DNA from: an uncultured Verrucomicrobiae bacterium | GTDB taxonomy: Bacteria; Verrucomicrobiota; Verrucomicrobiia; Limisphaerales; JAFGQR01 | Direction of reading: 5' to 3' | Assembly (NCBI GenBank): GCA_963788655.1 | Contig: CAWBHS010000049.1 | Coordinates: 96,001-160,000, forward strand | DNA length: 64,000 bases | In this document: one piece after another, positions 1-64,000 of the stretch | Layout: every line of letters begins with the position of its first letter | Position numbering within the stretch: position 1 is the first letter of the stretch | The notes under the pieces: generated by a model | What the model was told of the DNA's origin: nothing | Databases searched by the model: none | What the model saw: only the letters and a program-made list of their open reading frames with translations | Position numbers and translations under genes: made by a program

Positions 1-99
1 CCTTCAACCAGCAGACGCAATGAACAACCTTGGTGCCATCGCTGTTGACGAATTCGCAACTCTACCATCATACTTTCGCCGACTTTTACCGCCGCCCTA

Positions 100-444
100 A
101 TGAAATTGCCCAATGCGAACCTCGCGCTGGTCGAGCGGGAGAAAATTGTGAATTATTTGCTGAACGCTTCCCATCGGTACGGTTCCAGCAAAGCGCGGTT
201 CTTTGCCGGTTACGGATTCCGGGTAGAGGAGTGGGCGGTGCTGGCCGAGGCACTGCGGCGGCATGGTCAAGACCACGAGGTGAGCAAGGTAACCTGAAAC
301 CGCGTTCGGGCCACGTTATCAAGTGGAAGGCGAAATCAATGCCCCCAATGGCCGCCGTCTTCGCCTTTGCACGGTCTGGCAACTGGACGAAGGGCAGGTT
401 GCGCCGCGACTCATTACCGCCTATCCTGTGGAGGCAAACTATGA
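100..444 (+). CDS. DUF6883-like putative toxin, frameshifted near 295
   Basis: MKLPNANLALVEREKIVNYLLNASH..GSSKARFF continues in another frame as ETAFGPRYQVEGEI..VWQLDEGQVAPRLITAYP. Typical partner of DUF4926. Confidence 0.65.
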
Positions 445-671
445 TTAAAGAACACGATTGCGTCGTCCTGAAAGTGGACCTGGCCGAGGAAGGATTAAAA
501 GCCGGGGACATTGGAGCCGTCGTGCATATCCACGCGGACGGCGCCGGCTACGAAGTCGAGTTCATGACCCTGGCCGGGGAACCCCTGGCCGTCGTTACGC
601 TGTTGCCATCGCAATTACGTTCCATCGCCCGAAGAGACGTAGCCCATGTGCGGGAACGGGCCATCGCCTGA
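441..671 (+). CDS. DUF4926 family protein (putative antitoxin/immunity)
   Basis: MIKEHDCVVLKVDL..GLKAGDIGAVVHIH..GYEVEF motif; overlaps the stop of the upstream gene. Confidence 0.8.
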   Translation: MIKEHDCVVLKVDLAEEGLKAGDIGAVVHIHADGAGYEVEFMTLAGEPLAVVTLLPSQLRSIARRDVAHVRERAIA

Positions 672-930
672 ATTGCGGGCATACTGGAATATTCTGATAA
701 TCAAAGCCGCCGGACACACCTCGTCCCCCCTCCCCCTGGCTGCCGACGCAAAGGGGATACGGGAAGAGCGCGCATCGCCCGACGTTTGCGGCCCGAGACC
801 ACGATGAGTTTGGATTGAGTCGCGAACCGTCTGTGGATGGGTCGCATAAGCATGGTGAGGCACCGCCAGCGGTCGCATAAACGAAGAATGCAAAACTGCA
901 AATTGTCCTGACTGACAAATTCTCGTTTTC

Positions 931-1152
931 GCCTCCCCCTTGGCTCGTCGAAATAGTGCCGCATCGCCCCAAGGTCGCCAGGAACTGTCGCCGATCCTAG
1001 TCCTCGCGCAAGATTGGTTCCCGTCGATCGCCCCGACCTGATCGGGACTTCAGTCCAGGCTCAGGAAATGATACATCGCTCACCGATACTCCACTCTGAG
1101 CCTGCGCGTCATGCCGGCCAACCTGCCTATCATTATCAAGAATACCGTTTAC
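931..1152 (-). repeat. RAYT leader + 5' fragment, copy 1
   Basis: The reverse strand from ATG 1112 reads MTRRLRVEYR*AMYHF..RGDRREPILRED*DRRQFLATLG. Upstream motif tcaagaataccgtttac. Confidence 0.85.
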
Positions 1153-1175
1153 GGGCGACGCTGAAGAAAAGAAGT

Positions 1176-1555
1176 TCAGGAAAGCACGGCCACGCCATAT
1201 TTCTCGAACTGTTCGTCGGTCGTCACGACCGTCAAGTCCTGCAGCGTGGCCGCAGCGACAATGAAACGGTCGCAAGGGTCGTCGTGAATGGGCGAAAGTC
1301 CGGCCGCCGCAATGCACACATCCAATTCAAGCGGCAGAACGGTCAGCCCATGATGCTCGACCGCTTTCTTCAAACCACTCCTGCGGCGGGCTGCGGCAGC
1401 TTCAATTTTCCTCTGGTGGCCTTGATAGCGATTTCAAAACCGCTGATGGCGGAAACATAAACCGCCGGAGCGGCGTTGATTTCTTTCAACGCGGAGCGGC
1501 TCAGTTTCTTATTGCCGCTGGCGAGCCAGAGCAGGGCGCAGGTGTCCAGAATCAT
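1176..1555 (-). CDS. VapC/PIN toxin, frameshifted near 1375
   Basis: MILDTCALLW..VSAISGFEIAIK..GKL and then HDDPCDRFIVAAA..LTVVTTD. Confidence 0.85.
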
Positions 1556-1784
1556 CGCGCCGCCTCCGGCCATTCATCCTGGCCAGCGGCTCCACCGGAT
1601 CATACCCGATTTTGATTTGTCCGAGCACGGGATGCGGTTTGATCCGGCTCGCTCGGTGGTGCGGCACAAGATCAGCGACCGGCTCCCCGTTGCGGCAGAT
1701 GACGATGGTTTCGCTGTCCGCTTCCAGTTTGGCCAGCAGGCTGGAAAAATTGGTTTTCGCTTCGTGAACATTTACCGTCTTCAT
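1552..1784 (-). CDS. Phd/YefM family antitoxin (3' frameshift)
   Basis: MKTVNVHEAKTNFSSLL..ETIVICRNGEPVADLVP; directly upstream of the PIN toxin. Confidence 0.85.
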
Positions 1785-1879
1785 GCCGGACCATGTTAGT
1801 CCAGTTAGTCCATCATTACAACAAAGGCTCGGCCTTGATCGGCGCAGTGTCCGTCACGGTCACGGTCGTGGGAATTACC

Positions 1880-2180
1880 GTCATCGCCGTCTCTGACCGC
1901 ATTCGTCCGGCCACCGCCACTTCCATCGCCTCCCCCTTCTTGGCTCGCTGAAATAGTAACACGTCACCCCAGCGTCGCCAGGAACTACCGCCGGTCCTCG
2001 GCATCGCGCAAGATCGGTTCCCATCGAGTGCCCCGACCTGCTCGCGACTTCAGTCGGAGTTCATGAGATGATAAATCGCTCTTGGATACTCCCCTTTGAA
2101 CTTGCGCGCCATGCCGCCCACCCTGCCAAAACCTCACCAAACGATCAATTTCAAGAACGGACGCGTTTAAACCAGTTTAC
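1880..2180 (-). repeat. RAYT leader + 5' fragment, copy 2, possibly fused to a RAYT C-terminal remnant
   Basis: ATG 2112, MARKFKGEY..AIYHLM..EPILRDAEDRR*FLATLG. Followed by VAVAGRMRSETAMTV, which resembles the RAYT C-terminal 'RLRxETTMT' segment. Upstream motif tcaagaacggacgcgttta. Confidence 0.8.
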
Positions 2181-2199
2181 AGTGAAGCAGTGATCGAGG

Positions 2200-2636
2200 T
2201 CACGGAAGATCATCGCCTTCATCGAACGCCACCAGGCCGAGGTGATCCGCCGACGCCAAGGCTACGGCGGGACAGGTTGAGAAGATTTCGCGGCACTACC
2301 GATTGTGGGAGGAAAGCCCGGCCCGCCGTCCGCCAGCGTCTGCTGAACGGTCAAGCCTGAGCGAGCCGGGAAAGGGATTTCCCACGACTCAGAAGGGCGG
2401 CGCCGAAGGATCCGGCGGCACGGCCCACTGCTCGCGGCGCGGTCCATTCCAGCGCCCGTCAACTCGTTCGCTGGGCTGGGAGAGGCGGCGGCGGCCCTGG
2501 GTGCCCAGTGAGCGGGCGCCCAAGGCCCCCGCCTCTTTGGGAAATCTCTGCCCCAATTCCGCCGATTTTTGACTTGCCCAACCCTTCTGGCTGAGGCAGG
2601 GTCCAATCATTCAAAAAAGCAAATTCCTATGAGTTG
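2200..2636 (+). mobile_element. 3' remnant of an IS91-like element (transposase C-terminus plus oriIS-like end)
   Basis: KIIAFIERHQAEVI..EKISRHYRLWEES resembles the 12957-13148 peptide. Ends in aaaaaagcaaattcctatga|GTTG. Confidence 0.7.
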
Positions 2637-2799
2637 CCATCTATCAGTTCGAAGCAGCCCCCGGCAACCTCGACGCGGCTCGCTCCCACCTCGATGTCAG
2701 CTTTGCGATGGACAAAAAAACTCCGCGACTACGCCATGACAAACCCCGACCTCGACGTTATCCGTCCCGGCGACGTGATCTGCTGAATCCGGCACCCAC

Positions 2800-3036
2800 C
2801 TCTTCGCCACCGAACAAAGCCGCCCCATCACTGGCGACACCACCCGTGCTCCGCTCGAATGGCCCGGCTCTGACCTCGCCACCCTCGCCACTTTCGCCGG
2901 ACGCCCCCTCCGCATCCGCTTCCACCTCGAACGCGGCAGCCTCTACGCCTTCTGGGTCTCGCAGAAAAGCGACGGCACCAGCCGCGGCCACACCGCCGCC
3001 GGAGGCCCCGGCCTCCCCGGCCCCCTCGATGAATAA
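2800..3036 (+). pseudogene. Orphan 3' gene fragment (glycoside-hydrolase-like C-terminus)
   Basis: Frame ending GDTTRAPLEWPG..GRPLRIRFHLERGSLYAFWVS..GHTAAGGPGLPGPLDE*; no 5' part present. Confidence 0.5.
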
Positions 3037-3090
3037 GGGAGTTGAGAGAACCACGACCGCCACACGCTCACCATGACCGACATTGAACCG

Positions 3091-3122
3091 CGCAGCGTCC
3101 AGAAAGCAATTTCTATCAGTTC
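3091..3122 (+). mobile_element. Orphan IS91-type oriIS-like end
   Basis: cgcagcgtccagaaagcaatttctatca|GTTC closely matches the reverse complement of 12686-12714. Confidence 0.7.
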
Positions 3123-3153
3123 CTGGCGGGCATCGAAAGCAAAGGAGTAGCCC

Positions 3154-5426
3154 ATGATCGTCTGCAGCTATCACCTTGTCCAGCATTGCTCGTCGCGCAT
3201 TCTTCCCATCCTTGCGTTGGCTTGCCTGGTCGCCATGGCGAGTCAACTTCCGGGCGGCGAAGGAACTGCCGGTGAGTGGCCCGCAAAGGAACAGGCAGAC
3301 CTTCGGTCCCTGCACGGCCATGCGTCCGCGCTCAAGGTCGAAGCCCTGTGTGAACCGGTCAACTCGGTGATGAGCGGTGACCATATCCTGGTTCCCAATC
3401 CGGATGGCAAGACTTACGATCTGCTCAAGTTCTATTGGAAGAGATATGGCGGGCCCAACACCATCGTCAGCATGGATTGGGCACCGGCAAAGTGAAGGCC
3501 GTGGATACGGGAAGAGACTACTGCAACTTCCACCTGGCTCCCCAGGTGCTCGCGCGCAATGGCAAACTGTACCTCTCGATTCTCGGCGACCAAGTGCAGC
3601 AGCGGATCTGCGTGTATGATCCTGCGACCGATGAATTCAAGGTGGACGGGGTCAAGATGCCCGCGGAGATCCTGGGGGAGACGCACCCGATGGTATTGGG
3701 CCCGGATGGCATGATCTACTGCAGCGGCACGCACTGTTCGCGCAGCGTGACCGCCCTTCGCATCGATCCGGCCACGGATACGGTGGCGGAATTCTATGGT
3801 CCCTTGGGGCCCAGCCACGCGCCTTCCCCGTGCTGGGCCTACAGCATGGCCGTGGGCGACACCCACCTATACATCGCGAGTGGCAAGACGCCCTGGTGGC
3901 TGGTGGCATACGACCGCAACGCCAAGCAGGCGAAGGTGCTTCTGCAGAACGAGGATCCTGCGGGATATCTCGGTGTCAATCAGAACACCGGCGGTGGCAG
4001 TTGCTTTGTCAGAACCACCCAGGCGGGGGGCGGATTCACGGATGAGCGTTACTGGTTGTATCACGGCAAGGCGATCTCCATGACTGGCGACAAGCCGGTC
4101 CCGCCATGGCCCAAAGTCTCAGCGCCACCGGAGCAGCCGCCCCTTCCCGAGTTGTACTTTGTGGGCGCGGACCCTGACGTCAACGGTCAAGCAGTGATCT
4201 GGTGCCGCACTCCCGAGGACAAGGCCACGGCGGAAGCGGCCGCAGCAGCCAATCCTGCCTCAACCCCATCCGCTCCGCTTCCGTCTGCCGAAGAGGGGCA
4301 GCCGCCGGCTCTCCCGACCGATGCGGAGATGATGGCCGCTGGCTGGAAGGCCTTCCGCTTCAAGGTCGGGATGTATCCCTTGCGCATTGATCGTCTGGTG
4401 GAGATCCCGGATGGTCGCCTTTTGGGGACGGCTGGGGATTACCAGGGTAATTTCTACTATAATCCCAAGACCGGCAAGGCCGAGCATCCGGGCAAATGCG
4501 GCCTGAGCCATTACGCCACCGCCATTCTCGACGGCATGGTTTACATGAGTGGTTATCCCAGTGGCGTGCTGTATGAGCTGGATCCCGCCCGCCCCTGGAC
4601 CGCCAACAAGCGCCTCGATGCCACCCGGATCATCCGCGAAACCGATTCGGAAAGCAATCCGCGCCGCCTTACCTACCTGAAAAGTTCCGGCGCGAAAAAG
4701 ATGATGGCCGCAGCCGCGATCCCCGGGCGCGTTTACTTCGGCGGCATCTGGATGCGCGAGGGCAATTGGGGAGGACTGGGCTGGTGGGATGTCGCGACCG
4801 GCACCGAGGGCGGACTTTGGGAGCCATTTCGCAACCACCAGATCCGCTATATGGCCGCGGCGGACAAAGGTCGGGTGCTGGTCCTTTCTACCCTCCCGGT
4901 GGACAACGCGAGGACCGGGGAGAAGAAGGCGGAATCGGCCCCATTGTTCTTCTTCGACACCACTACCGATGCCCTGCTCGACGAGACGCTCATCCCGGTC
5001 CCGAAGGCACGCTGTACCGGCCCCGTGCTGGCCGTGGGCGGCAACCGGGTTATGGGCTGGACCGAGAACCCGGACGATCCCAAGGGATCGAGCATCCTTT
5101 ACGGCGTGGACGCGACGGCGCGCAAGCTCCTCTTCGCGAAGAAGCTTCCCTTCGCAATGCCCATGGATGTGGGCGGGTACCAGACAGATCCCTGGGATTT
5201 CCGACTGGGACCTGACGGCAAGGTCTGGACTTTCATCGAATACAGGTTGACGCGGATCGATCCCGCGGACGCCTCGCTCGAATTCCTGGGCTTCATCGAG
5301 CCCGGGGGTAGGATGGCGTTCGCCGGAGAGGACCTTTACCTCGGTGGCAAGGAAACGTTGCGTTACGTCCGGGGTCTGCTCGCTCCCGCCCAGGCTCCGA
5401 GAGCAACTCCGGAGCCTACCTACTGA
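3154..5426 (+). CDS. Secreted beta-propeller-like protein, frameshifted near 3470
   Basis: Signal-like N-terminus in ORF 3154-3495 joins the 663-aa ORF, which has repeated GPDGxxY/W propeller-type motifs. Confidence 0.65.
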
Positions 5427-5544
5427 CCATCAATCGCCAGCTCGCGTACAATGCCGAAGAGTTTCCTGACGGGCAACATTGGCCGCGCCGGCGGCACCGG
5501 AGATTCCGTTCCTGGACCAGAGCGGCGATTATCTCACGGGGTGC

Positions 5545-5688
5545 TCTTTTCGAAACGGCCCGTGGCGACCCTTGGCCCCAGTCCTTGCCATCCGGGCTGA
5601 CGTAAAACTCGTAGTCACCGATGACGCCTTTCTCGTGGCGTCCGTCCTGCCGGGGCAGGTAGGCGAAGCCGGTGATTTCGGCGTCCTC
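5545..5688 (-). pseudogene. Diverged duplicate of the F5/8 (discoidin) domain segment at 14638-14784
   Basis: EITGFAYLPRQDGRHEKGVIGDYEFYVSPDGKDWGQ versus EITGFAYLPRQDGRHVKGVIGDYEFYVSQDGQDWGQ. Confidence 0.9.
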
Positions 5689-5694
5689 CCCCAT

Positions 5695-5826
5695 AATGGG
5701 GTCAAACAGGTGACAGTTTTCCCTTGAGTGAGTCGGCTGCGTGGCAGGGCCAGAAAACCTCGGAGCGAATACGCCGGAGCGATTTATCATTTCATGAATC
5801 AGGGTGATCTGCAGGAGCCGATCTAC
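5695..5826 (+). repeat. RAYT leader + 5' fragment, copy 3 (opposite orientation, more divergent)
   Basis: ARKPRSEYAGAIYHFMNQGDLQEPIY, preceded by tggggtca. Confidence 0.8.
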
Positions 5827-5843
5827 GTAACTTGCGAAATGGC

Positions 5844-6248
5844 TCACGCACGAGCCGTTCGCCACAGCAGCGGCACCCCGCCCCACTGACGGATTCGCGT
5901 GTCATCGGAGATCAGCCGCAAGCCATGCACCAATGCGGTGGCGACAATCAACTGATCGGCCGGGTCCTTGTGAAAGCCTGAACTCTCCAAGGCCGTCACC
6001 CGCTCGGCAATGGCAGGCGTCACCGGCAGCACGGTCAGTTCTTGCGTGATGGCCAGCCGGAAAAACTCGGCCAGCGGGACGGATAATTGAAGTCGCCCCA
6101 GTTCCACCAACTTGGCGGCTTCCCAAAGCGAGATGTCGGCCAGAGCGAGCGTCGCCGCGTGGCGCGTCAGCGTTTGCTTCACCAGCGGCGGCAATGGCTC
6201 GTCCAGCGCCCGCTGAATCCAAACGTGCGTGTCCAGCAGATGGGTCAT
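5844..6248 (-). CDS. VapC/PIN toxin
   Basis: MTHLLDTHVWI..ISLWEAAKLVELGRL..FHKDPADQLIVATA..LISDD. Confidence 0.9.
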   Translation of the reverse strand: MTHLLDTHVWIQRALDEPLPPLVKQTLTRHAATLALADISLWEAAKLVELGRLQLSVPLAEFFRLAITQELTVLPVTPAIAERVTALESSGFHKDPADQLIVATALVHGLRLISDDTRIRQWGGVPLLWRTARA

Positions 6249-6454
6249 CGCGTCGTCTCCCAGTCCAGCCCGGTGCAAAAAAGATCGCCCGTAATCTTCG
6301 CCTTGCCTTTCAGGGCGCCCTGCCAGGTTTTGGGTTTGATGGCTTGGAAGGTGAAGTGTTGGCCCTCGGAGACGATATGCACCGTTTCCCCCGCGGCGGC
6401 CTTGGCTTTCATGCGGGCAAAGTCGCGTTGAAAATCGCGTGAAGTCACTTTCAT
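6245..6454 (-). CDS. Phd/YefM-like antitoxin
   Basis: MKVTSRDFQRDFARMKAKAAAGETVHI; ATGA overlap with the toxin. Confidence 0.75.
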   Translation of the reverse strand: MKVTSRDFQRDFARMKAKAAAGETVHIVSEGQHFTFQAIKPKTWQGALKGKAKITGDLFCTGLDWETTR

Positions 6455-6497
6455 GTCCGTCACTATGTCAGACAAGATCTCGATCGTCAACAATTTC

Positions 6498-6655
6498 AGG
6501 ATTGGTTCCCGTCGATCGCCCCGACCTGCTCGCGACTTCAGTCGGAGTTCATGAATAAAGAAATCGCTGCCAGATACTCCCCTCTGAGCTTGGGCACCAT
6601 GCCGCCACCCCCTGCCAAAACCTCCCCAACCTATCATTATCAAGACCCGTTTACG
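6498..6655 (-). repeat. RAYT leader + 5' fragment, copy 4
   Basis: ATG 6600, MVPKLRGEYLAAI..RGDRREPIL. Upstream tcaagacccgtttac. Shares the gacctgctcgcgacttcagtcggag insert with copy 2. Confidence 0.85.
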
Positions 6656-7113
6656 TTATCCCTTCCCGTCAAATGCTGCACATCGTCGAGGTCTTTTAGC
6701 CGGCCGCTTTTGATTTTGTTCCGAATGAGGTCGGACCGGCTGATGAGGTTTACTGGAATATCGTCAATGGTGGCCTGCGTCCGGCGGGCATAACACTCGG
6801 CGAATTCGCAAGCGGAGATCTCGGTCAGAATTTCGATCCGCGTAGGTTCCAAGCCCATGCGAATGATTTGTCCCTTCTGCAAAAAGAGATCCTCGGATAA
6901 TTCGGGCACGTTAAAACCGAATTCCTTGATCAAAGTGGCCATCTTTCTCGCATTCTCTGAATGAACGGCGATCCAGATGTCGAGGTCATTGGTGTTCCGG
7001 TAATACCCGTGGTAACAGACCGCGTAACCGCCGATCAACAGGTAATCAACGCGGTGTGAATTCAACAACTTCAAAAAATCTTGAAAGTCGGCGGGCAGTC
7101 GGGTCGTAGCCAT
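6640..7113 (-). CDS. Nucleotidyltransferase-fold protein (DUF6036-like, putative TA component)
   Basis: DFLKLLNSHRVDYLLIGGYAV..YRNTNDLDIW..DLIRNKIKSGRLKDLDD. Confidence 0.8.
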   Translation of the reverse strand: MATTRLPADFQDFLKLLNSHRVDYLLIGGYAVCYHGYYRNTNDLDIWIAVHSENARKMATLIKEFGFNVPELSEDLFLQKGQIIRMGLEPTRIEILTEISACEFAECYARRTQATIDDIPVNLISRSDLIRNKIKSGRLKDLDDVQHLTGRDNVNGS

Positions 7114-7267
7114 AAGCAATTTGTCGGCTCAATTCCAAAGCAGCCAAACGTTCGTCGGGCGTGCGAGAACGCCGATATTCCCGGTCCGCCTGCTCCGCCT
7201 CCGCCAGCGTGGTCACGGAGAACGCGGTCCGATCCACCCGAGCTTGATCCAGCAACGTATCTGCCAT
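7046..7267 (-). CDS. Small partner protein of the nucleotidyltransferase
   Basis: DRTAFSV..ADREY..RTPDERLAALELSRQIAYGYDP; overlaps the NTase start. Confidence 0.65.
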   Translation of the reverse strand: MADTLLDQARVDRTAFSVTTLAEAEQADREYRRSRTPDERLAALELSRQIAYGYDPTARRLSRFFEVVEFTPR

Positions 7268-7394
7268 GAAGGCAGCTTAACCAAAAGGGGGAGAGCAAAG
7301 CAAGGATCACATGACGGTTCGCAAACACACCGCCCGATGGTCAGCTTGCCATTGCCCGCTTGCCAGCGTGGGCCGGACGCGTCATCTTATGTCC

Positions 7395-7637
7395 ATGAAA
7401 ACAGCCAGTGTGCAGCAGGTGCCGCAGCGATGGACGGAAATCCTGGAATGGGTGGCCGCCGGTGAAGAAGTCGCCGTCACGCAGCAGGACCAGGTGGTGG
7501 CGAGGCTCGTGCCCGCTTCGTCCACACCCGCCACTCAACCGGATTTTCTGGCTCGCGCCAAGGCCATCTGGGGTGAGGAACCGTCGGGCAAACCGTTAAG
7601 CGAGTTGGTGACGGAAGCGCGCGGAGGCGAAGCGTGA
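7395..7637 (+). CDS. Phd/YefM family antitoxin
   Basis: MKTASVQQVPQRWTEILEWVAAGEEVAVTQQDQVVARLVP. Confidence 0.8.
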   Translation: MKTASVQQVPQRWTEILEWVAAGEEVAVTQQDQVVARLVPASSTPATQPDFLARAKAIWGEEPSGKPLSELVTEARGGEA

Positions 7638-8062
7638 CCTATCTCGACACCGGTTGTTTTGTCAAACTCTACTACCCCGAACCGGACAGTGCTCAGGTGA
7701 TTGCTGCCATCCAGGGAAAGCCGGTCTGCTTCACGCCACTCCATTAACTGGAATTTGTGAACGGGTTGCAACTGAAACGGTTCTTCCAGGGAGCAACGGC
7801 GACCCAAGTAGCGGCGGCCCGGGCGCTGGTGGAAGGTGACTTGAAGGCTGGCGTGCTCGTGCCGGTTGGCGGAAATTGGAATGGCATCTTCCAAGAGGCC
7901 GTGACATTGGCGGAACAGCACACTGACATGCTGGGTTGCCGGTCGCTCGACATCCTGCATTGCGCCGCGGCGAAAATGCTGGCGGTGAGTGAGTTCATCA
8001 GCACGGACATCCGGCAAAAGAAACTGGCCGTGGCCATGGGGTTGAACCTGGTGACGATTTGA
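7634..8062 (+). pseudogene. VapC/PIN toxin with in-frame TAA at 7745-7747
   Basis: GTG start, (M)TYLDTGCFVKLYYPE..TPLH*LEFVN..CRSLDILHCAAA..STDIRQ. Confidence 0.8.
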
Positions 8063-8067
8063 GAACG

Positions 8068-8263
8068 GCTCACCGAAATGTTCCGCTTCCCCCCAACGTC
8101 GCAATAAACCGCTGCCGATCCTCGTCATCGCGAAAGATCGGCTCCCGCCGGTCCCCTCGATTCATGAAATGATACATCGCTCCGAGATACTCCACTCTGA
8201 GCTTGCGCGCCATACCGCCTACCCTGCCAAAACCTTCCGCAACCTGTCAATATCAAGAACTGA
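8068..8263 (-). repeat. RAYT leader + 5' fragment, copy 5 (best preserved; leader interrupted by IS110)
   Basis: ATG 8213, MARKLRVEYLGAMYHFMNRGDRREPIFRDDEDRQRFIATLGEA. The leader resumes at 10147 (cccgttta). Confidence 0.9.
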
Positions 8264-8585
8264 TAAGCATCTAAAGATGATTGGAAAACGACTTATGATC
8301 GAGAGCGACTTGAGAGGGCGAACGGGGCTTGGTGATGGCGCTGTTCGGGCGGGCCTTGACGCGCCGATTCGCCGAGGCGGGGCGAGTCCGTTACGCGTGG
8401 CGACCGACGGCGACGCGAGCGGGAGGCTCGAACGCTCGTCGCCGTCGCTCGCCCGCCCCGGCGAATCTTCCGGCGCGAGCACGACGGGAATGCACGTGGA
8501 GCCGAGCGGGCCAGGTTTGTTAAGCTCGCGGCGAGCTGAGTGGTTCGCCCCTCAGAAAACAACGCAATGAAACGAATAACGAACC

Positions 8586-9654
8586 ATGAAAGAACCAAAT
8601 AAGACGCGCCGCAAAGCGCGACCGAAACCCGACCTCTATGGCGCCGTGGATCTGCACGGGAACAACGGCCTGTATTGCCTCATCAACCAACACGACGAAC
8701 GGGTGTTTCAACAACGTCTGCCCAACGATTTGCCGACGGTGCTCCAAGCCCTCAAACCGTTCCGCGACCGTTTAGTTCACGGCCTGGCCGTCGAGTCCAC
8801 CTTCAACTGGTATTGGCTGGTGGACGGGCTGGAGGCCCACGGCTACACCCTGCAACTGGTGAACCCCACCAAAGTGCAAACCTACAGTGGCCTCAAGCAG
8901 ACCAACGACAAAACCGACGCCTTCTGGTTGGCGCACCTGCAGCGCTTAGGCGTGCTGCCCACGGGCTACATTTACCCGAAAGCCCAGCGCGGCGCCCGCG
9001 ATCTGTTACGCCGGCGGATGTTCCTGGTGCAACAGCGCACGGCCCACGTGCTGAGTTTTAAGTCGCTGGTCGAACGCGAAACCGGTAATCACATCCCGGC
9101 CAACACCGTCAAGGCGCTGGCGACCGAGGAAGTGAGCCAGTGGGTGAATGGCAACGAAGCGGTGCTAATGGGGCAAACCAACGTGCGCGTCGATCGACTG
9201 TCTGGACGAACAAATTAAGCGCCTGGAACAAGCGGCCCAAGCCCAGCTCAAGCTGCTGCCCGACTACGAACGCCTCCAGCAGATTCCCGGCCTGGGCCCG
9301 ATCCTCAACCGGGTGATCATGCTGGAGACCGGACCGATCACGCGGTTTGCCGGGGCGGGCAATTACGTTTCCTACTGTCGGGGAGTGCGCGCGGAGAAAC
9401 TCTCCAACGACCGTAAGAAAGGCGAGAACAACCGCAAGTGCGGGAACAAGTATCTGGCCTGGGCCTGGATGGAAGCAGCGCATTTTGCGATCCGCTACAG
9501 CCCGGAAATCAAAGCGTGGTATCAACGCAAACTCAAACGCTGCGGCGGCCAGACGGCGATCGCCCTCAAAGCGGTCGCGGCCAAACTGGCCAAAGCGGCT
9601 TATTACCTCCTCAAGAATCAGGAAGATTTCAAGATGCAACAAGTCTTTGGCTAA
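8586..9654 (+). CDS. IS110 DEDD recombinase/transposase, frameshift near 9190
   Basis: AVDLH..AVESTFNWYW..KQTNDKTDAFWLA; C-terminal IPGLGPI..YVSYC..LSNDRKKG..GNKYLAWAWMEAA..KAVAAKLA. Confidence 0.95.
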
Positions 9655-9659
9655 GCTTT

Positions 9660-9998
9660 CGGTGGGGGCGGCAAATCCGATAAACGGGTTGGTGCGAAAC
9701 CACCAGAACTGATTGGAGCGCCGCCGCCACCGGATCCATTTAACAGCTCGGGCGAGCTGGCAGTAAACGCTGTTTTGCCCGGCCCAGGAGTCAGCATGGG
9801 TTGAACGCGGGCGGACGGGAAACCGCCCTGGCCGCGAGTCATGGGACTGTGCGCATGAAATGAACCTGGGTTGGTACGAATGATTTTCTGGCTCGGCGCG
9901 AGCGGAGTGGGGCCGGTTCGAGACGCAGGCCGCCAGGCCTGCCGGACCGGACTAGAACCAGATGGATGACTGGACAAAACGGACGGCGACCCGCAGGC
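9660..9998 (+). ncRNA. Putative bridge/seek RNA of the IS110 element
   Basis: A stem at 9661-9672/9720-9731 encloses taaacgggt (9681-9689) and agaactga (9705-9712), which match the two halves of the target. atggatga (9962-9969) matches the element's right end (10139-10146). Confidence 0.8.
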
Positions 9999-10271
9999 GG
10001 GGCGTCAAAAGTTGGAACCTGGCGATGGAAGTTGTCGGTGCAACGGCGGACCTGGCGGCACGGACGAGCATCGGTACGTCGTGTCAAAAAACAGTTTTTT
10101 GGCGATAGAATAATTTTGTCTCTTGACTCGAACCTTTAATGGATGACCCGTTTAGACCCGTTTACGTTACGTTTATGGTCGGCTCGCTCATGGAATATTC
10201 AATTGTCTATCAGATAATGCGCAATAGAGAAGCCTAAAGGGCAAAGGAAATTTGGCAGATTTGCTCGACCC

Positions 10272-10301
10272 CAATTGATAGGAATTTGCTTTTTTGACGC
10301 T
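10272..10301 (-). mobile_element. Orphan IS91-type oriIS-like end
   Basis: aattgataggaatttgcttttttgacgct is identical to 12683-12711. Confidence 0.8.
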
Positions 10302-10317
10302 CCGCGCTTCAGCCCCT

Positions 10318-10369
10318 CCGCTTTGCGGCGAGGCGCCGCAAACAGCACGCGAGGCGCGTGCGCTCCCCA
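10318..10369. repeat. REP-like palindromes
   Basis: tttgcggcgaggcgccgcaaa followed by gcacgcgaggcgcgtgcgctcccc. Confidence 0.55.
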
Positions 10370-10410
10370 AAAACCATCTTCACCCCGGCTACGCCTTTTC
10401 TTAATCCGCT

Positions 10411-12676
10411 CTATGATTTCACGATGAGCACGGGGCAGGGCGCGCTTTCGACGATGGCCTCGGCGCTTTGGCCGAAGTGAAGCTGGCCGTCGGACGTGGC
10501 CGTGATTCCGAGCACGATGAGCTGGTGCCCGCCCAGCCGCGCCTGGCGCAAAATCGCGCTCTCCTTGGCGGGCCCCACCAGGGCCTTCGTGACGACATGC
10601 ACCTCCTCGCGTTTGCCGAGCGCGACGATATCCGCCAGCAGCGCGCGCCCCGTCCGGAGGAGTTTTTCGGGGCGCCGCAGCAGCTCGCTATCCGCGGGCG
10701 GGATTGAGACGTGCAGGGCCGTGATCGCGCCGCCGCAGCCCCTGGCGATCGCGACGGCCACTTCGGCGCCGAACCGCGAATAATCCGCGCCCGTCGCCGG
10801 GACTAGAATCCTTTCCAGGGAAGCATCCGAGGGCGCCTGCGCGCTTCCGGCGTTGAGCAGAATGGCGATCGGCCCCGCAAATTCACGGAAGATATTCTCG
10901 ACGGCCGCCTGAAGATCATTCGCTCCACCGAGTCCGAGAATGAGCAGCCCGTAACCGTGCTCCGCTTCCGTCAGGATGGCCGTCTCCGGGTCGTGGTTTT
11001 CCACGGGATGGATCGAGATCAAATCCCGGACTGGCGCGGGCTTCGCGGCCTTTTCGGCGGGGGCGTCCCGCGCCGCGTTTTTCCGGGCGCGTTTCCCAGC
11101 CTCGCTCGCCGCAAGAGCCTTTCCGGCATTCGCGGCTTCCGTGGCGACGTCGTGAGCCGGGCCGGTGTCCTTTGTCGCTCCGCTCGCGTCGATCACCGTC
11201 GCCGTGAGGCGCCGGGCGCCGACCAGCCAGCCAGCGAGCCGCGCAGCCAGTCGGGCCTCTTCGCTGCCATCGAGCCCGACGAGCACGCGCTCGACCTTCG
11301 GCATCAGATCATGTTCCTCCGCCTGCTCCGCCTCGATCCGCTTCTGTTCATCGGGCCGCGTCGGAACGCGGGCGAGCGCCCATCGCAGCAGCGGCGGCAT
11401 GCAGAGCGTCGTGACCACGGCCATGAGGACGATGATCGTGAAAAGGCGCGGATTCAAAACGCCCATCGACAGGCCGATCGTGGCGAGGATGACCTCGGTC
11501 GAGCCGCGCGCATTCATCCCGAGCCCGACTGCCAGCGACTCCGGGTGATTCAATCGCGCAAGCCGGCTGCCGATGTAACAGCCGCCGAGTTTCCCGATGC
11601 TCGCGATGCCGATCAGCAGCGCGGCGAGCCACAGGAGATCGGGATTGCCGAGCACCTTCAGATCGATGGAAAGACCGGCCACGCCGAAGAAAACCGGCAT
11701 GAAGAGCGCGACGATCAGCCCGCGCAGTTGCTCTTCGATGTGCTTCGTCAGGATCGGCGACTGGCCGATCTATGATTCCCGCCACGAATGCGCCGAGCAC
11801 CGTATGCACGCCGATGAAATCGGTGAGCAGCGCCAGCGCGATCATCAGCACGAGGATGACGCTGATGACCGGCATCTCGATGATGAAGCGGTCATTCACC
11901 CAGCGGATGATGCGCGCGACCCAGCGGTGCCCGAGCGTGAAACAAACAACGAGGAAAACGACCGTCCCGCAGACGCTGATGAGCACCGGCCCGAGGACGA
12001 CCTTTCCGTGCGCGGCGAGCCCGCCGATGAACGCGAGAATCGTCCAGCCGATGGTGTCGTCCAGGATCGCTGCGGCGAGGATGATCTGGCCGAGATCGCG
12101 CCGGAGGAAATCCACCTCGCGCAGCACGGCGGCGACGATCTTCACCGAGGAAATCGAGAGCGCCGTCGCGAGGAAAAGCGATGTGATCACCCGACGACCG
12201 GGATCGGGAAGGATGCTCTCGGGCAGCATCTCGCCGAGCGCGTAGCCGCACGAAAACGGGATGAGAATTCCGGCGGCGGAGACGACGGCAGCCATGCGGC
12301 GCACGCGTTTCACGAGCGCGAGATCCGTCTCCATGCCGGTGAGCAGCAGCAGCATGAGCACGCCCAACTCGGACACCGCGCTCAGCATCGGCCGATCGGC
12401 GGATTCCGCCGGAAATATCGTCTGCTGAGCCACCGGCCAGATTGCCCCGAAAACGCTCGGACCCAGCGCGATTCCCGCGAGCAACTGACCGATCACGGCG
12501 GGCTGCCCGATCCGTTGCATGGCTTCACCCAAAAGCCTGCCGGTGAGAACCAGCAGCGCGATCTGCGCGAAGAAAACCACGAGCTTGTGGTCGCCCTGCC
12601 CGACAGCCGCCGCGAGCAAAGGGATGCCGCCATTGAACAGCGAAGAGTGAAGATCGGGCATCGGTCGCAGAGTCAC
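10411..12676 (-). CDS. Cation:proton antiporter (CPA2/KefB-like) with C-terminal universal stress domains, frameshift near 11770
   Basis: IGQPAVIGQLLAGIALGPS, SISSVKIVA..ILAAAILDD, GMNARGSTEVI; USP-like ILVPATG..HFGQSAEAIV..PCPVLIV. Confidence 0.9.
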
Positions 12677-12956
12677 GTATTGAATTGATAGGAATTTGCT
12701 TTTTTGACGCTGCGTGGTTCAGGGAGAATTGCTTTTGCGTCATGTTCATTTCGGGCGATTTTCTGCCTGCGGGAGCAGGTGTCAACCGCGGTTTCCGTGT
12801 TTTTTTGCTGCTTCGGCAATGGTGCGCCCGTGGCCGCGGCCGGCGGACGCCCGCCGGAGGGATTCGAGGGCAAAACGGGCCGTTGGTGGGCCGCAGCGAG
12901 GCACACCCCACCGGTGGGCGCAGGCGGCGTCTTTGCCTTCGGCGGCCTGGGCTGGA

Positions 12957-14362
12957 TCAGTCGGTCAGGACGTTTTCGTAGTCGGGCATGGGGTCCACGT
13001 CGTCGCACGGTTCGCGGGTCCACGGCCCGGCGTCGGCGTCCGGCGGGGCGCGGGCCGGGGCCAGCAGCGGCGTGCCGCTCCAGAGGCCGAGGTGCCGGAG
13101 GATTTTTTCCACTACTTCACGCTGGTCAATCACGGCAATCACCCGCATCGGGTGCTGGCAGCGGGGGCAGAGCAGCGGGTCGGTGTGCCAGACCTTGCAG
13201 GATCAGGTCGCGCCATTTCTTGGACGGCAGTTTCGCGGGCGGAGGCGGAGTGCTGGGCGGGCGCAGGGGCGCGGACGCCGCGCCCGCCGTTCTGGGCGCG
13301 GTGGCGCTGGCCGCGCATCTTGTTGGAATACCAGCCGTAGTAGCGGACCATTTGCGCGCCTTTGTCGGGGATGTGCTGGGTGATGGCGGCCAGGAAATCG
13401 GTGGGGGTGAAGACTTCGAAGTTGCGGTTGATTTTGGGATTGAGCTTGGAGCGGTAGATGACGGTGTCGGTGGGGGATTCCATCGTCATTTTTTCCACGG
13501 AGAAGGGATTGCGGAGGATGTATTGGGCGAGTTGTTCGAGTTCGGCCTTGTTTTCGGGCGGGACGGGTTCGCCGGCGTGGACGTTGAAGCCGGAGTGTTT
13601 CCAGGAGTGGAGAACCTGGACGCGTTCGGGCGGGAGGAGTTTCAGGGTGACGAGGAATTTGAGGACATGGGCGCGGAAGAGTTCTTCGAGGGGTTTGAGG
13701 GGGAGTTCGGGCAGCGGGTGGAAGATACCGCCTGCCTGTGCCTGGCCGCATGCAGACAGGTCGCGGGTGAAGAGGCCGTCGGCGACAAGGGCGTGAACAT
13801 GGGGATGGAAGTCCAGGTATTCGCCGAAGGTGTGGAGGGTGAGGATAATGGCGGGATGGAAGGAGTTCCGCCGCCCCCGCACCCCGGTCCCTGATGGGGG
13901 CGCGGGAGAAACGGCGGCGCGAAGGTATTCGGTGAGGCTCTGATGGGCCAGGGCGCAGAGGCATTTGAGGAGGCGGCGGTGGCGCTGGAAATAGGGGCGG
14001 AGCATCTTGGGCAGAGCGAGGACATAGTGGCGGTGGGGCACGGGTGCCAGGACGCGGGCGGTGAGGAAGGCGGCGGTGGTCTGGACGTTCTTTTGGTGGC
14101 AGGAGGGGCAGAACCAGCGGGATTTGCAGGAGAAGGCCAGGAGGTGTTCGAGGCGGCAGTGGTCGCAGCGGACGCGGGCGAAGCCGCGCTCGAGGTTGCC
14201 GCAGCCCAGGAATTTGTGGACGACTTGCGGGATGACCGGGCGCAGGGGGCCCAGACGGGGTTGGTAGTCGTGCGGGTAGTTGGCAACGAAGGTGGCGAAG
14301 TGGCGGTGAGCGCAGCGCCAGAGGGGCGACTTTTTCGGGTTGCGGGCATGATAGAGGCGCAT
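12957..14362 (-). CDS. IS91-family (Y2/HUH) transposase, 3' frameshifts
   Basis: Zn-binding GFARVRCDHC..FSCKSRWFCPSC; HTFG..FHPHVHALVADG (HUH); HSGFNVH; YILR; VRYYGWYSN; C-terminal DPLLCPRC..EKILRHLGLW. Confidence 0.92.
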
Positions 14363-14419
14363 CGTGCATAGCAACGTCCGTAATGGACACGCGCGCAATA
14401 GGGGCCATGACAATCCTTT

Positions 14420-14489
14420 CCGCCTGGGCTTCCTCGGTTTCCTGACGTTCCTCCCAGAGCCCGTAGTACCGCAAAATCTTCTCGATCAT
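14420..14489 (-). pseudogene. Second IS91-like transposase C-terminal scrap
   Basis: MIEKILRYYGLWEE, similar to 2279-2315 and to the end of the full transposase. Confidence 0.55.
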
Positions 14490-17400
14490 CTATCTTCCCT
14501 TTGGCCTTCCCAGCACATCAATCTCGGCGGCGCCAGCGTAGGGTTCGTTGTCGGGCGCATTGCGGGACACCAGTTTGAAACACCGCCCGGACACCGGCCG
14601 GGGCAGGAGCACCACGCGGCCGCTCGCATCCAGGTCGGTCTTTTCGAAGCGGCCGGTGGCGACCGGTTGGCCCCAGTCCTGGCCATCCTGGCTGACGTAG
14701 AATTCGTAGTCACCAATCACCCCTTTGACGTGGCGTCCGTCCTGCCGCGGCAGGTAGGCGAAGCCGGTGATTTCAATGTCCTCCATCAAGTCCACGGCCA
14801 GGTGATGCGGATGCCCCGGACTGCCGCCGTTCCACAGGGTGTGCCAGAAGGTTTCCGGCTTGCCATCAATGGCCAGCACGGCGCGCTCATCCTCCACTTT
14901 GGTATTCTCGCTGCTGAAGGACAGAATTTTCCATCGAGTTTTGGCCAGGCCAAACTCCCGGGTGGCGACGCCGTAGGAAAGGTCTTCGATGGTGAAGTTG
15001 CGGAAGGAAATCTCCGCCTTGCAATTGCCGTGAATCTGAAGCGCGATCAAACCGTCCAGCGGTATGGCCGGGTCGGTCTCGGTGTAATCCACGGTCGTCT
15101 CGCCGTTCAACGCGATCTGGAGGCGCGGCCCCGCACAACGCACTTCATAGCGATTCCAATCGCCCGGCTTTTCCAGCCGCTTGATTTGTTCGTCCGAGGG
15201 GCGAACGAGCATCTGTGTTGCGCCGCGATTCGTCGTAGAGGCAGCCGGAATATCCCGCGCCGATGTCCGCCTGAAATCCGCACATTTCATTCGGCGGCTG
15301 TTTGACGCGGACGCTGCGGAACTGCACGCCGCTGTTCACAAAGCCCTCGGTGCCGACCAGCTTGTATTCGAGGCGAAGGACAAAATTGGTGTACGTCCCC
15401 GCCGCGGCCAGGAACTCGTTGCGCGGATTGCCATCCAGTGAACCGCCGACGATGACCCCGTCCCGCACCCGCCACACATTCGTATCGCCCTCCCAACCCG
15501 CCAGCGACCGACCATCGAAAAGTGAAAGGCGTCGGGCCGGGTTGAGGATCGTCCCGGCGATCTTCCCGGCCTGCCGCCGAATGTCGGCGCTCGGCACGGT
15601 CGCTAGAATTCTCTCGAGGGCTTCCCTGGTCGCGGCTGGATCGGTGGACTGCAAGGCGGGAGCGATTTGCACGATGGCTACGGCGGCTTCGTTCTGCAAT
15701 TCCTTGTCCTCAAGATACGGAATCAGCAGGCGGAGGCTCCGGATGTGTTTCACGCGGCCCAGGCCCGAAATGATCAACCGCCGATCTTGAGTGGTCTGCG
15801 CTGCCTGGTTGGCCCGCTCAAACCATTTGCCCACTGTTTCCGCGGGGCGCTGGTGCTCGTCCGCCGCGGTGGTGGCCAGCCGGATCGCCGAGGCCAGCGC
15901 GCGTTTGCGCTGGGCGGGATTGGCACCGGTGTGCGCCACTGCCAGCAGGTCGTCAATTGGCGCCGGGTCCGGCCAGTGGGCCAGTTGCACGAGCGCCGTG
16001 GCGACCACCGAATCATCGGCGTCTTTCATGGCGGCCAGGAGGACGGGCAAAGCCTGGGCGTCGCCAAGCGAAGCGAGAATTCTGATCCAGGAATTCTCCC
16101 CGCGGGGAGTCGTGGCTTGCTTCAACTCGGCCAGCACGGCTTCGCTGACCGATGCCGCGTGGCCAGTCCGGGTGCAGGTACCGACCACCGCGTTCTCCGC
16201 AGCCTCGCGCACCGATTCGTCCTTGCTGGCTTTGGTCAGCGCGATCAACGCGGACAAATCATCGGGACCAGCGAGGGACTTCAAGGCGCGCAGCGCGGCC
16301 ACGCCAACTTTCACGTCGGGATCAACTGCTTGCTTGAAAAGTTCTGCCGTGGCGTTCGTCACGCTGCGATTCTCCAGCAGCCGGATGAACTGAACGCGCG
16401 ACCCGGCGTCTGCCGCCGATGCGAGCGCTCGGACAATCTGCGCGTCGATCGCGGCTCCTTCCATTCGTTTCAGGCCGCTCAGGGCAATGGCCAGGTCGTT
16501 GGCGCTCCGATTGTCCGCCACGGTCTTGAGCAACACTCCTGCCTCCGCCACCCCGCCGATCCTGCCCAACACCTTGAGAGCGGTCTGGCGGACTTCGGCA
16601 TCCGCACTGGCGGCCTTGGCCTGGAGCACCAGGAACGATTGCGCATTGTGGCAATCCACCAGTGCCGTGAGCAATTGGATCTGTAGCTCCGTCGGAGCCT
16701 GATTAATTTCTGCGTTCAGGGCGTTGGCCAAAGCGTCGCTGGGAATTTCGCGGATGGCGAGGAGCGCGGCGTTGCGGATGATGCGCTCGTTGGCCCGGAG
16801 TTGCTCGATGAGCAACGGCACGCCCTTCGCTTTCCGGGCGACAATGGCGCCGCGCGTTGCTGCCGCCCGATACGATGCCGGCACCTTCGCGTTGCGCACC
16901 GCGTCGTTGAGTGCCACCGCGACTTCCGCGTGGCCGTCAGCCAACTGTTTTTCAGCCGCCAGAAGACACGCAGCGGCGGCCTCCGGGCGGATCGTTTCCG
17001 AACCCTGGTCCAGAGCCTGGCGAAGAATCTCGATGGCTTCTTCGTTCGCAATGCGGCCCAACGCCAGCAAAGCTTCCTGCTTCACCCCGGAAGCCGGATC
17101 GTTGGCCAGCTTCTTCAACAGGCCGAGGGCCTTCACGTCCCGCAGCACGCCCAGCGAATTGATCACGCCGACGAGAAGATTGCCTTTGAGGGTGGTCGCA
17201 GCGGCCCGGAGAGCCTCGGCCGCGCTCGGATCGGGGATACCTTCCAGACCGCTGCGCGCGTAGGCGCTTAGATGTTCATCCGCGAGCAACGCCGCCAGGG
17301 CGGGAACGGCTTGCGCATCACCAAACTCGCCGAGTTGCTGGCAGGCGCGAGCCTTGTCGAATAACGAAGCGTCCGACTGGAGAACGGCAACCAGTTTCCG

Positions 17401-17496
17401 AGACTTTTCAACGTTGCTTTCGGCCGCGATCGCTGTCGCGTGGGTCAGCAGCAGGCCAGTGATCGTCACCGCCAGGAGAACAAATCGGGTAAGCAT
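14490..17496 (-). CDS. HEAT-repeat + DUF1080 (3-keto-disaccharide hydrolase-like) + F5/8 domain protein, frameshift near 15215
   Basis: HEAT repeats; SLFDGRSLAGWEG..NSGVQFRS..FQADIG..YDESRR; WNRYEVRC..LIALQIH..ISFRN; AIDGKPETFWHT..GFAYLPRQD. Confidence 0.85.
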
Positions 17497-17499
17497 AGA

Positions 17500-17652
17500 A
17501 GCCTTCTTCAAAACCTTGCGGCCGTAGCGGCGTCTCGGCAGAGCGCCGCACTCGTTGCGCTCGAAATGAAATATGGCGGCGCTCTGCCGAGACGCCGCTA
17601 CGAGATTCTGAAATTGCCTCATAGTTTTGGGGATTCGGTTTTGAGGATGCTC
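17500..17652. repeat. MITE-like unit enclosing a GTAG REP doublet
   Basis: Perfect IR gtagcggcgtctcggcagagcgccgc (17524) / gcggcgctctgccgagacgccgctac (to 17601). Outer imperfect IR agccttcttcaaaacc / ggttttgaggatgct. Confidence 0.75.
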
Positions 17653-18955
17653 AAAGGTTGAAACTCCACGGTTCGCGGGTCGCCCGGCGGCGCATGCGGT
17701 TGGCCTCCTCGTCTCCGACAAACTCCTCCTTGACGGGATCGAGCGTGAGTTTCCGGCCCAATTGCCACGAGAGTTGCGCCGCGAAACAGGCGATGTGCGA
17801 ATGGCGCATGATGTCCTGATTGCACACCGGCAACGCCCGCGACCTGACACAATCGAAGAAATTCCGTCCGTGCCCCGCCGAACTGAGCCCTGTCCCGCCA
17901 TAGTGTCGATTCAGGGTTTCCGCGAGGTTCTCCGAGAACACCAGTTGCGAGTTGTCACCGGTTTCCACCCAACCTTCGTCGCCTTCGAAGCGCACCGGGC
18001 AGGTGCCCGTCGAAGTGTGATATTGCGGGTCGCGGTTCCCGAAGGCGGTGGGCAGGAAGTCGCAGACGAGTTTAACGCCGTTGGCATACCGGGCGATGAT
18101 GGAGGTCGGCGTGGCTTCGTACTCCAGGGGCGCGGTGTGGTCGGCCTGGTTGGCCCACTGACACAGGTCCAGCGTGTGGGCGCCCCAATCGAGAAAGTTG
18201 CCACCGGCTTCGAAGTCATGGTGACCCCGCCAACCGCCGCTGACATACCGGCTGTTGTAAGGGCGCCAGGGCGCCGGCCCCAGCCAGAGGTCCCAGTCGC
18301 ACTCCTCCTTGGGCGGCTCGGGTTCGGCGGGCAGCCAGGCATAGTTTTTGGAAGGAACATAGACCGACGCGTGCAAGGTATGGAGTCGTCCCAGTTTGCC
18401 GCTCTGAGCCAGGTGGACCGCATACTGAAAGTTGCCGACGCTCCGGCGCTGGGTTCCGGCCTGGAACACCCGCCCATAACGATGAATGCCATTCGCCAGC
18501 GACTGGATTTCGCCGATGGTCATCCCGCAGGGTTTTTCGCTGTAAACGTCTTTCCCGGCCTTTGCGGCCAGGAGCGACGCCAGGGCGTGCCAGCGATCTC
18601 CCGTGGCAATCAGCACCGCGTCAATGTCGGGCCGGGCGAGCAACTCGGACAGATCCCGGTAAATCCGGCAGTCCTGGTTGCCGTAATGCGCGTCCACCTT
18701 TTGCTTGACCTGCTCGCGCCGCTGGCGTGTCACATCGCAGACGGCCACAAACTGAATGTCCTTTTCCGGAAGCATCACGCTCAGGTCATATTGGCCACGC
18801 GGCCCCAGGCCAATCCCGGCGAACACAACCTTATCGCTCGGTGCCACGGCGCCGTCTTTGCCCAAGGCGCGAGCCGGGATGAACCACGGCAAAGCCACGG
18901 CGCTGCCAGCCACGAGAGTTTGTCCCAGAAATTGTCGGCGAGTCTGAATTTTCAT
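17651..18955 (-). CDS. Gfo/Idh/MocA oxidoreductase with Tat signal
   Basis: TRRQFLG; GIGLGPRG; IDAVLIATGDRWH; GKDVYSEKP; WLGPAP; DWGAH. Confidence 0.92.
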   Translation of the reverse strand: MKIQTRRQFLGQTLVAGSAVALPWFIPARALGKDGAVAPSDKVVFAGIGLGPRGQYDLSVMLPEKDIQFVAVCDVTRQRREQVKQKVDAHYGNQDCRIYRDLSELLARPDIDAVLIATGDRWHALASLLAAKAGKDVYSEKPCGMTIGEIQSLANGIHRYGRVFQAGTQRRSVGNFQYAVHLAQSGKLGRLHTLHASVYVPSKNYAWLPAEPEPPKEECDWDLWLGPAPWRPYNSRYVSGGWRGHHDFEAGGNFLDWGAHTLDLCQWANQADHTAPLEYEATPTSIIARYANGVKLVCDFLPTAFGNRDPQYHTSTGTCPVRFEGDEGWVETGDNSQLVFSENLAETLNRHYGGTGLSSAGHGRNFFDCVRSRALPVCNQDIMRHSHIACFAAQLSWQLGRKLTLDPVKEEFVGDEEANRMRRRATREPWSFNL

Positions 18956-19085
18956 TGGTCGAAAGTTTTTCGCTAAAGTCCCGCAAGCGTATATGGCCGC
19001 TGAACAAATGAGCAAGCCACAAAGCGGTCAGGATCGGACCAGTTCCTTCATTGTCATGCGGCGGCGGTTGCTTACACTGACCGAT

Positions 19086-21479
19086 ATGAACCGATTCTCT
19101 TTTGTCCGCGCTACGGTACTGGCTCTGGGCGCGTTAGGTTGGCTGGGCGTTTTGCTTGTCCAGACGACTTCCGCGGCGGAACAAATCTCCCTCCACGTCA
19201 GCCCGTTCGGCAACGACGCCAACCCGGGCAGCCCTGACCGGCCCTTCGCCACCCTGGCACGCGCGCAGCAAGCCACGCGTCAGGCAAACGGCGGCGTCGT
19301 GATCGTGCGCGCCGGCACCTACTACCTGCCGGAGACACTCGTGTTCACACCGGCAGACAACGGCACCGAATACCGCGCCGCCAAAGGTGAAACGGTCGTG
19401 ATCAGCGGCGGCCGGAAACTCGATCTAAAGTGGATGCCGTATCGTGACGGCATCTTGCAGGCAAAAACACCAGCCGGGCTCGCGATGGACCAATTGTTCG
19501 TCAATGGCCAGCGCCAGCCCATGGCGCGGTATCCGAATTACGATCCGAACGCCCGCCAGTTCAACGGCTCGGCCGCGGACGCCATCGCGCCGGAACGGGT
19601 GGCGCGTTGGAGCAATCCCGCCGGCGGTTACATCCACGCGATGCACGCCGCGCTCTGGGGCGATATGCACTGGCGCATTCTGGGCAAGAAATCCGACGGC
19701 TCGCTCGATTACGAGGGCGGCTGGCAGAACAACCGCCCCAGCCCAATGCACAAGCGGTTTCGCTTCGTCGAGAACATTCGTGAGGAACTCGACGCGCCGG
19801 GCGAATGGTTCCACGATGCGCCGAATGCCACCCTTTATTTCTTCCCGCCCACCGGAGTGGATTTACCCGCGGCCACCGTCGAGGTCGTGCGGCTCCGGCG
19901 CTTGGTCGAGTTCCAGGGCACGAAGGAGCATCCCGTGAAGGGCATCACGCTGCGCGGGCTGACGTTCCGCCACGCGGCGCGGACGTTCATGGACAACCGC
20001 GAACCGCTCTTGCGCTCCGACTGGACGGTCTATCGCGGTGGCGCGGTGGTCTTGAATGGCGCGGAAAACGTGGCAATCGAAGACTGCGATTTCGACCAAC
20101 TCGGCGGCAACGCGATCTTTGTCAACAATTACAACCGGCGTGGCACCGTGCGCGAGTGTCTGATTCGCGAGAGCGGCGCGAACGGTATTGCGTTCGTCGG
20201 CGATCCGAAGGCGGTGCGGAGTGCGCTGTTCAACTACGGCGCGCCGTTCGACTACGCGAAGCTCGACCGCACGCCCGGCCCGAACGGCGACAATTTTCCC
20301 GCCGACTGTTTGGTGGAGGATTGCTTGATCACGCGCAGCGGGCGGTTCGAGAAACAGACTGCGCCGGTTCAAATCTCGATGTCGCAGAACATCACCGTGC
20401 GGCACTGCTCGATCTACGACGTGCCGCGCGCCGGCATCAATATTGGCGACGGCTGCTGGGGCGGGCACATCATTGAGGATTGCGACATCTTTGACACGGT
20501 TTTGGAAACCGGCGACCACGGCAGCTTCAACTCGTGGGGCCGCGACCGCTATTGGCATCCCGACGTGCGTCGGGTGGACCGGCAGGCCGCGGCGGACCCG
20601 GCGCTGCCGTTTCTCGACATGGTCAAGCCGACGATCCTGCGCCACAATCGCTGGCGCTGCGATCACGGTTGGGACATTGACCTCGATGACGGTTCGAGCC
20701 GTTACATTATATGCGACAACCTGTTGCTGCACGGCGGCCTGAAAATGCGCGAAGGTTACGGCCGCGTCGCGACCAACAACGTCATCATCAATAACAGCCT
20801 GCACCCGCACGTGTGGTTCGAGAACAGCGGCGACGTATTCGCGCGCAACATTGTGATGGGACCGTATCGCCCCGCTCGCATGGACATCGCCAAATGGGGC
20901 AAGGAAGTGGACCACAATTTGTTCGCGACCTCTGAAGCCGACCGCCAGAAATTCGCCGGCAAAGGTTGCGACGCGAATTCGCTCGTGGGCGATCCGTTAT
21001 TTGTGGATGCAGCGAACGGCGATTGCCGCGTGAAAGACAACTCTCCGGCACGGAAGCTTGGCTTCGTAAATTTCCCAATGGACCAATTCGGCGTCCGCTC
21101 GCCGCGGTTACGGCTCATCGCCCGAACCCCAGAAATACCGAACGTGAAAATCGTCGCTGGCGAAGCCACCACATCTGCCACGGTCGAGACGAAGTGGCAA
21201 GGCGCGACGCTGCGCGCCTTGTTGCCCTACGAGTTCTCCGCCCTCGGCGTGGCAGCGGATGCGGGCGGAATCTTTGTTGCGGAAGTCCCGGCGAATTCGG
21301 CGGCGTTTGCCGCAGGTCTGCGCCAGGGCGACTTCATCCAGCGAGTGAACGGACGCGCAGTGCGCGATGTGCCGGAGTTTCTCCAGGCAATGCGCGGCGT
21401 CGCCGCAGGCCAGGCGCTCAAGTTGGCGCTCATCCGCAACCAGCAAGCTCTGTCGCTCGAGGCCTTGCTCAAACCCTGA
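19086..21479 (+). CDS. Secreted right-handed beta-helix protein with C-terminal PDZ domain (putative glycosidase/lyase)
   Basis: VSPFGNDANPGS..PFATL..GTYYL; ENIREELDAPGEWF; GWDIDLDDGSS; AGLRQGDFIQRVNG. Confidence 0.8.
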   Translation: MNRFSFVRATVLALGALGWLGVLLVQTTSAAEQISLHVSPFGNDANPGSPDRPFATLARAQQATRQANGGVVIVRAGTYYLPETLVFTPADNGTEYRAAKGETVVISGGRKLDLKWMPYRDGILQAKTPAGLAMDQLFVNGQRQPMARYPNYDPNARQFNGSAADAIAPERVARWSNPAGGYIHAMHAALWGDMHWRILGKKSDGSLDYEGGWQNNRPSPMHKRFRFVENIREELDAPGEWFHDAPNATLYFFPPTGVDLPAATVEVVRLRRLVEFQGTKEHPVKGITLRGLTFRHAARTFMDNREPLLRSDWTVYRGGAVVLNGAENVAIEDCDFDQLGGNAIFVNNYNRRGTVRECLIRESGANGIAFVGDPKAVRSALFNYGAPFDYAKLDRTPGPNGDNFPADCLVEDCLITRSGRFEKQTAPVQISMSQNITVRHCSIYDVPRAGINIGDGCWGGHIIEDCDIFDTVLETGDHGSFNSWGRDRYWHPDVRRVDRQAAADPALPFLDMVKPTILRHNRWRCDHGWDIDLDDGSSRYIICDNLLLHGGLKMREGYGRVATNNVIINNSLHPHVWFENSGDVFARNIVMGPYRPARMDIAKWGKEVDHNLFATSEADRQKFAGKGCDANSLVGDPLFVDAANGDCRVKDNSPARKLGFVNFPMDQFGVRSPRLRLIARTPEIPNVKIVAGEATTSATVETKWQGATLRALLPYEFSALGVAADAGGIFVAEVPANSAAFAAGLRQGDFIQRVNGRAVRDVPEFLQAMRGVAAGQALKLALIRNQQALSLEALLKP

Positions 21480-21795
21480 TTGAGACGCGTCACCTCACCA
21501 CCCTTCTCCAGCCAGAAGAATTTCCGTCTCGCATGTCAGCGCCGGTGGTGCCAGCTTGGGCCCATGCAGAATTTTTCAAAGAAATCAAATAAGCCTGGGC
21601 TCAAGTCGGGAGCTCCGGAAAACCGCCAGGCTCGCTCCCAGCAATTATCGGATCAACGCCGCCGCGACTCGGCCACCCGGTCCACCTTGTCCCGGCTGCG
21701 CAATCGGAAATCACCCTTGAAATGACCGTTGCTTCCGGAAGGTCGCGGAATCATCCCACCATGGGCTTCCGGTGGATTACTGAACCAACCGCATC

Positions 21796-22794
21796 GTGAG
21801 CGACCTCGCCACCAGCCCCCTCCTGGATTGGGTTTTGCGTCAGCATCCCGAAACCTCGAAGAGCCAGGCCAAGAAATGGATTTTGTCGGGTCGGGTGAGC
21901 GTGAATGGCATCGTCCTCCGCAAGCCCCAGGAACGCCTTGCTGATCCGGGCGACACGTTGAAACTGCACGACCGCCATGTCGCCAATCTGGCGTGCGGAT
22001 CCGGGTGGCAGATCCAGACCCACGTGATGTTGCTTTACCTGGATGCGGCCTTCGCGATCGTCAACAAGGCGGCCGGCCTCATGTCGGTATCGACGCCGAA
22101 TTGCCCGTTTTCCGCCTTCAGCATCCTGGCCGACTTTCTTCTGGGCAAACTCAGGCCGCACGACCACCGCGGGGCTGACCGGTCTTTACCGCCCGCCTAT
22201 CGCCGGCTGGAACCCTGGCCGGTTCATCGGCTTGATCAAAACACCAGTGGCCTCTTTTGCATCGCCACCAACCCCGTCGCGCGCCAGCACCTCATCGAGC
22301 AATTGAAGACACACACCATGCGGCGAGAATATGTGGCCTTTGTGGATGGACGCGCGCCGGCGCCACAAGGCACCTGGCAGCATTGGCTGCAATTGAGCCA
22401 CAACCGAATGCGCCAACACGTCGTGTCTGCAAAGCAGGCTGGAAGCCTGGCGGAAGAAGCGATTACGCACTACGAGGTAATCACCGAGTATCCGCTGGCC
22501 AACGACCAAGGTTGCGTTACTCAACTGCGGCTTCGGCTTGAAACCGGTCGCAAGCACCAAATTCGGGTCCAAGCCGCCCACGTGGGACTTCCGTTGATCG
22601 GCGACTCGACGTACCATCCGGCCTATCGCGCTCAGGACAGCCGGATGCCGATTGATTTCGCGCGTCAAGCCTTGCACGCCGAGGTGCTCAGCCTCGAACA
22701 CCCCGACCAGCCTGGCACGCGAATGACCTGGACCGCCGAATGGCCCAAAGACCTTCGCCAACTGGAGCGCGTCTTGCGTTCCGCCCGGCGGTAG
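21796..22794 (+). CDS. RluA-family pseudouridine synthase with S4 domain
   Basis: VNKAAGL, VHRLDQNTSG, LETGRKHQIRV, QALHA. Confidence 0.93.
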   Translation: MSDLATSPLLDWVLRQHPETSKSQAKKWILSGRVSVNGIVLRKPQERLADPGDTLKLHDRHVANLACGSGWQIQTHVMLLYLDAAFAIVNKAAGLMSVSTPNCPFSAFSILADFLLGKLRPHDHRGADRSLPPAYRRLEPWPVHRLDQNTSGLFCIATNPVARQHLIEQLKTHTMRREYVAFVDGRAPAPQGTWQHWLQLSHNRMRQHVVSAKQAGSLAEEAITHYEVITEYPLANDQGCVTQLRLRLETGRKHQIRVQAAHVGLPLIGDSTYHPAYRAQDSRMPIDFARQALHAEVLSLEHPDQPGTRMTWTAEWPKDLRQLERVLRSARR

Positions 22795-22827
22795 AAACAG
22801 GCAAGCGTTTTCGTGGAAAGACCAGTC

Positions 22828-24717
22828 ATGAAGATCAAACCACATCAAGTATTGGCCACCTCCTGGAGAGCAGTGGTCGCCGGGCTGGCCACCGCAGCAA
22901 CCATCGCTTTGGCCCAAAGCAGCAAGGAACAGATCGTCGATCTGAGCCGGGTGCCGCAACTCCATGAAACCGCCGAACAGCACGATGTCCGGATGCAGTG
23001 GTTTCGGGACGCCAAGTTCGGCATGTTCATTCATTGGGGGCCATGCACCGTCGGGGACCGCGAGATTGGCTGGGGACGCCATGCGAACCGTCCCTGGGAC
23101 ATCAACGGCGTTCAGACCCCGCGCACGACCGACCCGGACTACGACAATTACTTCAAACGCTTCAACCCGGTGAACTATGACGCCGACGCCTGGGTGCGAC
23201 TCGCGCAGGAAGCCGGCATGAAGTACATGGTGCTCATCGCGAAGCACCACGACGGGTTCGCGCAATTCGACTCGAAGCTCACCGAGCACGACATCATGGC
23301 CTCACCCTACGGACGCGACATTGTGAAACAGTTCGTGGATGCCGGTCATCAGCACGGCATGAAGATCGGCCTCTACTACTCGACACGCGACTGGTTCCAC
23401 CCCGATTACCTCGTCGGCGACAACGCGAAATACGATGCCTTCTATCGCGGGCAGGTCGAGGAGTTGCTCAGCCACTACGGTAAAATCGACGTAATGTGGT
23501 TCGACCACGTCGGCGGGCGCGACTGGGGCAAATGGCGCTTCGACAAACTGTTTGCCATGCTGTATCGGCTTCAGCCTGGCGTCCTTGTGAACAACCGCGC
23601 CGCGCGTTTCTGCGGGCCGGCGTCGCCGGAAGATTGCGGCCCGGTCACACCGGAGATTCGCCGGATGACCGACGGCGACTTCGACACGCCCGAGCAGCAG
23701 ATCGGGGCGATGAACCTGAAGCGCGATTGGGAATCGTGCATGATCCTCTCGCCCACGCCCCAGGGCGACGGTTGGTCCTATCGCAGCACCGGCAAGACGC
23801 GCCCGCTGGACGAGTGCATCCGCATGTTGGCGAGCATCGCATCCGGTGGCGGGAACTTGCTGCTGAACTTCGGCCCGGACCAGTTCGGCGAATTCCGTCC
23901 GGAAGAAATCGCCATCGCGAAAGGCATGGGCGCCTGGCTGAAGCAATACGGCCCAGCCATCTACGGTACGCGCGGCGGCCCGTTCACCAATGGCAAATGG
24001 GGCGGCAGTACGCATCGCGGGAACACGGTTTATCTCCATGTCTTCGACTGGCCCGCTGACAAACTCCGGCTCGTCTCCCTGCCGCAGAAGATTACGAAAG
24101 CCCGCGTGCTGCCCGGCGGCGACGAAGTGGCCTTCACCCAAACCGCGCGTGGCCTGGACGTGACCGTACCCGAGGCTCAGCGCGACAACCCGGTCACAGT
24201 CATCGAACTCACGCTCGACCAACCTGTGCCGCGTGGCCAGCAAGTCGGCTCGGTGCGCTCGCGCTTTGAGGACGAGGTGACTTACGGGCGCATGGTGAGC
24301 GAAAACGCCACGTTCACGATGAGTTCGCCCAGCGTCCACGATCTGGCTGCCGATCACGCAAAACTCTTTCGCGGTGAAAAGTCGAATCGTGGTTTTGCCT
24401 TCCACACCGGCGACGAAATGAATCCCTGGGTGCAGATTGATCTCGGCCAAGTCGTCAAGGTCACTGGGCTCGTCATCGAGAATCGCCCCGGCGAGCGGCG
24501 CACCGATGGACTCACGCTTTCGGTGTCCGAGGACGGACAGCAATGGACAAAAGTCTGGGCCGCGCCGAAGTGGCAGCAGATCTGGGAAGTGTCCGTGACG
24601 ACGACTTCAGCCGGTGCCGCAGTGCCAGGACGCGCCGCCCGTTATCTCAAGTTGGAAACCAAACCCACCAAGCCCGCGCCGATGCTACTTCAGCGCGTGG
24701 AGGTTTACGGAAAGTAA
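22828..24717 (+). CDS. Alpha-L-fucosidase (GH29) with C-terminal discoidin domain
   Basis: WFRDAKFGMFIHWG, GMKYMVLIAKHHDGF, MWFD, VNNR, GNLLLNFGP. Confidence 0.92.
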   Translation: MKIKPHQVLATSWRAVVAGLATAATIALAQSSKEQIVDLSRVPQLHETAEQHDVRMQWFRDAKFGMFIHWGPCTVGDREIGWGRHANRPWDINGVQTPRTTDPDYDNYFKRFNPVNYDADAWVRLAQEAGMKYMVLIAKHHDGFAQFDSKLTEHDIMASPYGRDIVKQFVDAGHQHGMKIGLYYSTRDWFHPDYLVGDNAKYDAFYRGQVEELLSHYGKIDVMWFDHVGGRDWGKWRFDKLFAMLYRLQPGVLVNNRAARFCGPASPEDCGPVTPEIRRMTDGDFDTPEQQIGAMNLKRDWESCMILSPTPQGDGWSYRSTGKTRPLDECIRMLASIASGGGNLLLNFGPDQFGEFRPEEIAIAKGMGAWLKQYGPAIYGTRGGPFTNGKWGGSTHRGNTVYLHVFDWPADKLRLVSLPQKITKARVLPGGDEVAFTQTARGLDVTVPEAQRDNPVTVIELTLDQPVPRGQQVGSVRSRFEDEVTYGRMVSENATFTMSSPSVHDLAADHAKLFRGEKSNRGFAFHTGDEMNPWVQIDLGQVVKVTGLVIENRPGERRTDGLTLSVSEDGQQWTKVWAAPKWQQIWEVSVTTTSAGAAVPGRAARYLKLETKPTKPAPMLLQRVEVYGK

Positions 24718-24718
24718 A

Positions 24719-27337
24719 ATGGTTCTGCTACCGAACCTCCATCACCGTGTGTCTCAAGTAGCCTCCGTGTTCCAGCAACGATCTCTGCCCTTAAAACTGG
24801 TCCCGGTCCTACTGATTCCCTGGCTGGTCTGCTTGGCAATGGCGGCGGAACCTGGGGCTCAACTCGAAAATTTTGAAGGCGGCTACCAGCCGGCGCAATG
24901 GACGTTTTCCAACGGCGCCGAGTTTCCGGGCGCCAAAGGGAGTTTCGCGCGAGTAACCGAGGCGGCCCATGAGGGGCAGTTCGGAGGGAAGTTGAATTTC
25001 GATTTCACCGACGGAGGAAATTACGTCGGTGCCAGCGTACGGATGCCGGAGCGCGGCCCAGGCGCATCGGGCGAATGGAACGGGCTGCGTCTTTGGCTGA
25101 AGCGGCCGGAGGGAAATGAGGTCGTCTTTCGTTATACCGACGCGGCCGGGCAGACGTTCCAGAAGCCGGTCGAGTGCCCCGCCGACCGCTGGGTGCGCGT
25201 CACGATCCCGTTCAGCGGATGGACGGTGCATTGGGGTGGGGCGAACGACGGCACGGTGCGCGGAAAGCCGCGGATCCTGTCCTTGAACATTGACCATGGC
25301 CTGCAGGCCACCGGGGCGTTGCTCTTTGACGACCTGTGGCTGGTGGACGCGCCGGAAATCGTCGCGCACGTGTCCTATCCGGCGTATCGCTTCGGACCCG
25401 GGGAGGGTTGGCACCTGCGCGCGGACGGCGACGGTGGCGCCACGCGGTTGGAGGGCCGGATGTGGACCGCCGATTTCTCGCGCGGCGCCCGATGGCTTTC
25501 CCTGGGAGTGCCCGACCAGGTGTTATTGGGCAATGTGGATAAGATCCGGCTGCGTGTGCGAGGCAATGCCAAGGGACACCCGGTCCGCCTGGTGATGCGC
25601 ACCCATTTCATGACCTTTCAAAAAACCATCGGAGAATTTTCCGGCGACGGCGAGCAGGAGTTGGTGACCGATGGGCCGCCGGGTCCGGGCTGGGAATGGC
25701 ACGGGGGCGAGAACGACGGCAAGATTCACGGTCCGTTGCGACTGAGTCAAATTGGGCTGGCAGCCGGGAGCAGCACCACACCGTGCATGCTGGAAATGCG
25801 CGAGCTGATTGTGGATGCATCCTGTCCGGAGGCGAAGCGAGCTGTGCTGCTAGCGGAAAGCCGTGGGGCAGGGGATGACTCCGGTTTTGCCGTGCAGGCG
25901 CGCGCCTTGAGCGATGAACCCCTCGCGGGCGAAGTTCAGTGGGTCTTGCGCGACTGGGACAGCAACGAAGTTGGACGAGGAAAGCGGGGGATCACTGTGC
26001 CGGCCAAGACTGCCCCGGTGGAATTCAAACTGCCTATCCAAGAGGCCGCCAGAGCGAAGCGAAACTTCCTGGAAGCCGAGTTTAACCTGGATATCCCTGG
26101 TCAGGAAGTGACTCCCGTGCGGGCGGCGTGGGTGGCGGCGCCGAACGAGATGCGGGATGCGACGCTGGAGCCGGAATCTCCTTTTGGGATGGGCGTGTAT
26201 CTCAACCGGTATGGCGGGGATGCCGCCGGATTGGCGCTGATGGAGCGAGCGGCGCAAATGGCGCGCGACGCGGGCGTCAAATGGTCGCGCGAAGATTTCT
26301 CCTGGGGTCGCATCGAGCGGCGGCGTGGCCAGTTTGACTGGACCTACTACGACAACCTGGTGGCTTGCGCCCGGCGCAATGGCATCACCGTTTATGCCAT
26401 CGTCGGTTATTGGACCGGTTGGACCAAGCCCTACACCCGGGAGGGCATCGCAGATTACGTCCGGTTTCTCCGGGTAATGGTTCAGCGCTACCAACGGGAG
26501 ATCAAGCAGTGGGAGATTTGGAATGAGCCGAACATTTTCTTCTGGGATGGGCCGAAGGATCTGTATGCCGAACTGTTGACCCGGAGCTATGCGGCCATCA
26601 AAGAAACCGATCCGGAAGCCCAGGTGCTGGGGATTTCGACGGCCGGCATCGACCATAAGTTCATCAGCCGGATGCTCGAACAGAAGGCTCCCTTCGACAT
26701 CCTGACCATCCATCCTTATCGCGCTCACTTGAACGATCTGGCCTTTATCAACGACCTGAAAAAGGTGTCCGACCTGGTGAAACTGCCGGACGGGAAGCGG
26801 CGGCCGGTCTGGCTCACGGAGATGGGCTGGCCGACCTACACCCCGCACAACACCTTGCGACAGGACTTCGCTCCCACCACCCTGCGCGCCCAGGCCGAAC
26901 TGATCGCCCGGAGCTACTTGTGCGCGATCGTCTCCGGGGTCGAGCCGCGGACCTTCTGGTACAACTTCCGAAACGACGGCAACGACCCGATCTACTTCGA
27001 GCACCAGATGGGTATTGTCTATAACGACTTCCGGCCGAAGCCAGCCTACCTCGCCTACGCGACGCTAACGCGCGTGCTCCGAGGCAAGCGGGCCGTCGAG
27101 CCCTTGTCCGCGCATCCCGGCGTGCTCGCCTTCAAGTTTAGCGATACCGCAGGAGGATCAGTTGAAACCATCGCCGTGTGGAGTCCACAGGCCGACGCGC
27201 GGGTGGAGATTCCTACTGCGGCGCAGCGGGTCACCCGCGTCAATGGCATGGGCGAGTCGACCGAACTCCAAGTCCCGGCCGGCAAAGTGCGCCTTGAGTT
27301 AAAGCGGGGCGCGCCGGTGTATTTGCTGTGTCCGTAA
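24719..27337 (+). CDS. Clan GH-A glycoside hydrolase (GH39/GH5-like) with N-terminal CBM-like domain
   Basis: WEIWNEPN acid/base motif, VWLTEMGW nucleophile motif, IHPY. Confidence 0.8.
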   Translation: MVLLPNLHHRVSQVASVFQQRSLPLKLVPVLLIPWLVCLAMAAEPGAQLENFEGGYQPAQWTFSNGAEFPGAKGSFARVTEAAHEGQFGGKLNFDFTDGGNYVGASVRMPERGPGASGEWNGLRLWLKRPEGNEVVFRYTDAAGQTFQKPVECPADRWVRVTIPFSGWTVHWGGANDGTVRGKPRILSLNIDHGLQATGALLFDDLWLVDAPEIVAHVSYPAYRFGPGEGWHLRADGDGGATRLEGRMWTADFSRGARWLSLGVPDQVLLGNVDKIRLRVRGNAKGHPVRLVMRTHFMTFQKTIGEFSGDGEQELVTDGPPGPGWEWHGGENDGKIHGPLRLSQIGLAAGSSTTPCMLEMRELIVDASCPEAKRAVLLAESRGAGDDSGFAVQARALSDEPLAGEVQWVLRDWDSNEVGRGKRGITVPAKTAPVEFKLPIQEAARAKRNFLEAEFNLDIPGQEVTPVRAAWVAAPNEMRDATLEPESPFGMGVYLNRYGGDAAGLALMERAAQMARDAGVKWSREDFSWGRIERRRGQFDWTYYDNLVACARRNGITVYAIVGYWTGWTKPYTREGIADYVRFLRVMVQRYQREIKQWEIWNEPNIFFWDGPKDLYAELLTRSYAAIKETDPEAQVLGISTAGIDHKFISRMLEQKAPFDILTIHPYRAHLNDLAFINDLKKVSDLVKLPDGKRRPVWLTEMGWPTYTPHNTLRQDFAPTTLRAQAELIARSYLCAIVSGVEPRTFWYNFRNDGNDPIYFEHQMGIVYNDFRPKPAYLAYATLTRVLRGKRAVEPLSAHPGVLAFKFSDTAGGSVETIAVWSPQADARVEIPTAAQRVTRVNGMGESTELQVPAGKVRLELKRGAPVYLLCP

Positions 27338-27498
27338 TTTTGTGATACGGCGCACGATTCCTGACTCGTGGCGATGCAGACCACACCGTGGGGCGAAGCT
27401 CCGGCTGGAAACGGGTCAGAAACGGCTATTGGAAAATCGGCATGTGGCGCGGTTCCTGAGACGCGATTTCTCTCTGCGTGCAGCACAAAGCAGGACAC

Positions 27499-29274
27499 TT
27501 ATGCCGGCGGTCGGTTCAACTGATCAATCAGCCAGTCCAGTTGTTGGTGTGCCGTGGCAATCACGTTGCGGTAAGCGGCAAATGAGGTTTTCTTACCCGT
27601 GTATTCGTCTTGCAGTTTCGGGTCCACTTCGCCGCCTACGATGAGGATTTGGAGGCTCATTCCAAGTCTGCCAGTTAGCGTATCAGCGTATTTTTTGGCT
27701 TGTGACTCAGCGTCGCGCCCCACGCTGTCGGAAGGTCGCTTGAATTCAATCAACAGATGCTGTTTGAGTATGTTGCCGGCGAGGAACAGGTCGGGGCGGT
27801 CCTTGGCATCCGGGCCGTTGTAGTGTTGCTGGGTGTAGTCGCGGATAATGCTCTGCAATTGCTCGTTGCTGGCCATCAAAGTGTATTCGGGGCCGAAAAC
27901 CCAGAGGTTGTGCTGGAGGGCGCGGTGCATCTGTTGCTCGGAAGTCTTGTCATCGCCCGCAAGCCGGTAGAGGTAATCCAGGAATTCGATCCGCCGTTTG
28001 GCCTGTTGAGCAATGAAGGCCAGGTCACACAGTCCAAACTTCTCCAGCGCGTCGGCGAAATGGAACACGTCCACCTTCTCAGCTTCCTGGATTTCGCGGC
28101 ATACAGTCCAGTATTCGTCGAGTTCCATCGCATCAAGAACGAGGCTAACCAAGACGGTGATGCGTTCCTCTTTCTCACCCTCCTGATAGGAGCGCGAGAT
28201 GAGTTTGTTCAGGCGTTCCTCGATGATGCCGCGGCGGTGCTCTGGGACATTTTCCAGGCGCCGGTTCATCATCTGTACCCACCGGGCTTTGGCGAGGTTC
28301 ACTTCGTTGGTGTGCGTTTGCTCAAGGCTTTGCCGGACATCCGCCTGGATTGCGTTGACCAGATGCTCGAAGGATTTGTCGCTTTCAATCACATCGCCTC
28401 CGGCAGCGGTCAATTCCAGGCTATCTGGTGGAAGATTGATTTCGCCCACGATCCGGCGTTTGGAACGGTCGGAGAGCATTTCGTCGTGTTCGAGTCCAAA
28501 CAGGTGAGGGCGTCCGATGGATTTGCCGCCGACACGCAGGATGATGCCGGCCTTGCGGCCGGGCACGGGCTTCTCGGCAATGGTGTACGTAGCCACGGCG
28601 GTCTGGCCGTTCGGGAGCGGGATTTCCTTGGTAAAGGTTTCCCCTTGAATGTCGTGCCGGAAGACGCGTTCCCTGTTGACGAAGATCACGAAGTCTGTTT
28701 CCCGCCCATAATCGTAAGCCAGGATTTCACGAAGTTTGTCCACCTTGGGGAAGTTCAGGCTTTGATTCAGGTTGCGCAGGGTGACGATGGTGCCGTGTTC
28801 CTTGGCCGGGCAGGGTTGCACGTCCACGGGGAGCGGGACTTGTTCAAGGTCTTTGGCTGCGCTGAGGATGGCGCTCTTGGAGATGGTGAGTCGGGTGCCG
28901 GTGCCTTTCGCTTTGGTCTCGACTTCCATCGTTTCCGCGAGGATCAGGCCAGCGAACTTGCCTATTCCGCGCCTACCTTTGACGACGCGCTGGAGGTTGT
29001 GCGTGCGCTCGCCTTTTCGGCTGAAGCGGGGACTGGCGATGTTCAGGTATTCGGTGCGGAGTTCCTTTTCCTTCATCCCGCTGCCATTGTCGGTCACGAT
29101 GATGGGCGCATCGGAGAGGATGTCGGGCAAAGTCACTTGAACTTCGGTGGCTTCGGCGTCCCAGGCATTGTCAATGAGTTCGCGCAGGGCGCGCTCACTG
29201 GATGAGTAGCTTTCGCCCAGGATGGCTGTTAGGCGCGGATCAACGCGGAAGGAGGCGGTTTGGGTTATGGGCAT
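27499..29274 (-). CDS. GHKL (HATPase_c_3/MORC-like) ATPase fused to a PD-(D/E)XK nuclease domain
   Basis: ALRELIDNAWDA, DNGSGM, GRRGIGKFA, HGT; C-terminal RPDLF..LIEFKRP..QAKKY. Confidence 0.85.
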   Translation of the reverse strand: MPITQTASFRVDPRLTAILGESYSSSERALRELIDNAWDAEATEVQVTLPDILSDAPIIVTDNGSGMKEKELRTEYLNIASPRFSRKGERTHNLQRVVKGRRGIGKFAGLILAETMEVETKAKGTGTRLTISKSAILSAAKDLEQVPLPVDVQPCPAKEHGTIVTLRNLNQSLNFPKVDKLREILAYDYGRETDFVIFVNRERVFRHDIQGETFTKEIPLPNGQTAVATYTIAEKPVPGRKAGIILRVGGKSIGRPHLFGLEHDEMLSDRSKRRIVGEINLPPDSLELTAAGGDVIESDKSFEHLVNAIQADVRQSLEQTHTNEVNLAKARWVQMMNRRLENVPEHRRGIIEERLNKLISRSYQEGEKEERITVLVSLVLDAMELDEYWTVCREIQEAEKVDVFHFADALEKFGLCDLAFIAQQAKRRIEFLDYLYRLAGDDKTSEQQMHRALQHNLWVFGPEYTLMASNEQLQSIIRDYTQQHYNGPDAKDRPDLFLAGNILKQHLLIEFKRPSDSVGRDAESQAKKYADTLTGRLGMSLQILIVGGEVDPKLQDEYTGKKTSFAAYRNVIATAHQQLDWLIDQLNRPPA

Positions 29275-29504
29275 TGGGGGCTGCGGGTCGTTTGGCCAAA
29301 CTCTCCAAGCAAATCCTGATTGACGGTTTTCACGCAGCAGAGCGTAGCAGTCTGGCATTGGTTTTGGGAAGCACACATTCATCAGCCAGGCGCACCCTGA
29401 CCTTGGGAACCGGGCCGTGGCCACATTGGCAGGGATCCTCAATGACGTGGGAGCGGATGGAGCAAGCGCCTTTACTCTCTGCTCAGCTCCACCAACCCAT
29501 TCGA

Positions 29505-29617
29505 AGCCACCTTGGACGGAAATCCCCGGCCAAACCGCTGTGCCCGGCACCTGCAGAATAGATGCATTAACCGACACCAACAACGCCCCAACGAAATTCT
29601 ACCGCGTTGGGGTCGCC
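29505..29617 (+). repeat. Orphan secreted-protein C-terminal domain fragment, copy A
   Basis: WTEIPGQTAVPGTCRIDALTDTNNAPTKFYRVGV. Confidence 0.75.
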
Positions 29618-29699
29618 CCAGTTTCCCTATCTGCCGCTAGAAGTGCCGCCTGCCCGGATAATGATGCAACACAGGCGGGCATCCCGTACGCAATCGAGA

Positions 29700-30077
29700 T
29701 CAAATGGAGCGCAGCTCAAGTTGGTCTTCCGAGTTCATGTTCAAGACTCGAATCGTCGTCCGGCCAACGGCCGTTTTGCCATGCAGATGGATGCCCCGCC
29801 ATTCGAAATGCTCGTCCCAGTGTTCACGCCTCGGATGAAATAAGTTGGTGACCTGATTTGTTTCAGGATCAATGCCGGTCAGATTCGGACCTTTGTGGAG
29901 ATTGCAGTCAATGCAGGCCAGGGCCAGGTTTTCCAAGTCCTCGGAACCCCCGTGAACCTTGCGCAAGATATGTTCGACATGGAGAGTGGCAAGCGGCGAA
30001 TCCGCTTGCTGAAGCTGACAATACTCGCATCGATTTCCGGCTCATTCCCGAACGCCGGCTCTGGTCCTGGCGTCCAC
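29700..30077 (-). CDS. HNH endonuclease (putative toxin), frameshift near 29966
   Basis: VRERAGNRCEYC..HVEHI..HGG..NLALACIDCNLHKG..LFHPR. Confidence 0.85.
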
Positions 30078-30080
30078 GGC

Positions 30081-30344
30081 TCAGGAGGGTGCGCCAACCA
30101 TCTGCCGGGCCAACCGCTGGAGAACAGCGATGAACTTGTTGGCCCGCACGTAGCCGTCGTACTCGGCGCGCTCATCCTCCGTGAGCTGGCCTTCGTTGGA
30201 TTTGTCGGCCAGTTCTTCGATTCGCCGCTGAAGCTCCGGGTCTGGCCTGAAACTCAGGACCGCTTGCGCCTTCTCGGGGAAGACAATCTGCACCACGGGA
30301 CGAATCCCGCGGCCAAAGGCAGCCATTTCCACTGTCGTCGGCAT
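30081..30344 (-). CDS. Small partner (putative antitoxin) of the HNH protein
   Basis: LQRRIEELADKSNEGQLTEDERAEYDGYV; directly upstream of the HNH gene. Confidence 0.7.
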   Translation of the reverse strand: MPTTVEMAAFGRGIRPVVQIVFPEKAQAVLSFRPDPELQRRIEELADKSNEGQLTEDERAEYDGYVRANKFIAVLQRLARQMVGAPS

Positions 30345-30404
30345 GACACTACTTTACGGCAGGATGGCTGTTTGGGAAGTCAAAAAGCGTGCTTCTCACT
30401 CACC

Positions 30405-30600
30405 TGTAACGATCCACTTTCAGACTTCCTCCAACCGCGTTTACTCCCTGTTCAGCAAGACCAGCGTATCCGAGGTCGACTGGACAGAAGTCCCCGGCCA
30501 AACCACCATCCCCGGCACGGGCGGCCTGGATGCCTTATCCGACACCAACCATGCCCCAGCCAAATACTACAAAGTCGGCGTCCGCGTCCCTGAACAATAA
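30405..30600 (+). repeat. Orphan secreted-protein C-terminal domain fragment, copy B
   Basis: TIHFQTSSNRVYSL..WTEVPGQTTIPGTGGLDALSDTNHAPAKYYKVGVRVPEQ*. Confidence 0.75.
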
Positions 30601-30737
30601 TGACTTCTCTGGGAAGGGCTAAATTGGTACCCTGGCAAGCCAAATTTGTTGGCCGCACATTGGCTATCATAAACATTGAAAAGAAGCGCGCCGCAGGAGT
30701 TTTGTTCGCGCCGTCTCACTCCATCAGCCCCAGGGGC

Positions 30738-31089
30738 TCAGAGGGGCAGATAGCGCACCTGACCTTCCCACTCATCTGGCCAACTGCACTCCACAATCAA
30801 GAGAATGTCTTCCACTGCTTTCCTGATGGGTACTTCCCGGCTTACTTCGAATACTCCGGGCATGGGCAATCCCGCCTTCACACGCTCGTAGGCGTACTTG
30901 GTGATGGTCCGCACATCTTGCGATAACAGCACTCGGCTAGTATCTGCTTGCCCAAGCCAGCACGGTGGGATCGTCTGTGCCGGCCAAACCGGCGTCCTGC
31001 ACCCGCACCACGTCCAAGTCTGCTCGGCGCCACCGGAGTGCGCGCAGGATGTCGTTGTTGAAGTTCTCGTCCGCCGCCAACTTTGTCAT
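30738..31089 (-). pseudogene. DUF5615 PIN-like toxin, disrupted
   Basis: MTKLAADENFNNDILRAL..VVRVQDAGL..DDPTVLAWA, then a frame change to LLSQDVRT..GLPMPGVF..EWEGQVRYLPL. Confidence 0.8.
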
Positions 31090-31430
31090 GACCGGGTGGA
31101 GGGCTGGGTAGAGCGACGGGCCAGGAGGCGTTCCCGAATTCCGGGTGATGGGTGTCGCCGCTCATTCTCCTGTCGCGTCACGGTCGCTTGCTCTCGGACA
31201 TTCTTCAGATAGCCCTCCACCTCCTCACGATGCCGCAGACAAAATCCCAGGGTGGCATATACATCGGCCAGTTCGAGTGTCGGGTACTGCTGGACGATCT
31301 CCTCCGCGGTGGCGCCTTCATGAAACGCGCCAACCACTGATTCCAGAGTTACTCGCGTGCCACCCACCCGAATCACGCCATCGGCATCTGTCGCCAGTGG
31401 CAATTTTTCAGTTTGTTCTGCAATCATCAT
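31086..31430 (-). CDS. DUF433 antitoxin-like protein
   Basis: IRVGGTRVTLESVV..GATAEEIVQQYPTLELADVYA. Confidence 0.9.
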   Translation of the reverse strand: MMIAEQTEKLPLATDADGVIRVGGTRVTLESVVGAFHEGATAEEIVQQYPTLELADVYATLGFCLRHREEVEGYLKNVREQATVTRQENERRHPSPGIRERLLARRSTQPSTRS

Positions 31431-32104
31431 TGCCCGAGAACATACCTCTTCCACAGGTCCTGACAAGTCCGGCCTTCCCGTCAGGCTGCGGCGTTTAATT
31501 CGTATTCTTGATCACGACAATTCCTCTCCGATCTTCCCCTCGACAACAGGATTATTCACATGCAAAATCATTCAAGCCGACATGCGAACGCGATACGAGA
31601 TTAAACCGCCAAATTTACCCACGGTTCATCGCTGGGTATGGATGGCTTTGGCGTTACTGGTGTGTGCTCCAGCTCAGGCCCGGATCCAAGGCTTGGTCTA
31701 TTTACGTGAGCCAGCGATAACCAACGGACATTTCCGTTTTGTTCTGCATGGCGAATCCAAAGTGGGATACCGTATTTGGCAGACACAGGATCGGTCGATG
31801 TGGACGTGCAGTATCACCAACTCCCCCAATATTTCGAGAATGCGGCGTTGGCGCTGATAGGGCCGTGGAACTTGCCTCTCGCCGCTGCACGCGCAAACTC
31901 CGGTGTTGAAACCGGAAGTTTGGATGATGCCGCCCTCGGCGGCGGACGGACGGTGTCTCCGGCAACTCTTTACGCATCCGGAACAATGGGTGGAAACTCG
32001 GTCACTGGTCCAGGTGCTGGGCTATGCGGATCACCAGTTGAATCGGCAGTTCAACGATGAAGAATTGCGCGTTTGGCTGCCGATGATCGAACGGTGGAGC
32101 TCCG

Positions 32105-32291
32105 TGCGTGACAAGCGCAGAAACGCCTCAGGCACCAACGCCGTCGCCTGGAGGGTTTGCCCCGGCGCTTTGCGGGCCATCATCCCGCCGGCCAGATGAC
32201 GCAACGCTTCATAAACCGCGGGCAAGAGATCAGCGGCTCGGCCAGCCTGCGCCGGGGAGCCCGGCGCGGAAACTAGGCGCTCTGCTTCCAT
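32105..32291 (-). pseudogene. N-terminal fragment of an ECF-type sigma factor (PVC-type)
   Basis: AADLLPAVYEALRHLA..MARKAPGQTLQATALV.EAFLRL; truncated. Confidence 0.8.
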
Positions 32292-32617
32292 GGAGATGGC
32301 GATAACTTATCCACAAGCCGGGAAGAATTCAATCAAAAACGCGGCCGCCAGCCTCCATTTCGGCGGTCCCATAGCCGAAGCAGACGGCGTAGCTCGCATG
32401 GGCTTCAGCCGGAGCGAATCGACCGGCTTGAGCGCGAAGTCGGAACCATCATTCACTTCCTTGGGTGAAGGCCCGACGCGCGCCGTCCGAAGCGAATGGA
32501 CGCCAGGTAAGGTTTGGGCAACGTCATTTCCGGGAGTTGCACAATGGCCGCGGACTCCGCCATCGGCTTAACACGGAAAGCTTGTCAGGCCATCCCGTTT
32601 GGAATATCACTCGACTC

Positions 32618-34156
32618 ATGAAAACAAAACTTCCGCTCCTTCCCGTGCTGTTCGGCGGCCTCCTGCTGTTGGGAGAAATGTCCATGCCGGCCGCGGAACC
32701 AGCCCGCGTGGATGTCATCCTTTGGTTTGACACCGAGGACTATTTATTGCCGGCATCCGATGATGCCGTTTTGCGCCTGGCGATGATGCTCACCGAGCGG
32801 AACATCCACGCCACATTCAAAGTGGTCGGCGAACGGGCGCGTGTCCTCGAACGTCGCGGTCGGCAGGATGTCATTGCCGCGCTCAAGCAACATTGCCTCG
32901 CGTACCACGCGAATTTTCACTCCGTGCATCCGACGCCGTCGGAGTACTTGGCCGATTGCGATCTGTTGGATGGCATGGCGGAATTCATCCGGCGCGAGGG
33001 CGGCGGAGCCGATGACGTGCGACGCGTTTTTAACGTCCCCACCCTGGCGTGCTACGGCCAGCCGGGTTCATCCTGGGCGCCGCAAACCATTACGGCGTTG
33101 AAAGCCATCGGCGTCGCGCCACATGGGGTGCCGTGTTACGTGGATGAAGGCGATCACGTCGGCTTGAATGAAAAGCCGTTTTGGTATGGCGGGGCGCTAA
33201 CGGTTTATCACATGGGGGAGAACTGCACCCGTATGGACTTGCACGATCCTGCCGCCGTCAAACCTGCCCAACAGCGGGTGTCCGCCGTTGCCGAGCGGTT
33301 GCGCGAGGCAGGGGGCGGCCTGATCAGCATCTACTACCATCCGTGCGAATGGGTTCATCGGCAATTCTGGGACGGCGTCAATTTCAGCCGCGGCGCCAAT
33401 CCGCCCCGCGAGCAGTGGAAGATTCCTCCGCAGCGGACGGCGGCCGAAACGGACGGCGCCTTCCAGCGCTTTGGCGAATACATCGACTACATCCGCACCC
33501 TGCCGAACTTGCGCTTCGTGACGGCGAGTGACTTACCGCTGATTTACCCGGACACCGTTCGCTCCGTCGGCGCCACGGAAGATGACTTGAAACAAATCGC
33601 AGCCCGCCTTGCTGCCGCGAGCACGGACGGCATCGGCATGCAGGTGATTGGCATTCGTGCCTATTCGCTGGCCGACCAATTCGAACTCCTCGGCGTGGCC
33701 GTGGGCAAATTAATAGAGGGGAAAACACTTGAGTATCCCAGACCGGCCAAAGGACTTCTTGGCCCGGATCATCCGCCACCCTCGACTTCCAAAATCAAGC
33801 AACTTGACTGGCCGGCCTTTCGCGATGCCGCGCTCGACGTTCGCAACTTCATTGGGGCTGAGCACCGGATCCCGGCGCGGGTGTTTGTCGGCGCCGAAGC
33901 GTTTCCCCCGGCCGATTTTCTCACCGGTCTGGCCGCGGTGTACCACTACTATTGTCAGGAGGGAAAACTTCCGGAGCAAACCGGTGTGACGTTGCGCCAG
34001 GGGCTGGAAGTGCTACCCGCGCGTCATGTCGCCAAAGACACTCCTGGCCTGTTTGGCGGTTGGGTCATTCACCGGGAAGGTTTTCGCGCGCCGAAGATTC
34101 TCGAAGTCGCCCGCCTCCAAGCCTGGACCTTGAAGCCCGCAATTCGGAACGAATAA
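32618..34156 (+). CDS. Secreted polysaccharide-deacetylase-like protein
   Basis: ILWFDTED, ATFKVVG, HANFHSVHP, YYHPCEW. Confidence 0.6.
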   Translation: MKTKLPLLPVLFGGLLLLGEMSMPAAEPARVDVILWFDTEDYLLPASDDAVLRLAMMLTERNIHATFKVVGERARVLERRGRQDVIAALKQHCLAYHANFHSVHPTPSEYLADCDLLDGMAEFIRREGGGADDVRRVFNVPTLACYGQPGSSWAPQTITALKAIGVAPHGVPCYVDEGDHVGLNEKPFWYGGALTVYHMGENCTRMDLHDPAAVKPAQQRVSAVAERLREAGGGLISIYYHPCEWVHRQFWDGVNFSRGANPPREQWKIPPQRTAAETDGAFQRFGEYIDYIRTLPNLRFVTASDLPLIYPDTVRSVGATEDDLKQIAARLAAASTDGIGMQVIGIRAYSLADQFELLGVAVGKLIEGKTLEYPRPAKGLLGPDHPPPSTSKIKQLDWPAFRDAALDVRNFIGAEHRIPARVFVGAEAFPPADFLTGLAAVYHYYCQEGKLPEQTGVTLRQGLEVLPARHVAKDTPGLFGGWVIHREGFRAPKILEVARLQAWTLKPAIRNE

Positions 34157-34178
34157 TCCGGATATTTCTCACCCTCTC

Positions 34179-34246
34179 GTAGCTACCGACGAAAGAGGCG
34201 GACTTGAGGCATCGGACCGTGTTCCGTCGCCTCACATCGTCGGTTA
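34179..34246. repeat. Degenerate GTAG REP doublet
   Basis: gtagctaccgacgaaagaggcgg..ccgtcgcctcacatcgtcggttac. Confidence 0.5.
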
Positions 34247-34411
34247 CCGCAACGGCCAGTTGTTAGCGATCACTGGACAGGAAGCTTTCGAATTGCGGAA
34301 GTCGGTCTTCGAATTTCTCGCTCGATTACTTGCAAAAACAGTCGCGTCAACTACCTTACAGGCCGATAAGGCATTAAAACAATTAACGGTTAACCTAAGA
34401 TATAGCTATTC

Positions 34412-34981
34412 ATGAATACTCGAAACACAGTTGGTTCTCTCATTGTGGGCACTTTGTTATGGGGAGCGGGCGCGCTGAGGTCGGCGGAGGCCCCGCCGGA
34501 ACATGGCCATGAGTGGGCCGCCGTCAAACAGGCGGTGGCAGTGCTCCATCCCACGGCGGGCAATACCTGCCACGGGGAAATCCGGTTTACCCAGGTGGGC
34601 GATCAAGTCAAGGTGGTGGCGGACATTGAAGGGCTTACCCCCGGGCAAAAACATGCGATCCACATTCACCAATACGGCGATTGTCAGGCCGCCAACGGCA
34701 CCAGCGCGGGCGGACACTACAATCCGGAAGGTTATCCGCACGGGCTTCCCAATCAGGAACGCCGTCACGCCGGCGACCTGGGTAATCTCCAAGCCGATGC
34801 CAACGGCAAGGCACATCTCGAGCTCACGGTGGACAACATCTCCGTCGCGGGCATGAAGAACCCGATCATTGGGCGCGGGATCATTGTTCACGCGAAACCC
34901 GATGACGGTGGGCAACCCACCGGCAATGCGGGCGCGCGCATCGCCTGCGGCGTCATTGGCATCGCCAATCCCAAATCGTAA
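34412..34981 (+). CDS. sodC: Cu/Zn superoxide dismutase
   Basis: HAIHIH, SAGGHYNP, HAGDLGNL, GNAGARIACGVI. Confidence 0.95.
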   Translation: MNTRNTVGSLIVGTLLWGAGALRSAEAPPEHGHEWAAVKQAVAVLHPTAGNTCHGEIRFTQVGDQVKVVADIEGLTPGQKHAIHIHQYGDCQAANGTSAGGHYNPEGYPHGLPNQERRHAGDLGNLQADANGKAHLELTVDNISVAGMKNPIIGRGIIVHAKPDDGGQPTGNAGARIACGVIGIANPKS

Positions 34982-35123
34982 TCCGCACCAACTGCAACCA
35001 TTCCGATAGAAGAGGGCGGCGCAGCAGCGCCGCCCTTGCTTTTCAGAGTCTGGCGGCGCACCTGAATTGAATGCAGTTTTCGCCACCCGCTGGAGGCCGA
35101 GGCGTTTCGGCAAATACTCAGGT

Positions 35124-36894
35124 TCAGGCGACTTTGACTTTAACCCGGCAGCCTTTGATCTCGGCACGGTTCAATTTGGCAATGATGCGCTGCACATGTT
35201 CCGTTGCCACGTCCACAAACAAGTGACGCTCCCGGATGTCCACCTTGCCAATCACCTTGCCCGGCAAGCCGGTAAGCCCGGCGACAACGTTGACGATGTC
35301 CAACGGAGTAACGTCCATTTGCTTGCCAATGTTGATGTGGAGGCAAGTCTGTTCGTCCGGAGTGCGGCGGGCGGACTTCGGCGGACGAATCGCCTGGGGA
35401 GCCGGGCGGGCGGAACCCGGTGGGGGCGAGGGGGAGCGGGGCACGGCGGCCTTGACCGGCGGTTGCGATGGTTGACGCGGAGGCGGTTCATTCCTCTGCG
35501 GGCGACGAGCGTCTTGGGGCGGGCGAACAGGTGCGCGCTCCCGGTGCCGGGGCGGTTCGACGGGGGGCGGCTTGGCGACGGCAGGTTTGCCGGGGGGCGG
35601 CGCTTCGCCGCTTTGCAGGAGATGGATCAGCGCGGAGGCAATGTCAGTGGAACTGAAGCCTTCTTCCAATAGGTGCTCGATGAGGTGGTCTTGCGGCCTG
35701 AATTCGCCGCTTTGCAGGAGGGCGCGCAGTTTGTCGAGGAACACGCTGGCGCGCGCTTCTTCCACTTCGTGGACCGTCGGCGGCCGGCCGCGTCGGATGC
35801 GCACCTTGGCGTAGCGCTCGATGTTGCGGATCTGAAACATTTCGCGTCCCGACACGAAGGAGATGGCCCTGCCGCTGCGGCCCGCGCGGCCGGTGCGGCC
35901 GATGCGATGCACGTAATCCTCCCCGTCGTAAGGCAGGTCGTAGTTGAAGACCACTTCCACGTCCTCCACGTCAATGCCGCGCGCCGCCACGTCGGTGGCC
36001 ACGAGGAATTCGAGGCCGGACTTGCGGAACTGGTTCATCACGCGGTCGCGCATGGTCTGGCTCATGTCGCCGTGCAGCCGGTCGGCGGAATAACCCTGCG
36101 CTTCGAGATGATCCACCAGGTCGTCCACCATGCGTTTGGTGTTGCAGAAAATGATGCCGAGCTTGAGGTCGTGAAGGTCAATGAGCCGCGTCAGCAATTC
36201 GACTTTGTAGCGGCGGTCCACTTCGTAATAGACCTGCTCGACCGTCGGCACGGTCATCGCCTTTTGCTCGATGCGGACATGCTGCGGATCCCGCGCGAAC
36301 TTCTCGATCAATTCCTGAATCGGCCGCGGCATGGTGGCGGAGAAGAAAACCGTCTGCCGCTCGGCGGGGACCGCTTTCAGAATGAACTCGATGTCGTCGC
36401 GGAAACCCATGTTCAACATCACGTCCGCCTCGTCGAGAATGGCCATCTTCACGGCGTTCAGCCGGAGCGTGCCGCGCTCGCATGTGGTCCATGATGCGGC
36501 CCGGCGTGCCGATGACGATTTGCGCGCCCTGCCGCAGGCCCAGGAGCTGGCGGTCGTAGGATTGGCCGCCATAGATCGGCAGCGCATGAATGCCGCGCTT
36601 GAACAGCGTCAGCTTGTGGATTTCCTCCGAGACCTGCACCGCCAGTTCGCGCGTCGGGCAAAGGATGAGCACCTGCGTCTCGCGTTTTTGCGGATCCACC
36701 TTTTCAATCGCGGGCACCGCAAACGCCGCGGTCTTGCCGGAGCCGGTCTGCGACTGGCCCACGACGTCACGGCCTTGCTGGAGTACGGGAATGGCCTCGG
36801 CCTGAATGGGCGAGGCCTGTTCAAAGCCGAGTTTGTCGATGGCCTTCAGCAATTCGGCGGAAAGGCCCAGTTCGGAAAATAGTTTCGGTGTCAT
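35124..36894 (-). CDS. DEAD-box RNA helicase with DbpA-type C-terminal domain, frameshift near 36480
   Basis: [30 protein letters not shown]. Confidence 0.95.
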
Positions 36895-37051
36895 CTGCTA
36901 TGTTCTTAAAATACAGCTAACTCAATCTTGTTCATCCGGCAGGCGAAGCGCCCGCTGCAAGTCATGCTGAGCTTGTGGCCGCGAACCAGGACGACGGCAG
37001 AGGTACGACCGCCGGGCAAGTTCGGAAGCTTGGCCTTGATGTCTCGCAGGG

Positions 37052-37449
37052 TCAACCTCCGGCGAACACCGGTCGGAAACCGGCTTGGGTCAGGATCCGG
37101 GCGACTTCCGCGCGCTTGTCGCCCTGAATCTCAATTTGACCGTCCTTCACCGTGCCGCCAGTGCCACAGGCCTTCTGCATGGCTTTGGCGAGCTGCTCTT
37201 TTTCGGGCAGCCCAATGCCAACGAAGTTTTTGACGACGGTCACCGTCTTGCCACCGCGATGCGCTGTCTGCCGCAGGATATCCACCCGGCCACGATGTTT
37301 CCGGGGCGTCCGGAGCCCGCCAGCGGATCCGCCGACTCACCCGTTGCGCGTTCAGGGCCCGGCGGTAGTCCCGCGCTGCCCAATACGGCGAAAGGGTTGT
37401 GCCCAAAGGCCTGACTCTTGTTCGGGTCAACGTGTTTTTTACTACTCAT
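37052..37449 (-). CDS. yciH: SUI1/YciH translation initiation factor, frameshifted
   Basis: RGGKTVTVV..CGTGGTVKDGQIEIQGD. Confidence 0.85.
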
Positions 37450-37757
37450 GACATGGTTGTTCGCATCGGCTTGCTTCGCCATCGAGCCCGGAGCCTCGCG
37501 CTCGGCCACGGTCGTCTGGCGGGAACTTTAACAGCTTCGGCATGGATTTTGGAAGAACGCATTGCCGCAGCGAGCGCCAGGAGCAGGACCGCGCGGGCCC
37601 GAATTTTTCGACCCGAACGACGTGATAACATCCGAGCTGACAAGAATGTCGGCGCGCGGGCCGAATAGTGGGAATCCTCAGAAAAAGGCTCAACTTACCC
37701 TGCCAACTGACGATGCCCTAAGCAGGCAACGTGATGGCCGGTAATGGGCCCGTTGAG

Positions 37758-38498
37758 ATGATGCGCTGGATTCTAAATATTGTGGTCGCGGTCGTAATGC
37801 TCACTTGGTTTTCGTGGGCCTTGGGAGCGCAGGAAACGTTTGAGACCTTGAAGGTGGGCTCCCGGACCTATAGCAATGTCCGAGTCGTCAACCGAACGCC
37901 GCTGGACATTTATATCGCCCACGATGGCGGATTTTCGAATTTGAAGGTCCACGAACTTGATCCCGAGATTCTGGCCGCGCTGGGCTATGAGGTGCAGCCT
38001 GCCCGATCAACGGTTCCGGCCTTGGACTTTTCCAGCCTCCAGAAGAATCCCCGCATTCAAGCCGTGCAAAAAGAATTGGCCGCCCGACTGGAAGGCTCAG
38101 TGCTGAGAATGAATCAGACCACCGTGGCCGGCATGCTGGTGGCGGGTTTCGTGATTTACCTGTTCTTCTGCTATTGCAGTTTGCTGATTTGCCGGCGCAC
38201 CGGCAATGAAGCCGGAATCCTGATCTGGATTCCTGGCCTACAAATGTTTCCACTTTTGCGCGCTGCCGGAATGTCTGGCTGGTGGTTTATCCTGCTTCTG
38301 CTGCCCTTCTTGAACTTGGTCGCCAGCATTGTCTGGTGCCTCAAAATCGCCCAGGCTTGCGGCAAATCAGCCTTGGTCGGAATTCTCCTTATGCTCCCGC
38401 TGGTCGGTTTGTTTGCGTACCTCTATCTGGCTTTTTCCGGCGGCGACGAGGAAGAAGACAGTCTCCAACCCATCAAACTCAATTTGAGCCAGAGCTAA
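37758..38498 (+). CDS. Membrane protein (DUF5684-like)
   Basis: WIPGLQ..AGMSGWWFILLL.PFLN..IAQACGKS. Confidence 0.65.
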   Translation: MMRWILNIVVAVVMLTWFSWALGAQETFETLKVGSRTYSNVRVVNRTPLDIYIAHDGGFSNLKVHELDPEILAALGYEVQPARSTVPALDFSSLQKNPRIQAVQKELAARLEGSVLRMNQTTVAGMLVAGFVIYLFFCYCSLLICRRTGNEAGILIWIPGLQMFPLLRAAGMSGWWFILLLLPFLNLVASIVWCLKIAQACGKSALVGILLMLPLVGLFAYLYLAFSGGDEEEDSLQPIKLNLSQS

Positions 38499-38510
38499 CC
38501 GGCTTTCGGA

Positions 38511-38843
38511 TCAACTGCCTCGCACACTATCGCTCAACCAGTCAAGGTATCGCCGACTGCCGCTTTGCAGTGGCAGGGCGAGAAACTCGGCCGTGTCATA
38601 CGGGTGTTTTTCCAGGATGCATTTTTGCAATGCGACGAGCTTCGCTTTCGGGGTTTTCAAGATCAGGAGCACCTCCGCGCCGTGTTCGAGTTTGCCTTGC
38701 CACCAATAGTGCGACTCGATTTTGGGAATGATGTTGACGCATGCCGCCAGTCGGGCGGTTAACGCGGCCTGGGCCAACATCCGGCCGGTTTTGAGGTCCG
38801 GCGCGGTTACCAGCACCACCGCAAATTTGTCGGCGAGTTTCAT
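38511..38843 (-). CDS. cutA: Divalent cation tolerance protein
   Basis: LAACVNI..YWWQGK..HPYDTAE..YLDWL. Confidence 0.92.
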   Translation of the reverse strand: MKLADKFAVVLVTAPDLKTGRMLAQAALTARLAACVNIIPKIESHYWWQGKLEHGAEVLLILKTPKAKLVALQKCILEKHPYDTAEFLALPLQSGSRRYLDWLSDSVRGS

Positions 38844-38875
38844 GACGATTAGAGAATGGTTCTTCCCCCTCCGGC

Positions 38876-40076
38876 TCACCGAGCTCCGTCCACCACCTGG
38901 CAAATCATTGGTTGCGTCGCCCGGCCCGTGCGTTGCTCATATTGGGTGGCCATCGTCTTGACGAAATCATCCGCCTGATCCCGCCGAACCAAATTGATGG
39001 TAGCGCCGCCGAAACCGCCGCCCGTCAGGCGCGCACCCAGGCAGCCCGGATGAGCCTGGGCCAATTCCACGAGGACGTCGAGTTCTTCGCAACTGTTCTT
39101 GAACGAAGCGCGTGAGCTTTCGTGGCTTTGGAACATATACTGGCCGAATTGCTCAAAGTCACCGTCGCGCAACGCGCGCGCTCCGAAAACGACCCGTTGG
39201 ATTTCGCCGACAATATGGTGGGCGCACTGATATTCGCGCGCGGTCAGTTTGTCCTTGTTCGCCTGCAAATACTGCGTGTCCACCGATCGCAGCGACTTGG
39301 CGCCGAGTTTGAGCGCAGCGGCTTCGCAATACTGGCGCAAGGCGTTGTATTCGCCGGCCACCAATTCGTGTTTCACCCCAGTCTGGCAAACGACCACGGC
39401 AATCTCGCCGATCATGGGCACGTGTTCGACGGCCAGCGACTGGCAATCAATCTCGATGGCGTGGAAGGCGTCGCCAAAGAGCGAGGAGATTTGATCCAAC
39501 AGACCACAGTTGACGCCCACATAATGGTTTTCGGCGGCCTGACACAACTTGGCGATTTCGAGTTTTTCGTGAGGCGCCAGCGGTGGCAATTCACTGTCGG
39601 CGTCAGGAGCCGGAGGAACGGTCATGCCCGTGAGCGTAAGCGTATAGGGGCTCAACCGGCGCAGGGTTAGCGCCGTGGCCACTTCGAGTGCGGCCGAACT
39701 GCTCATGCCGGCGCCGAGCGGAATGGTGCCGTGAATGGCGGCGTTGAAGCCGCGGATCGGGCACGCCGCGTTGCCGCAATTGCAGCAAGACGCCCTTGAG
39801 GTAGTTGGCCCACGGCGCGGCCGGATTTTTCTCGATGGCGGTGGTGCTGAAAGCTTCCTTTTCCGGGAAGGCGGAAGACACCAACTCGATTTTGCCATCG
39901 GTGCGCGGCGAGGCCGCCATGAAGATGTAACGGTCCACCGCCAGCGCCATGACCAGGCCCTGGTTGTAGTCGGTGTGATTGCCGATCAATTCCAATCGAC
40001 CCGGCGCCTGGGTGACATGCGGCGGGGCGTGGCCGAAATGTTGTTTGAACAGTTGGATGACTTCGCGAGTGGGCAT
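38876..40076 (-). CDS. galK: Galactokinase, frameshift near 39760
   Basis: APGRLELIGNHTDYN, GAGMSSSAA, CGLLDQ, GARLTGGGFGG. Confidence 0.92.
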
Positions 40077-40108
40077 AGGCGGAGAATTAAAGGTGGTTCA
40101 GCGGACGC

Positions 40109-40408
40109 TTACCCGATTCTTTCCCAAAGGGTGATCTGGGGCGCTTCCCCGAACAGTTCGTCCGCCTTGGCCAGGAGTGCGGTCAGATGCGGGCGGGCCA
40201 GGTGATCATCCAGATGTTGCTTGCTGGTCCAGTTTTCGTGGAACAGGAACAGGGTAGGATCATCCGCCGCCTGGTGCAGGTCGTAGTTCACGCAACCCGG
40301 TTCGGCGCGGGTGATTGGGATCAGCGCCAGCAATTCCTGGCGCAATATCTCTTCCTGTCCTGGTTTGGCCTTAAGGCGAGCCACCACCGTAACTGTTTTG
40401 GAATTCAT
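40109..40408 (-). CDS. Putative quinol monooxygenase (ABM domain)
   Basis: TRAEPGCVNYDLH..FLFHENW..HL..PH. Confidence 0.88.
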   Translation of the reverse strand: MNSKTVTVVARLKAKPGQEEILRQELLALIPITRAEPGCVNYDLHQAADDPTLFLFHENWTSKQHLDDHLARPHLTALLAKADELFGEAPQITLWERIG

Positions 40409-40693
40409 AACGTTCCGATCATCAGGCAGAACGCCGGGGTAAGGCAAACGGAAAGCACCGCGGATTGAGCGATGAATCGTCCGAAGATCGAAAAGCTGTG
40501 CTCAGCTTGGCGCAAGTTTCGGCAGCGTTCCTTGATTGCCCGAATGCAATCTCTTGATGCCGCATTGAAAACGCGTGTCCTAAAACACACTTGCCACCTG
40601 GGGCCATTGGCCTACGCTGCTTGAAATCCAAACGCCTTTGCGCCACATCTAGACCGCCGCAACCGGCCTGCGAACGTGCATAAACTGAACAAC

Positions 40694-42361
40694 ATGAAAC
40701 CAATCCTCTTCGCTCTTTTGGCTACCGTCGCCGCGCTTTCAGCGGTAGCTGCCGAACCACTCGCCGCGCCAATCCCGGCACCGGCTAACGCCGCCCAGCT
40801 CGAAGAATGGCGCGCGATGCGCTTCGGCATGTTCATCCACTGGGGTCCCGTCAGTCTCAAAGGCACGGAGATTGGCTGGTCGCGCGGGGCGCAAATCCCC
40901 ATTGCCGAATACGACAAGCTCTACACGAAATTCAACCCGACCAATTTCGACGCGGACGCATGGGTCAAGACCGCCAAAGAGGCCGGCATGAAATATCTGG
41001 TGTTCACCAGCAAACACCATGACGGCTTCTGTATGTGGGACACGAAACAAACCGACTTCAACATCATGCACTCGCCGTTTGCCCGCGACGTGCTCAAAGA
41101 GTTGGCCACTGCCTGCCGGCGCCAGGGCATTGCCTTCAGCACTTACCACTCGGTGTGCGACTGGCATCATCCCGACTTTCCTCGCACCAGTCCCGGCGGA
41201 CGGGTGCGCCGCGAAACATCCAACCTCGACCGCTACGAGCAATACCTGCGGGCCGAAGTGAAAGAACTGATCACCGGCTACGGCCCGCTCCAGGTGATGT
41301 GGTTTGATGTGCCGCAGGAATTTGATCAAAAGCGCGGTTTGGCCCTGGAGCAGTGGACGCGATCTTTGCAACCGGACATCATCATCAACAACCGCAGCGG
41401 TGCCCGCGGCGATTATGACACCCCGGAGCAACGCGTCGGCAAATACCAGGACCAGCGTCCCTGGGAAACCTGCATGACCATCTGCCACCAGTGGGCTTGG
41501 AAACCGGACGATGCGATGAAGTCGCTCGCGCAATGCCTGCAAACGCTGGTGCTGTGCGCCGGCGGCGACGGCAATTTGCTCTTCAACGTTGGCCCGATGC
41601 CCGATGGCCGCATCGAGCCACGCCAAGTTGAACGTCTCCGGGAAATGGGCGCGTGGCTGGCGACTCACGGCGAGAGCATCTACGGCACCCGCGGCGGCCC
41701 TTGGAAGCCGACGCGGAATGTGGCCAGCACTCGGCGGGGAAACACGATTTACCTGCACGTGCTGCACTGGAATGGCGACAATGTTGAATTGCCTGACTTC
41801 GGGCGCAATATCACCGGCGCCACCGTGCTGGGCGGCGGGCAGGCCACGGTGCAGCGGCAGGACGGAAAACTTCTTATCAATGTGCCCGCCGCAAACCGAC
41901 AGGCGATCGATACCATCGTGAAGCTCGACCTCGACGGCTCGGCAATGGAGCTTCCCGCAGTCAAGATACCCAGTGCCGGCGATGTGAAGGCAACTGCTTC
42001 GAACGTGTATCAGAACCAAATGGATAACTTCGGGCCGGACCAGGCGTTTGACAATGATCCGCACACGCGCTGGGCCACTGATACCGGCACCAAGGAGGCC
42101 TGGATTGCCGCCGAATTGACCAAGCCGCGAACCGTGCAGGTCGTGCGCATCCAAGAGGCGGTTCCTTACGACGACCGGGTGCAGCAGTTCGAATTTCAGT
42201 ACCGCGACGACGACACGTGGAAGACGCTGTTCACCGGCAGCCAGTTGGGCGCAAATTTCCAAAAGAAGTTTACCCCGGTCACTGCGCGTGAATTCCGGCT
42301 GCACATCCTGGACGCGACCGAAGGCCCCACCATCGCCGAAATTCAATTGCTCGAGCAATAG
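40694..42361 (+). CDS. Alpha-L-fucosidase (GH29) with F5/8 domain
   Basis: RFGMFIHWG, KHHDGF, MWFD, INNR, WETCMT, GNLLFNVGP. Confidence 0.92.
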   Translation: MKPILFALLATVAALSAVAAEPLAAPIPAPANAAQLEEWRAMRFGMFIHWGPVSLKGTEIGWSRGAQIPIAEYDKLYTKFNPTNFDADAWVKTAKEAGMKYLVFTSKHHDGFCMWDTKQTDFNIMHSPFARDVLKELATACRRQGIAFSTYHSVCDWHHPDFPRTSPGGRVRRETSNLDRYEQYLRAEVKELITGYGPLQVMWFDVPQEFDQKRGLALEQWTRSLQPDIIINNRSGARGDYDTPEQRVGKYQDQRPWETCMTICHQWAWKPDDAMKSLAQCLQTLVLCAGGDGNLLFNVGPMPDGRIEPRQVERLREMGAWLATHGESIYGTRGGPWKPTRNVASTRRGNTIYLHVLHWNGDNVELPDFGRNITGATVLGGGQATVQRQDGKLLINVPAANRQAIDTIVKLDLDGSAMELPAVKIPSAGDVKATASNVYQNQMDNFGPDQAFDNDPHTRWATDTGTKEAWIAAELTKPRTVQVVRIQEAVPYDDRVQQFEFQYRDDDTWKTLFTGSQLGANFQKKFTPVTAREFRLHILDATEGPTIAEIQLLEQ

Positions 42362-42476
42362 GGGCATTCGAATTGCCCACTGAGCCATGACGGGTCGATC
42401 GAGGTTGGATGGTGCTGCTGCCGCCCAACGATCGGCGAGTTGAAATTCAGTCTTGTTTCGGCCTTCGAATTTGCAG

Positions 42477-44120
42477 TCACCGGGCGCCGCGGTTGCCCGC
42501 AGCAGTCCCCTCCAGCCTTGGCCTCGCCATTGCGCCACCGTAGCGTTCGGCCACAATCAGGCGAAATTGGCGACGCAACTGGTCGCGGCCGTATTGGATA
42601 AAGATCAAGTTCTTCGCCACGCCCATCAGGGGCCAGAGCAAACCGAAACACAGGCCGGTCAGATGCGGCAAAACCAGCACCATGCCCAACGTCCGCACCA
42701 GCGCGCGGCTGGGTTTTCGCATGCTCAAGCCCAGCCACATTCCGAACACGCTGGTGGCATACAGATCCAGAACCATCACCAGCAGCACCACGGCCACGCC
42801 GAGGGCCGCCAATCCTCCGGCAGTCACGGATTCGCCGGCATATTCCCAACTGCTGATCTGTATGGCCAGCATCAGCAATTCCAGGAACAGCAACGTCGCC
42901 ACTGGCCAATAGAACAGGCGGCGCAATGATTCCAAGTGACCGTCCACAATCTCCCGTGCCGTCAACGGCGTGGACAAGAGCAACTCCAACATCCCGGAAT
43001 CGCGGGTGCCGGCAAACAGATAACAGGCCCGTCCGGCTGCCGCAACCGACAAGCTCAAGTGCAATCCCAAACCGCATTCGAACAGCACCGAGGCAAAATA
43101 ATCTTTACCGTAAAACACCACCGACCCGCCCAAGCCCGCCAGGCCGGCCAGCGCTACTACCGTCCACACTTGGTAACGCTTGGCCTCGGAGCGTTCCGCC
43201 AGCCACACGATAGGGTTGGACGCAAGCAAGGCGCGCCACCGTTCCCGACGGCGTTGGTCAAATCTCGTCCGCGTCTGTCCCGCCAACCACGCCGGCCACC
43301 GGAATCGCTGGGGGAGCAAGGGCGCATCCTGCCAACAGCGTGGCAACAGCGTGATGGCCGCGAGGAGAAACAAACCGCTCAGGGTGCAAACCAGCGCAAG
43401 CGAATTCCAAAACCGATCCGGGTCGGGCCGGTAAGCCGGGTCAAAGCCCCCAAGGAAACTGGTCGTCGGGCTCAACAAGGCCAACTGGTGAAAGCTGGGT
43501 TGCCAGGCGCTCAACTCGGCGGACCAACGGAAGTTTGGCAGGTGCCCGAGCAACCACGGAATCAGCGGCAGCACCAAGCTGAAAGTGGCCAAGCAGGTAG
43601 CGGCGCCCCCCCAAGCTTTGCGCTCTTGCCGGCTGATCGCGGACATCATCAGGCCGAGGGTCAGCGAAAAGAAGAGGGCGTTTAGCAGCACCAACACTTG
43701 CCGCCAAAACTCGCCGGCTGCCACCCCGCCGAGCACCAGCGGAATCGCCAACGGAGGAAAAATGGCCATCAGCGCGTAAAAGCTGTTCAACGACGCGGCG
43801 CTGAATTTGCCCAGCACCACGTCGTATCCTTTCAAGTCGGTCAGGAAGAGCAGTCCCAACGTGCCGGCGCGCTTTTCTTCGCTAAGGCAGTCCGCCGTCT
43901 GCCGGAAGCCCTCCAGCAGACAGAACGCGAAGGCCAATCCCGTGAGCACGCGAAAGACACCGCCTCCCAGGCTCGCCGGAGTTGCCGTGTCTCCCACCAC
44001 GACCAGCAAGAATCCGACAATGCCAATCGCCCCCGCCGCGGCGCTCACGCGGAACCAATGCGTGCTCCGGCGCCGGGCGCGCACCCGCAACTCTCGCTCG
44101 ACGATGGGCAACAAAATCAT
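42477..44120 (-). CDS. ABC-2 type permease-like membrane protein
   Basis: LPIVERELRV, SEEKRAGTLGLLFLTDL, GMLELLLSTPL. Confidence 0.8.
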   Translation of the reverse strand: MILLPIVERELRVRARRRSTHWFRVSAAAGAIGIVGFLLVVVGDTATPASLGGGVFRVLTGLAFAFCLLEGFRQTADCLSEEKRAGTLGLLFLTDLKGYDVVLGKFSAASLNSFYALMAIFPPLAIPLVLGGVAAGEFWRQVLVLLNALFFSLTLGLMMSAISRQERKAWGGAATCLATFSLVLPLIPWLLGHLPNFRWSAELSAWQPSFHQLALLSPTTSFLGGFDPAYRPDPDRFWNSLALVCTLSGLFLLAAITLLPRCWQDAPLLPQRFRWPAWLAGQTRTRFDQRRRERWRALLASNPIVWLAERSEAKRYQVWTVVALAGLAGLGGSVVFYGKDYFASVLFECGLGLHLSLSVAAAGRACYLFAGTRDSGMLELLLSTPLTAREIVDGHLESLRRLFYWPVATLLFLELLMLAIQISSWEYAGESVTAGGLAALGVAVVLLVMVLDLYATSVFGMWLGLSMRKPSRALVRTLGMVLVLPHLTGLCFGLLWPLMGVAKNLIFIQYGRDQLRRQFRLIVAERYGGAMARPRLEGTAAGNRGAR

Positions 44121-44406
44121 AGTCGTTCCCGGCGATCACCGGTCCGAGGGCCGGAGTTACTCCAGTGAAGGCAACAACACATCCGCCCCATTTTCCAGAA
44201 CCAGTGACGCGACGGCGATCAAAAAACGTCCGTCCCATGGCAAAGCCAGTACTGCTCGGAAGTCCTTCCGAATGTCGAGAAGCCAAGAAGACCGGCGCTC
44301 CTCGGTTGCGAATTGGGCGAACCAACCGACGACTTGGGGATGCTTTGCCCGTCGATGTCGTTCGTTTTTTGCTTAATTCTTCGAAGAGTTGTTCTATCGT
44401 CGCGCC

Positions 44407-46443
44407 ATGAACTCCAAATTGAATGGCATGGTTCGGTGGTCACTTCCATTGGCTCTCCTCCTGATTTCATTTCTTCCCGCCGGTCGCGCCGCCGGGCTTC
44501 CGGAATCGGATCAGCGCGCCAAGTCGGTCAAGACCCTCAACACGTTGCGCGCGTTTCCGGCCATCAAGTCCCAGGAGGAATGGCAGAAGCGCGCCAAAGA
44601 CATTCGCACCCACATCCTTGTCTCGTGCGGACTTTGGCCCCTGCCGGAGAAGACTCCATTGCAAGCGCACATTTTCGGCAAGATTGACCGGGACGGTTAC
44701 AGCGTCGAGAAAGTCTATTTCCAAACCTATCCCGGTTTTTATCTGGCCGGGAATCTATATCGCCCACTGGGGAAGGGCCAGGGACCGTTTCCCGGAATCC
44801 TCAATCCGCACGGGCATTGGGGCAAAGGCCGTCTCGAAGATACCGAACGCGGCAGCATTCCGGCGCGGTGCATCACCTTCGCCCGCCTGGGCATGGTGGC
44901 GTTTTCCTACGACATGGTCGGTTACAACGACACCGCTCAGGTAAACCACAAATTTGCCAATGACCCGACGAACCTGCTGTGGAACATCAGCCTCATGGGC
45001 CTGCAAACCTGGAATAGCATCCGGGCGTTGGACTTTCTGGAATTGTTGCCCGACGTGGACCGGGCCCGGTTGGCCTGCACCGGCGCGTCCGGCGGCGGCA
45101 CACAGACGTTTATGTTGGGGGCTATTGAAGATCGTCTCGCGGCGCAGGCGCCGAACGTGATGGTTTCGCATTCCATGCAAGGCGGCTGTCTCTGCGAAAA
45201 CGCACCCGGCTTGCGCGTAGATTATTCGAACATGGAGATTGCCGCCGTGCCGGCGCCGCGTCCGCAAATCCTGGTGGCCGCCGCGACGGACTGGACCAAA
45301 ACCATGATGACCATCGAGGGGCCCGCTGTGCAGAGTGTTTACCGGTTGTTTGGCGCACCGGATCATTTGCGGTTTGTGCGGTTTGAGTTTGATCACAATT
45401 ATAACCAGACCAGCCGGGAAGCGGTTTACCAGTGGTTCGCCAAATGGTTGCTGCACCATCCCGATGCAGCCTCGCTCAAGGAACCGGCTTACCAAAAGGA
45501 ACCGGACGACGCTCTGCGCGTCTGGCCGGATGGCAAACGGCCTGCGGATGCGCTCAACGAGCGGCAACTGACGCAATCTCTCGTCGAACGAGCGCAGCAG
45601 CAATGGCGGGCGCTGCAACCCAAGGATGAAGCTTCGCTGGCGCACTTCAAAACGATGTTGCGCCCAGCCTGGCAGCATTCGTTGCAACTGGAGTTTCCCG
45701 TGAACGAGTTGCTCGCGGAAGCTGGACGCGAAACCAAGGCACCGAATTGTTCCGTGCGCCGGATTTCCATCGGGCGTCCCGGCAAGGGTGATCGTTTGCC
45801 CGTGATTGAATTGACGCCGCCGGAAGGAGGCGAACGGACGTTGGTCGTCCTGGCCCACCCGGAGGGGCACACCGCCTTTTACGATGATGATCACGGAGCA
45901 AAAGGCCTCGCCGCGGCACTGCTTCAGCAACGGAAAACGGTGTTGCTGGTGGACACGTTTTTGACGGGGGATCTGGCCGATGCAAAAGCCTCGCAGTCGC
46001 GTAACGAATTACAGAACTTTTTCTGCACCTACAATCGCACGGATTTGCAGGAGCGCGTGCAGGACTTGATCACAGTTTGTACGTACGCCCGGCGTTCGGG
46101 GCGCGTGGTTTTGTGCGGCAGCGGCCGGGCTGGACTTTGGGCGTTGTTGGCCGCGCCAGCCGCCGATGCTGTGGTGGCGGATGCTGCCGGCGTGGATGCA
46201 AATGACGATGCCACGTTGCTGGGGCAGGATTTGTTCGCGCCGGGTTTGCGTCGAATTGGAACCTTCGCCGGCGGCCCCAGTCTGGCGGCACCACATCCGC
46301 TGCTTTTGCACAATACCGGACAAGATTTTGGCGAGCGCGAGTTGGCCGGAGTCTATGCCGCCGCCGGCCACCCGGAGCACTTCCGGGCCGAACGCGGGGC
46401 GCTTTCTCCTCAGGAAATATCCCAATGGATTGCCAAGTTCTGA
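44407..46443 (+). CDS. Alpha/beta hydrolase (acetylxylan-esterase-like)
   Basis: GASGGGTQT nucleophile elbow, CLCENAP, HNY. Confidence 0.8.
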   Translation: MNSKLNGMVRWSLPLALLLISFLPAGRAAGLPESDQRAKSVKTLNTLRAFPAIKSQEEWQKRAKDIRTHILVSCGLWPLPEKTPLQAHIFGKIDRDGYSVEKVYFQTYPGFYLAGNLYRPLGKGQGPFPGILNPHGHWGKGRLEDTERGSIPARCITFARLGMVAFSYDMVGYNDTAQVNHKFANDPTNLLWNISLMGLQTWNSIRALDFLELLPDVDRARLACTGASGGGTQTFMLGAIEDRLAAQAPNVMVSHSMQGGCLCENAPGLRVDYSNMEIAAVPAPRPQILVAAATDWTKTMMTIEGPAVQSVYRLFGAPDHLRFVRFEFDHNYNQTSREAVYQWFAKWLLHHPDAASLKEPAYQKEPDDALRVWPDGKRPADALNERQLTQSLVERAQQQWRALQPKDEASLAHFKTMLRPAWQHSLQLEFPVNELLAEAGRETKAPNCSVRRISIGRPGKGDRLPVIELTPPEGGERTLVVLAHPEGHTAFYDDDHGAKGLAAALLQQRKTVLLVDTFLTGDLADAKASQSRNELQNFFCTYNRTDLQERVQDLITVCTYARRSGRVVLCGSGRAGLWALLAAPAADAVVADAAGVDANDDATLLGQDLFAPGLRRIGTFAGGPSLAAPHPLLLHNTGQDFGERELAGVYAAAGHPEHFRAERGALSPQEISQWIAKF

Positions 46444-46550
46444 ATCCTCGCGAATTCAGGTGAATATCAGCTTGATCGCTTCAGCCCGCGTTGATTGTTG
46501 CGGGCAGATTTTGCGAGGCCAGAATTGAGCCAGGCCCGAATTCAAATCGC

Positions 46551-49118
46551 CTATTCCTCCGGTTCGCAGGCTACGGGCACCAGACGGTAGAACCGTTGCG
46601 GTAATGCGGGCGGATCGGGATCAACGTACTGCGCCATGCCTTCGTCCACCGGCAAGGTGCAAAGCGGCGTCCAGACCTTGAAGTCCTGCGTGGACTCGAC
46701 GCGGAAACAATGATTCGGATCCATTGGCACGCAGACATTGAACCGGCCGTCTGGCAGGCGAGTACACGGTGGACGCAGGTGATCGTTGTCCACAATAATC
46801 GCCGCCGCGCGGTGCGGTTGGCCGAGGACATATCCGGGCACTGCGGCGTCGTTTTCCAACAGCGTCACAACGACCGTCTCCACCGGTTCGGGCCGGTTGT
46901 CGTCGATTGGCTTGATGATGATCCGCGCACTGCGCTGGCCCGCCGGAATCGTCAACGGACTCGTGATGGCGGCATAGTCCACGCCGTTCGACGCCGTGCC
47001 GCCGAGGGTGAAGAGGATGTCCAGGGGATCGTTCGTCGCCCCAGCGCGGCGCACGACGAACGTGGCAGTGTTCAGGTCAGCGCTGCTGCTGGCACCTTCG
47101 CGGGCGAACGGATCGGTGGCGACAATGGTTACGACCGGCAGCATTGGCGGCGTGCGGTCATGAATGACCACCTCGGCCACGGCGAGCACGGGATCGACGC
47201 GATACCGTTCGATCGGTCCCACTGAGGGATCAGGCTGCAACGCGGCGACCACGGTTTCGTCGCCTTCCATCGCTTCATCGAACAGAGCGGTGACGAGCAA
47301 CTCCACCGATTCCTGGCCTGCGGGAATCTCCACCCAGTCGGGCAGTGGCGGGTAGTCCAGTCGCGGTACGGCGGAACCTCCATGTTGGAGCAGGACCGTC
47401 AACGCGTTTGCCAGGTCACCGCCACGCCGGCTGACGACGAACACGCCAGGCGCCGGCTCGGGTGCGAGACAAGTGTTGGGCGGGCAGAGCGGCTCCTGCG
47501 TTTCCGGGTGGCTGGCGCGGATGCTTACGACCGGAACGGTCGCAACGTCGTTGTCGTGAATCACCACCACCGCGCGGCTGTTCTCGGGATCGATGTTGTA
47601 GGTGGGCAGAATGGCCAAGGGCGAATGCGTTATTTCGGCAATCACGGTTTCGTCGCCTTCGGCGAAATCATCCTCGAGCGGGCCAATGAAAACCTCCACG
47701 GTCGCCGCGCCGGCGGGAAATTCCACCACGGGCGGCGGTGCGGTGTAGTCGGCGCTGCTTGTGGCGGTGCCGCCGTAATGCATCCAGACCCGCAGCGCCT
47801 GAATGGCATCACCGGTGCGCCGCAGCGTGAACACACCGGGCTGGACGCGGGTCGTGGGCGAAGGCTCGGTGGTTTCCGGCACGGTCGCTTCAATCGAAAC
47901 AACCGGCAGCCCGGCGATTACCTGGAGGCGAACCGGAGCCGACGTGACCGCGTTGCCCGCGGTATCGAGCGCGCGAGTGGTGAGGTCATGAATTCCGACG
48001 GGCGCGTCGCGCCACTCGAATTCATGATAAATCGGAGTGCCCGGATCGGGGGCACGGAAAAAGTTAATCGTTGATTCCCCGATTTTCCAGTCGCCATCGA
48101 AGAAATCGACGTGCGTGATCGCACCCTCGAGGTCGATGGCCGTGGCGGCGATGTGGATCGGGCTGCCTTCGCTGAACACTTCCCCGTCGTTCGGCGCGGT
48201 GATTTCCAGACTGGCGGTGGTGATGCCGTCGTCGCGGATAAATACCCGCGCCGACGCGTGCGCCGGGTCGATGTTCACGGAGTAACACGGGATGCCCAGC
48301 GGCGGATCGGTGAGCGGCGGACACTCCGACAGCGTGGCCGCCACCGTTTCAATGGGTTCAGGCAGGTCGTCCACGTTAGGCACCACGTCGATCTCAACGC
48401 GGTTCGTCCCGGCGGGGATGGTTACCAGCCAGGGGAGGAACGGGTAATCCGCGCCCGGCGTCGCCGTGCCGCCATAGTGAACGAACACCGGCTGCCCCTG
48501 TTCGGTCGATCCGGTCCGACTGATGGTAAACCGTCCTCGCAACGCCAAGCGGCGATAGGGATAAGACGATTCCTCCGCGATGGGGCTGGTCGCCTCGATA
48601 CTCACGACCGGCTCGGGCGGTGCTTCGTTATCGTGAATGACGACCTGCGCCGCCGCTTGCGCCGGATCGACTTGATAACGTTCGATTGGCCCCATCGTCG
48701 GATCCGGCAGGACTTGCGCAACGACGGTTTCGTCTCCTTCGGACAGCCGATCGTAGGCTGCCTCAACCAGAAGTTCAACCGACGCCTCGCCTGCGGGAAA
48801 GGAGACGCCACTGGGCAGCGCGGGGTAATCCGTCCCGCTCGTTGCAGTGCCGGCGTAACTCATGCTCACGAACAACTCGCGCGCCAGGTCGCCACCGCTA
48901 CGGGTGACGACGAATACGCCCGGCGCGGGTAGGGCCGCGTCGCAGACGGCGGGATCACAAAAAGGCTCGCGAGTTTCGGCGACCGAGGCGCGAATGCTGA
49001 CGACCGGCACGGTGTCGCCGGTTGAATTCTGCGCCCGCAGTGGCGTAGTGAGAATACCCGGCGCCGCGACGACTAATAGCGCCGCGAGGCAACGAAAGTG
49101 CGACATTGGAGTTCTCAT
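46551..49118 (-). CDS. Secreted Calx-beta repeat protein with Ig-like domain and C-terminal PVC-type domain
   Basis: Five repeats of F..TR.G..GTAT.G.DY..EGDETV..I.DND; C-terminal ESTQDFKVW..QRFYRLVP. Confidence 0.85.
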   Translation of the reverse strand: MRTPMSHFRCLAALLVVAAPGILTTPLRAQNSTGDTVPVVSIRASVAETREPFCDPAVCDAALPAPGVFVVTRSGGDLARELFVSMSYAGTATSGTDYPALPSGVSFPAGEASVELLVEAAYDRLSEGDETVVAQVLPDPTMGPIERYQVDPAQAAAQVVIHDNEAPPEPVVSIEATSPIAEESSYPYRRLALRGRFTISRTGSTEQGQPVFVHYGGTATPGADYPFLPWLVTIPAGTNRVEIDVVPNVDDLPEPIETVAATLSECPPLTDPPLGIPCYSVNIDPAHASARVFIRDDGITTASLEITAPNDGEVFSEGSPIHIAATAIDLEGAITHVDFFDGDWKIGESTINFFRAPDPGTPIYHEFEWRDAPVGIHDLTTRALDTAGNAVTSAPVRLQVIAGLPVVSIEATVPETTEPSPTTRVQPGVFTLRRTGDAIQALRVWMHYGGTATSSADYTAPPPVVEFPAGAATVEVFIGPLEDDFAEGDETVIAEITHSPLAILPTYNIDPENSRAVVVIHDNDVATVPVVSIRASHPETQEPLCPPNTCLAPEPAPGVFVVSRRGGDLANALTVLLQHGGSAVPRLDYPPLPDWVEIPAGQESVELLVTALFDEAMEGDETVVAALQPDPSVGPIERYRVDPVLAVAEVVIHDRTPPMLPVVTIVATDPFAREGASSSADLNTATFVVRRAGATNDPLDILFTLGGTASNGVDYAAITSPLTIPAGQRSARIIIKPIDDNRPEPVETVVVTLLENDAAVPGYVLGQPHRAAAIIVDNDHLRPPCTRLPDGRFNVCVPMDPNHCFRVESTQDFKVWTPLCTLPVDEGMAQYVDPDPPALPQRFYRLVPVACEPEE

Positions 49119-49351
49119 AGCGTTCCTGGTTTGTTCAGTCCAACATTACTCAAACACGATGGGCGACTGGAAATTGCTTTTCCATCAGTTTCATTTCCCA
49201 CAATGTTCTACCCCTGCCGCCGGGTTGCAAGCGGCATTCTTCCGGTTTTGAGACGCTGTTGATTAGTGAATCAGGAGGTTTACGCGAAGGTGCCGATGGC
49301 CCAGGACGGCGACGCCGCAATACCCCCAGGTCGGACCAGGCCAGCTCTGCC

Positions 49352-51070
49352 CTACCGCGCTCGGCGGCGGGCAAACCATTGGCCCAACCAGCGACCCCAC
49401 GCACCCAAGGCGCCGGGTTTGCCCAGTGGTTGCGCGGCGACATGGCGAAATTCGCGTTGCAGATGTAGCCGCGCCCAGTAAAGCCAACCCAGGCTGTTCA
49501 CCAGGCCAATAACGCCCCATAAGCTCAACACTCCGCCCAGCGACAGTAACCAGCCCCGGCCGGTGAGCAACACCCAGACGATTTGCCCCGCAGCCTGCAC
49601 GACCAGGAAAATGAAGCCGGGGAAATACAGAACACTCTGGGCCACACTATGGCCGGCCTTCTTGGGATCACCGATGCTCACTCCATACCACAGTCCCAGC
49701 CAACCCATCGTCAGAATATCCAGGGCATAGAAAACCAGGCAGACCAGGAGAATTGGCAAAAAAATGTGACGCTGCTGGCGCACCCAGGCTGGCCCCCAAC
49801 CGGAAATAAATAACAGAATCATCGCCAGTTGCCATCCCAGTCCAAACAGCACGATGAAACCGTAATGCTTGCGGAGCGCGAGCCATTGTCCGCGAAAAAT
49901 GTCCACCAGCGGCAACGGCGTACTCAGCACCAGTTCCAACGTGCCGTCGCGCCGTTCCTCGGCCAGCGTGCGGGCCGCCTCGGCGGCGACAAGAAATTTA
50001 GGCGCGAAATACCAAACGCAAAACCCAGCCACCAGCATCGTCGCCAGCGCGGTTTCCCAACCTACGACGAACGCCAACCAGAGGGGGAGAGCGAGCGTCG
50101 CGCCCAGCAGCATCCAAAACTGATTCGCTTTGCGCCGGTCCCGGGCGGCGAGCCAGTAGAAGGCATTATTGGCCAGACAATGGCGGCGCCAGGCCAATCG
50201 TTGACCGGGATTACCAAAGCGCCATTGTCGCAACCGGTCGCGCCAAGTCAGGCGGTGGGCGGGTTCGGTTTCCCGCCACGAACGCGCCAACCGGTGGCCG
50301 GCAAACCCAATTCCGAGCCAACCTAAAGCATGGGTGAACAGGATCGATCCCCAAAATGAAGTAAGCAGCCAACTGGTGGCGCCGACGGCAATGCGGTTTT
50401 GGATCAAGTGTTCCCAGACGGCGGGTCCGGGAATCGGGCTGAGAAACAACAGCACGTCCCGCAGGAGACGCATTTGCCAGAGATTGCTGACCAGCACACT
50501 GGCGATCGGCAGTATCATGAACAGAATGGCCAGGACAATGGCGGCGACCGACTCACTGGCTCGGCGGTTGCGGAAGATGGCCGAGGTTGTTAGTCCGATG
50601 GAAAGCGAGAGGAACAACGCGTTGAGCACGGCGACCAGGACTTCGAACAATAGGATCGCCTCCAGACCGCCGAACAGGAGCAGAATGGCCACGATGGGAA
50701 AGACCGCCAGCAGGGCATAGAGGGCCGGGAGGGCGTAGGCAGCCAGTTTCCCCAGCACAATGTCATAGCCTTGCAAGTGGGTGAGAAACAGGAAGGGCAG
50801 GGTGCCGTTGCGCTTTTCCTCGCTCAGGCAATCGGTGGTCAACCGGGCACCGCCGACCATCGCATAAATGAAACCCACCACCATCAACAGAATGAACGCA
50901 CTGCGGACTTGTGAGGGATTCAAGTTCCCGTGCGACTGGAAGAACAGAATATTGGCGATCAGAATCAGCCCGAGAACGGCCGCCCGCAAACGTCCATAAT
51001 AGGTTTTTGACTGCCGGGATTGCACCCGCAGCTCGCGCCGCGCAATGGGTAACATGGTGATGGATCGCAT
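49352..51070 (-). CDS. ABC-2 type permease-like membrane protein (paralog of 42477-44120)
   Basis: LPIARRELRV, SEEKRNGTLPFLFLT, GTLELVLSTPL. Confidence 0.8.
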   Translation of the reverse strand: MRSITMLPIARRELRVQSRQSKTYYGRLRAAVLGLILIANILFFQSHGNLNPSQVRSAFILLMVVGFIYAMVGGARLTTDCLSEEKRNGTLPFLFLTHLQGYDIVLGKLAAYALPALYALLAVFPIVAILLLFGGLEAILLFEVLVAVLNALFLSLSIGLTTSAIFRNRRASESVAAIVLAILFMILPIASVLVSNLWQMRLLRDVLLFLSPIPGPAVWEHLIQNRIAVGATSWLLTSFWGSILFTHALGWLGIGFAGHRLARSWRETEPAHRLTWRDRLRQWRFGNPGQRLAWRRHCLANNAFYWLAARDRRKANQFWMLLGATLALPLWLAFVVGWETALATMLVAGFCVWYFAPKFLVAAEAARTLAEERRDGTLELVLSTPLPLVDIFRGQWLALRKHYGFIVLFGLGWQLAMILLFISGWGPAWVRQQRHIFLPILLVCLVFYALDILTMGWLGLWYGVSIGDPKKAGHSVAQSVLYFPGFIFLVVQAAGQIVWVLLTGRGWLLSLGGVLSLWGVIGLVNSLGWLYWARLHLQREFRHVAAQPLGKPGALGAWGRWLGQWFARRRAR

Positions 51071-51136
51071 GTCCGTGCCGGGTCAGGTTAGGTCAAAAGG
51101 GTAGAAATACCCAGCCAGACATTCCAGATTGCAACC

Positions 51137-51826
51137 TCAAACCAACAGAACCGTCAGCTTCTTTGGTCCATGCGCGCCCAGGACCAGAATCCGCTCGATG
51201 TCGCCCGTGCGGCTGGGACCGGTGATGAAGGAGATCATGCTCGGGTAGTGGCCGCCGTATTTGGTCTTGAGCAACTGGTAGGCGTCGGGGAGGCCGGGGA
51301 CGAGTTGGTCACGCCGGGCCAGCACGACGTGATGCGGCGGCAGTACGGACAGCGCGCGGCCCCCGGCGCTGCGACTGGTGATCAGGACGCTGCCGGTCTG
51401 GGCCACCAGCGCGTCGCATGCGGTGATGCCGGCGTCGCATTGTTCGAGGGCGTTGACATCGTGATCCATGTCCGTGCGATAGACGGGAAGACCGAGTTTG
51501 TCGGCGACGAGGTCGGTTAATTCGGCGCGATGCGTGGCCACCTTTTTCCAGGCGTCAGCGTCGCGCAACTGTACCAGGCGAGCGAGGAGTTCGTCCGTAT
51601 TCTTGACCCGATAGAAATCGGTTTTTAGATCCACTGAGTTCGTCTGGAACAATTGCAGGTTGGCTTCGAATGTGTCCCCGGTTGGAGGCAGCACTTGGCG
51701 GAAGTCGGCGACCGAGGGCAGTTCCGGGGCAGCCGAAGGTTGCTGGTCATGGTGGACGCCAGGTTGGTGCGCCGGGGTGGCCAGGGCTTCGCGGATGCGG
51801 CCAAAAATATTTTCGCGTTCACTCAT
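51137..51826 (-). CDS. lutC: Lactate utilization protein C (LUD domain)
   Basis: LSVLPPHH, ITGPSRTGDIERILVLGAHGP. Confidence 0.9.
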   Translation of the reverse strand: MSERENIFGRIREALATPAHQPGVHHDQQPSAAPELPSVADFRQVLPPTGDTFEANLQLFQTNSVDLKTDFYRVKNTDELLARLVQLRDADAWKKVATHRAELTDLVADKLGLPVYRTDMDHDVNALEQCDAGITACDALVAQTGSVLITSRSAGGRALSVLPPHHVVLARRDQLVPGLPDAYQLLKTKYGGHYPSMISFITGPSRTGDIERILVLGAHGPKKLTVLLV

Positions 51827-53217
51827 GAGCGGTTCCTCCACCATTCCTTGAAGGTTTGCCGGGCAATGGGCGGTAGATCGCGCGTGCGGGTCCAAGCGCG
51901 GGCAGGGTCAACCGGGCTCCCTTTGATCCAGCCATGAAAGATTTGTCCCAACCGGCCGAACCGCGTCACCAACGACCAAAGGCTACGCGAGTTGGCCATC
52001 GGTGCGAACAGTTGGAAGGCCATTCGCTGCCACCACGACGGCTTCTGCGAGGCACTGTTGCGGCGGTTTTGCAGCAGGTGATGGTGCAGATCAATTTTGA
52101 CCGGACAAGCTTCGGTGCAGGCGCCGCACAGAGACGAAGCGAAGGAAAGATGTTTCCATTCCTGGAGATCGCGCAGATTGGGTGTGATCACTGCGCCAAT
52201 CGGGCCGCAGTAGGTGGTGCCGTAGGTATGGCCGCCGACGTTGCGGTATATCGGACACACGTTCAGGCAGGCGCCGCAGCGGATGCAGTGCAGGGCGTCG
52301 CGCTGTTCGGCGTCGGCGAGGATGGCCGTGCGATCGTTGTCGAGCAGTACCACGTGAAATTCCTCGGGGCCGTCCGCTTCGCCTTGCTGGCGCGGCCCGC
52401 CGTACATCGTGTTGTAGCCGCTGATCAATTGGCCGGCGCCAACGGTGGCCAGCATGGGCAGGAAAAGGGCGAGGTCGTCCAATCGCGGCAGGATTTTTTC
52501 GATGCCCAGCAGCGTGATCATGGTCTTGGGCAACGCCGCCGTCAGCCGGGCGTTGCCTTCATTTTCGGTGATGGAAATCATCCCCGTCTCGGCGATGGCA
52601 AAATTCGCGCCGGTGATGCCGACGTCGGCCTGAATGTATTTCTGGCGCAGCACGCGACGGGCGACCATGGTCAGTTCCTCGGGATTGTCGGAGGGCGCGT
52701 CGCCGAGCTTGCGTTGGAAAACGTCCCGGATTTCGCCGCGCGTCAGGTGCATTGCCGGGAAGACGATGTGATACGGCGGTTCCTCCCGGAGTTGCACGAT
52801 GAACTCGCCCAAGTCGGATTCGACCACTTCATGCCCCGCCTTTTCCAGCGCTTCGTTGAGGTGAATTTCCTCGGCGGTCATGGCCTTGGATTTGACAATG
52901 GCGCGGGCGCCTTTGCTTTTGACAACTTCCAGAATGATTTCGCACGCCTGTTGGGCGGTGGTGGCCCAATGCACCTTGGTGCCGCGCGCTTCGAGGCCGC
53001 GCACGAACTGGTCGAGATACGTATCGAGATGATTAACGCCTTCCCATTTGATGGCCGCGGCCAGTTTCCGGGCACCCTGCCAATCCTGGAACAGGCTTTT
53101 CTTTTCGTCGCGCTTGACTTCGTATTTGCTCAGCGCGCCGTGAATGATCTGGCGGTGCCGCAGGTCGGACGTGAGCCGGCGGGAAGCGAGGTTAAATTGG
53201 GTGGCGGGGGAGGTCAT
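51823..53217 (-). CDS. lutB: Lactate utilization Fe-S protein B
   Basis: ESDLGEFI, CIRCGACLNVCP, SSLCGACTEACPVKI. Confidence 0.93.
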   Translation of the reverse strand: MTSPATQFNLASRRLTSDLRHRQIIHGALSKYEVKRDEKKSLFQDWQGARKLAAAIKWEGVNHLDTYLDQFVRGLEARGTKVHWATTAQQACEIILEVVKSKGARAIVKSKAMTAEEIHLNEALEKAGHEVVESDLGEFIVQLREEPPYHIVFPAMHLTRGEIRDVFQRKLGDAPSDNPEELTMVARRVLRQKYIQADVGITGANFAIAETGMISITENEGNARLTAALPKTMITLLGIEKILPRLDDLALFLPMLATVGAGQLISGYNTMYGGPRQQGEADGPEEFHVVLLDNDRTAILADAEQRDALHCIRCGACLNVCPIYRNVGGHTYGTTYCGPIGAVITPNLRDLQEWKHLSFASSLCGACTEACPVKIDLHHHLLQNRRNSASQKPSWWQRMAFQLFAPMANSRSLWSLVTRFGRLGQIFHGWIKGSPVDPARAWTRTRDLPPIARQTFKEWWRNRS

Positions 53218-53235
53218 TGGGAGCTAGGGGGGAGC

Positions 53236-53374
53236 GATGCTGGATACCGGATGCCGGATGCCGGATCGAAGTTGCCGTATGGGTGTCGGAGTCGGATGGC
53301 AGCACCAATTCGCTGTCGAGCCAGGCATTTTTGCTCGGACAAATCCAGAGTCTGGTATCCGGTATCTGGCATCC
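53236..53374. repeat. Inverted heptamer tandem repeats
   Basis: gatgctg-gataccg-gatgccg-gatgccg ... tggtatc-cggtatc-tggcatc. Confidence 0.75.
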
Positions 53375-53382
53375 ATCCCTCC

Positions 53383-54102
53383 TCACCCTTCCCCCGCCAG
53401 TATTTCCGCCAAATGAATCGTCTTGATCGGTTTGCCCTGGCGGTCAATCAAGCCTTGCAAGTGCATCAAACAACTCGAATCGCAGGAGGCAATGTATTCG
53501 GCGTTGGTGTCGAGGGCTGACGCGCATTTGACTTCACCCATGGCGGTCGAGATCATGGGGAACTTGGCGGAGAAGGTGCCTCCGAAGCCACAGCACGTTT
53601 CGGCGGCGCCCATTTCTACGAGTTCCAGTTCGCGCACGTTGGCCATCAACGCGCGGGGCGGTTGTTTGTTGTTCAACTCGCGCAGACCATGGCAGCCGTC
53701 GTGGAAGGTGACTTTGTGCGGGAAGCGGGCGCCCAGATCGGTCACGCCGAGTTTGTTCACGAGAAAGGCGGTGAACTCGTAACATTTCGGCGCCAGCTCC
53801 CGCGCTCGTTGTTCATACGGGGTGCCGGCGAACAGCTCCGGATAAAACACCTTGATCATCGCCCCACAGGATCCGGACGCAATGACGACAACTTCAGCAT
53901 CTTTGAGCTGATCGATGACCTTTTCCGCCACGTCGCGGCTTTCCTGCCAATAGCCGGTGTTAAAGGCGGGTTGGCCGCAGCAGGCAGGGCTTTCCGGGCA
54001 GACCACCTGGTGGCCGAGTTTCTCCAGAATTCGCACCATGCTGATCCCTACCTGCGGGTAAAGCAGGTCAATAAAGCATGGTATGAACAGCGTTACTTTC
54101 AT
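53383..54102 (-). CDS. lutA: Lactate utilization protein A (CCG domains)
   Basis: CCGQPAFNTG, SGSC, HDGCH, CCGFGGTFS. Confidence 0.93.
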   Translation of the reverse strand: MKVTLFIPCFIDLLYPQVGISMVRILEKLGHQVVCPESPACCGQPAFNTGYWQESRDVAEKVIDQLKDAEVVVIASGSCGAMIKVFYPELFAGTPYEQRARELAPKCYEFTAFLVNKLGVTDLGARFPHKVTFHDGCHGLRELNNKQPPRALMANVRELELVEMGAAETCCGFGGTFSAKFPMISTAMGEVKCASALDTNAEYIASCDSSCLMHLQGLIDRQGKPIKTIHLAEILAGEG

Positions 54103-54160
54103 AGGCCGTGGCCAAAGGTTAAGTCAGCCCCGCTCGGTCGTCCATCTTATTTGGCGCCCT

Positions 54161-54275
54161 GTAGGACCGCCGTCCCGGCGATCCCGAACGGTGAGGGGTG
54201 TTTGGAAGTTGATGGACGTGCTGTAAGAAACGGGCGTCCTTTGGCAGTTCGGGACAGGCGAGACGCCTGTCCTAC
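54161..54275. repeat. GTAG REP doublet (REPIN-like)
   Basis: gtaggaccgccgtcccggcg..gacaggcgagacgcctgtcctac; same family as 60463-60595. Confidence 0.75.
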
Positions 54276-54324
54276 GTTGCCGGGAGCCAGCATACGCATC
54301 CGCACTTTCGTCACGGCGGCGCTT

Positions 54325-56820
54325 TCAGTGGGCCTCGGCTTTTGCCTGGGATTGTCCCCAGAGTATGCGCGCCACAAACACGGCATTGTCGGCGCCGCGT
54401 TTCATGGGGACGGTGTAATCATGAGGATTCGGCCCGGTGGTTTGCATCCACTCGGTCACGGTCACCCAGGTTTCCCGTGGGCTGATTGCCGTCACCCCAA
54501 AATTGCCCAGCCGCGCGCCGCGTTCCGGTACCAGCACACGCTCGGTCGAGCGGAGGACTCGTAGGTGTTCCGGATCCACCTGGGCCATAAACAACGGCGC
54601 CCGGTGACGAAAAACGTGATCGTTGTTGGCGCCACGCCGCGTATAAACGAGGAACAGCCCGTCCGGCTGCGTCACCCAATGTTGCTGCGTGTTGTAGTTG
54701 CCCAAAGGCGTGCCATCGTTCCATAGCCAGCGTTGCGGTTTTCCGAAGTGCAGGCCGTCTTCGCTCGTGCAGACGTAACCCGCCTGGTCGTGCCGCAAGG
54801 TCAGATAGTAACGATCCCGGTGCCGGGTCAGTGACGGTTCCCCCAGGCCGCGCGCGGAGTTCACCGCCAGCTCATTGCCTTGCTCCAGGAACGTCAGTCG
54901 CCGGCCATCGAAGGCGCAACGCAGCACCGTCACGCGGGTGAACTTTTCGTCGTGGCCTTTGAAGCAAATCGGCAGCAGGATTTCGCCATTGGGCAAGTCG
55001 AACCGTTGCACGCACCCGGCGCCGGCATTGTAAAACTTCTCGGGATCGGGCATGGCCAAGGTTTCCCAGCGGGTCCATTCGGGTTGCGCCGGATCGTACA
55101 CCGAGTAGCACGTTTCCCGCTGGCGGTTAGGGATCACGCGATTGTTGCGGTAGCGGACGGTGTGCCCGATGCCGAGCAGTTTGCCGGTGGCCGCGTGCCA
55201 TTGAGGCCAGAAGTCACAGGCCGCCACCGTAACGCCTCCCGGTTCGTCCCGTCGCCCGAGGGTTTCACTGTGTTCGACCGGGCCGGTCCACGTTTTGCCG
55301 AGATCGTCGGTGCGCATATCATTGAGCGCGTAAAAGACATCGCTTCCCGACAGCAGCAGCTTCTGCATTGTGAGCACGACGGTGGGTGGATGGCCGGGAA
55401 TGGCGCCGGCGCGGGCGTGGACCCAACAGGTCCGCTGGTCAAATCCCGTGCGAATGGTATCCAGTTGCACGGAGTAATCGACCGCTGCGAACCGGTTCGT
55501 GTGAACCGTATCGTTGCGCCAGTAATCCGCATGGTAACTCGGCCCGTCTTTGTTCCAGACTTTGCTGACAATATCCACGTCGCCATCGCCGTCCACGTCA
55601 CCCAGGCTCGCATCGTGCCAACCAGGATTGTCCTCCTGAATCACCTGCGGAGAAAAGGTGGGCGGGTTCGCTCCGGAATTGATCCAGATCACCCCGCGCT
55701 CTTTGAGACCCTTGGGCTTCATGGGCAGTTTGCCGCCGGAAACCATGTACGTGTCCGGGTCTTCCTGTTCGCCGGCGAAGACGTCCGGATCGCCGTCTCC
55801 GTCAAAATCGGCCACGCCCAGCGAGTGCCAGGAACCGGTGCCCGGCACACTGCCCGGAGAGGTGGGCGGATCGGGTAACTGGAAGCGCTGCCAGTCGCGA
55901 CCACGGCCTTGGTTCCTCACCCAATAAACGTGACCGCTGCCGGTGTCGCAGTCGCTATAGACAATGTCCAGCGCGCCATCGCGGTCGAGGTCCGCCACCC
56001 AACTGCGAATGCTGGTTCCGTAACTGGCCTTGGGAATCGCCAAGTGCGGCCAGGCATGCCGGGCCCAAGTCCCTTTGCCCGAGCCGGGATTCTCGAACCA
56101 CCAACCCGCAATCACCAGGTCCACGTCACCGTCGCCGTCCACGTCGCCGGCGCCCTTCGGCGTGAGGCCGCCGTGCTGATCCAGGCCTTGCGCCACCATA
56201 TTGCCGGCCAGGGAGTGTGCGGGATCGTACCAAACGAGCTGCTTGCCGTCGAACGTGACAATGTCCCGCCGGCCATCGCCATTGATGTCGGCCGCCAACA
56301 GATCGTGGCCATTGCCGGGGAAGGGATTCATCGGCCAGGCGGCGTCGGGATGTTCGCGCAAGGTACCGGGATTCTGGAACCAGACAAAGCTGAACACCAG
56401 GTCGGTCCATCCATCGCCATCGACGTCCAGGGCGGTGGCGCCGAGCGACTGTTTCACCTGCTCCGAGTCGCACACCAAGTGCTGAACCCACTTCGCATCC
56501 GACCGGCGTTCGTACCACCAGAAACCGTGCGCATCCCGGCGCGACAACGCCGTGTCCAGGTCGCCATCACCATCGAAGTCGGCCAGCGGCGTTCCGGCAA
56601 TACCCCAGGCGGTGCCGGGAAGAGGATCGGCAATGGTGAAATGCCGGAAACGAAGTTCGGCCGCGCCCAGCGAGCCAATCGCCAGCCCACAGGCCAGTAG
56701 CGGCAACCAGAGTGATTTGAACCCAACCGTGTCTGACAAGGCGAGGCGGCAGGTCGGAGGGAGATGGGAATCTGCCACCGCGGAGGATGCCGACGTTTCG
56801 CAATTTGAGTTTGCAGGCAT
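54325..56820 (-). CDS. FG-GAP/VCBS repeat protein fused to a BNR/sialidase-like domain
   Basis: Repeated DxDGDGDxD motifs; TDDLGKTW and SEDGLHF Asp-boxes. Confidence 0.8.
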   Translation of the reverse strand: MPANSNCETSASSAVADSHLPPTCRLALSDTVGFKSLWLPLLACGLAIGSLGAAELRFRHFTIADPLPGTAWGIAGTPLADFDGDGDLDTALSRRDAHGFWWYERRSDAKWVQHLVCDSEQVKQSLGATALDVDGDGWTDLVFSFVWFQNPGTLREHPDAAWPMNPFPGNGHDLLAADINGDGRRDIVTFDGKQLVWYDPAHSLAGNMVAQGLDQHGGLTPKGAGDVDGDGDVDLVIAGWWFENPGSGKGTWARHAWPHLAIPKASYGTSIRSWVADLDRDGALDIVYSDCDTGSGHVYWVRNQGRGRDWQRFQLPDPPTSPGSVPGTGSWHSLGVADFDGDGDPDVFAGEQEDPDTYMVSGGKLPMKPKGLKERGVIWINSGANPPTFSPQVIQEDNPGWHDASLGDVDGDGDVDIVSKVWNKDGPSYHADYWRNDTVHTNRFAAVDYSVQLDTIRTGFDQRTCWVHARAGAIPGHPPTVVLTMQKLLLSGSDVFYALNDMRTDDLGKTWTGPVEHSETLGRRDEPGGVTVAACDFWPQWHAATGKLLGIGHTVRYRNNRVIPNRQRETCYSVYDPAQPEWTRWETLAMPDPEKFYNAGAGCVQRFDLPNGEILLPICFKGHDEKFTRVTVLRCAFDGRRLTFLEQGNELAVNSARGLGEPSLTRHRDRYYLTLRHDQAGYVCTSEDGLHFGKPQRWLWNDGTPLGNYNTQQHWVTQPDGLFLVYTRRGANNDHVFRHRAPLFMAQVDPEHLRVLRSTERVLVPERGARLGNFGVTAISPRETWVTVTEWMQTTGPNPHDYTVPMKRGADNAVFVARILWGQSQAKAEAH

Positions 56821-56986
56821 GTCGGACTTTATTCCGTACGGGGAGATGCTTCCATGCAAAAAAAACACGGGGCAAAGAACCCCCGGGCTTCCCAGCAATT
56901 TCGTCCCATGAAGCTCGACAATACTCCGGAGAAGTTTGGGCCCGACGGAGTCTCGCCCTGCCGTCCCAATGCCCTATCGACAAGCT

Positions 56987-58785
56987 TTACGCCACCGCCG
57001 GTTCCGCCCATTTGCCGTGTTCCTTGATGAGGTCCACCAGGCGATCCACGGCTTCGGCTTCGGGGATGTTGAATTTCACCGCCTTCTTGCCGACGTAGAG
57101 GTTGATCTTGCCCGGCGCGCCGCCGACGTAACCGAAGTCCGCGTCCGCCATTTCGCCCGGGCCGTTCACGATGCAGCCCATGATGGCAATCTTCACGCCT
57201 TTGAGATGCTCGGTGCGCGCTTTGATGCGGGCGGTGACGGTTTGGAGATTGAACAGCGTGCGACCGCAACTCGGGCAGGCCACGTAATCGGTTTTGAAGG
57301 AACGGCAGCCCGCCGCTTGCAGAATGTTGTAGGCCAGCCGCAGCGACTGGCCGGCGCCGGTTTCGCCGCGGACGAGAATCGCGTCGCCAATGCCGTCGGC
57401 CAGCAGCGAGCCGATGACCACCGAGGCGCGCAAGCAGAGCGATCTTCGGCTCCAGCGGTGTCGGCTTCGAACACCAGGCAATCCTTCAGCAGAATGGGAT
57501 TGTTCCGGCCCAGCCGTTTGAGCTTGGCCGCCAGCAGGCGGAAGGCGGTGATGGCCGGGAAGCGTAACGCCGTCTTTCACCGTGACAAGTTGCGTGTCGC
57601 AATTCGACGCTCGAAGTCCGGTCGTCGGATCGAGCTCGAGGACGTTCAGATCTTCATAGACCGCTTCGGGTTTCACATCCTCCTGCGGGCGGATTTTTGG
57701 GGCGACTTTGTCCCACGTGGCGCGGGTGACGACGACGCGCATCAGTCTGTTCGCCGCCGCATTTAAGGCCGTTGGCGTCCAGTTCGATTTCCGGTGTCGG
57801 CGCGGCGCTGGAAGGTGAAGGGATCGAAGGCCAGCGGCAGTGCCGGAACGTCGAATAGTCGTAATTGGTCAGCGACCGGAATCTGCGCCAGCAGATCGCG
57901 GCAGACTGGAATTTCGTGCGGCGAATCTTCGGTGAGCGAAACGCGGATCGTGTCGCCCAGGCCGTCGCACAAGCAGCGAGCCAATGCCGATGGCGCTCTT
58001 GATGCGGCCATCCTCGCCTTCGCCGGCTTCGGTGACGCCGAGATGGATCGGGTAATTCCAGTCCGGTCCCAATTCCTGTCCAGGCGCGCCGACCAGCAGC
58101 CGGTAGCACTCGATCATGACCTTCGGATTGCTGGACTTCATCGAGAACATGAAGTTGTGGAAGTCGTGCTTGCGGGCGATGCGGGCAAATTCCAGCGCGC
58201 TCTCGACCATGCCCAGCGGCGTGTCGCCGTAGCGGTTCATGATGCGGTCGCTGAGCGAGCCGTGATTGGTGCCGATGCGCATCGCGCGACCGTTGGCTTT
58301 GCAAGCATTCCACCAGCGGCGTGAACTGTTCCTCGATGCGCTGAAGCTCAGCTTGATATTGCTCGTCGGTGTATTCCTTGACGGCAAACTTCTTCGTGTC
58401 GGCGTAGTTGCCAGGATTGACGCGGACCTTCTCCACCCATTTGGCGGCTTCCATCGCCGCCTCGGGCTTGAAATGGATGTCCGCCACAGATCGGCACTTG
58501 GCAGCCGCGCGCGCGCAGTTCCCGACGATGTGTTTCCAGATTGGCCGCGTCTTTGACCGTCGGCGCGGTGATGCGCACGATCTGGCAGCCGACGGCCACC
58601 AGGTCGAGCGTTTGCTGCACGCACGCCGCGGTGTCCATCGTGTCGCACGTCAGCATGGACTGCATCACGATGGGATGCTCGCCGCCGATGATTACGGCCT
58701 GGCGAGCGGCATCACCCACGGGCACTTCCCGGGTGTGACGGCGGTGATAGAAATACGGTGAGTCGCAGTAGGACTGGGGGGTCAT
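56987..58785 (-). CDS. ispG: HMBPP synthase (long form), multiple frameshifts
   Basis: [50 protein letters not shown]. Confidence 0.92.
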
Positions 58786-60194
58786 TGCGCAGTGTCTTTG
58801 GGAGCGAACTTCAGTTGCGGGAGTTCTGATGCCCGGCGTTTCCAGGGCAACTCCTGTACGTCGTAAAAGGCGATGTAAAGCATGAAGCCGATCAGCAGCA
58901 AGGCGCAACCGGTCTGCACGATCTGCACGATTTTACCGCTGAGCGGCCGGCGGAACACTCCTTCGAACAACGCCAGCACAATGTGCCCGCCGTCGAGCAC
59001 GGGGATGGGCAGCAGATTGAGCAGCGCCAAATTGACGTTCAACAGCACGCTGAACCAGAGCACCATCCGCCAGCCGTCTTCGGTTTGGAATAGGATGTAA
59101 TAGACGCTGATGATTTTGATGAAGCCGCCCAAGTGCTGCGGACTGACTTCCGACTTCGGAGAGAACAACGCGTCGAAGGTGCTGAACATGGCCGACAAGC
59201 TGTCCCAGATTTGTTCGACCGGACTGGGATACTTGAGCGCCAGGCGCCCGCTTTGTCCCCAAAGGATGCCCAGCCGCGGTTTGTCGTCCGGGGGCTGGAG
59301 GGGCACTTCGGGAGCCAGGGCGACCTTGAATTCGTTCGTGCCGCGGGCAATGGTCAAGGTCACCTGGTTGGTGCCCTTCTCGCCAATGAAGTCGGACACC
59401 ATCGCCGGATGAACAATTGTGTGGCCGCCTACCGCCACCACTTCGTCTCCCGGTTCCAAACCTGCCAGGGCGGCGGGGCTGTTGGTATAGACCTTTCCGA
59501 TCACCGCAGGCTGAGCCGGTTCGATTTGAATTTCGCGCAGCGGTTTGCGCTGCCAGGCCTTGGCCTTTTCTCGGGTGGGTTTGACCTCGATGTGGTGAAC
59601 TTGTCCGTCCCGCTCGAACGAGATGGGAATCGTCTCGCCTTCGCTGCGGATGACGCGCCATTGAATGCTCTGCCCCATACCGCCGAACTTGCACACCGGT
59701 TGGTTGTCCACGCTGAGGATTTTATCGCCGGCTTCCAATCCCGCCTTGGCGGCCGGGCCATCCGGAATTACATAGCCGACGAGGGTGGTCGTTTCGGCTT
59801 CGCTCACCGGACGGCCAATCATCCACACCACGAACGCAAAGAGAATGGCCAACCCAAAACTGAACAACGGCCCGGCAAAGGCCACAATGATTTTGTCGAA
59901 GGGGGAAATGGGGGGAAGCTCTTCCGCGTCGGCTTCGGTTTTGCCCTCGATCGTCTCCATGGTGGCCATTTGCGGCAGCGAGACATAACCTCCGGCCGGG
60001 ATGGTGCCCAGCACGTATTCGACCCCCTTGAATTTGGTCTTCCAGAGGGGCTTGCCAAACCAGATCGCGAACCGCTCAATCTTCAACCCGCGCCAGCGGG
60101 CCGCCAGAAAGTGGCCCAGCTCATGGACAAAAATCAACAGGTTGAAGAGCACGAGCACTTCCAGACAAATAAAGATGATTTTCAGAATCTGCAT
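58782..60194 (-). CDS. rseP: RIP metalloprotease
   Basis: HELGH, two PDZ domains, NLLPIPVLDGG. Confidence 0.95.
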   Translation of the reverse strand: MQILKIIFICLEVLVLFNLLIFVHELGHFLAARWRGLKIERFAIWFGKPLWKTKFKGVEYVLGTIPAGGYVSLPQMATMETIEGKTEADAEELPPISPFDKIIVAFAGPLFSFGLAILFAFVVWMIGRPVSEAETTTLVGYVIPDGPAAKAGLEAGDKILSVDNQPVCKFGGMGQSIQWRVIRSEGETIPISFERDGQVHHIEVKPTREKAKAWQRKPLREIQIEPAQPAVIGKVYTNSPAALAGLEPGDEVVAVGGHTIVHPAMVSDFIGEKGTNQVTLTIARGTNEFKVALAPEVPLQPPDDKPRLGILWGQSGRLALKYPSPVEQIWDSLSAMFSTFDALFSPKSEVSPQHLGGFIKIISVYYILFQTEDGWRMVLWFSVLLNVNLALLNLLPIPVLDGGHIVLALFEGVFRRPLSGKIVQIVQTGCALLLIGFMLYIAFYDVQELPWKRRASELPQLKFAPKDTAQ

Positions 60195-60451
60195 ACGTTA
60201 GCCTTAGCGCCAAGCTTAAGGCATGCCTGAATATAGCCAAGGAACTGAGACTGGCAATCGTGGAGTGGGGAGGCTGCAAGCCGAAGGTCCGCAATCCCAG
60301 CTCCGACCATTGTGCGTCGAGTCTTGGAGACTGTTTGAAAACTCGTCTGAATGGAGAGGCGAAAGGTTCGGAGTCCCGCCGTCAGTCGGATCAGGCCCCA
60401 CGCTGCCAAAATGCGGACTCCAAACTTGAATTTCCAAACAGGCTCTTCGTT

Positions 60452-60639
60452 GTGACTATTCCGTAGGACAGGCGTCCCGCCGGTCTCGAACGACTGCAAA
60501 CTATCGACTTGTACCGCGGCGCCGGGAGTCTCTCCAGGTCACCAAAAGGTGAGGATGCCTTTGGCTATTCGAGACAGGCGAGACGCCTGTCCTACCACGC
60601 CGAATCGCCTCATCGTTGCTCCAGCTACTGAATAGTCAC
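60452..60639. mobile_element. MITE-like unit with 15-bp terminal IRs enclosing a GTAG REP doublet
   Basis: gtgactattccgtag / ctactgaatagtcac (14/15 match); inner IR at 60463-60490 / 60568-60595. Confidence 0.7.
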
Positions 60640-60716
60640 GGCTCAGAAGGAGTCCTGAGTCAAGATTTCGCTCCATCGGATTTCGGATTTCGGACCTTCT
60701 GATTTTCCCCTGCCCA

Positions 60717-61856
60717 TTATCCTCGGACCGCTTCCCGCCGCGCCCACGCGTCGGCTTCGAGGATTTGGTCGAGGGTGGGATGCGGAACGACCTGGTGTCG
60801 GCTCATCGTTTGGGACACCACGTCTGGAATCTGGTCAAAGCGGATGCGTTGATTGCAGAAAGCGTCCACGGCAACTTCGTTGGCTGCGTTGAAGACGGCC
60901 GGTAGCGTACCCGCCTGTTCGGCGGCCTGGCGGGCCAATTGGAGGGCGGGGAAACGTTCCGGATCAGGTTCTTCGAAGGTCAGATTACCGATTTGTGCCA
61001 GGTTGGTTTGGACGCGTTCACTGCGCAACCGTTCGGGGTAGGTCAGCGCGTATTGGATGGGCAGGCACATGTCCGGCGTCGAGAGCTGCGCCAACAGCGA
61101 GCCATCGATGAATTCCACCATCGAATGGACCACGCTTTGCGGATGGACCACCACCGACAATCGCTCGATCTCGATGCCGAACAACCAGCGCGCCTCGATC
61201 ATTTCCAGTCCCTTGTTGAACAGCGTGGCGGAATCGATGGTGATTTTGCGGCCCATTACCCAGGAGGGATGTTTGAGCGCACGTTCCACCGTGATGCCGG
61301 GAAACTCGGTTTTGGGCGTAGTGCGGAACGGGCCGCCCGAAGCGGTCAGCCACAGGCGCCGCACGGACTCCGTGGGCTTGCCGTCCAGACATTGGAAGAT
61401 GGCCGAATGCTCGCTGTCCACCGCCAACACGCGCACGCCGTTCTTGGCGGCTTCGCTCATCACAATTTCGCCGGCCATGACCAGGATTTCCTTGGACGCT
61501 ACGGCAATGTCTTTGCCGGCGCGAATGGCCGCCAGCGCCGGTTGCAATCCAGCGGTCCCCACGATGGCAATCAGCACGATGTCCGCGGCCGGCAGCGTGG
61601 CAAGCTTGAGCAATCCTTCCGCGCCGGAATGGACTTCAACGGTGGTGCCAAGGGCTTCCTGCAACGCCCGGGCCTTCGCCGGATCCTGGATGGAAATGGC
61701 CTCGGGTAGGTGCCGGCGGGTTTGTTCCAGTAACAACTCCACATTGTTGCCGGCCGCCAGACCAAGCAGACGGATATGATCCGGCAAGTCCTGCGCCACC
61801 TTGATGGTGCTGGTGCCGATCGATCCGGTGCAGCCAAGTAGAACGACGTTTTTCAT
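60717..61856 (-). CDS. dxr: 1-deoxy-D-xylulose 5-phosphate reductoisomerase
   Basis: GCTGSIG, AVDSEHSAIFQ, LTASGGPF, HPSWVMG.KITIDSAT. Confidence 0.97.
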   Translation of the reverse strand: MKNVVLLGCTGSIGTSTIKVAQDLPDHIRLLGLAAGNNVELLLEQTRRHLPEAISIQDPAKARALQEALGTTVEVHSGAEGLLKLATLPAADIVLIAIVGTAGLQPALAAIRAGKDIAVASKEILVMAGEIVMSEAAKNGVRVLAVDSEHSAIFQCLDGKPTESVRRLWLTASGGPFRTTPKTEFPGITVERALKHPSWVMGRKITIDSATLFNKGLEMIEARWLFGIEIERLSVVVHPQSVVHSMVEFIDGSLLAQLSTPDMCLPIQYALTYPERLRSERVQTNLAQIGNLTFEEPDPERFPALQLARQAAEQAGTLPAVFNAANEVAVDAFCNQRIRFDQIPDVVSQTMSRHQVVPHPTLDQILEADAWARREAVRG

Positions 61857-61886
61857 TTTGATCAGCGCGTCTTCATCCCGTCCTGT

Positions 61887-62804
61887 TCATCGCGTGAGCA
61901 CATGCCGCAGGTAGAGATACATCAACGGCGCATTGAACAACAGACTGTCCAGCAAGTCGAGAATTCCGCCGATGCCGGGAAAGTAATGTCCCGAGTCCTT
62001 CACGCCGGCTTCGCGTTTGAAAATGGACTCGATCAAGTCGCCCACCACCGCCGCCATGCTCAGCACCACTCCCAGCACGACGGCGTGGGTGGTGTTCATG
62101 CCATGCAAATGCCCGCCCGCCAGTTTGGCAAATACCAAGCTCGCCAGCACCGAGGCGGCGATGGCCCCGCCGAAGCCTTCCCAGGTCTTGCCCGGGCTGA
62201 TGCGCGGAATCATTTTGTGCCGCCCAATCAGCGAGCCGACGGCGTAGGCCCCGCAGTCGCTGAACTTGGTGACCACGATGAAGTACAGCACGTAGAACTT
62301 GCCGTCGCCCTGCAGCGTGGGGAAGAAATTGATCTTCTGGATGAAGTTCAGCAGCCACGGCACATACATCAACCCGAACAACGTCGTCGAGATGGCCAGG
62401 ATGCCCGCGGTGTTCGAGCGTGACAGGAACTGGCGCACGCACAATCCCAGCACGAACAGGATGAGGATGATAGTCTCGAAATCATTCACCCGCGAAGGGG
62501 TGTTGAACAATCCCAGCCGGCCGGTGCTGTGCAAGAACGTGCCCGTCATCAGCATGATCCCGCTGAAGATTCCCCAAGTCTTGAAGCAGACCAAGTCGCG
62601 CCGTTGCACCAGATCGTAGAATTCTGCCAAGCCGAACGCCGCCAGCGCCACCATGATGACCAGGAAGACGTAATTGGCGATGAGCGGCGTCGTGAAAAAC
62701 AACGCGCCGAGCACGACCGACCAGAGCACCACGAAACTGAACAGCCGTCGGAGAAACACTTTGCCCTTGGACAGTGGCGGCGATGGCGGGGCGGAAGCAG
62801 GCAT
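61887..62804 (-). CDS. cdsA: Phosphatidate cytidylyltransferase
   Basis: ISPGKTWEG, GDLIES.FKR..VKDSG..PG.GG.LD..DS. Confidence 0.95.
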   Translation of the reverse strand: MPASAPPSPPLSKGKVFLRRLFSFVVLWSVVLGALFFTTPLIANYVFLVIMVALAAFGLAEFYDLVQRRDLVCFKTWGIFSGIMLMTGTFLHSTGRLGLFNTPSRVNDFETIILILFVLGLCVRQFLSRSNTAGILAISTTLFGLMYVPWLLNFIQKINFFPTLQGDGKFYVLYFIVVTKFSDCGAYAVGSLIGRHKMIPRISPGKTWEGFGGAIAASVLASLVFAKLAGGHLHGMNTTHAVVLGVVLSMAAVVGDLIESIFKREAGVKDSGHYFPGIGGILDLLDSLLFNAPLMYLYLRHVLTR

Positions 62805-62826
62805 GACAACGATCAAGGGGATTCCG

Positions 62827-63566
62827 TTACAAGCCGCCAAACCGCCGGTGCCGGCGCGTGTATTCCTCGAGCGCCGCGAAGAACTGCGGTTTGCGGAAAT
62901 CCGGCCAGAGCGTCGGCGTGACCACCAGTTCGGTGTAGGAGATTTGCCAGAGCAGAAAATTGCTGACCCGCATTTCGCCGCTGGTGCGGATCAGCAGGTC
63001 CGGGTCGGGGATGCCCTTGGTGTAGAGGTGCTGCGCGATCACTTGTTCGTTGATCTCGGCCGGATCCAGTTTGCCCTCTTTGACCTTGGCCGCGATGCCG
63101 CGCACCGCTTCCACAATCTCCGTGCGCGCCCCGTAGCTCAACGCCAGGATGAGCGTCAGTCCGTTGTTCTTCTCGAGCGCCGCGATGGTCTTCTTGAGCT
63201 GGTCCTGAACAAATTCCGGCAGCCGGTAGATCTGGCCGATGACTTCGAGGCGCACGTTGTATCTTGTTCAGATCGGCCACCTCGTTTTTGAGATAATGCG
63301 CGAGATACTTCATCAAGCGTATCGACTTCCTCCTTGGGCCGGTTCCAGTTCTCGACGGAGAAAGCGTAAAGCGTGAGATACTTGATGCCCACTTCGCCGG
63401 CAGCGCGCATGATCGCTCGCACGGATTCCGCGCCGTGCCGGTGCCCTTCGACCCGGGGCAAGTTCCGCTGCTTGGCCCAGCGCCCGTTGCCATCCATGAT
63501 GATGGCCACGTGCGTCGGCAGGAGCGCTTTGGCTTGCGGACTGAGATGGGGAGTGTTCGCGCTCAC
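62827..63566 (-). CDS. uppS: Isoprenyl transferase, frameshifted
   Basis: [38 protein letters not shown]. Confidence 0.95.
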
Positions 63567-63600
63567 AATGATTCGCGACTGGCGATTACGTCAATGCCGG

Positions 63601-64000
63601 TCAGAGCATGATGGTCTGATCGCGGGCGGGACCCACGGAAACCATGGACAGTTTGGTGCCGGTCATTTCGGCGAGTTCTCGCAAATAGGTCCGCGTACGA
63701 ACCGGCAAATCCTTCCATCGCCGCACCTTGTCCAACGGAGTCTGCCAGCCCGGGAACTCGGTGTAAACCGGCTCGCAACGGGCGAGCAAATCGATGTCGT
63801 TGGGCACGTAATCGTACTTCTGTTTGCCGACCCGGTAACCCACGCAAACGCGAATGACTTCCAGGGTGTCCAGCCCATCCACATTGGTGACGGCCAGTTC
63901 GTCGATCCCGTTCACCATGGTGGCGTGGCGCGTGGCAACCGCGTCGAACCATCCGCAGCGCCGGGGCCGGCCAGTGGTGGCACCGAACTCCCGGCCCATC
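63601..64000 (-). CDS. purA: Adenylosuccinate synthetase (3' part)
   Basis: EFGATTGRPRRCGWFD..VSVGPARDQT. Confidence 0.95.
   Translation of the reverse strand, partial: MGREFGATTGRPRRCGWFDAVATRHATMVNGIDELAVTNVDGLDTLEVIRVCVGYRVGKQKYDYVPNDIDLLARCEPVYTEFPGWQTPLDKVRRWKDLPVRTRTYLRELAEMTGTKLSMVSVGPARDQTIML

What the first reader, a model, noticed from the sequence alone, without database searches (positions are those of the whole stretch)
100..8263. Cassette-like toxin-antitoxin array punctuated by RAYT leader/5'-end repeats
Seen: five TA-like pairs lie in 8 kb (DUF6883/DUF4926, three Phd-like/VapC, NTase/small partner). Each has a neighbouring 130-300 bp copy of the same kind of unit (931-1152, 1880-2180, 5695-5826, 6498-6655, 8068-8263). 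The unit is the motif tcaagaactgacccgtttac (variable between copies), a leader, and only the first 25-45 codons of a RAYT (MARKLRVEY..YHxMNRGDRREPIF). All copies stop before the HUH motif. No intact RAYT or integron integrase is in the window. Inference: the leader acts as a reusable nick/recombination site or homology anchor for serial acquisition of cassettes. That would be an integron-like accretion platform run by an HUH enzyme in trans.
Basis: partly seen in the sequence, partly recalled or inferred. Interest (0 to 1): 0.82.

Follow-up and report, generated by a model that had tools for sequence, protein, structure and literature searches.

The report
Transposon-end relics among toxin-antitoxin genes
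The first 15 kb of this window mix small toxin-antitoxin gene pairs with broken left ends of a known but little-studied jumping gene (a TIRYT/TIRtron element), and this looks like mobile-DNA debris, not an integron-like gene-capture machine, although one broken end sits exactly at the edge of a 9-kb block that a close relative lacks.

Summary
Five TA-like pairs and five copies of one unit lie at the stated coordinates. The unit is a known thing: the left terminal inverted repeat, leader and first 27-45 codons of a TIRYT/TIRtron element, a Y1 HUH family. Intact 307-aa copies with inverted repeats at both ends lie on contig C22.

- a sixth TIRYT piece, a 3' end;
- an IS91-family (Y2 HUH) element with three remnants;
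- a broken IS110;
- that three of the five toxin genes are broken.

One metagenome contig of a 95-99% relative joins 5694 directly to 14790. So 9.1 kb with three TA pairs and three units is gained or lost as one block, with its edge exactly at the repeat of u3.

Against a general cassette platform:
- TIRYT pieces in 5 other genomes are not enriched near PIN genes (4 of 143 within 2.5 kb, about 3.5 expected).
- The TA-B module has 70-83% DNA relatives in 12 other genomes with unrelated flanks.
- There is no room for attC sites.

Verdict: a decaying mobile-DNA patchwork. HUH-end-driven block movement is a live minority reading. Interest is moderate.

The parts
100..448 (+). DUF6883 gene in two pieces (100-297, 323-448), frameshifted
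   Evidence: Pfam PF21814, profile 1-62 and 75-109
441..671 (+). DUF4926 gene, partner of DUF6883
   Evidence: Pfam PF16277, 71.8 bits
738..875 (+).
   Evidence: tblastn with the intact C22 protein, 59% identity, E 6e-6
931..1152 (-). Unit u1: left inverted repeat, leader and about 41 TIRYT codons plus about 35 nt shared only with u2; carries the 23-nt insertion and a stop at codon 11
1176..1573 (-). PIN toxin A, split into two ORFs (1370-1573, 1176-1373)
   Evidence: Pfam PIN, profile 1-52 and 66-118
1509..1784 (-). Phd-type antitoxin A
   Evidence: Pfam PhdYeFM 40.9 bits; NCBIfam phd_fam weak
1880..2180 (-). Unit u2: as u1, with the 23-nt insertion; points into TA pair A
2194..2640 (+). 3' remnant of an IS91-family element, ending in the family's terminal about 30 nt (2611-2640)
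   Evidence: tblastn and sequence comparison; inverted match 2611-2636 with 10272-10297
3435..5426 (+). Kelch-like 663-aa gene: conserved core also held by relatives in runs X1 and X3
   Evidence: read laying contigs at 95-99% over 2563-5694; weak Kelch_6 match
5545..5689 (.). Repeat A: host-type piece of the discoidin-domain gene, displaced by the island
   Evidence: 88% over 146 nt to 14639-14784; contiguous with 14790 onward in X1
5695..5826 (+). Unit u3: separate TIRYT subfamily, cut at codon 27; its repeat edge is the left end of the 9.1-kb island
5844..6248 (-). PIN toxin B, intact
   Evidence: Pfam PIN 50.6 bits; 77-92% protein relatives in 10 other genomes
6245..6454 (-). Antitoxin-sized ORF B (no Pfam hit); with PIN B it forms the about 650-bp module 5843-6490
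   Evidence: module borders from DNA matches in 12 genomes
6497..6655 (-). Unit u4: cut at codon 27, carries the 23-nt insertion; faces u3 across TA pair B
6640..7119 (-). DUF6036 nucleotidyltransferase; its stop codon lies inside the u4 repeat
   Evidence: Pfam PF19502 28.2 bits; sequence
7046..7267 (-). Small partner ORF of the nucleotidyltransferase (no family hit)
7389..7637 (+). Phd-like antitoxin C (below the Pfam cut-off)
   Evidence: Pfam PhdYeFM 22.7 bits, cut-off 29.8
7634..8062 (+). PIN toxin C with an in-frame TAA at 7745-7747
   Evidence: Pfam PIN 29 bits when read through with X; own-genome search lists 1 TAA
8068..8263 (-). Unit u5: same subfamily as u1, u2 and u4 but without the 23-nt insertion; 47-codon open frame
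8586..9654 (+). IS110-family transposase gene in two ORFs
   Evidence: Pfam DEDD_Tnp_IS110 and Transposase_20; NCBIfam transpos_IS110, both pieces below the cut-off
10273..10312 (-). Solo copy of the IS91-family 3' terminal sequence
   Evidence: 92.5% over 40 nt to 12683-12722
10411..12676 (-). Na/H exchanger with Usp domains, in two overlapping ORFs (cargo of the island)
   Evidence: Pfam
12679..14347 (-). IS91-family element (Y2 HUH rolling-circle transposase), frameshift near the C-terminus
   Evidence: Pfam Y2_Tnp and Zn_Tnp_IS91; NCBIfam transpos_IS91 158 bits, cut-off 125; 82% copy at C2:4757-6444
14403..14522 (-). C-terminal remnant of a second IS91 subfamily; overlaps the stop of the discoidin-domain gene
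   Evidence: 83% to C49:95580-95699; peptide match
14639..14784 (.). Repeat B: diverged copy of repeat A at the right end of the island, completing the F5/8 type C domain of gene 14493-15290(-)

Best explanation
WHAT THE UNITS ARE. They are solo left ends of TIRtron elements. Each holds the left terminal inverted repeat, a leader that contains a -35-like hexamer, and the first 27-45 codons of the TIRYT gene. TIRYT is a Y1 HUH protein of TnpA-Y1 subclass 2.1. The element is, or recently was, an insertion sequence in this order of bacteria.

WHERE THEY LIE. They sit in a strain-variable patch of about 15 kb. Debris of at least three mobile-element families has piled up there (TIRYT, IS91 family, IS110), together with independently mobile toxin-antitoxin modules.

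HOW THE ARRAY AROSE, AS I INFER IT.
1. TIRYT copies of one subfamily inserted into this patch.
2. One copy acquired a 23-nt insertion.
3. A truncated left end of that copy was then duplicated locally, giving u1, u2 and u4.
4. Deletions removed most of each element.
5. The TA modules survive, packed 7-23 nt from the stumps, because loss of a working addiction module is selected against.

WHAT MOVES. The patch is gained or lost in blocks, not cassette by cassette. One 9.1-kb block begins exactly at a TIRYT repeat and ends with a diverged copy of the target segment.

SHOWN: identity of the unit, its copies and their relationships, the block polymorphism, and the independence of the TA-B module.
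INFERRED: the order of events, the deletion-barrier role of the TA modules, and the enzyme that moved the block.
For: IDENTITY OF THE UNIT.
- Intact 307-aa genes at C22:13393 and C22:202406 carry Y1_Tnp.
- The motif fits the eight-base G-rich consensus that Di Nocera et al. give for TIRYT repeats (passages, section 20 of Quentin et al.).

THE ELEMENT IS OR WAS MOBILE.
- Its N-terminal peptide matches 120 of 201 genomes of the order, up to 35 or more times per genome.
- Several copies are internal-deletion derivatives that keep both gene ends.
- Run X1 shows a TIRYT repeat abutting window 2563 that this genome lacks.

DECAY.
- About 25 TIRYT pieces lie in this genome. Only the two C22 copies read as uninterrupted 307-aa frames.
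- DUF6883, PIN A, PIN C, IS110, the IS91 gene and the exchanger gene are all broken.

LOCAL COPYING.
- u1, u2, u4 and u5 are 68-78% alike and at most 66% like any other copy.
- u1, u2 and u4 share the 23-nt insertion, which occurs nowhere else in the genome and had 0 hits in genome contigs.

BLOCK POLYMORPHISM. One X1 contig joins 5694 to 14790, with 28 of 28 bases matching.

NO GENERAL LINK TO TA.
- 4 of 143 TIRYT matches lie within 2.5 kb of one of 134 PIN matches in 5 genomes. My arithmetic gives about 3.5 by chance.
- The TA-B module (5843-6490) is 70-83% alike at DNA level in 12 of the 13 other-genome loci fetched.
- Flanks were compared for 10 of those loci and are all unrelated. A TIRYT piece lies within 1.5 kb in 1 of 13, and a repeat hit in 0 of 13.

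NOT AN INTEGRON ARRAY. The gaps between TA gene ends and units are 7-23 nt, which leaves no room for attC sites.
Against: - 5' pieces also outnumber 3' pieces genome-wide. The N-terminus is the better-conserved part, so detection is biased. Even so, random deletion alone does not predict the excess.
- u3 and u4 are cut at the same codon and face each other across TA-B. Genome G074 shows the same picture around a DUF433/DUF5615 pair.
- Of 15 clusters of two or more TIRYT pieces in 5 other genomes, 8 hold TA, defence or RHS genes.
- At 3 of 20 left-repeat sites in this genome, the DNA just outside the repeat recurs 2-9 kb inside. The recurrence ends exactly at the repeat edge, and all three segments carry TA-like genes.
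- u1 and u2 differ at 21% of 196 positions without a single indel.

These points fit an active role of the ends better than passive debris.
Confidence: 0.58

Rival explanations
1. TIRYT-end-driven accretion. The left repeats are working ends. An intact TIRYT, acting in trans, nicks at the flank/repeat boundary and moves the DNA that follows the end. This could happen as a circle or by one-ended copying. The result is segments that start at a left repeat, carry TA cargo, and end with a copy of the sequence that preceded the repeat. Serial events at such sites built the array.
For: - The exact coincidence of the 9.1-kb indel with the edge of the u3 repeat.
- Three flank-copy segments in this genome end 0 nt from the repeat edge. 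They are 146 nt at 88%, 712 nt at 90.7% and 524 nt at 99.6%, and each carries TA-like cargo.
- For the u3 island, the left copy reads like X1 up to its last bases, where it differs from copy B. That argues against a homologous crossover inside the repeat.
- A dead left end was copied three times.
- TA pairs lie between inward-facing left ends in two genomes.
- 5' pieces are in excess.
Against: - 0 of 19 TIRYT copies in G041, G136 and G005 show the flank-copy geometry.
- u1, u2, u4 and u5 show none.
- No intact enzyme of their subfamily is in the assembly.
- No conserved hairpin was found in the left end: 0 predicted pairs in 16 copies.
- There is no enrichment near PIN genes elsewhere.
- The TA-B module travels without TIRYT ends.
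- The empty-site evidence is one short contig, of which 30 loose bases were seen.
- No activity of any TIRYT has been reported in the passages I read.
Confidence: 0.22
2. The IS91-family elements built the patch. One-ended rolling-circle transposition from their origin-type ends dragged neighbouring DNA along, as described for ISCR elements. The captured DNA included TA modules and TIRYT stumps. The TIRYT pieces are passengers.
For: - A nearly intact IS91-family element lies at 12679-14347.
- Its terminal sequence recurs solo at 10273-10312 and at the end of the remnant 2194-2640.
- Remnants of a second subfamily sit at 14403-14522 and just left of the window at C49:95580-95699.
- These pieces lie at or near the outer limits of both TA-rich stretches.
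- That the family performs one-ended capture is recalled knowledge, not tested here.
Against: - The left edge of the 9.1-kb block is a TIRYT repeat, not an IS91 end.
- The two other flank-copy segments (C49:85133 and C25:24870) showed no IS91 gene among the ORFs scanned.
- The transposase gene is frameshifted here and carries a stop in the C2 copy.
Confidence: 0.1
3. The units are kept because they serve the TA genes. Their repeat carries a promoter-like hexamer, so u2 and u4 would drive TA pairs A and B. u1, u3 and u5 would make antisense transcripts across the convergent toxin genes.
For: - A conserved -35-like hexamer lies about 30-35 nt upstream of the start codon in all copies aligned.
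- u2 and u4 point into TA-A and TA-B, while u1, u3 and u5 converge on TA gene ends.
- There are no indels between u1 and u2.
Against: - The TA-B module keeps its own upstream region in 12 genomes without any unit.
- The repeats of the units are degenerate: repeat model E 0.57 for u5 and 38 for u2.
- Two of the three toxins that would be regulated this way are broken.
- No expression data were available.
Confidence: 0.05
4. A classical integron cassette array without its integrase (CALIN).
For: - TA-rich, tightly packed small cassettes.
- The genome does encode integron integrases elsewhere: 3 matches over the TIGR02249 cut-off, at C59:66134, C49:288364 and C69:40024, two of them with an internal stop.
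Against: - No integrase in the window.
- Only 7-23 nt lie between TA gene ends and the units, so attC sites of 60 nt or more cannot fit.
- A crude attC pattern scan found nothing. It also found nothing beside the integrase genes, so it is a weak test.
- The repeats are coding-derived, not palindromes.
Confidence: 0.02

Closest known systems
TIRtrons / TIRYT genes (Di Nocera, De Gregorio & Rocco 2013, PMC3733652); TnpA-Y1 subclass 2.1 of Quentin et al. 2018 (PMC6006769)
   Same: - A Y1 HUH protein of about 300 aa.
- It is flanked by terminal inverted repeats, not REP hairpins.
- The repeats fit the published G-rich eight-base consensus.
- No large dispersed repeat family accompanies it.
   Different: - Here the element is multi-copy, with internal-deletion derivatives and a population-level insertion difference.
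- The finding itself concerns solo left ends clustered with TA genes.
- Three segments end in a copy of their left flank.
- None of this is in the passages I read.
IS200/IS605-family insertion sequences and their non-autonomous derivatives
   Same: The same catalytic superfamily. Truncated and internally deleted copies occur. Ends are needed in cis.
   Different: - No subterminal hairpins were detected.
- The ends are inverted repeats.
- NCBIfam transpos_IS200 scores 20.4 bits against a cut-off of 55.
IS91 / ISCR rolling-circle elements and ISCR-linked gene arrays
   Same: An HUH enzyme, one-ended mobilisation of neighbouring genes, and truncated duplicated ends inside arrays. A true IS91-family element lies in the block.
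   Different: The block edge seen in the relative is a TIRYT repeat.
Chromosomal integron cassette arrays rich in TA cassettes (for example Vibrio superintegrons; recalled)
   Same: Tightly packed small TA cassettes separated by a recurring sequence.
   Different: No attC sites, and no IntI nearby. The separators are gene-derived stumps in mixed orientation with variable inner ends.
Integrative islands that insert inside a gene and bring a replacement gene end (tyrosine-integrase islands at tRNA or protein genes; recalled)
   Same: The 9.1-kb block and two other segments are flanked by a direct repeat of the target. The island-borne copy keeps the target gene whole.
   Different: No integrase gene was found in the block among the ORFs scanned. 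The other island edge is always the outer end of a TIRYT repeat.

Membership tests
TIRtron / TIRYT (TnpA-Y1 subclass 2.1) | Y1 HUH transposase domain with HUH and Tyr motifs | tested here: met
   Met for the intact genomic copies: Pfam Y1_Tnp 51 bits for the C22 copies. The five units hold only codons 1 to 27-45 and lack the HUH motif.
TIRtron / TIRYT (TnpA-Y1 subclass 2.1) | Gene flanked by terminal inverted repeats that fit the published G-rich consensus | tested here: met
   Inverted copies lie at both ends of C22:13393, C22:202406 and C2. The repeat model finds 17 significant copies, nearly all at gene ends. The motif is conserved in 16 copies from 4 genomes. The consensus was read.
TIRtron / TIRYT (TnpA-Y1 subclass 2.1) | C-terminal helix-turn-helix extension (Bac_DnaA_C, HTH_23 or HTH_28 type) | tested here: inconclusive
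   The protein is 307 aa, so it has a long C-terminal extension. Pfam reports no HTH family at E up to 0.05.
REPtron (REP-associated RAYT) | Match to the REP-associated tyrosine transposase model, and flanking REP hairpins present as a large dispersed family | tested here: not met
   NCBIfam REP_Tyr_transpos scores 48.9 bits against a cut-off of 80. Only 17 repeat copies lie in 8.96 Mb. No conserved hairpin was found.
IS200/IS605 family | IS200-type TnpA and subterminal hairpins at both ends | tested here: not met
   transpos_IS200 scores 20.4 bits against a cut-off of 55. RNAalifold predicts 0 pairs over the left end. The right end was not folded.
Integron / CALIN | attC sites at cassette 3' ends | tested here: not met
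   The gaps are 7-23 nt. The crude pattern scan was negative, but it is a weak test. No attC covariance model was available.
Integron / CALIN | IntI integrase next to the array | tested here: not met
   TIGR02249 matches over the cut-off lie only at C59, C49:288364 and C69, none in the window.
IS91 family (element at 12679-14347) | Y2 HUH transposase with an N-terminal zinc-binding domain | tested here: met
   Pfam Y2_Tnp 91 bits and Zn_Tnp_IS91 66.7 bits. NCBIfam transpos_IS91 158 bits, cut-off 125. The gene is frameshifted near its end.
Type II toxin-antitoxin (VapBC / Phd-PIN type) | Adjacent small antitoxin and PIN toxin genes | tested here: met
   Domains and overlapping gene pairs are seen for A, B and C. 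PIN A is split, PIN C has a stop, and antitoxin B has no family hit. Toxicity and neutralisation are not testable with these tools.

The most novel reading that the evidence does not exclude
TIRYT left ends are working integration sites of a Y1 HUH system that moves multi-kilobase cargo. A segment starts exactly at the left repeat, carries addiction modules, and ends with a copy of the DNA that preceded the repeat. It goes in or out precisely at that boundary without breaking the target gene. Repeated events, plus copying of enzyme-less left ends in trans, stack TA cassettes into arrays. This would be a hitherto undescribed, integrase-free way of building defence/TA islets.
Probability: 0.2. 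Interest if true: 0.8.

Novelty: new variant of a known kind. Interest (0 to 1): 0.45.

Why it matters
In the passages I read, TIRYT/TIRtron elements are catalogued but not shown to move. This locus adds circumstantial signs that they do:
- multi-copy spread across the order;
- derivatives that keep both gene ends;
- an insertion difference between close relatives;
- a 9-kb block whose edge is exactly a TIRYT repeat.

If the ends are active, they would offer a new route by which toxin-antitoxin and defence genes are gathered and exchanged in large soil-type genomes. If they are not, the locus is still a clear example of addiction modules surviving as tightly packed residues while the elements that brought them erode. 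The 650-bp TA-B module is up to 92% identical at protein level across families, with no shared flanks. That is itself a neat case of a "naked" mobile TA pair.

Tried and rejected
1. CONSERVED HAIRPIN IN THE LEFT END. 16 copies, from 70 nt upstream to codon 33, gave 0 predicted pairs. The idea of a hairpin-type left end was dropped.

2. THE 23-NT INSERTION AS A WIDESPREAD ELEMENT. 0 hits in genome contigs. In this genome it occurs only in u1, u2 and u4.

3. SYNTENY IN RELATED GENOMES.
- The only same-genus genome has no match to u2 or to the Kelch-like protein, and the best match elsewhere is 40%.
- Metagenome contigs held no relative of the Kelch-like protein.

4. ENRICHMENT NEAR PIN GENES IN 5 OTHER GENOMES. 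4 of 143 against about 3.5 expected. I compared the lists by hand. Only PF01850 was used, and the assemblies are fragmented.

5. FLANK-COPY GEOMETRY ELSEWHERE. 0 of 19 copies, out of 20 regions fetched; L052 was too short to test.

6. CRUDE attC REGULAR EXPRESSION. No hits anywhere, including beside the integrase genes, so it is uninformative.

7. A JOINT 7052 TO 7844 IN RUN X2. Only 27 nt lie on one side, at 88% likeness. I judged it unreliable and did not use it.

8. PARTS OF THE STRETCH WITHOUT COVER IN X1-X3. Not used as evidence.

9. PFAM COVERAGE.
- All 321 ORFs around the other copies in this genome were scanned.
- Of 319 ORFs in the 15 clusters, 296 were scanned and 9 of the 12 L042 ORFs.
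- 11 ORFs of L041 and 3 of L042 were never scanned.
- Before scanning, I dropped ORFs nested in an ORF at least 2.2 to 2.5 times longer.

10. THE NUCLEOTIDYLTRANSFERASE-LIKE ORF ON C25. The listed ORF L019:3926-4414 was compared by reference instead.

11. LITERATURE.
- 'TIRYT' is held by 3 papers, 2 listed.
- 'tyrosine transposase' with 'toxin-antitoxin' and 'REP-associated' gave 6 papers.
- I read passages of PMC5581495 and found no link of RAYT or TIRYT ends to TA arrays.
- The other five were seen only as a search listing.
- Supplements were not opened.

Full report
1. OBSERVATION

The repeat finder reports three matches:
- a 134-nt family at 1009-1142, 2009-2142, 6497-6630 and 8110-8243, at 66-78% to the reference copy;
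- a 196-nt pair, 932-1127 and 1932-2127, at 79% and without gaps;
- a 50-nt inverted match between 5775-5824 and 8135-8184, at 86%.

Translation gives the N-terminus of a Y1 transposase in each copy.

Pfam supports the gene content:
- DUF6883 in two pieces, with DUF4926;
- Phd with a PIN split in two;
- an unassigned small ORF with an intact PIN;
- a DUF6036 nucleotidyltransferase with an unassigned small ORF;
- a weak Phd match with a PIN that carries an in-frame TAA.

So three of the five presumed toxins are broken in this draft assembly (115 contigs, 86% complete).

2. WHAT THE UNIT IS

The laid genome holds about 25 pieces of the same gene family. Two are intact 307-aa genes on contig C22. 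One copy lies about 45-50 nt upstream of the start codon and one just after the stop, often with short iterated half-motifs outside.

A profile of the repeat finds 17 significant copies in 8.96 Mb, nearly all at gene ends. So there is no REP-like dispersed family.

The family models place it as follows:
- NCBIfam's REP-associated transposase model scores 48.9 bits, cut-off 80.
- The IS200 model scores 20.4 bits, cut-off 55.
- RNAalifold finds no conserved pairing in 16 left ends from four genomes.

These features match the TIRYT/TIRtron class. Members are long Y1 proteins with terminal inverted repeats in place of hairpins, and the repeats share a G-rich eight-base consensus that ours fits. 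I read passages of Di Nocera et al. 2013 (PMC3733652). I read section 20 and passages of Quentin et al. 2018 (PMC6006769), where the class is equated with TnpA-Y1 subclass 2.1.

The unit is therefore the left end of a known kind of element: the repeat, a leader with a -35-like hexamer, and codons 1 to 27-45.

3. IS THE ELEMENT MOBILE?

- The N-terminal peptide matches 120 of 201 genomes of the order, up to 35 or more times per genome, and many matches have short open frames.
- Several copies in other genomes, and two in this one, are internal deletions. They keep 29-74 N-terminal codons joined to the last 35-85 codons. That is the pattern of non-autonomous derivatives.
- In run X1, a TIRYT repeat abuts window position 2563, where this genome has the tail of an IS91 remnant.

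4. RELATIONSHIPS OF THE FIVE UNITS

- u1, u2, u4 and u5 form one subfamily. They are 68-78% alike and at most 66% like any other copy in the genome.
- u3 is separate, at 49-57%.
- u1, u2 and u4 share a 23-nt insertion that breaks the frame. It is absent from u5 and from all other copies. It had no hit in genome contigs.
- u1 and u2 also share about 35 nt beyond the point where TIRYT homology ends.

So a dead, truncated left end was copied at least twice inside this array. The TA pairs between the copies are unrelated to each other. No intact gene of this subfamily is in the assembly.

5. WHAT ELSE IS IN THE PATCH

- A sixth TIRYT piece, the last 46 codons, lies at 738-875(+) and faces u1.
- An IS91-family element (Y2 HUH) lies at 12679-14347, with NCBIfam at 158 bits against a cut-off of 125.
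- Its terminal sequence recurs at 10273-10312 and at the end of a 3' remnant at 2194-2640.
- Remnants of a second IS91 subfamily lie at 14403-14522 and just left of the window.
- An IS110 gene in two pieces lies at 8586-9654.

6. STRAIN COMPARISON

No close genome is held, and metagenome contigs gave nothing. Runs X1 and X3 hold short contigs at 95-99% identity over 2563-5694 only.

One X1 contig runs up to 5694 and then continues for 178 nt of other sequence. Its first 28 bases equal window 14790-14817. So the relative lacks 5695-14789, which is 9,095 bp. That block holds u3, TA-B, u4, the nucleotidyltransferase pair, TA-C, u5, IS110, an exchanger gene and the IS91 element.

The left edge of the block is the first base of the u3 repeat. 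The right end of the block (14639-14784) is an 88% copy of the 146 nt that precede u3 (5545-5689). That copy completes the F5/8 type C domain of gene 14493-15290.

This rests on one short contig.

7. THE SAME GEOMETRY ELSEWHERE

For 20 left-repeat sites in this genome I compared 800 nt outside the repeat with 30 kb inside. Three sites have a direct copy that ends exactly at the repeat edge:
- u3;
- C49:85133, with 712 nt at 90.7%, 3.6 kb apart. This segment holds a second TIRYT subfamily gene and two Phd/PIN pairs;
- C25:24870, with 524 nt at 99.6%, 2.07 kb apart. This segment holds a TIRYT pseudogene and an ORF that is 39% identical over 57 residues to the window's nucleotidyltransferase.

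u1, u2, u4 and u5 show nothing of the kind. Neither do 19 copies in G041, G136 and G005.

Two mechanisms could give this geometry. One is enzyme-mediated integration of a circle opened at the flank/repeat boundary. The other is single-crossover homologous integration of a circle. For the u3 island, the left copy reads like X1 up to its last bases, where it differs from copy B. That disfavours the second mechanism, but the data are thin.

8. ASSOCIATION WITH TA GENES

In this genome TA genes lie within about 1 kb of the following, out of roughly 17-20 loci:
- the array;
- a fragment at C22:5213, with a PIN 187 bp away;
- a solo repeat at C75:113739, with an RHH/PIN pair about 600 nt away;
- a deletion derivative at C100:30632, with an AF2212-like ORF followed by a weak PemK-like ORF.

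The long or intact copies sit beside ordinary genes.

In five other genomes, 4 of 143 N-terminal matches lie within 2.5 kb of one of 134 PIN matches. About 3.5 are expected by chance.

Among 15 contigs chosen only because two or more TIRYT pieces lie close together, 8 hold TA, defence or RHS genes and 7 do not. One of the 8 (G074) has a DUF433/DUF5615 pair between inward-facing left ends, like u3/TA-B/u4.

So clustered stumps tend to lie in conflict-gene islets, but single copies do not track PIN genes.

9. THE TA-B MODULE TRAVELS ALONE

- PIN B has 77-92% protein relatives in 10 other genomes.
- DNA similarity in 12 other genomes (70-83%) starts and stops at window 5843-5862 and 6325-6490. 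That is the span between the inner ends of u3 and u4.
- I compared 200-nt flanks of 10 of these loci, and none share sequence.
- Of the 13 other-genome loci fetched, 1 holds a TIRYT piece within 1.5 kb and 0 hold a repeat hit.

So the cassette does not need TIRYT ends to spread. In the window, its neighbours are simply eroded up to its borders.

10. VERDICT

The best-supported reading is a decaying, strain-variable patchwork. TIRYT left ends are relics, some of them copied locally. TA modules persist as deletion-resistant residues. I put this at about 0.58.

A TIRYT repeat edge is a real mobility junction, and dead ends were copied. But the evidence is for block movement, not serial cassette capture, and it does not generalise. 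I give the revised HUH-end model about 0.22, an IS91-driven origin about 0.10, a regulatory role about 0.05 and a classical integron about 0.02.

The locus is a new variant of known kinds (TIRtron relics plus TA islets). It carries one unexplained and testable feature: segments led by a left end and closed by a copy of their own flank.

Noticed in passing
window 12679-14347 (also 2194-2640, 10273-10312, 14403-14522; C2:4757-6444): An IS91-family rolling-circle element with a frameshift near its C-terminus, plus solo terminal sequences and remnants of a second subfamily. The C2 copy has an internal stop instead.
   Followed up: partly
G000 C59:66134-67021, C49:288364-289293, C69:40024-40947: Three integron-integrase matches over the TIGR02249 cut-off, two of them with an internal stop. 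So the organism has or had integrons elsewhere. Their cassette arrays were not examined.
   Followed up: no
G000 C49:84427-89452 (just left of the window): A 3.6-kb segment with a second-subfamily TIRYT gene and two Phd/PIN pairs. It lies between 712-nt direct repeats (90.7%) of the 3' part of a TPR gene.
   Followed up: partly
G000 C25:22277-25402: A TIRYT pseudogene plus a nucleotidyltransferase-like pair, lying between 524-nt direct repeats (99.6%) of a GxGYxYP-family gene. This looks like a very recent event.
   Followed up: partly
G000 C25:24560-24650 and C22:5290-5340: Two TIRYT pseudogenes share the same replacement: the HUH-coding stretch (about codons 43-69) is replaced by about 50 nt that contain a short tandem motif.
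   Followed up: no
G000 C49:276800-276930: A truncated TIRYT fragment runs into low-complexity DNA made of a repeated 10-12-nt motif.
   Followed up: no
window 14493-17901 (-): A large gene with HEAT repeats, a 3-keto-disaccharide hydrolase domain and a discoidin domain reads as two overlapping ORFs (15145-17901 and 14493-15290). This is a frameshift or an assembly error.
   Followed up: no
window 5843-6490 and loci L066-L077: The 650-bp antitoxin/PIN module is up to 92% identical in protein (83% in DNA) in genomes of other families of the order, with no shared flanks. It looks like a 'naked' horizontally mobile TA pair.
   Followed up: partly
G000 C75:113713-113800, C2:9674-9818, C97:20695-20736: Short iterated half-copies of the outer part of the TIRYT repeat (2-4 in tandem) precede several left ends.
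   Followed up: no

Follow-up and report, generated by a model that had tools for sequence, protein, structure and literature searches.

An IS110-family insertion sequence with a probable 3'-encoded bridge RNA at a REP-like site in an uncultured Verrucomicrobiae bacterium

The window, a stretch of 64,000 nt from an uncultured Verrucomicrobiae bacterium (contig CAWBHS010000049.1, positions 96,001 to 160,000, forward strand), contains an IS110-family insertion sequence with a recombinase gene in two pieces and a long non-coding region downstream of that gene. To its left lies the beginning of a RAYT-like transposase gene on the opposite strand. The features are listed in Table 1. Excision of 8264-10146 restores AGAACTGACCCGTTTA, as the sequence-only reading had it, and this 16-mer is found intact once elsewhere in the genome (C75:113725). 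The insertion is scarless: the left flank ends in aagaacTGA (8255-8263), the element ends in atggaTGA at 10146, and TGA stands at both junctions. A short core at both ends without long terminal inverted repeats is what membership of the IS110 family calls for.

Table 1. Features in and around the insertion sequence; positions are those of the window.
Feature	Position	Strand	Basis or remark
N-terminal 47-aa fragment of RAYT-like (Y1/HUH) transposase gene	8070..8213	-	start ~50 nt from insertion point
Left target part	8246..8263	+	outer portion of REP-like 23-nt repeat (gtcaatatcaagaacTGA), core last
IS110-family insertion sequence, 1883 bp, IS1111-type organisation	8264..10146	+	empty-site restoration; PF01548 and PF02371 matches
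Left end, donor right half (TAAGCAT...)	8264..8279	+	short subterminal repeat TAAAG at 8272-8276
GC-rich palindromic repeat within left non-coding end	8360..8458	.	foreign to the family's left end; 81% identical to C52:344-441
Recombinase, N-terminal part, DEDD/RuvC-like domain	8586..9191	+	PF01548, E 3.5e-14; 70% identical to L005 residues 1-189
Recombinase, C-terminal part, +1 frame	9193..9654	+	PF02371, E 8.8e-13; 69% identical to L005 residues 190-342; stop codon 9652-9654
Putative target-binding hairpin (short seekRNA equivalent)	9661..9731	+	covariance model R1, 62.7 bits, E 7.8e-15
Putative 5' target guide taaacgggt	9681..9689	+	complementary to top strand of right target half (acccgttta); covariation with right flanks, z 6.6
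Putative 3' target guide agaactga	9705..9712	+	equals top strand of left target half and core; covariation with left flanks, z 11.8
Putative donor-binding multiloop domain	9770..9983	+	closing long-range stem 9770-9778/9975-9983; RNAalifold, 40 sequences
Branch hairpin M2	9779..9874	+	grammar of target hairpin (AGYCA-N-GGGTTG...AGYCA-N-CTGT); outer stem (helices 5-6), double changes at 9/10 pairs
Putative 5' donor guide atgattttc	9880..9888	+	complementary to family-consensus junction GA|TAATCAT; motif GATGATTTTCTGG nearly invariant in family
Putative 3' donor guide gatggatga	9961..9969	+	8/9 identical to right end aatggaTGA; z 10.2, 0/20000
TTGACT, -35-like hexamer	10123..10128	+	18 nt from right terminus; TTGAC kept in 40 aligned right ends
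Right end	10134..10146	+	subterminal repeat CTTTA (10134-10138), donor left half, core TGA (10144-10146)
Right target half cccgttta	10147..10154	+	followed by short tandem repeats (gacccgttta, cgttta)

The N- and C-terminal parts of the recombinase match PF01548 (53.3 bits; cut-off 29) and PF02371 (48.9 bits; cut-off 21.3), respectively. The NCBIfam model NF033542, ‘IS110 family RNA-guided transposase’, matches both pieces with 72.9 and 91.2 bits; owing to the split of the gene, each alone stays below the cut-off of 140. The frameshift proposed at 9190 was borne out, as the alignment to a 70%-identical relative ends at nt 9191 in the N-terminal frame and resumes at nt 9193 in the C-terminal frame. 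The closest full-length relative is L005, to which plasmid-borne proteins labelled ‘ISGsu4 family’ are 46% identical. Known structures are distant and were matched by phmmer in the C-terminal domain only (8wt6, IS621, E 8.5e-6; 9t56, ISCro4, E 3.5e-7).

The element is organised like those of the IS1111 group, which have the longer of their two non-coding regions downstream of the gene: 492 nt follow the recombinase gene and 322 nt precede it, the latter inflated by the foreign palindromic repeat. Left ends of relatives measure ~12-100 nt. The subterminal repeat of the window copy is limited to TAAAG/CTTTA, with 6/8 matches when extended to 10132-10139, while relatives have subterminal inverted repeats of 8-12 bp (e.g., TAGCCAGCC/GGCTGGCTA and ATAAAAGGC/GCCTTTTAAT), within the 7-17 bp typical of the IS1111 group. 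The left end also deviates from the family consensus TAATCAT[CA]TA at position 4 (G, not T). With one break in the recombinase frame, a deviant left end and a foreign repeat within that end, the window copy is probably dead or inactive.

The region downstream of the recombinase gene is structured. As a whole, the 492 nt fold with a z of -4.2, and none of 100 shuffled sequences folded equally well. The hairpin described from the letters begins 7 nt past the stop codon, and both of its stems are present: the outer stem (9661-9672/9720-9731) forms 11 of 12 pairs, with one G-G mismatch, and the inner stem is kept in the family in the register TGG/CCA (9690-9692/9700-9702). In 59 sequences drawn from many phyla, paired cells make up 87.8%, vs. 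61.9±1.2% in shuffled comparisons; pairing drops to 33-50% when the partner strand is slid, and double changes occur at 13 of 13 pairs. A scan of positions 8000-10400 with Rfam 15 (E≤1) gave no matches. None of the sequencing runs listed as containing this sequence is an RNA run, and its share is small in all of them.

The two strands of the internal loop of this hairpin resemble the two halves of the target, as had been claimed: taaacgggt is the reverse complement of the right half and agaactga is identical to the left half. A part of each, GGGT in the 5' strand and CTGA in the 3' strand, is conserved in the family, however; the part that truly varies amounts to no more than some 5-6 nt on each strand. 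In the 8.96-Mb genome, read on both strands, the pattern TAAACGGGT-N(5-60)-AGAACTGA is found a single time, namely at this locus, with 0.016 occurrences expected. Such a hairpin, GC-rich and placed 7 nt past a stop codon, could also be a mere terminator or regulatory structure that resembles the flanks by chance. We hold this to be extremely unlikely given the small number of combined guide matches expected genome-wide, the covariation of the loop strands with flanking DNA in up to 47 elements (see below) and the lack of a T-run after the hairpin. A reading in which the element has an attachment site that is identical to the target at the DNA level, as with integrases and without any RNA, would account for short identities between element and target, which such sites do show. 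It is nonetheless very improbable: the two matches do not add up to one contiguous copy of the target, since the right half is reverse-complemented and precedes the left half on its 5' side, and they lie on opposite strands of the internal loop of a covarying hairpin; moreover, the recombinase is a DEDD/IS110 enzyme, a type for which guidance by RNA has been demonstrated experimentally.

In homologs, the loop strands vary together with the flanks of the elements that carry them, which is the behaviour that the sequence-only reading had asked to be checked. Left flanks follow the 3' strand of the target hairpin (z 11.8) and right flanks its 5' strand (z 6.6), and right ends of the elements follow the 3' donor guide (z 10.2), with 0 of 20,000 permutations reaching the value in each case; these permutation figures ignore relatedness among the elements. 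In a fixed-register version of the comparison, 4.45 of 6 nt matched on the left vs. 2.78 in the permuted data (n = 47), and 3.21 vs. 2.62 on the right (n = 33; 4/20,000). The negative controls LF vs. D3 (z -0.4, 14351/20,000), RF vs. rcD5 (z -2.0, 19676/20,000) and LE vs. rcM1_5 (z 0.9, 4267/20,000) gave no signal. The control RE vs. M1_3, which sets right ends against the 3' strand of the target hairpin, was not null (z 2.8, 69/20,000) and counts against the result. Element ends in relatives were set by conserved terminal motifs, and rows with a clearly non-terminal motif were dropped after inspection: on the left L008, L024, L043, L048 and L084 (and L062 in the 20,000-permutation, M2-independence and patch tests), on the right L008, L015, L023, L050, L055, L056 and L059.

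The multiloop domain further downstream likewise bears the marks of a conserved RNA. Helix 4 shows double changes at 7 of 9 pairs, and over the 58 pairs of the whole RNA pairing amounts to 87.2% vs. 70.3% in the comparison, with double changes at 43 pairs. The segment atggatga (9962-9969) equals the right end of the element, as stated, and throughout the family this guide follows the right-end variants GGATGA, GGCTGA, GGGTGT, GGGTGC and GGGTGG, including the base after TG. For the left end, the proposed partner atgattttc agrees with the reverse complement of the window copy's own circle junction at 7 of 9 positions. Overall it covaries weakly with left ends (z 1.8, 965/20,000 permutations), though it follows them well in single cases (the TCCTC, ACG and AAACAT variants). 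The guide for the right end is clear, and that for the left end is a conserved motif that tracks case by case. After both 3' guides comes YTGGA (TTGGA and CTGGA), a context that is kept in the family. While TGA is present at both junctions in the window, the core shared by donor and target may be TG alone rather than the proposed TGA, since the third base varies between the ends of relatives and the donor guide follows it.

These data bear on a further reading, in which a short target hairpin alone guides the element in the sense of a seekRNA, the protein reads the ends by way of the subterminal repeats, helped by the same matches to the target in the flanks, and the ‘donor guides’ of the multiloop are conserved scaffold. 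For ISEc11, the published assay needed no more than an 82-nt RNA that lacks donor guides, and this RNA moved a mini-element even better than the long form, while reprogramming needed changes in the donor flanks too (PMC11187229); the donor multiloop may therefore be dispensable, and the weak covariation of left ends with the 5' donor guide fits this. The 3' donor guide, however, tracks five right-end variants down to the base after TG, left-end tracking is seen in the single cases given above, and donor-binding nucleotides in a multiloop are described for IS1111 orthologues (Durrant et al., PMC11208160). Guidance by the target hairpin alone thus appears unlikely. The original proposal of a guide RNA that is encoded on the 3' side and has a target loop as well as donor guides is backed by the covariation of its structure and by that of its guides with flanks in homologs. 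We consider it highly probable that the window holds an IS110-family element of IS1111-type organisation whose 3' region encodes a bridge RNA/seekRNA composed of a target hairpin and a donor multiloop.

Such an RNA would span ~330 nt (about 9655-9983). In its target loop, the hairpin at 9661-9731, the 5' strand would read the right target half by pairing with the top strand; the 3' strand is identical to the top strand and would therefore read the left half and the core by pairing with the bottom strand, so that both strands jointly specify AGAACTGA/CCCGTTTA. The multiloop (9770-9983) would present the donor guides, 9880-9888 for the left end and 9961-9969 for the right end. The element would leave as a circle, and by analogy with the circle-junction promoter published for the IS110 family (PMC11208160; PMC11187229), TTGACT would supply the -35 hexamer (10123-10128) of a promoter spanning the joined ends. 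Recombinase and RNA would then be produced, the recombinase would bind the RNA, and the RNA would bridge circle junction and target while the enzyme exchanges strands at the TG(A) core; expression, binding and recombination are predicted here from characterised members of the family. In this lineage, the target would be the outer part of the 23-nt inverted repeat of RAYT-like genes, a multicopy REP-like site.

The mechanism is not new, since guidance by RNA, its location on the 3' side, donor sites in a multiloop and the targeting of REP sequences have all been published (PMC11208160; PMC11187229). In the order of the two matches, their overlap in the target and an RNA that begins directly after the stop codon, the element agrees with what is published for the IS1111-type seekRNA elements ISEc11, ISPa11 and ISKpn4 (Siddiquee et al. 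2024, PMC11187229): there, too, the recombinase gene is followed by a long non-coding region, the segment that pairs with the top strand is 5' of that for the bottom strand, and subterminal inverted repeats are present, which are of full length in the relatives and short in the window copy. The recombinases of the relatives (334-351 aa) compare with 330-350 aa published for this type, and ISPa11 shares REP targeting with the element in the window (PMC11187229). The element in the window differs from those in that study in its target/core (CTGA|CCCC) and in its 492-nt non-coding region and ~330-nt RNA, as against seekRNAs of 82-172 nt. The ~330 nt are normal for the clade, whose 3' non-coding region measures 367-527 nt in 39 relatives, and donor-binding nucleotides of IS1111-type bridge RNAs are placed in a multiloop by Durrant et al. 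(PMC11208160); the ‘expanded’ architecture of about 340 nt that was first suggested is therefore no expansion.

The recombinase probably does not fall near the canonical IS1111 cluster, and its relatives carry the label ‘ISGsu4 family’. ISGsu4 is an ISfinder name and the family an NCBI label; the likeness described here is to labelled relatives (the 46% identity to L005 and the layout of L110). In the source data of PMC11187229, ISGsu4 is filed under IS110, at 15-22% identity to IS1111 members; our literature search found ISGsu4 in tables only and no description of its RNA. With the bridge RNA of IS621 (Durrant et al. 2024, PMC11208160; 8WT6), the predicted RNA shares a two-part build, in which each part has two guides on opposite strands flanking a short common core, as well as the same core in donor and target, a circle-junction promoter and a REP target. 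The IS621 RNA is ~180 nt long and is encoded ahead of the gene, in the left end; its guides come in the reverse order, and its donor loop is a simple internal loop, where a multiloop is found here (PMC11208160). ISPpu9 and ISPpu10 of Pseudomonas putida are also IS110-family elements in REP sequences, with partial modules scattered in the genome, but belong to another host and another clade; for ISPpu9, a downstream small RNA was reported to be unnecessary for transposition (PMC12288879).

Over 45 aa, the 47-aa RAYT-like fragment shares 69% identity with the N-terminus of a protein of 307 aa encoded on C22. That protein matches the NCBIfam model NF047646 (REP-associated tyrosine transposase) with E 5.8e-13 and 48.9 bits, under the cut-off of 80, and its gene is flanked by inverted 23-nt arms that are 91% complementary and 977 nt apart, the arrangement looked for in a REP/RAYT pair. 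Because the target is this 23-nt inverted repeat flanking RAYT-like genes, it is REP-like. The repeat motif has 24 matches in the genome (≤3 mismatches), at least 9 of which have a RAYT-like N-terminus alongside, as judged by eye. The earlier view that the element is programmed against a RAYT-leader motif holds for this lineage, owing to the flanking 23-nt repeat, but not as a trait of the family: with a crude motif, a RAYT-like N-terminus was found at 0 of 34 loci of other genomes.

Within its own genome, the element is present as one full copy, one 5'-truncated copy (L002) and a 70-nt right-end remnant (L004); a search with model R1 returned two hairpins and no more. A further candidate, L003, proved unrelated and matches the palindromic repeat. 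L002 is 93% identical to the window copy, and its 5' loop strand differs at 5 of 17 positions, vs. about 7% elsewhere. The two are a case of natural reprogramming, with differently programmed copies in one genome. With the right flank of the remnant L004, the L002 guide agrees at 9 of 11 positions. The right flank of L002 itself fits the window guide better (9/11) than its own (8/11), which counts against the main reading and requires action in trans or a later change of the guide.

Same-lineage insertions occupy related sites, as expected from the proposed guides. The exact 18-nt right end was found at 53 metagenome loci; 26 are IS-like and yield 23 distinct right flanks with the consensus ACCCCTTTAC. 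The left flanks of the close relatives L154, L151 and L144 (GGGACTGA, AGAACTGA and CGGTTTGA, respectively) match their own 3' guides at 8 of 8 positions. On the right, the guide match of the close relatives L126, L144 and L128 beyond the conserved ACCCC is poor (about 5/9) and counts against the reading. An element on a Paraburkholderia plasmid (L110, labelled ‘ISGsu4 family transposase’) agrees in layout, ends, target hairpin and donor guide; its own guide is matched by the right flank, TCAACGAT. A literature search for three end motifs of the element gave 0 occurrences.

The locus is a clear natural example: the raw sequence reveals the four guide segments of a bridge RNA, and each can be checked against the element's own junctions. 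It extends this readable layout (target hairpin past the stop codon, donor multiloop) to the deep-branching ‘ISGsu4 family’ clade, which spans many phyla. The clade conserves the centre CTG(A)|CCCC and could yield further orthogonal recombinases for engineering. Large catalogues of variant bridge RNAs have become available, such as one with 86 models and 32,190 RNAs (bioRxiv 10.64898/2026.10.21.760802).

The hairpin M2, a conserved branch of the donor multiloop, repeats the full grammar of the target loop. There is a resemblance to left flanks in its 3' strand (z 6.5) and a weak one to right flanks in its 5' strand (z 2.3). As an independent second target guide it found no support and was rejected: where the guide of the first hairpin differs from the flank, M2 agrees with the flank at 16 of 73 positions vs. 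21.5±3.6 in permuted data, a value reached in 4746 of 5000 permutations, with the row of the window copy set in a wrong register. A hypervariable patch (9854-9863), which holds 10 of the 62 differences from L002, was rejected as an extended guide to distal flanks, as four tests all fell within about 1.2 sd of the permuted values. By eye, a 10-nt match was seen between this patch and 8163-8172, which a rough estimate puts at chance level.

It is conceivable, though doubtful, that in this clade a bridge RNA has guides in more than two loops (the M2 branch, tandem target hairpins); if the additional loops are in use, these would be natural bridge RNAs with multiple targets, similar to an array. 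A literature search on tandem target-binding loops, judged by title and abstract, brought up nothing on the topic. Two relatives, L013 and L084, have two complete target hairpins in tandem, with guides that differ.

The element is an IS110-family insertion of IS1111-type organisation. What the sequence-only reading had observed is confirmed, and its interpretation as a 3'-encoded bridge RNA is supported with four qualifications: the RNA is of normal size for its clade, the core may be TG only, RAYT targeting is lineage-specific and this copy looks inactive. Ends, flanks and target restoration agree with the sequence as first read. Removal of the element restores a 16-mer, AGAACTGACCCGTTTA. The 8.96-Mb genome has one other, uninterrupted occurrence of it, at C75:113725 and likewise in gtcaatatca context, and ten more sites at ≤2 mismatches. 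The recombinase pieces match PF01548 and PF02371, as well as the NCBIfam model 'IS110 family RNA-guided transposase'. A frameshift had been placed near 9190; L005, the closest full-length relative (70% identical), aligns as far as nt 9191 in the first frame and from nt 9193 onwards in the +1 frame, and there is thus exactly one frame break, at that position.

Features of the element, its flanks and its RNA (window positions)
Feature	Position	Remark
Left flank, end aagaacTGA	8255-8263	
Element, terminating atggaTGA	8264-10146	
taaacgggt (5' guide)	9681-9689	internal loop of target hairpin; reverse complement of right target half
agaactga (3' guide)	9705-9712	internal loop of target hairpin; same as left target half and core
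Long-range stem closing multiloop	9770-9778/9975-9983	consensus fold
Branch hairpin in multiloop	9779-9874	consensus fold
5' donor guide strand, nearly invariant GATGATTTTCTGG	9880-9888	in multiloop
Two hairpins in multiloop, besides branch hairpin		consensus fold
3' donor guide strand GATGGGTGACTGG, window gatggatga	9961-9969	in multiloop
Right flank, beginning cccgttta	10147-10154	

The target hairpin (9661-9731) begins 7 bases past the stop codon, and its two loop strings co-occur within 60 nt once on both genome strands (0.016 expected). The fold of the 492-nt non-coding region beats 100 of 100 shuffles (z -4.2), and Rfam 15 has no match in 8000-10400 at E ≤ 1. Scanning a single genome for each species yielded 80 loci encoding relatives, the best 70% identical (a Verrucomicrobiales MAG) and the others 44-59% identical, from many phyla. 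The post-stop alignment comprises 59 sequences (the window, the own-genome copy L002 and 57 of the 80 loci), excluding loci whose reading frame is incomplete or whose downstream sequence is shorter than 100 nt, L012 (where the hairpin is absent) and six exact duplicates. One design is common to every aligned sequence. Between the two strands of a variable outer stem, AACC, a stretch of variable sequence and GGGGTTGG lead into a small hairpin (TGG/CCA), behind which come AACCA, a second variable segment and CTGATTGG. Compensatory changes occur in 13 of 13 pairs tested, and 87.8% of cells pair (61.9% when shuffled, 33-50% with the partner slid). Since this design is shared, GGGT and CTGA in the window 'guides' are family constants, and the programmable part is only ~5-6 nt per guide strand.

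The family ends are conserved (left TGA/TAATCAT[CA]TA, right [CT]TAATGG[GAC]TG[ATCG]/CCCC, slashes marking the junctions) and could therefore be placed independently of the guides. Rows in which the motif was evidently not terminal were dropped (left: L008, L024, L043, L048, L084 and later L062; right: L008, L015, L023, L050, L055, L056, L059). In fixed register and uncorrected for relatedness, 4.45 of 6 variable positions agree between guides and their own left flanks versus 2.78±0.13 when permuted (n = 47, 0/20,000), and 3.21 between guides and their own right flanks versus 2.62±0.16 (n = 33, 4/20,000); a second scoring, likewise uncorrected, gives z 11.8 on the left and z 6.6 on the right. 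Of the four negative controls, three are near or below zero (z -2.0 to 0.9) and one, which compares right ends with the target 3' strand, gives z 2.8 (69/20,000). Some close relatives (L126, L128, L144) match poorly on the right side beyond ACCCC.

Alignment of 40 complete 3' non-coding regions gave a consensus fold of 58 pairs, with 87.2% of cells paired (70.3% when shuffled) and double changes in 43 pairs. Both donor guides had been assigned correctly. The 3' donor guide tracks the right-end variants GGATGA, GGCTGA, GGGTGT, GGGTGC, GGGTGG and GGGGTGA (z 10.2), being off by one base in six rows (L019, L053, L066, L067, L076, L077). The 5' donor guide complements GA/TAATCAT, with the first element base a constant mismatch, and follows left-end variants of individual elements (TCCTC, ACG(C), AAACAT, AGATCAT), while overall covariation is weak (z 1.8). 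Its 7/9 match to the circle junction is explained by the window left end, TAAGCAT, where the family and the element's own guide predict TAATCAT. The proposed TGA core stands at both window junctions. In several relatives its third base is not the same at the two junctions, with the donor guide following the change, so the exchanged core may be TG only.

The conserved branch hairpin mimics the target hairpin in its grammar (AGYCA, variable, GGGTTG ... AGYCA, variable, CTGT), and its outer stem covaries. A hypervariable patch within it (9854-9863) holds 10 of the 62 differences to L002; tests of a guide role for the hairpin or the patch gave no demonstration. Two complete target-type hairpins with different loop strands stand in tandem in two relatives, L013 (1479-1762) and L084 (4516-4774), and may give one RNA two target specificities; those of L013 each score 72 bits with R1, our covariance model of the target hairpin, and the branch hairpin and donor guides come after them as usual.

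For IS1111-type elements, the consulted sections of Siddiquee et al. (PMC11187229) describe a non-coding region downstream, RNAs that begin past the stop codon and are 82-96 nt long (148-172 nt in the long forms), top- and bottom-strand matches that overlap in the target and of which the former lies 5', close relatives naturally redirected, and REP as the target of ISPa11; those of Durrant et al. (PMC11208160) locate the IS1111 bridge RNA at the right end of the element and the donor-binding nucleotides in a multiloop. The window element agrees with these points of organisation, whereas its predicted RNA is about 330 nt long against 82-172 nt; the 'expanded' size first read into it is typical of its clade. 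The recombinase is not near the canonical IS1111 cluster and matches the solved structures ISCro4 and IS621 only distantly. Plasmid relatives (46% identity) are annotated 'ISGsu4 family', and one element so labelled has the same RNA layout and a right flank matching its own guide. The PMC11187229 source data list ISGsu4 under IS110, with 15-22% identity to IS1111 members. A 2026 bioRxiv preprint (10.64898/2026.10.21.760802) reports 86 covariance models for 32,190 bridge RNAs of varied structures, and the family is probably already within such catalogues. The element is new and well readable, of an RNA-guided kind already known.

The motif GTCAAT..AG[AG]AC[TC]GACCC has 24 hits with ≤3 mismatches in the own genome, at least 9 of them within 150 nt of an outward-reading ORF whose start resembles, by eye, that of the window fragment 8070-8213 (M.R.LR.EY..A.YH..NRGDRRE.IF.DD.DR). 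This fragment is 69% identical to the N-terminus of a full-length protein on contig C22, which matches the NCBIfam model 'REP-associated tyrosine transposase' at E 5.8e-13, under the curated cut-off. The C22 gene lies between inverted copies of the 23-nt motif 977 nt apart, so the target is REP-like, with the element inserted in the outer part of the repeat. None of 34 loci in other genomes shows a RAYT-like neighbour by a crude motif; the RAYT association belongs to the window lineage, while the CTG(A)/CCCC centre is shared family-wide.

Short tandem self-repeats follow the right target half at 10147-10180, at C75:113725-113790 and in the right flanks of L091, L075 and L039 (units gacccgttta and cgttta; in other genomes tgacccttttc and tgaccccaatcacc), and in L068 the entire target is duplicated immediately left of the element. 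Two small + strand ORFs occupy 7311-8062, the expected place of the remaining RAYT-like gene. The first (7311-7637) weakly matches Phd/YefM antitoxin (E 1.8e-4, 21.6 bits, cut-off 29.8) and the second (7757-8062) has no Pfam match; they may be a toxin-antitoxin pair replacing the 3' part of that gene. A small ORF starts in the target right flank of L002 (2325-2460, MVARLRAETTMTWRWIAEQLAMGHW...) and of the window (10176-10240), resembling the C-terminal end of the C22 protein (...RRLRQETTMTLAWIARRLQMGVW...); in some copies a split RAYT-like gene may thus have the repeat between its two halves.

Exact matches to the 18-nt right end stand in 53 metagenome stretches, 26 of them IS-like upstream; among the remaining 27 are four borderline cases as well as unrelated genes. 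The IS-like 26 have 23 distinct right flanks (consensus ACCCCTTTAC) and, where the left junction is present, left flanks of the repeat family seen in the own genome (GTGAGGACTGA, GTGAGAACTGA, GTGGGACTGA), which the 3' guides match at 7-8 of 8 positions. These copies therefore do not lie at unrelated sites, which would have counted against the first reading. Besides the full copy, the own genome holds the 5'-truncated L002 (93% identical, 826 nt) and L004, a 70-nt right-end remnant with a target-like site, GGGACTGACCCCTAC, immediately before it. Between L002 and the window, 62 of 831 aligned columns differ, among them 5 of the 17 that make up the 5' loop strand; the L002 3' guide is aggactga. 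The right half predicted from its guide, ACCCCTTCACC, fits the L004 flank at 9/11, and a metagenomic relative, L154, has exactly the L002 5' guide. This fits two differently programmed copies in one genome. Counting against it, the L002 flank itself, ACCCGTTTACG, agrees more closely with the window guide (9/11) than with the L002 guide (8/11), which guides acting in trans would explain; the consulted part of PMC11208160 shows such action for IS621.

Solo right-end fragments and 5'-truncated copies are frequent, both here and in other genomes of this order (L002, L004, L091, L094, L100, L105, L109). A clean multi-copy case comes from another phylum: five copies in one Acidobacteriota MAG (L032-L035, L037) have identical RNA and lie in the same repeated sequence (CCCTGAAAGGGC...ATTTGAATAGCCTGA / CGCTTCAGCGCCAGG), both site halves matching the target hairpin over 7-8 nt.

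Four sequence features suggest that the window copy is inactive: the frame break in the recombinase gene, a deviant left end in which the family junction -10 GATAAT has become GATAAG, a weak subterminal repeat, and a GC-rich palindromic repeat of ~100-130 nt at the left end, whose sole other genome copy is on contig C52. The frame break may be an assembly error; the assembly comprises 115 contigs and is 86% complete. The repeat, strongly palindromic, spans 8360-8458 (within about 8330-8490) of the left non-coding end, with a predicted fold of -89 kcal/mol for 161 nt, and the other copy (C52:344-441) is 81% identical.
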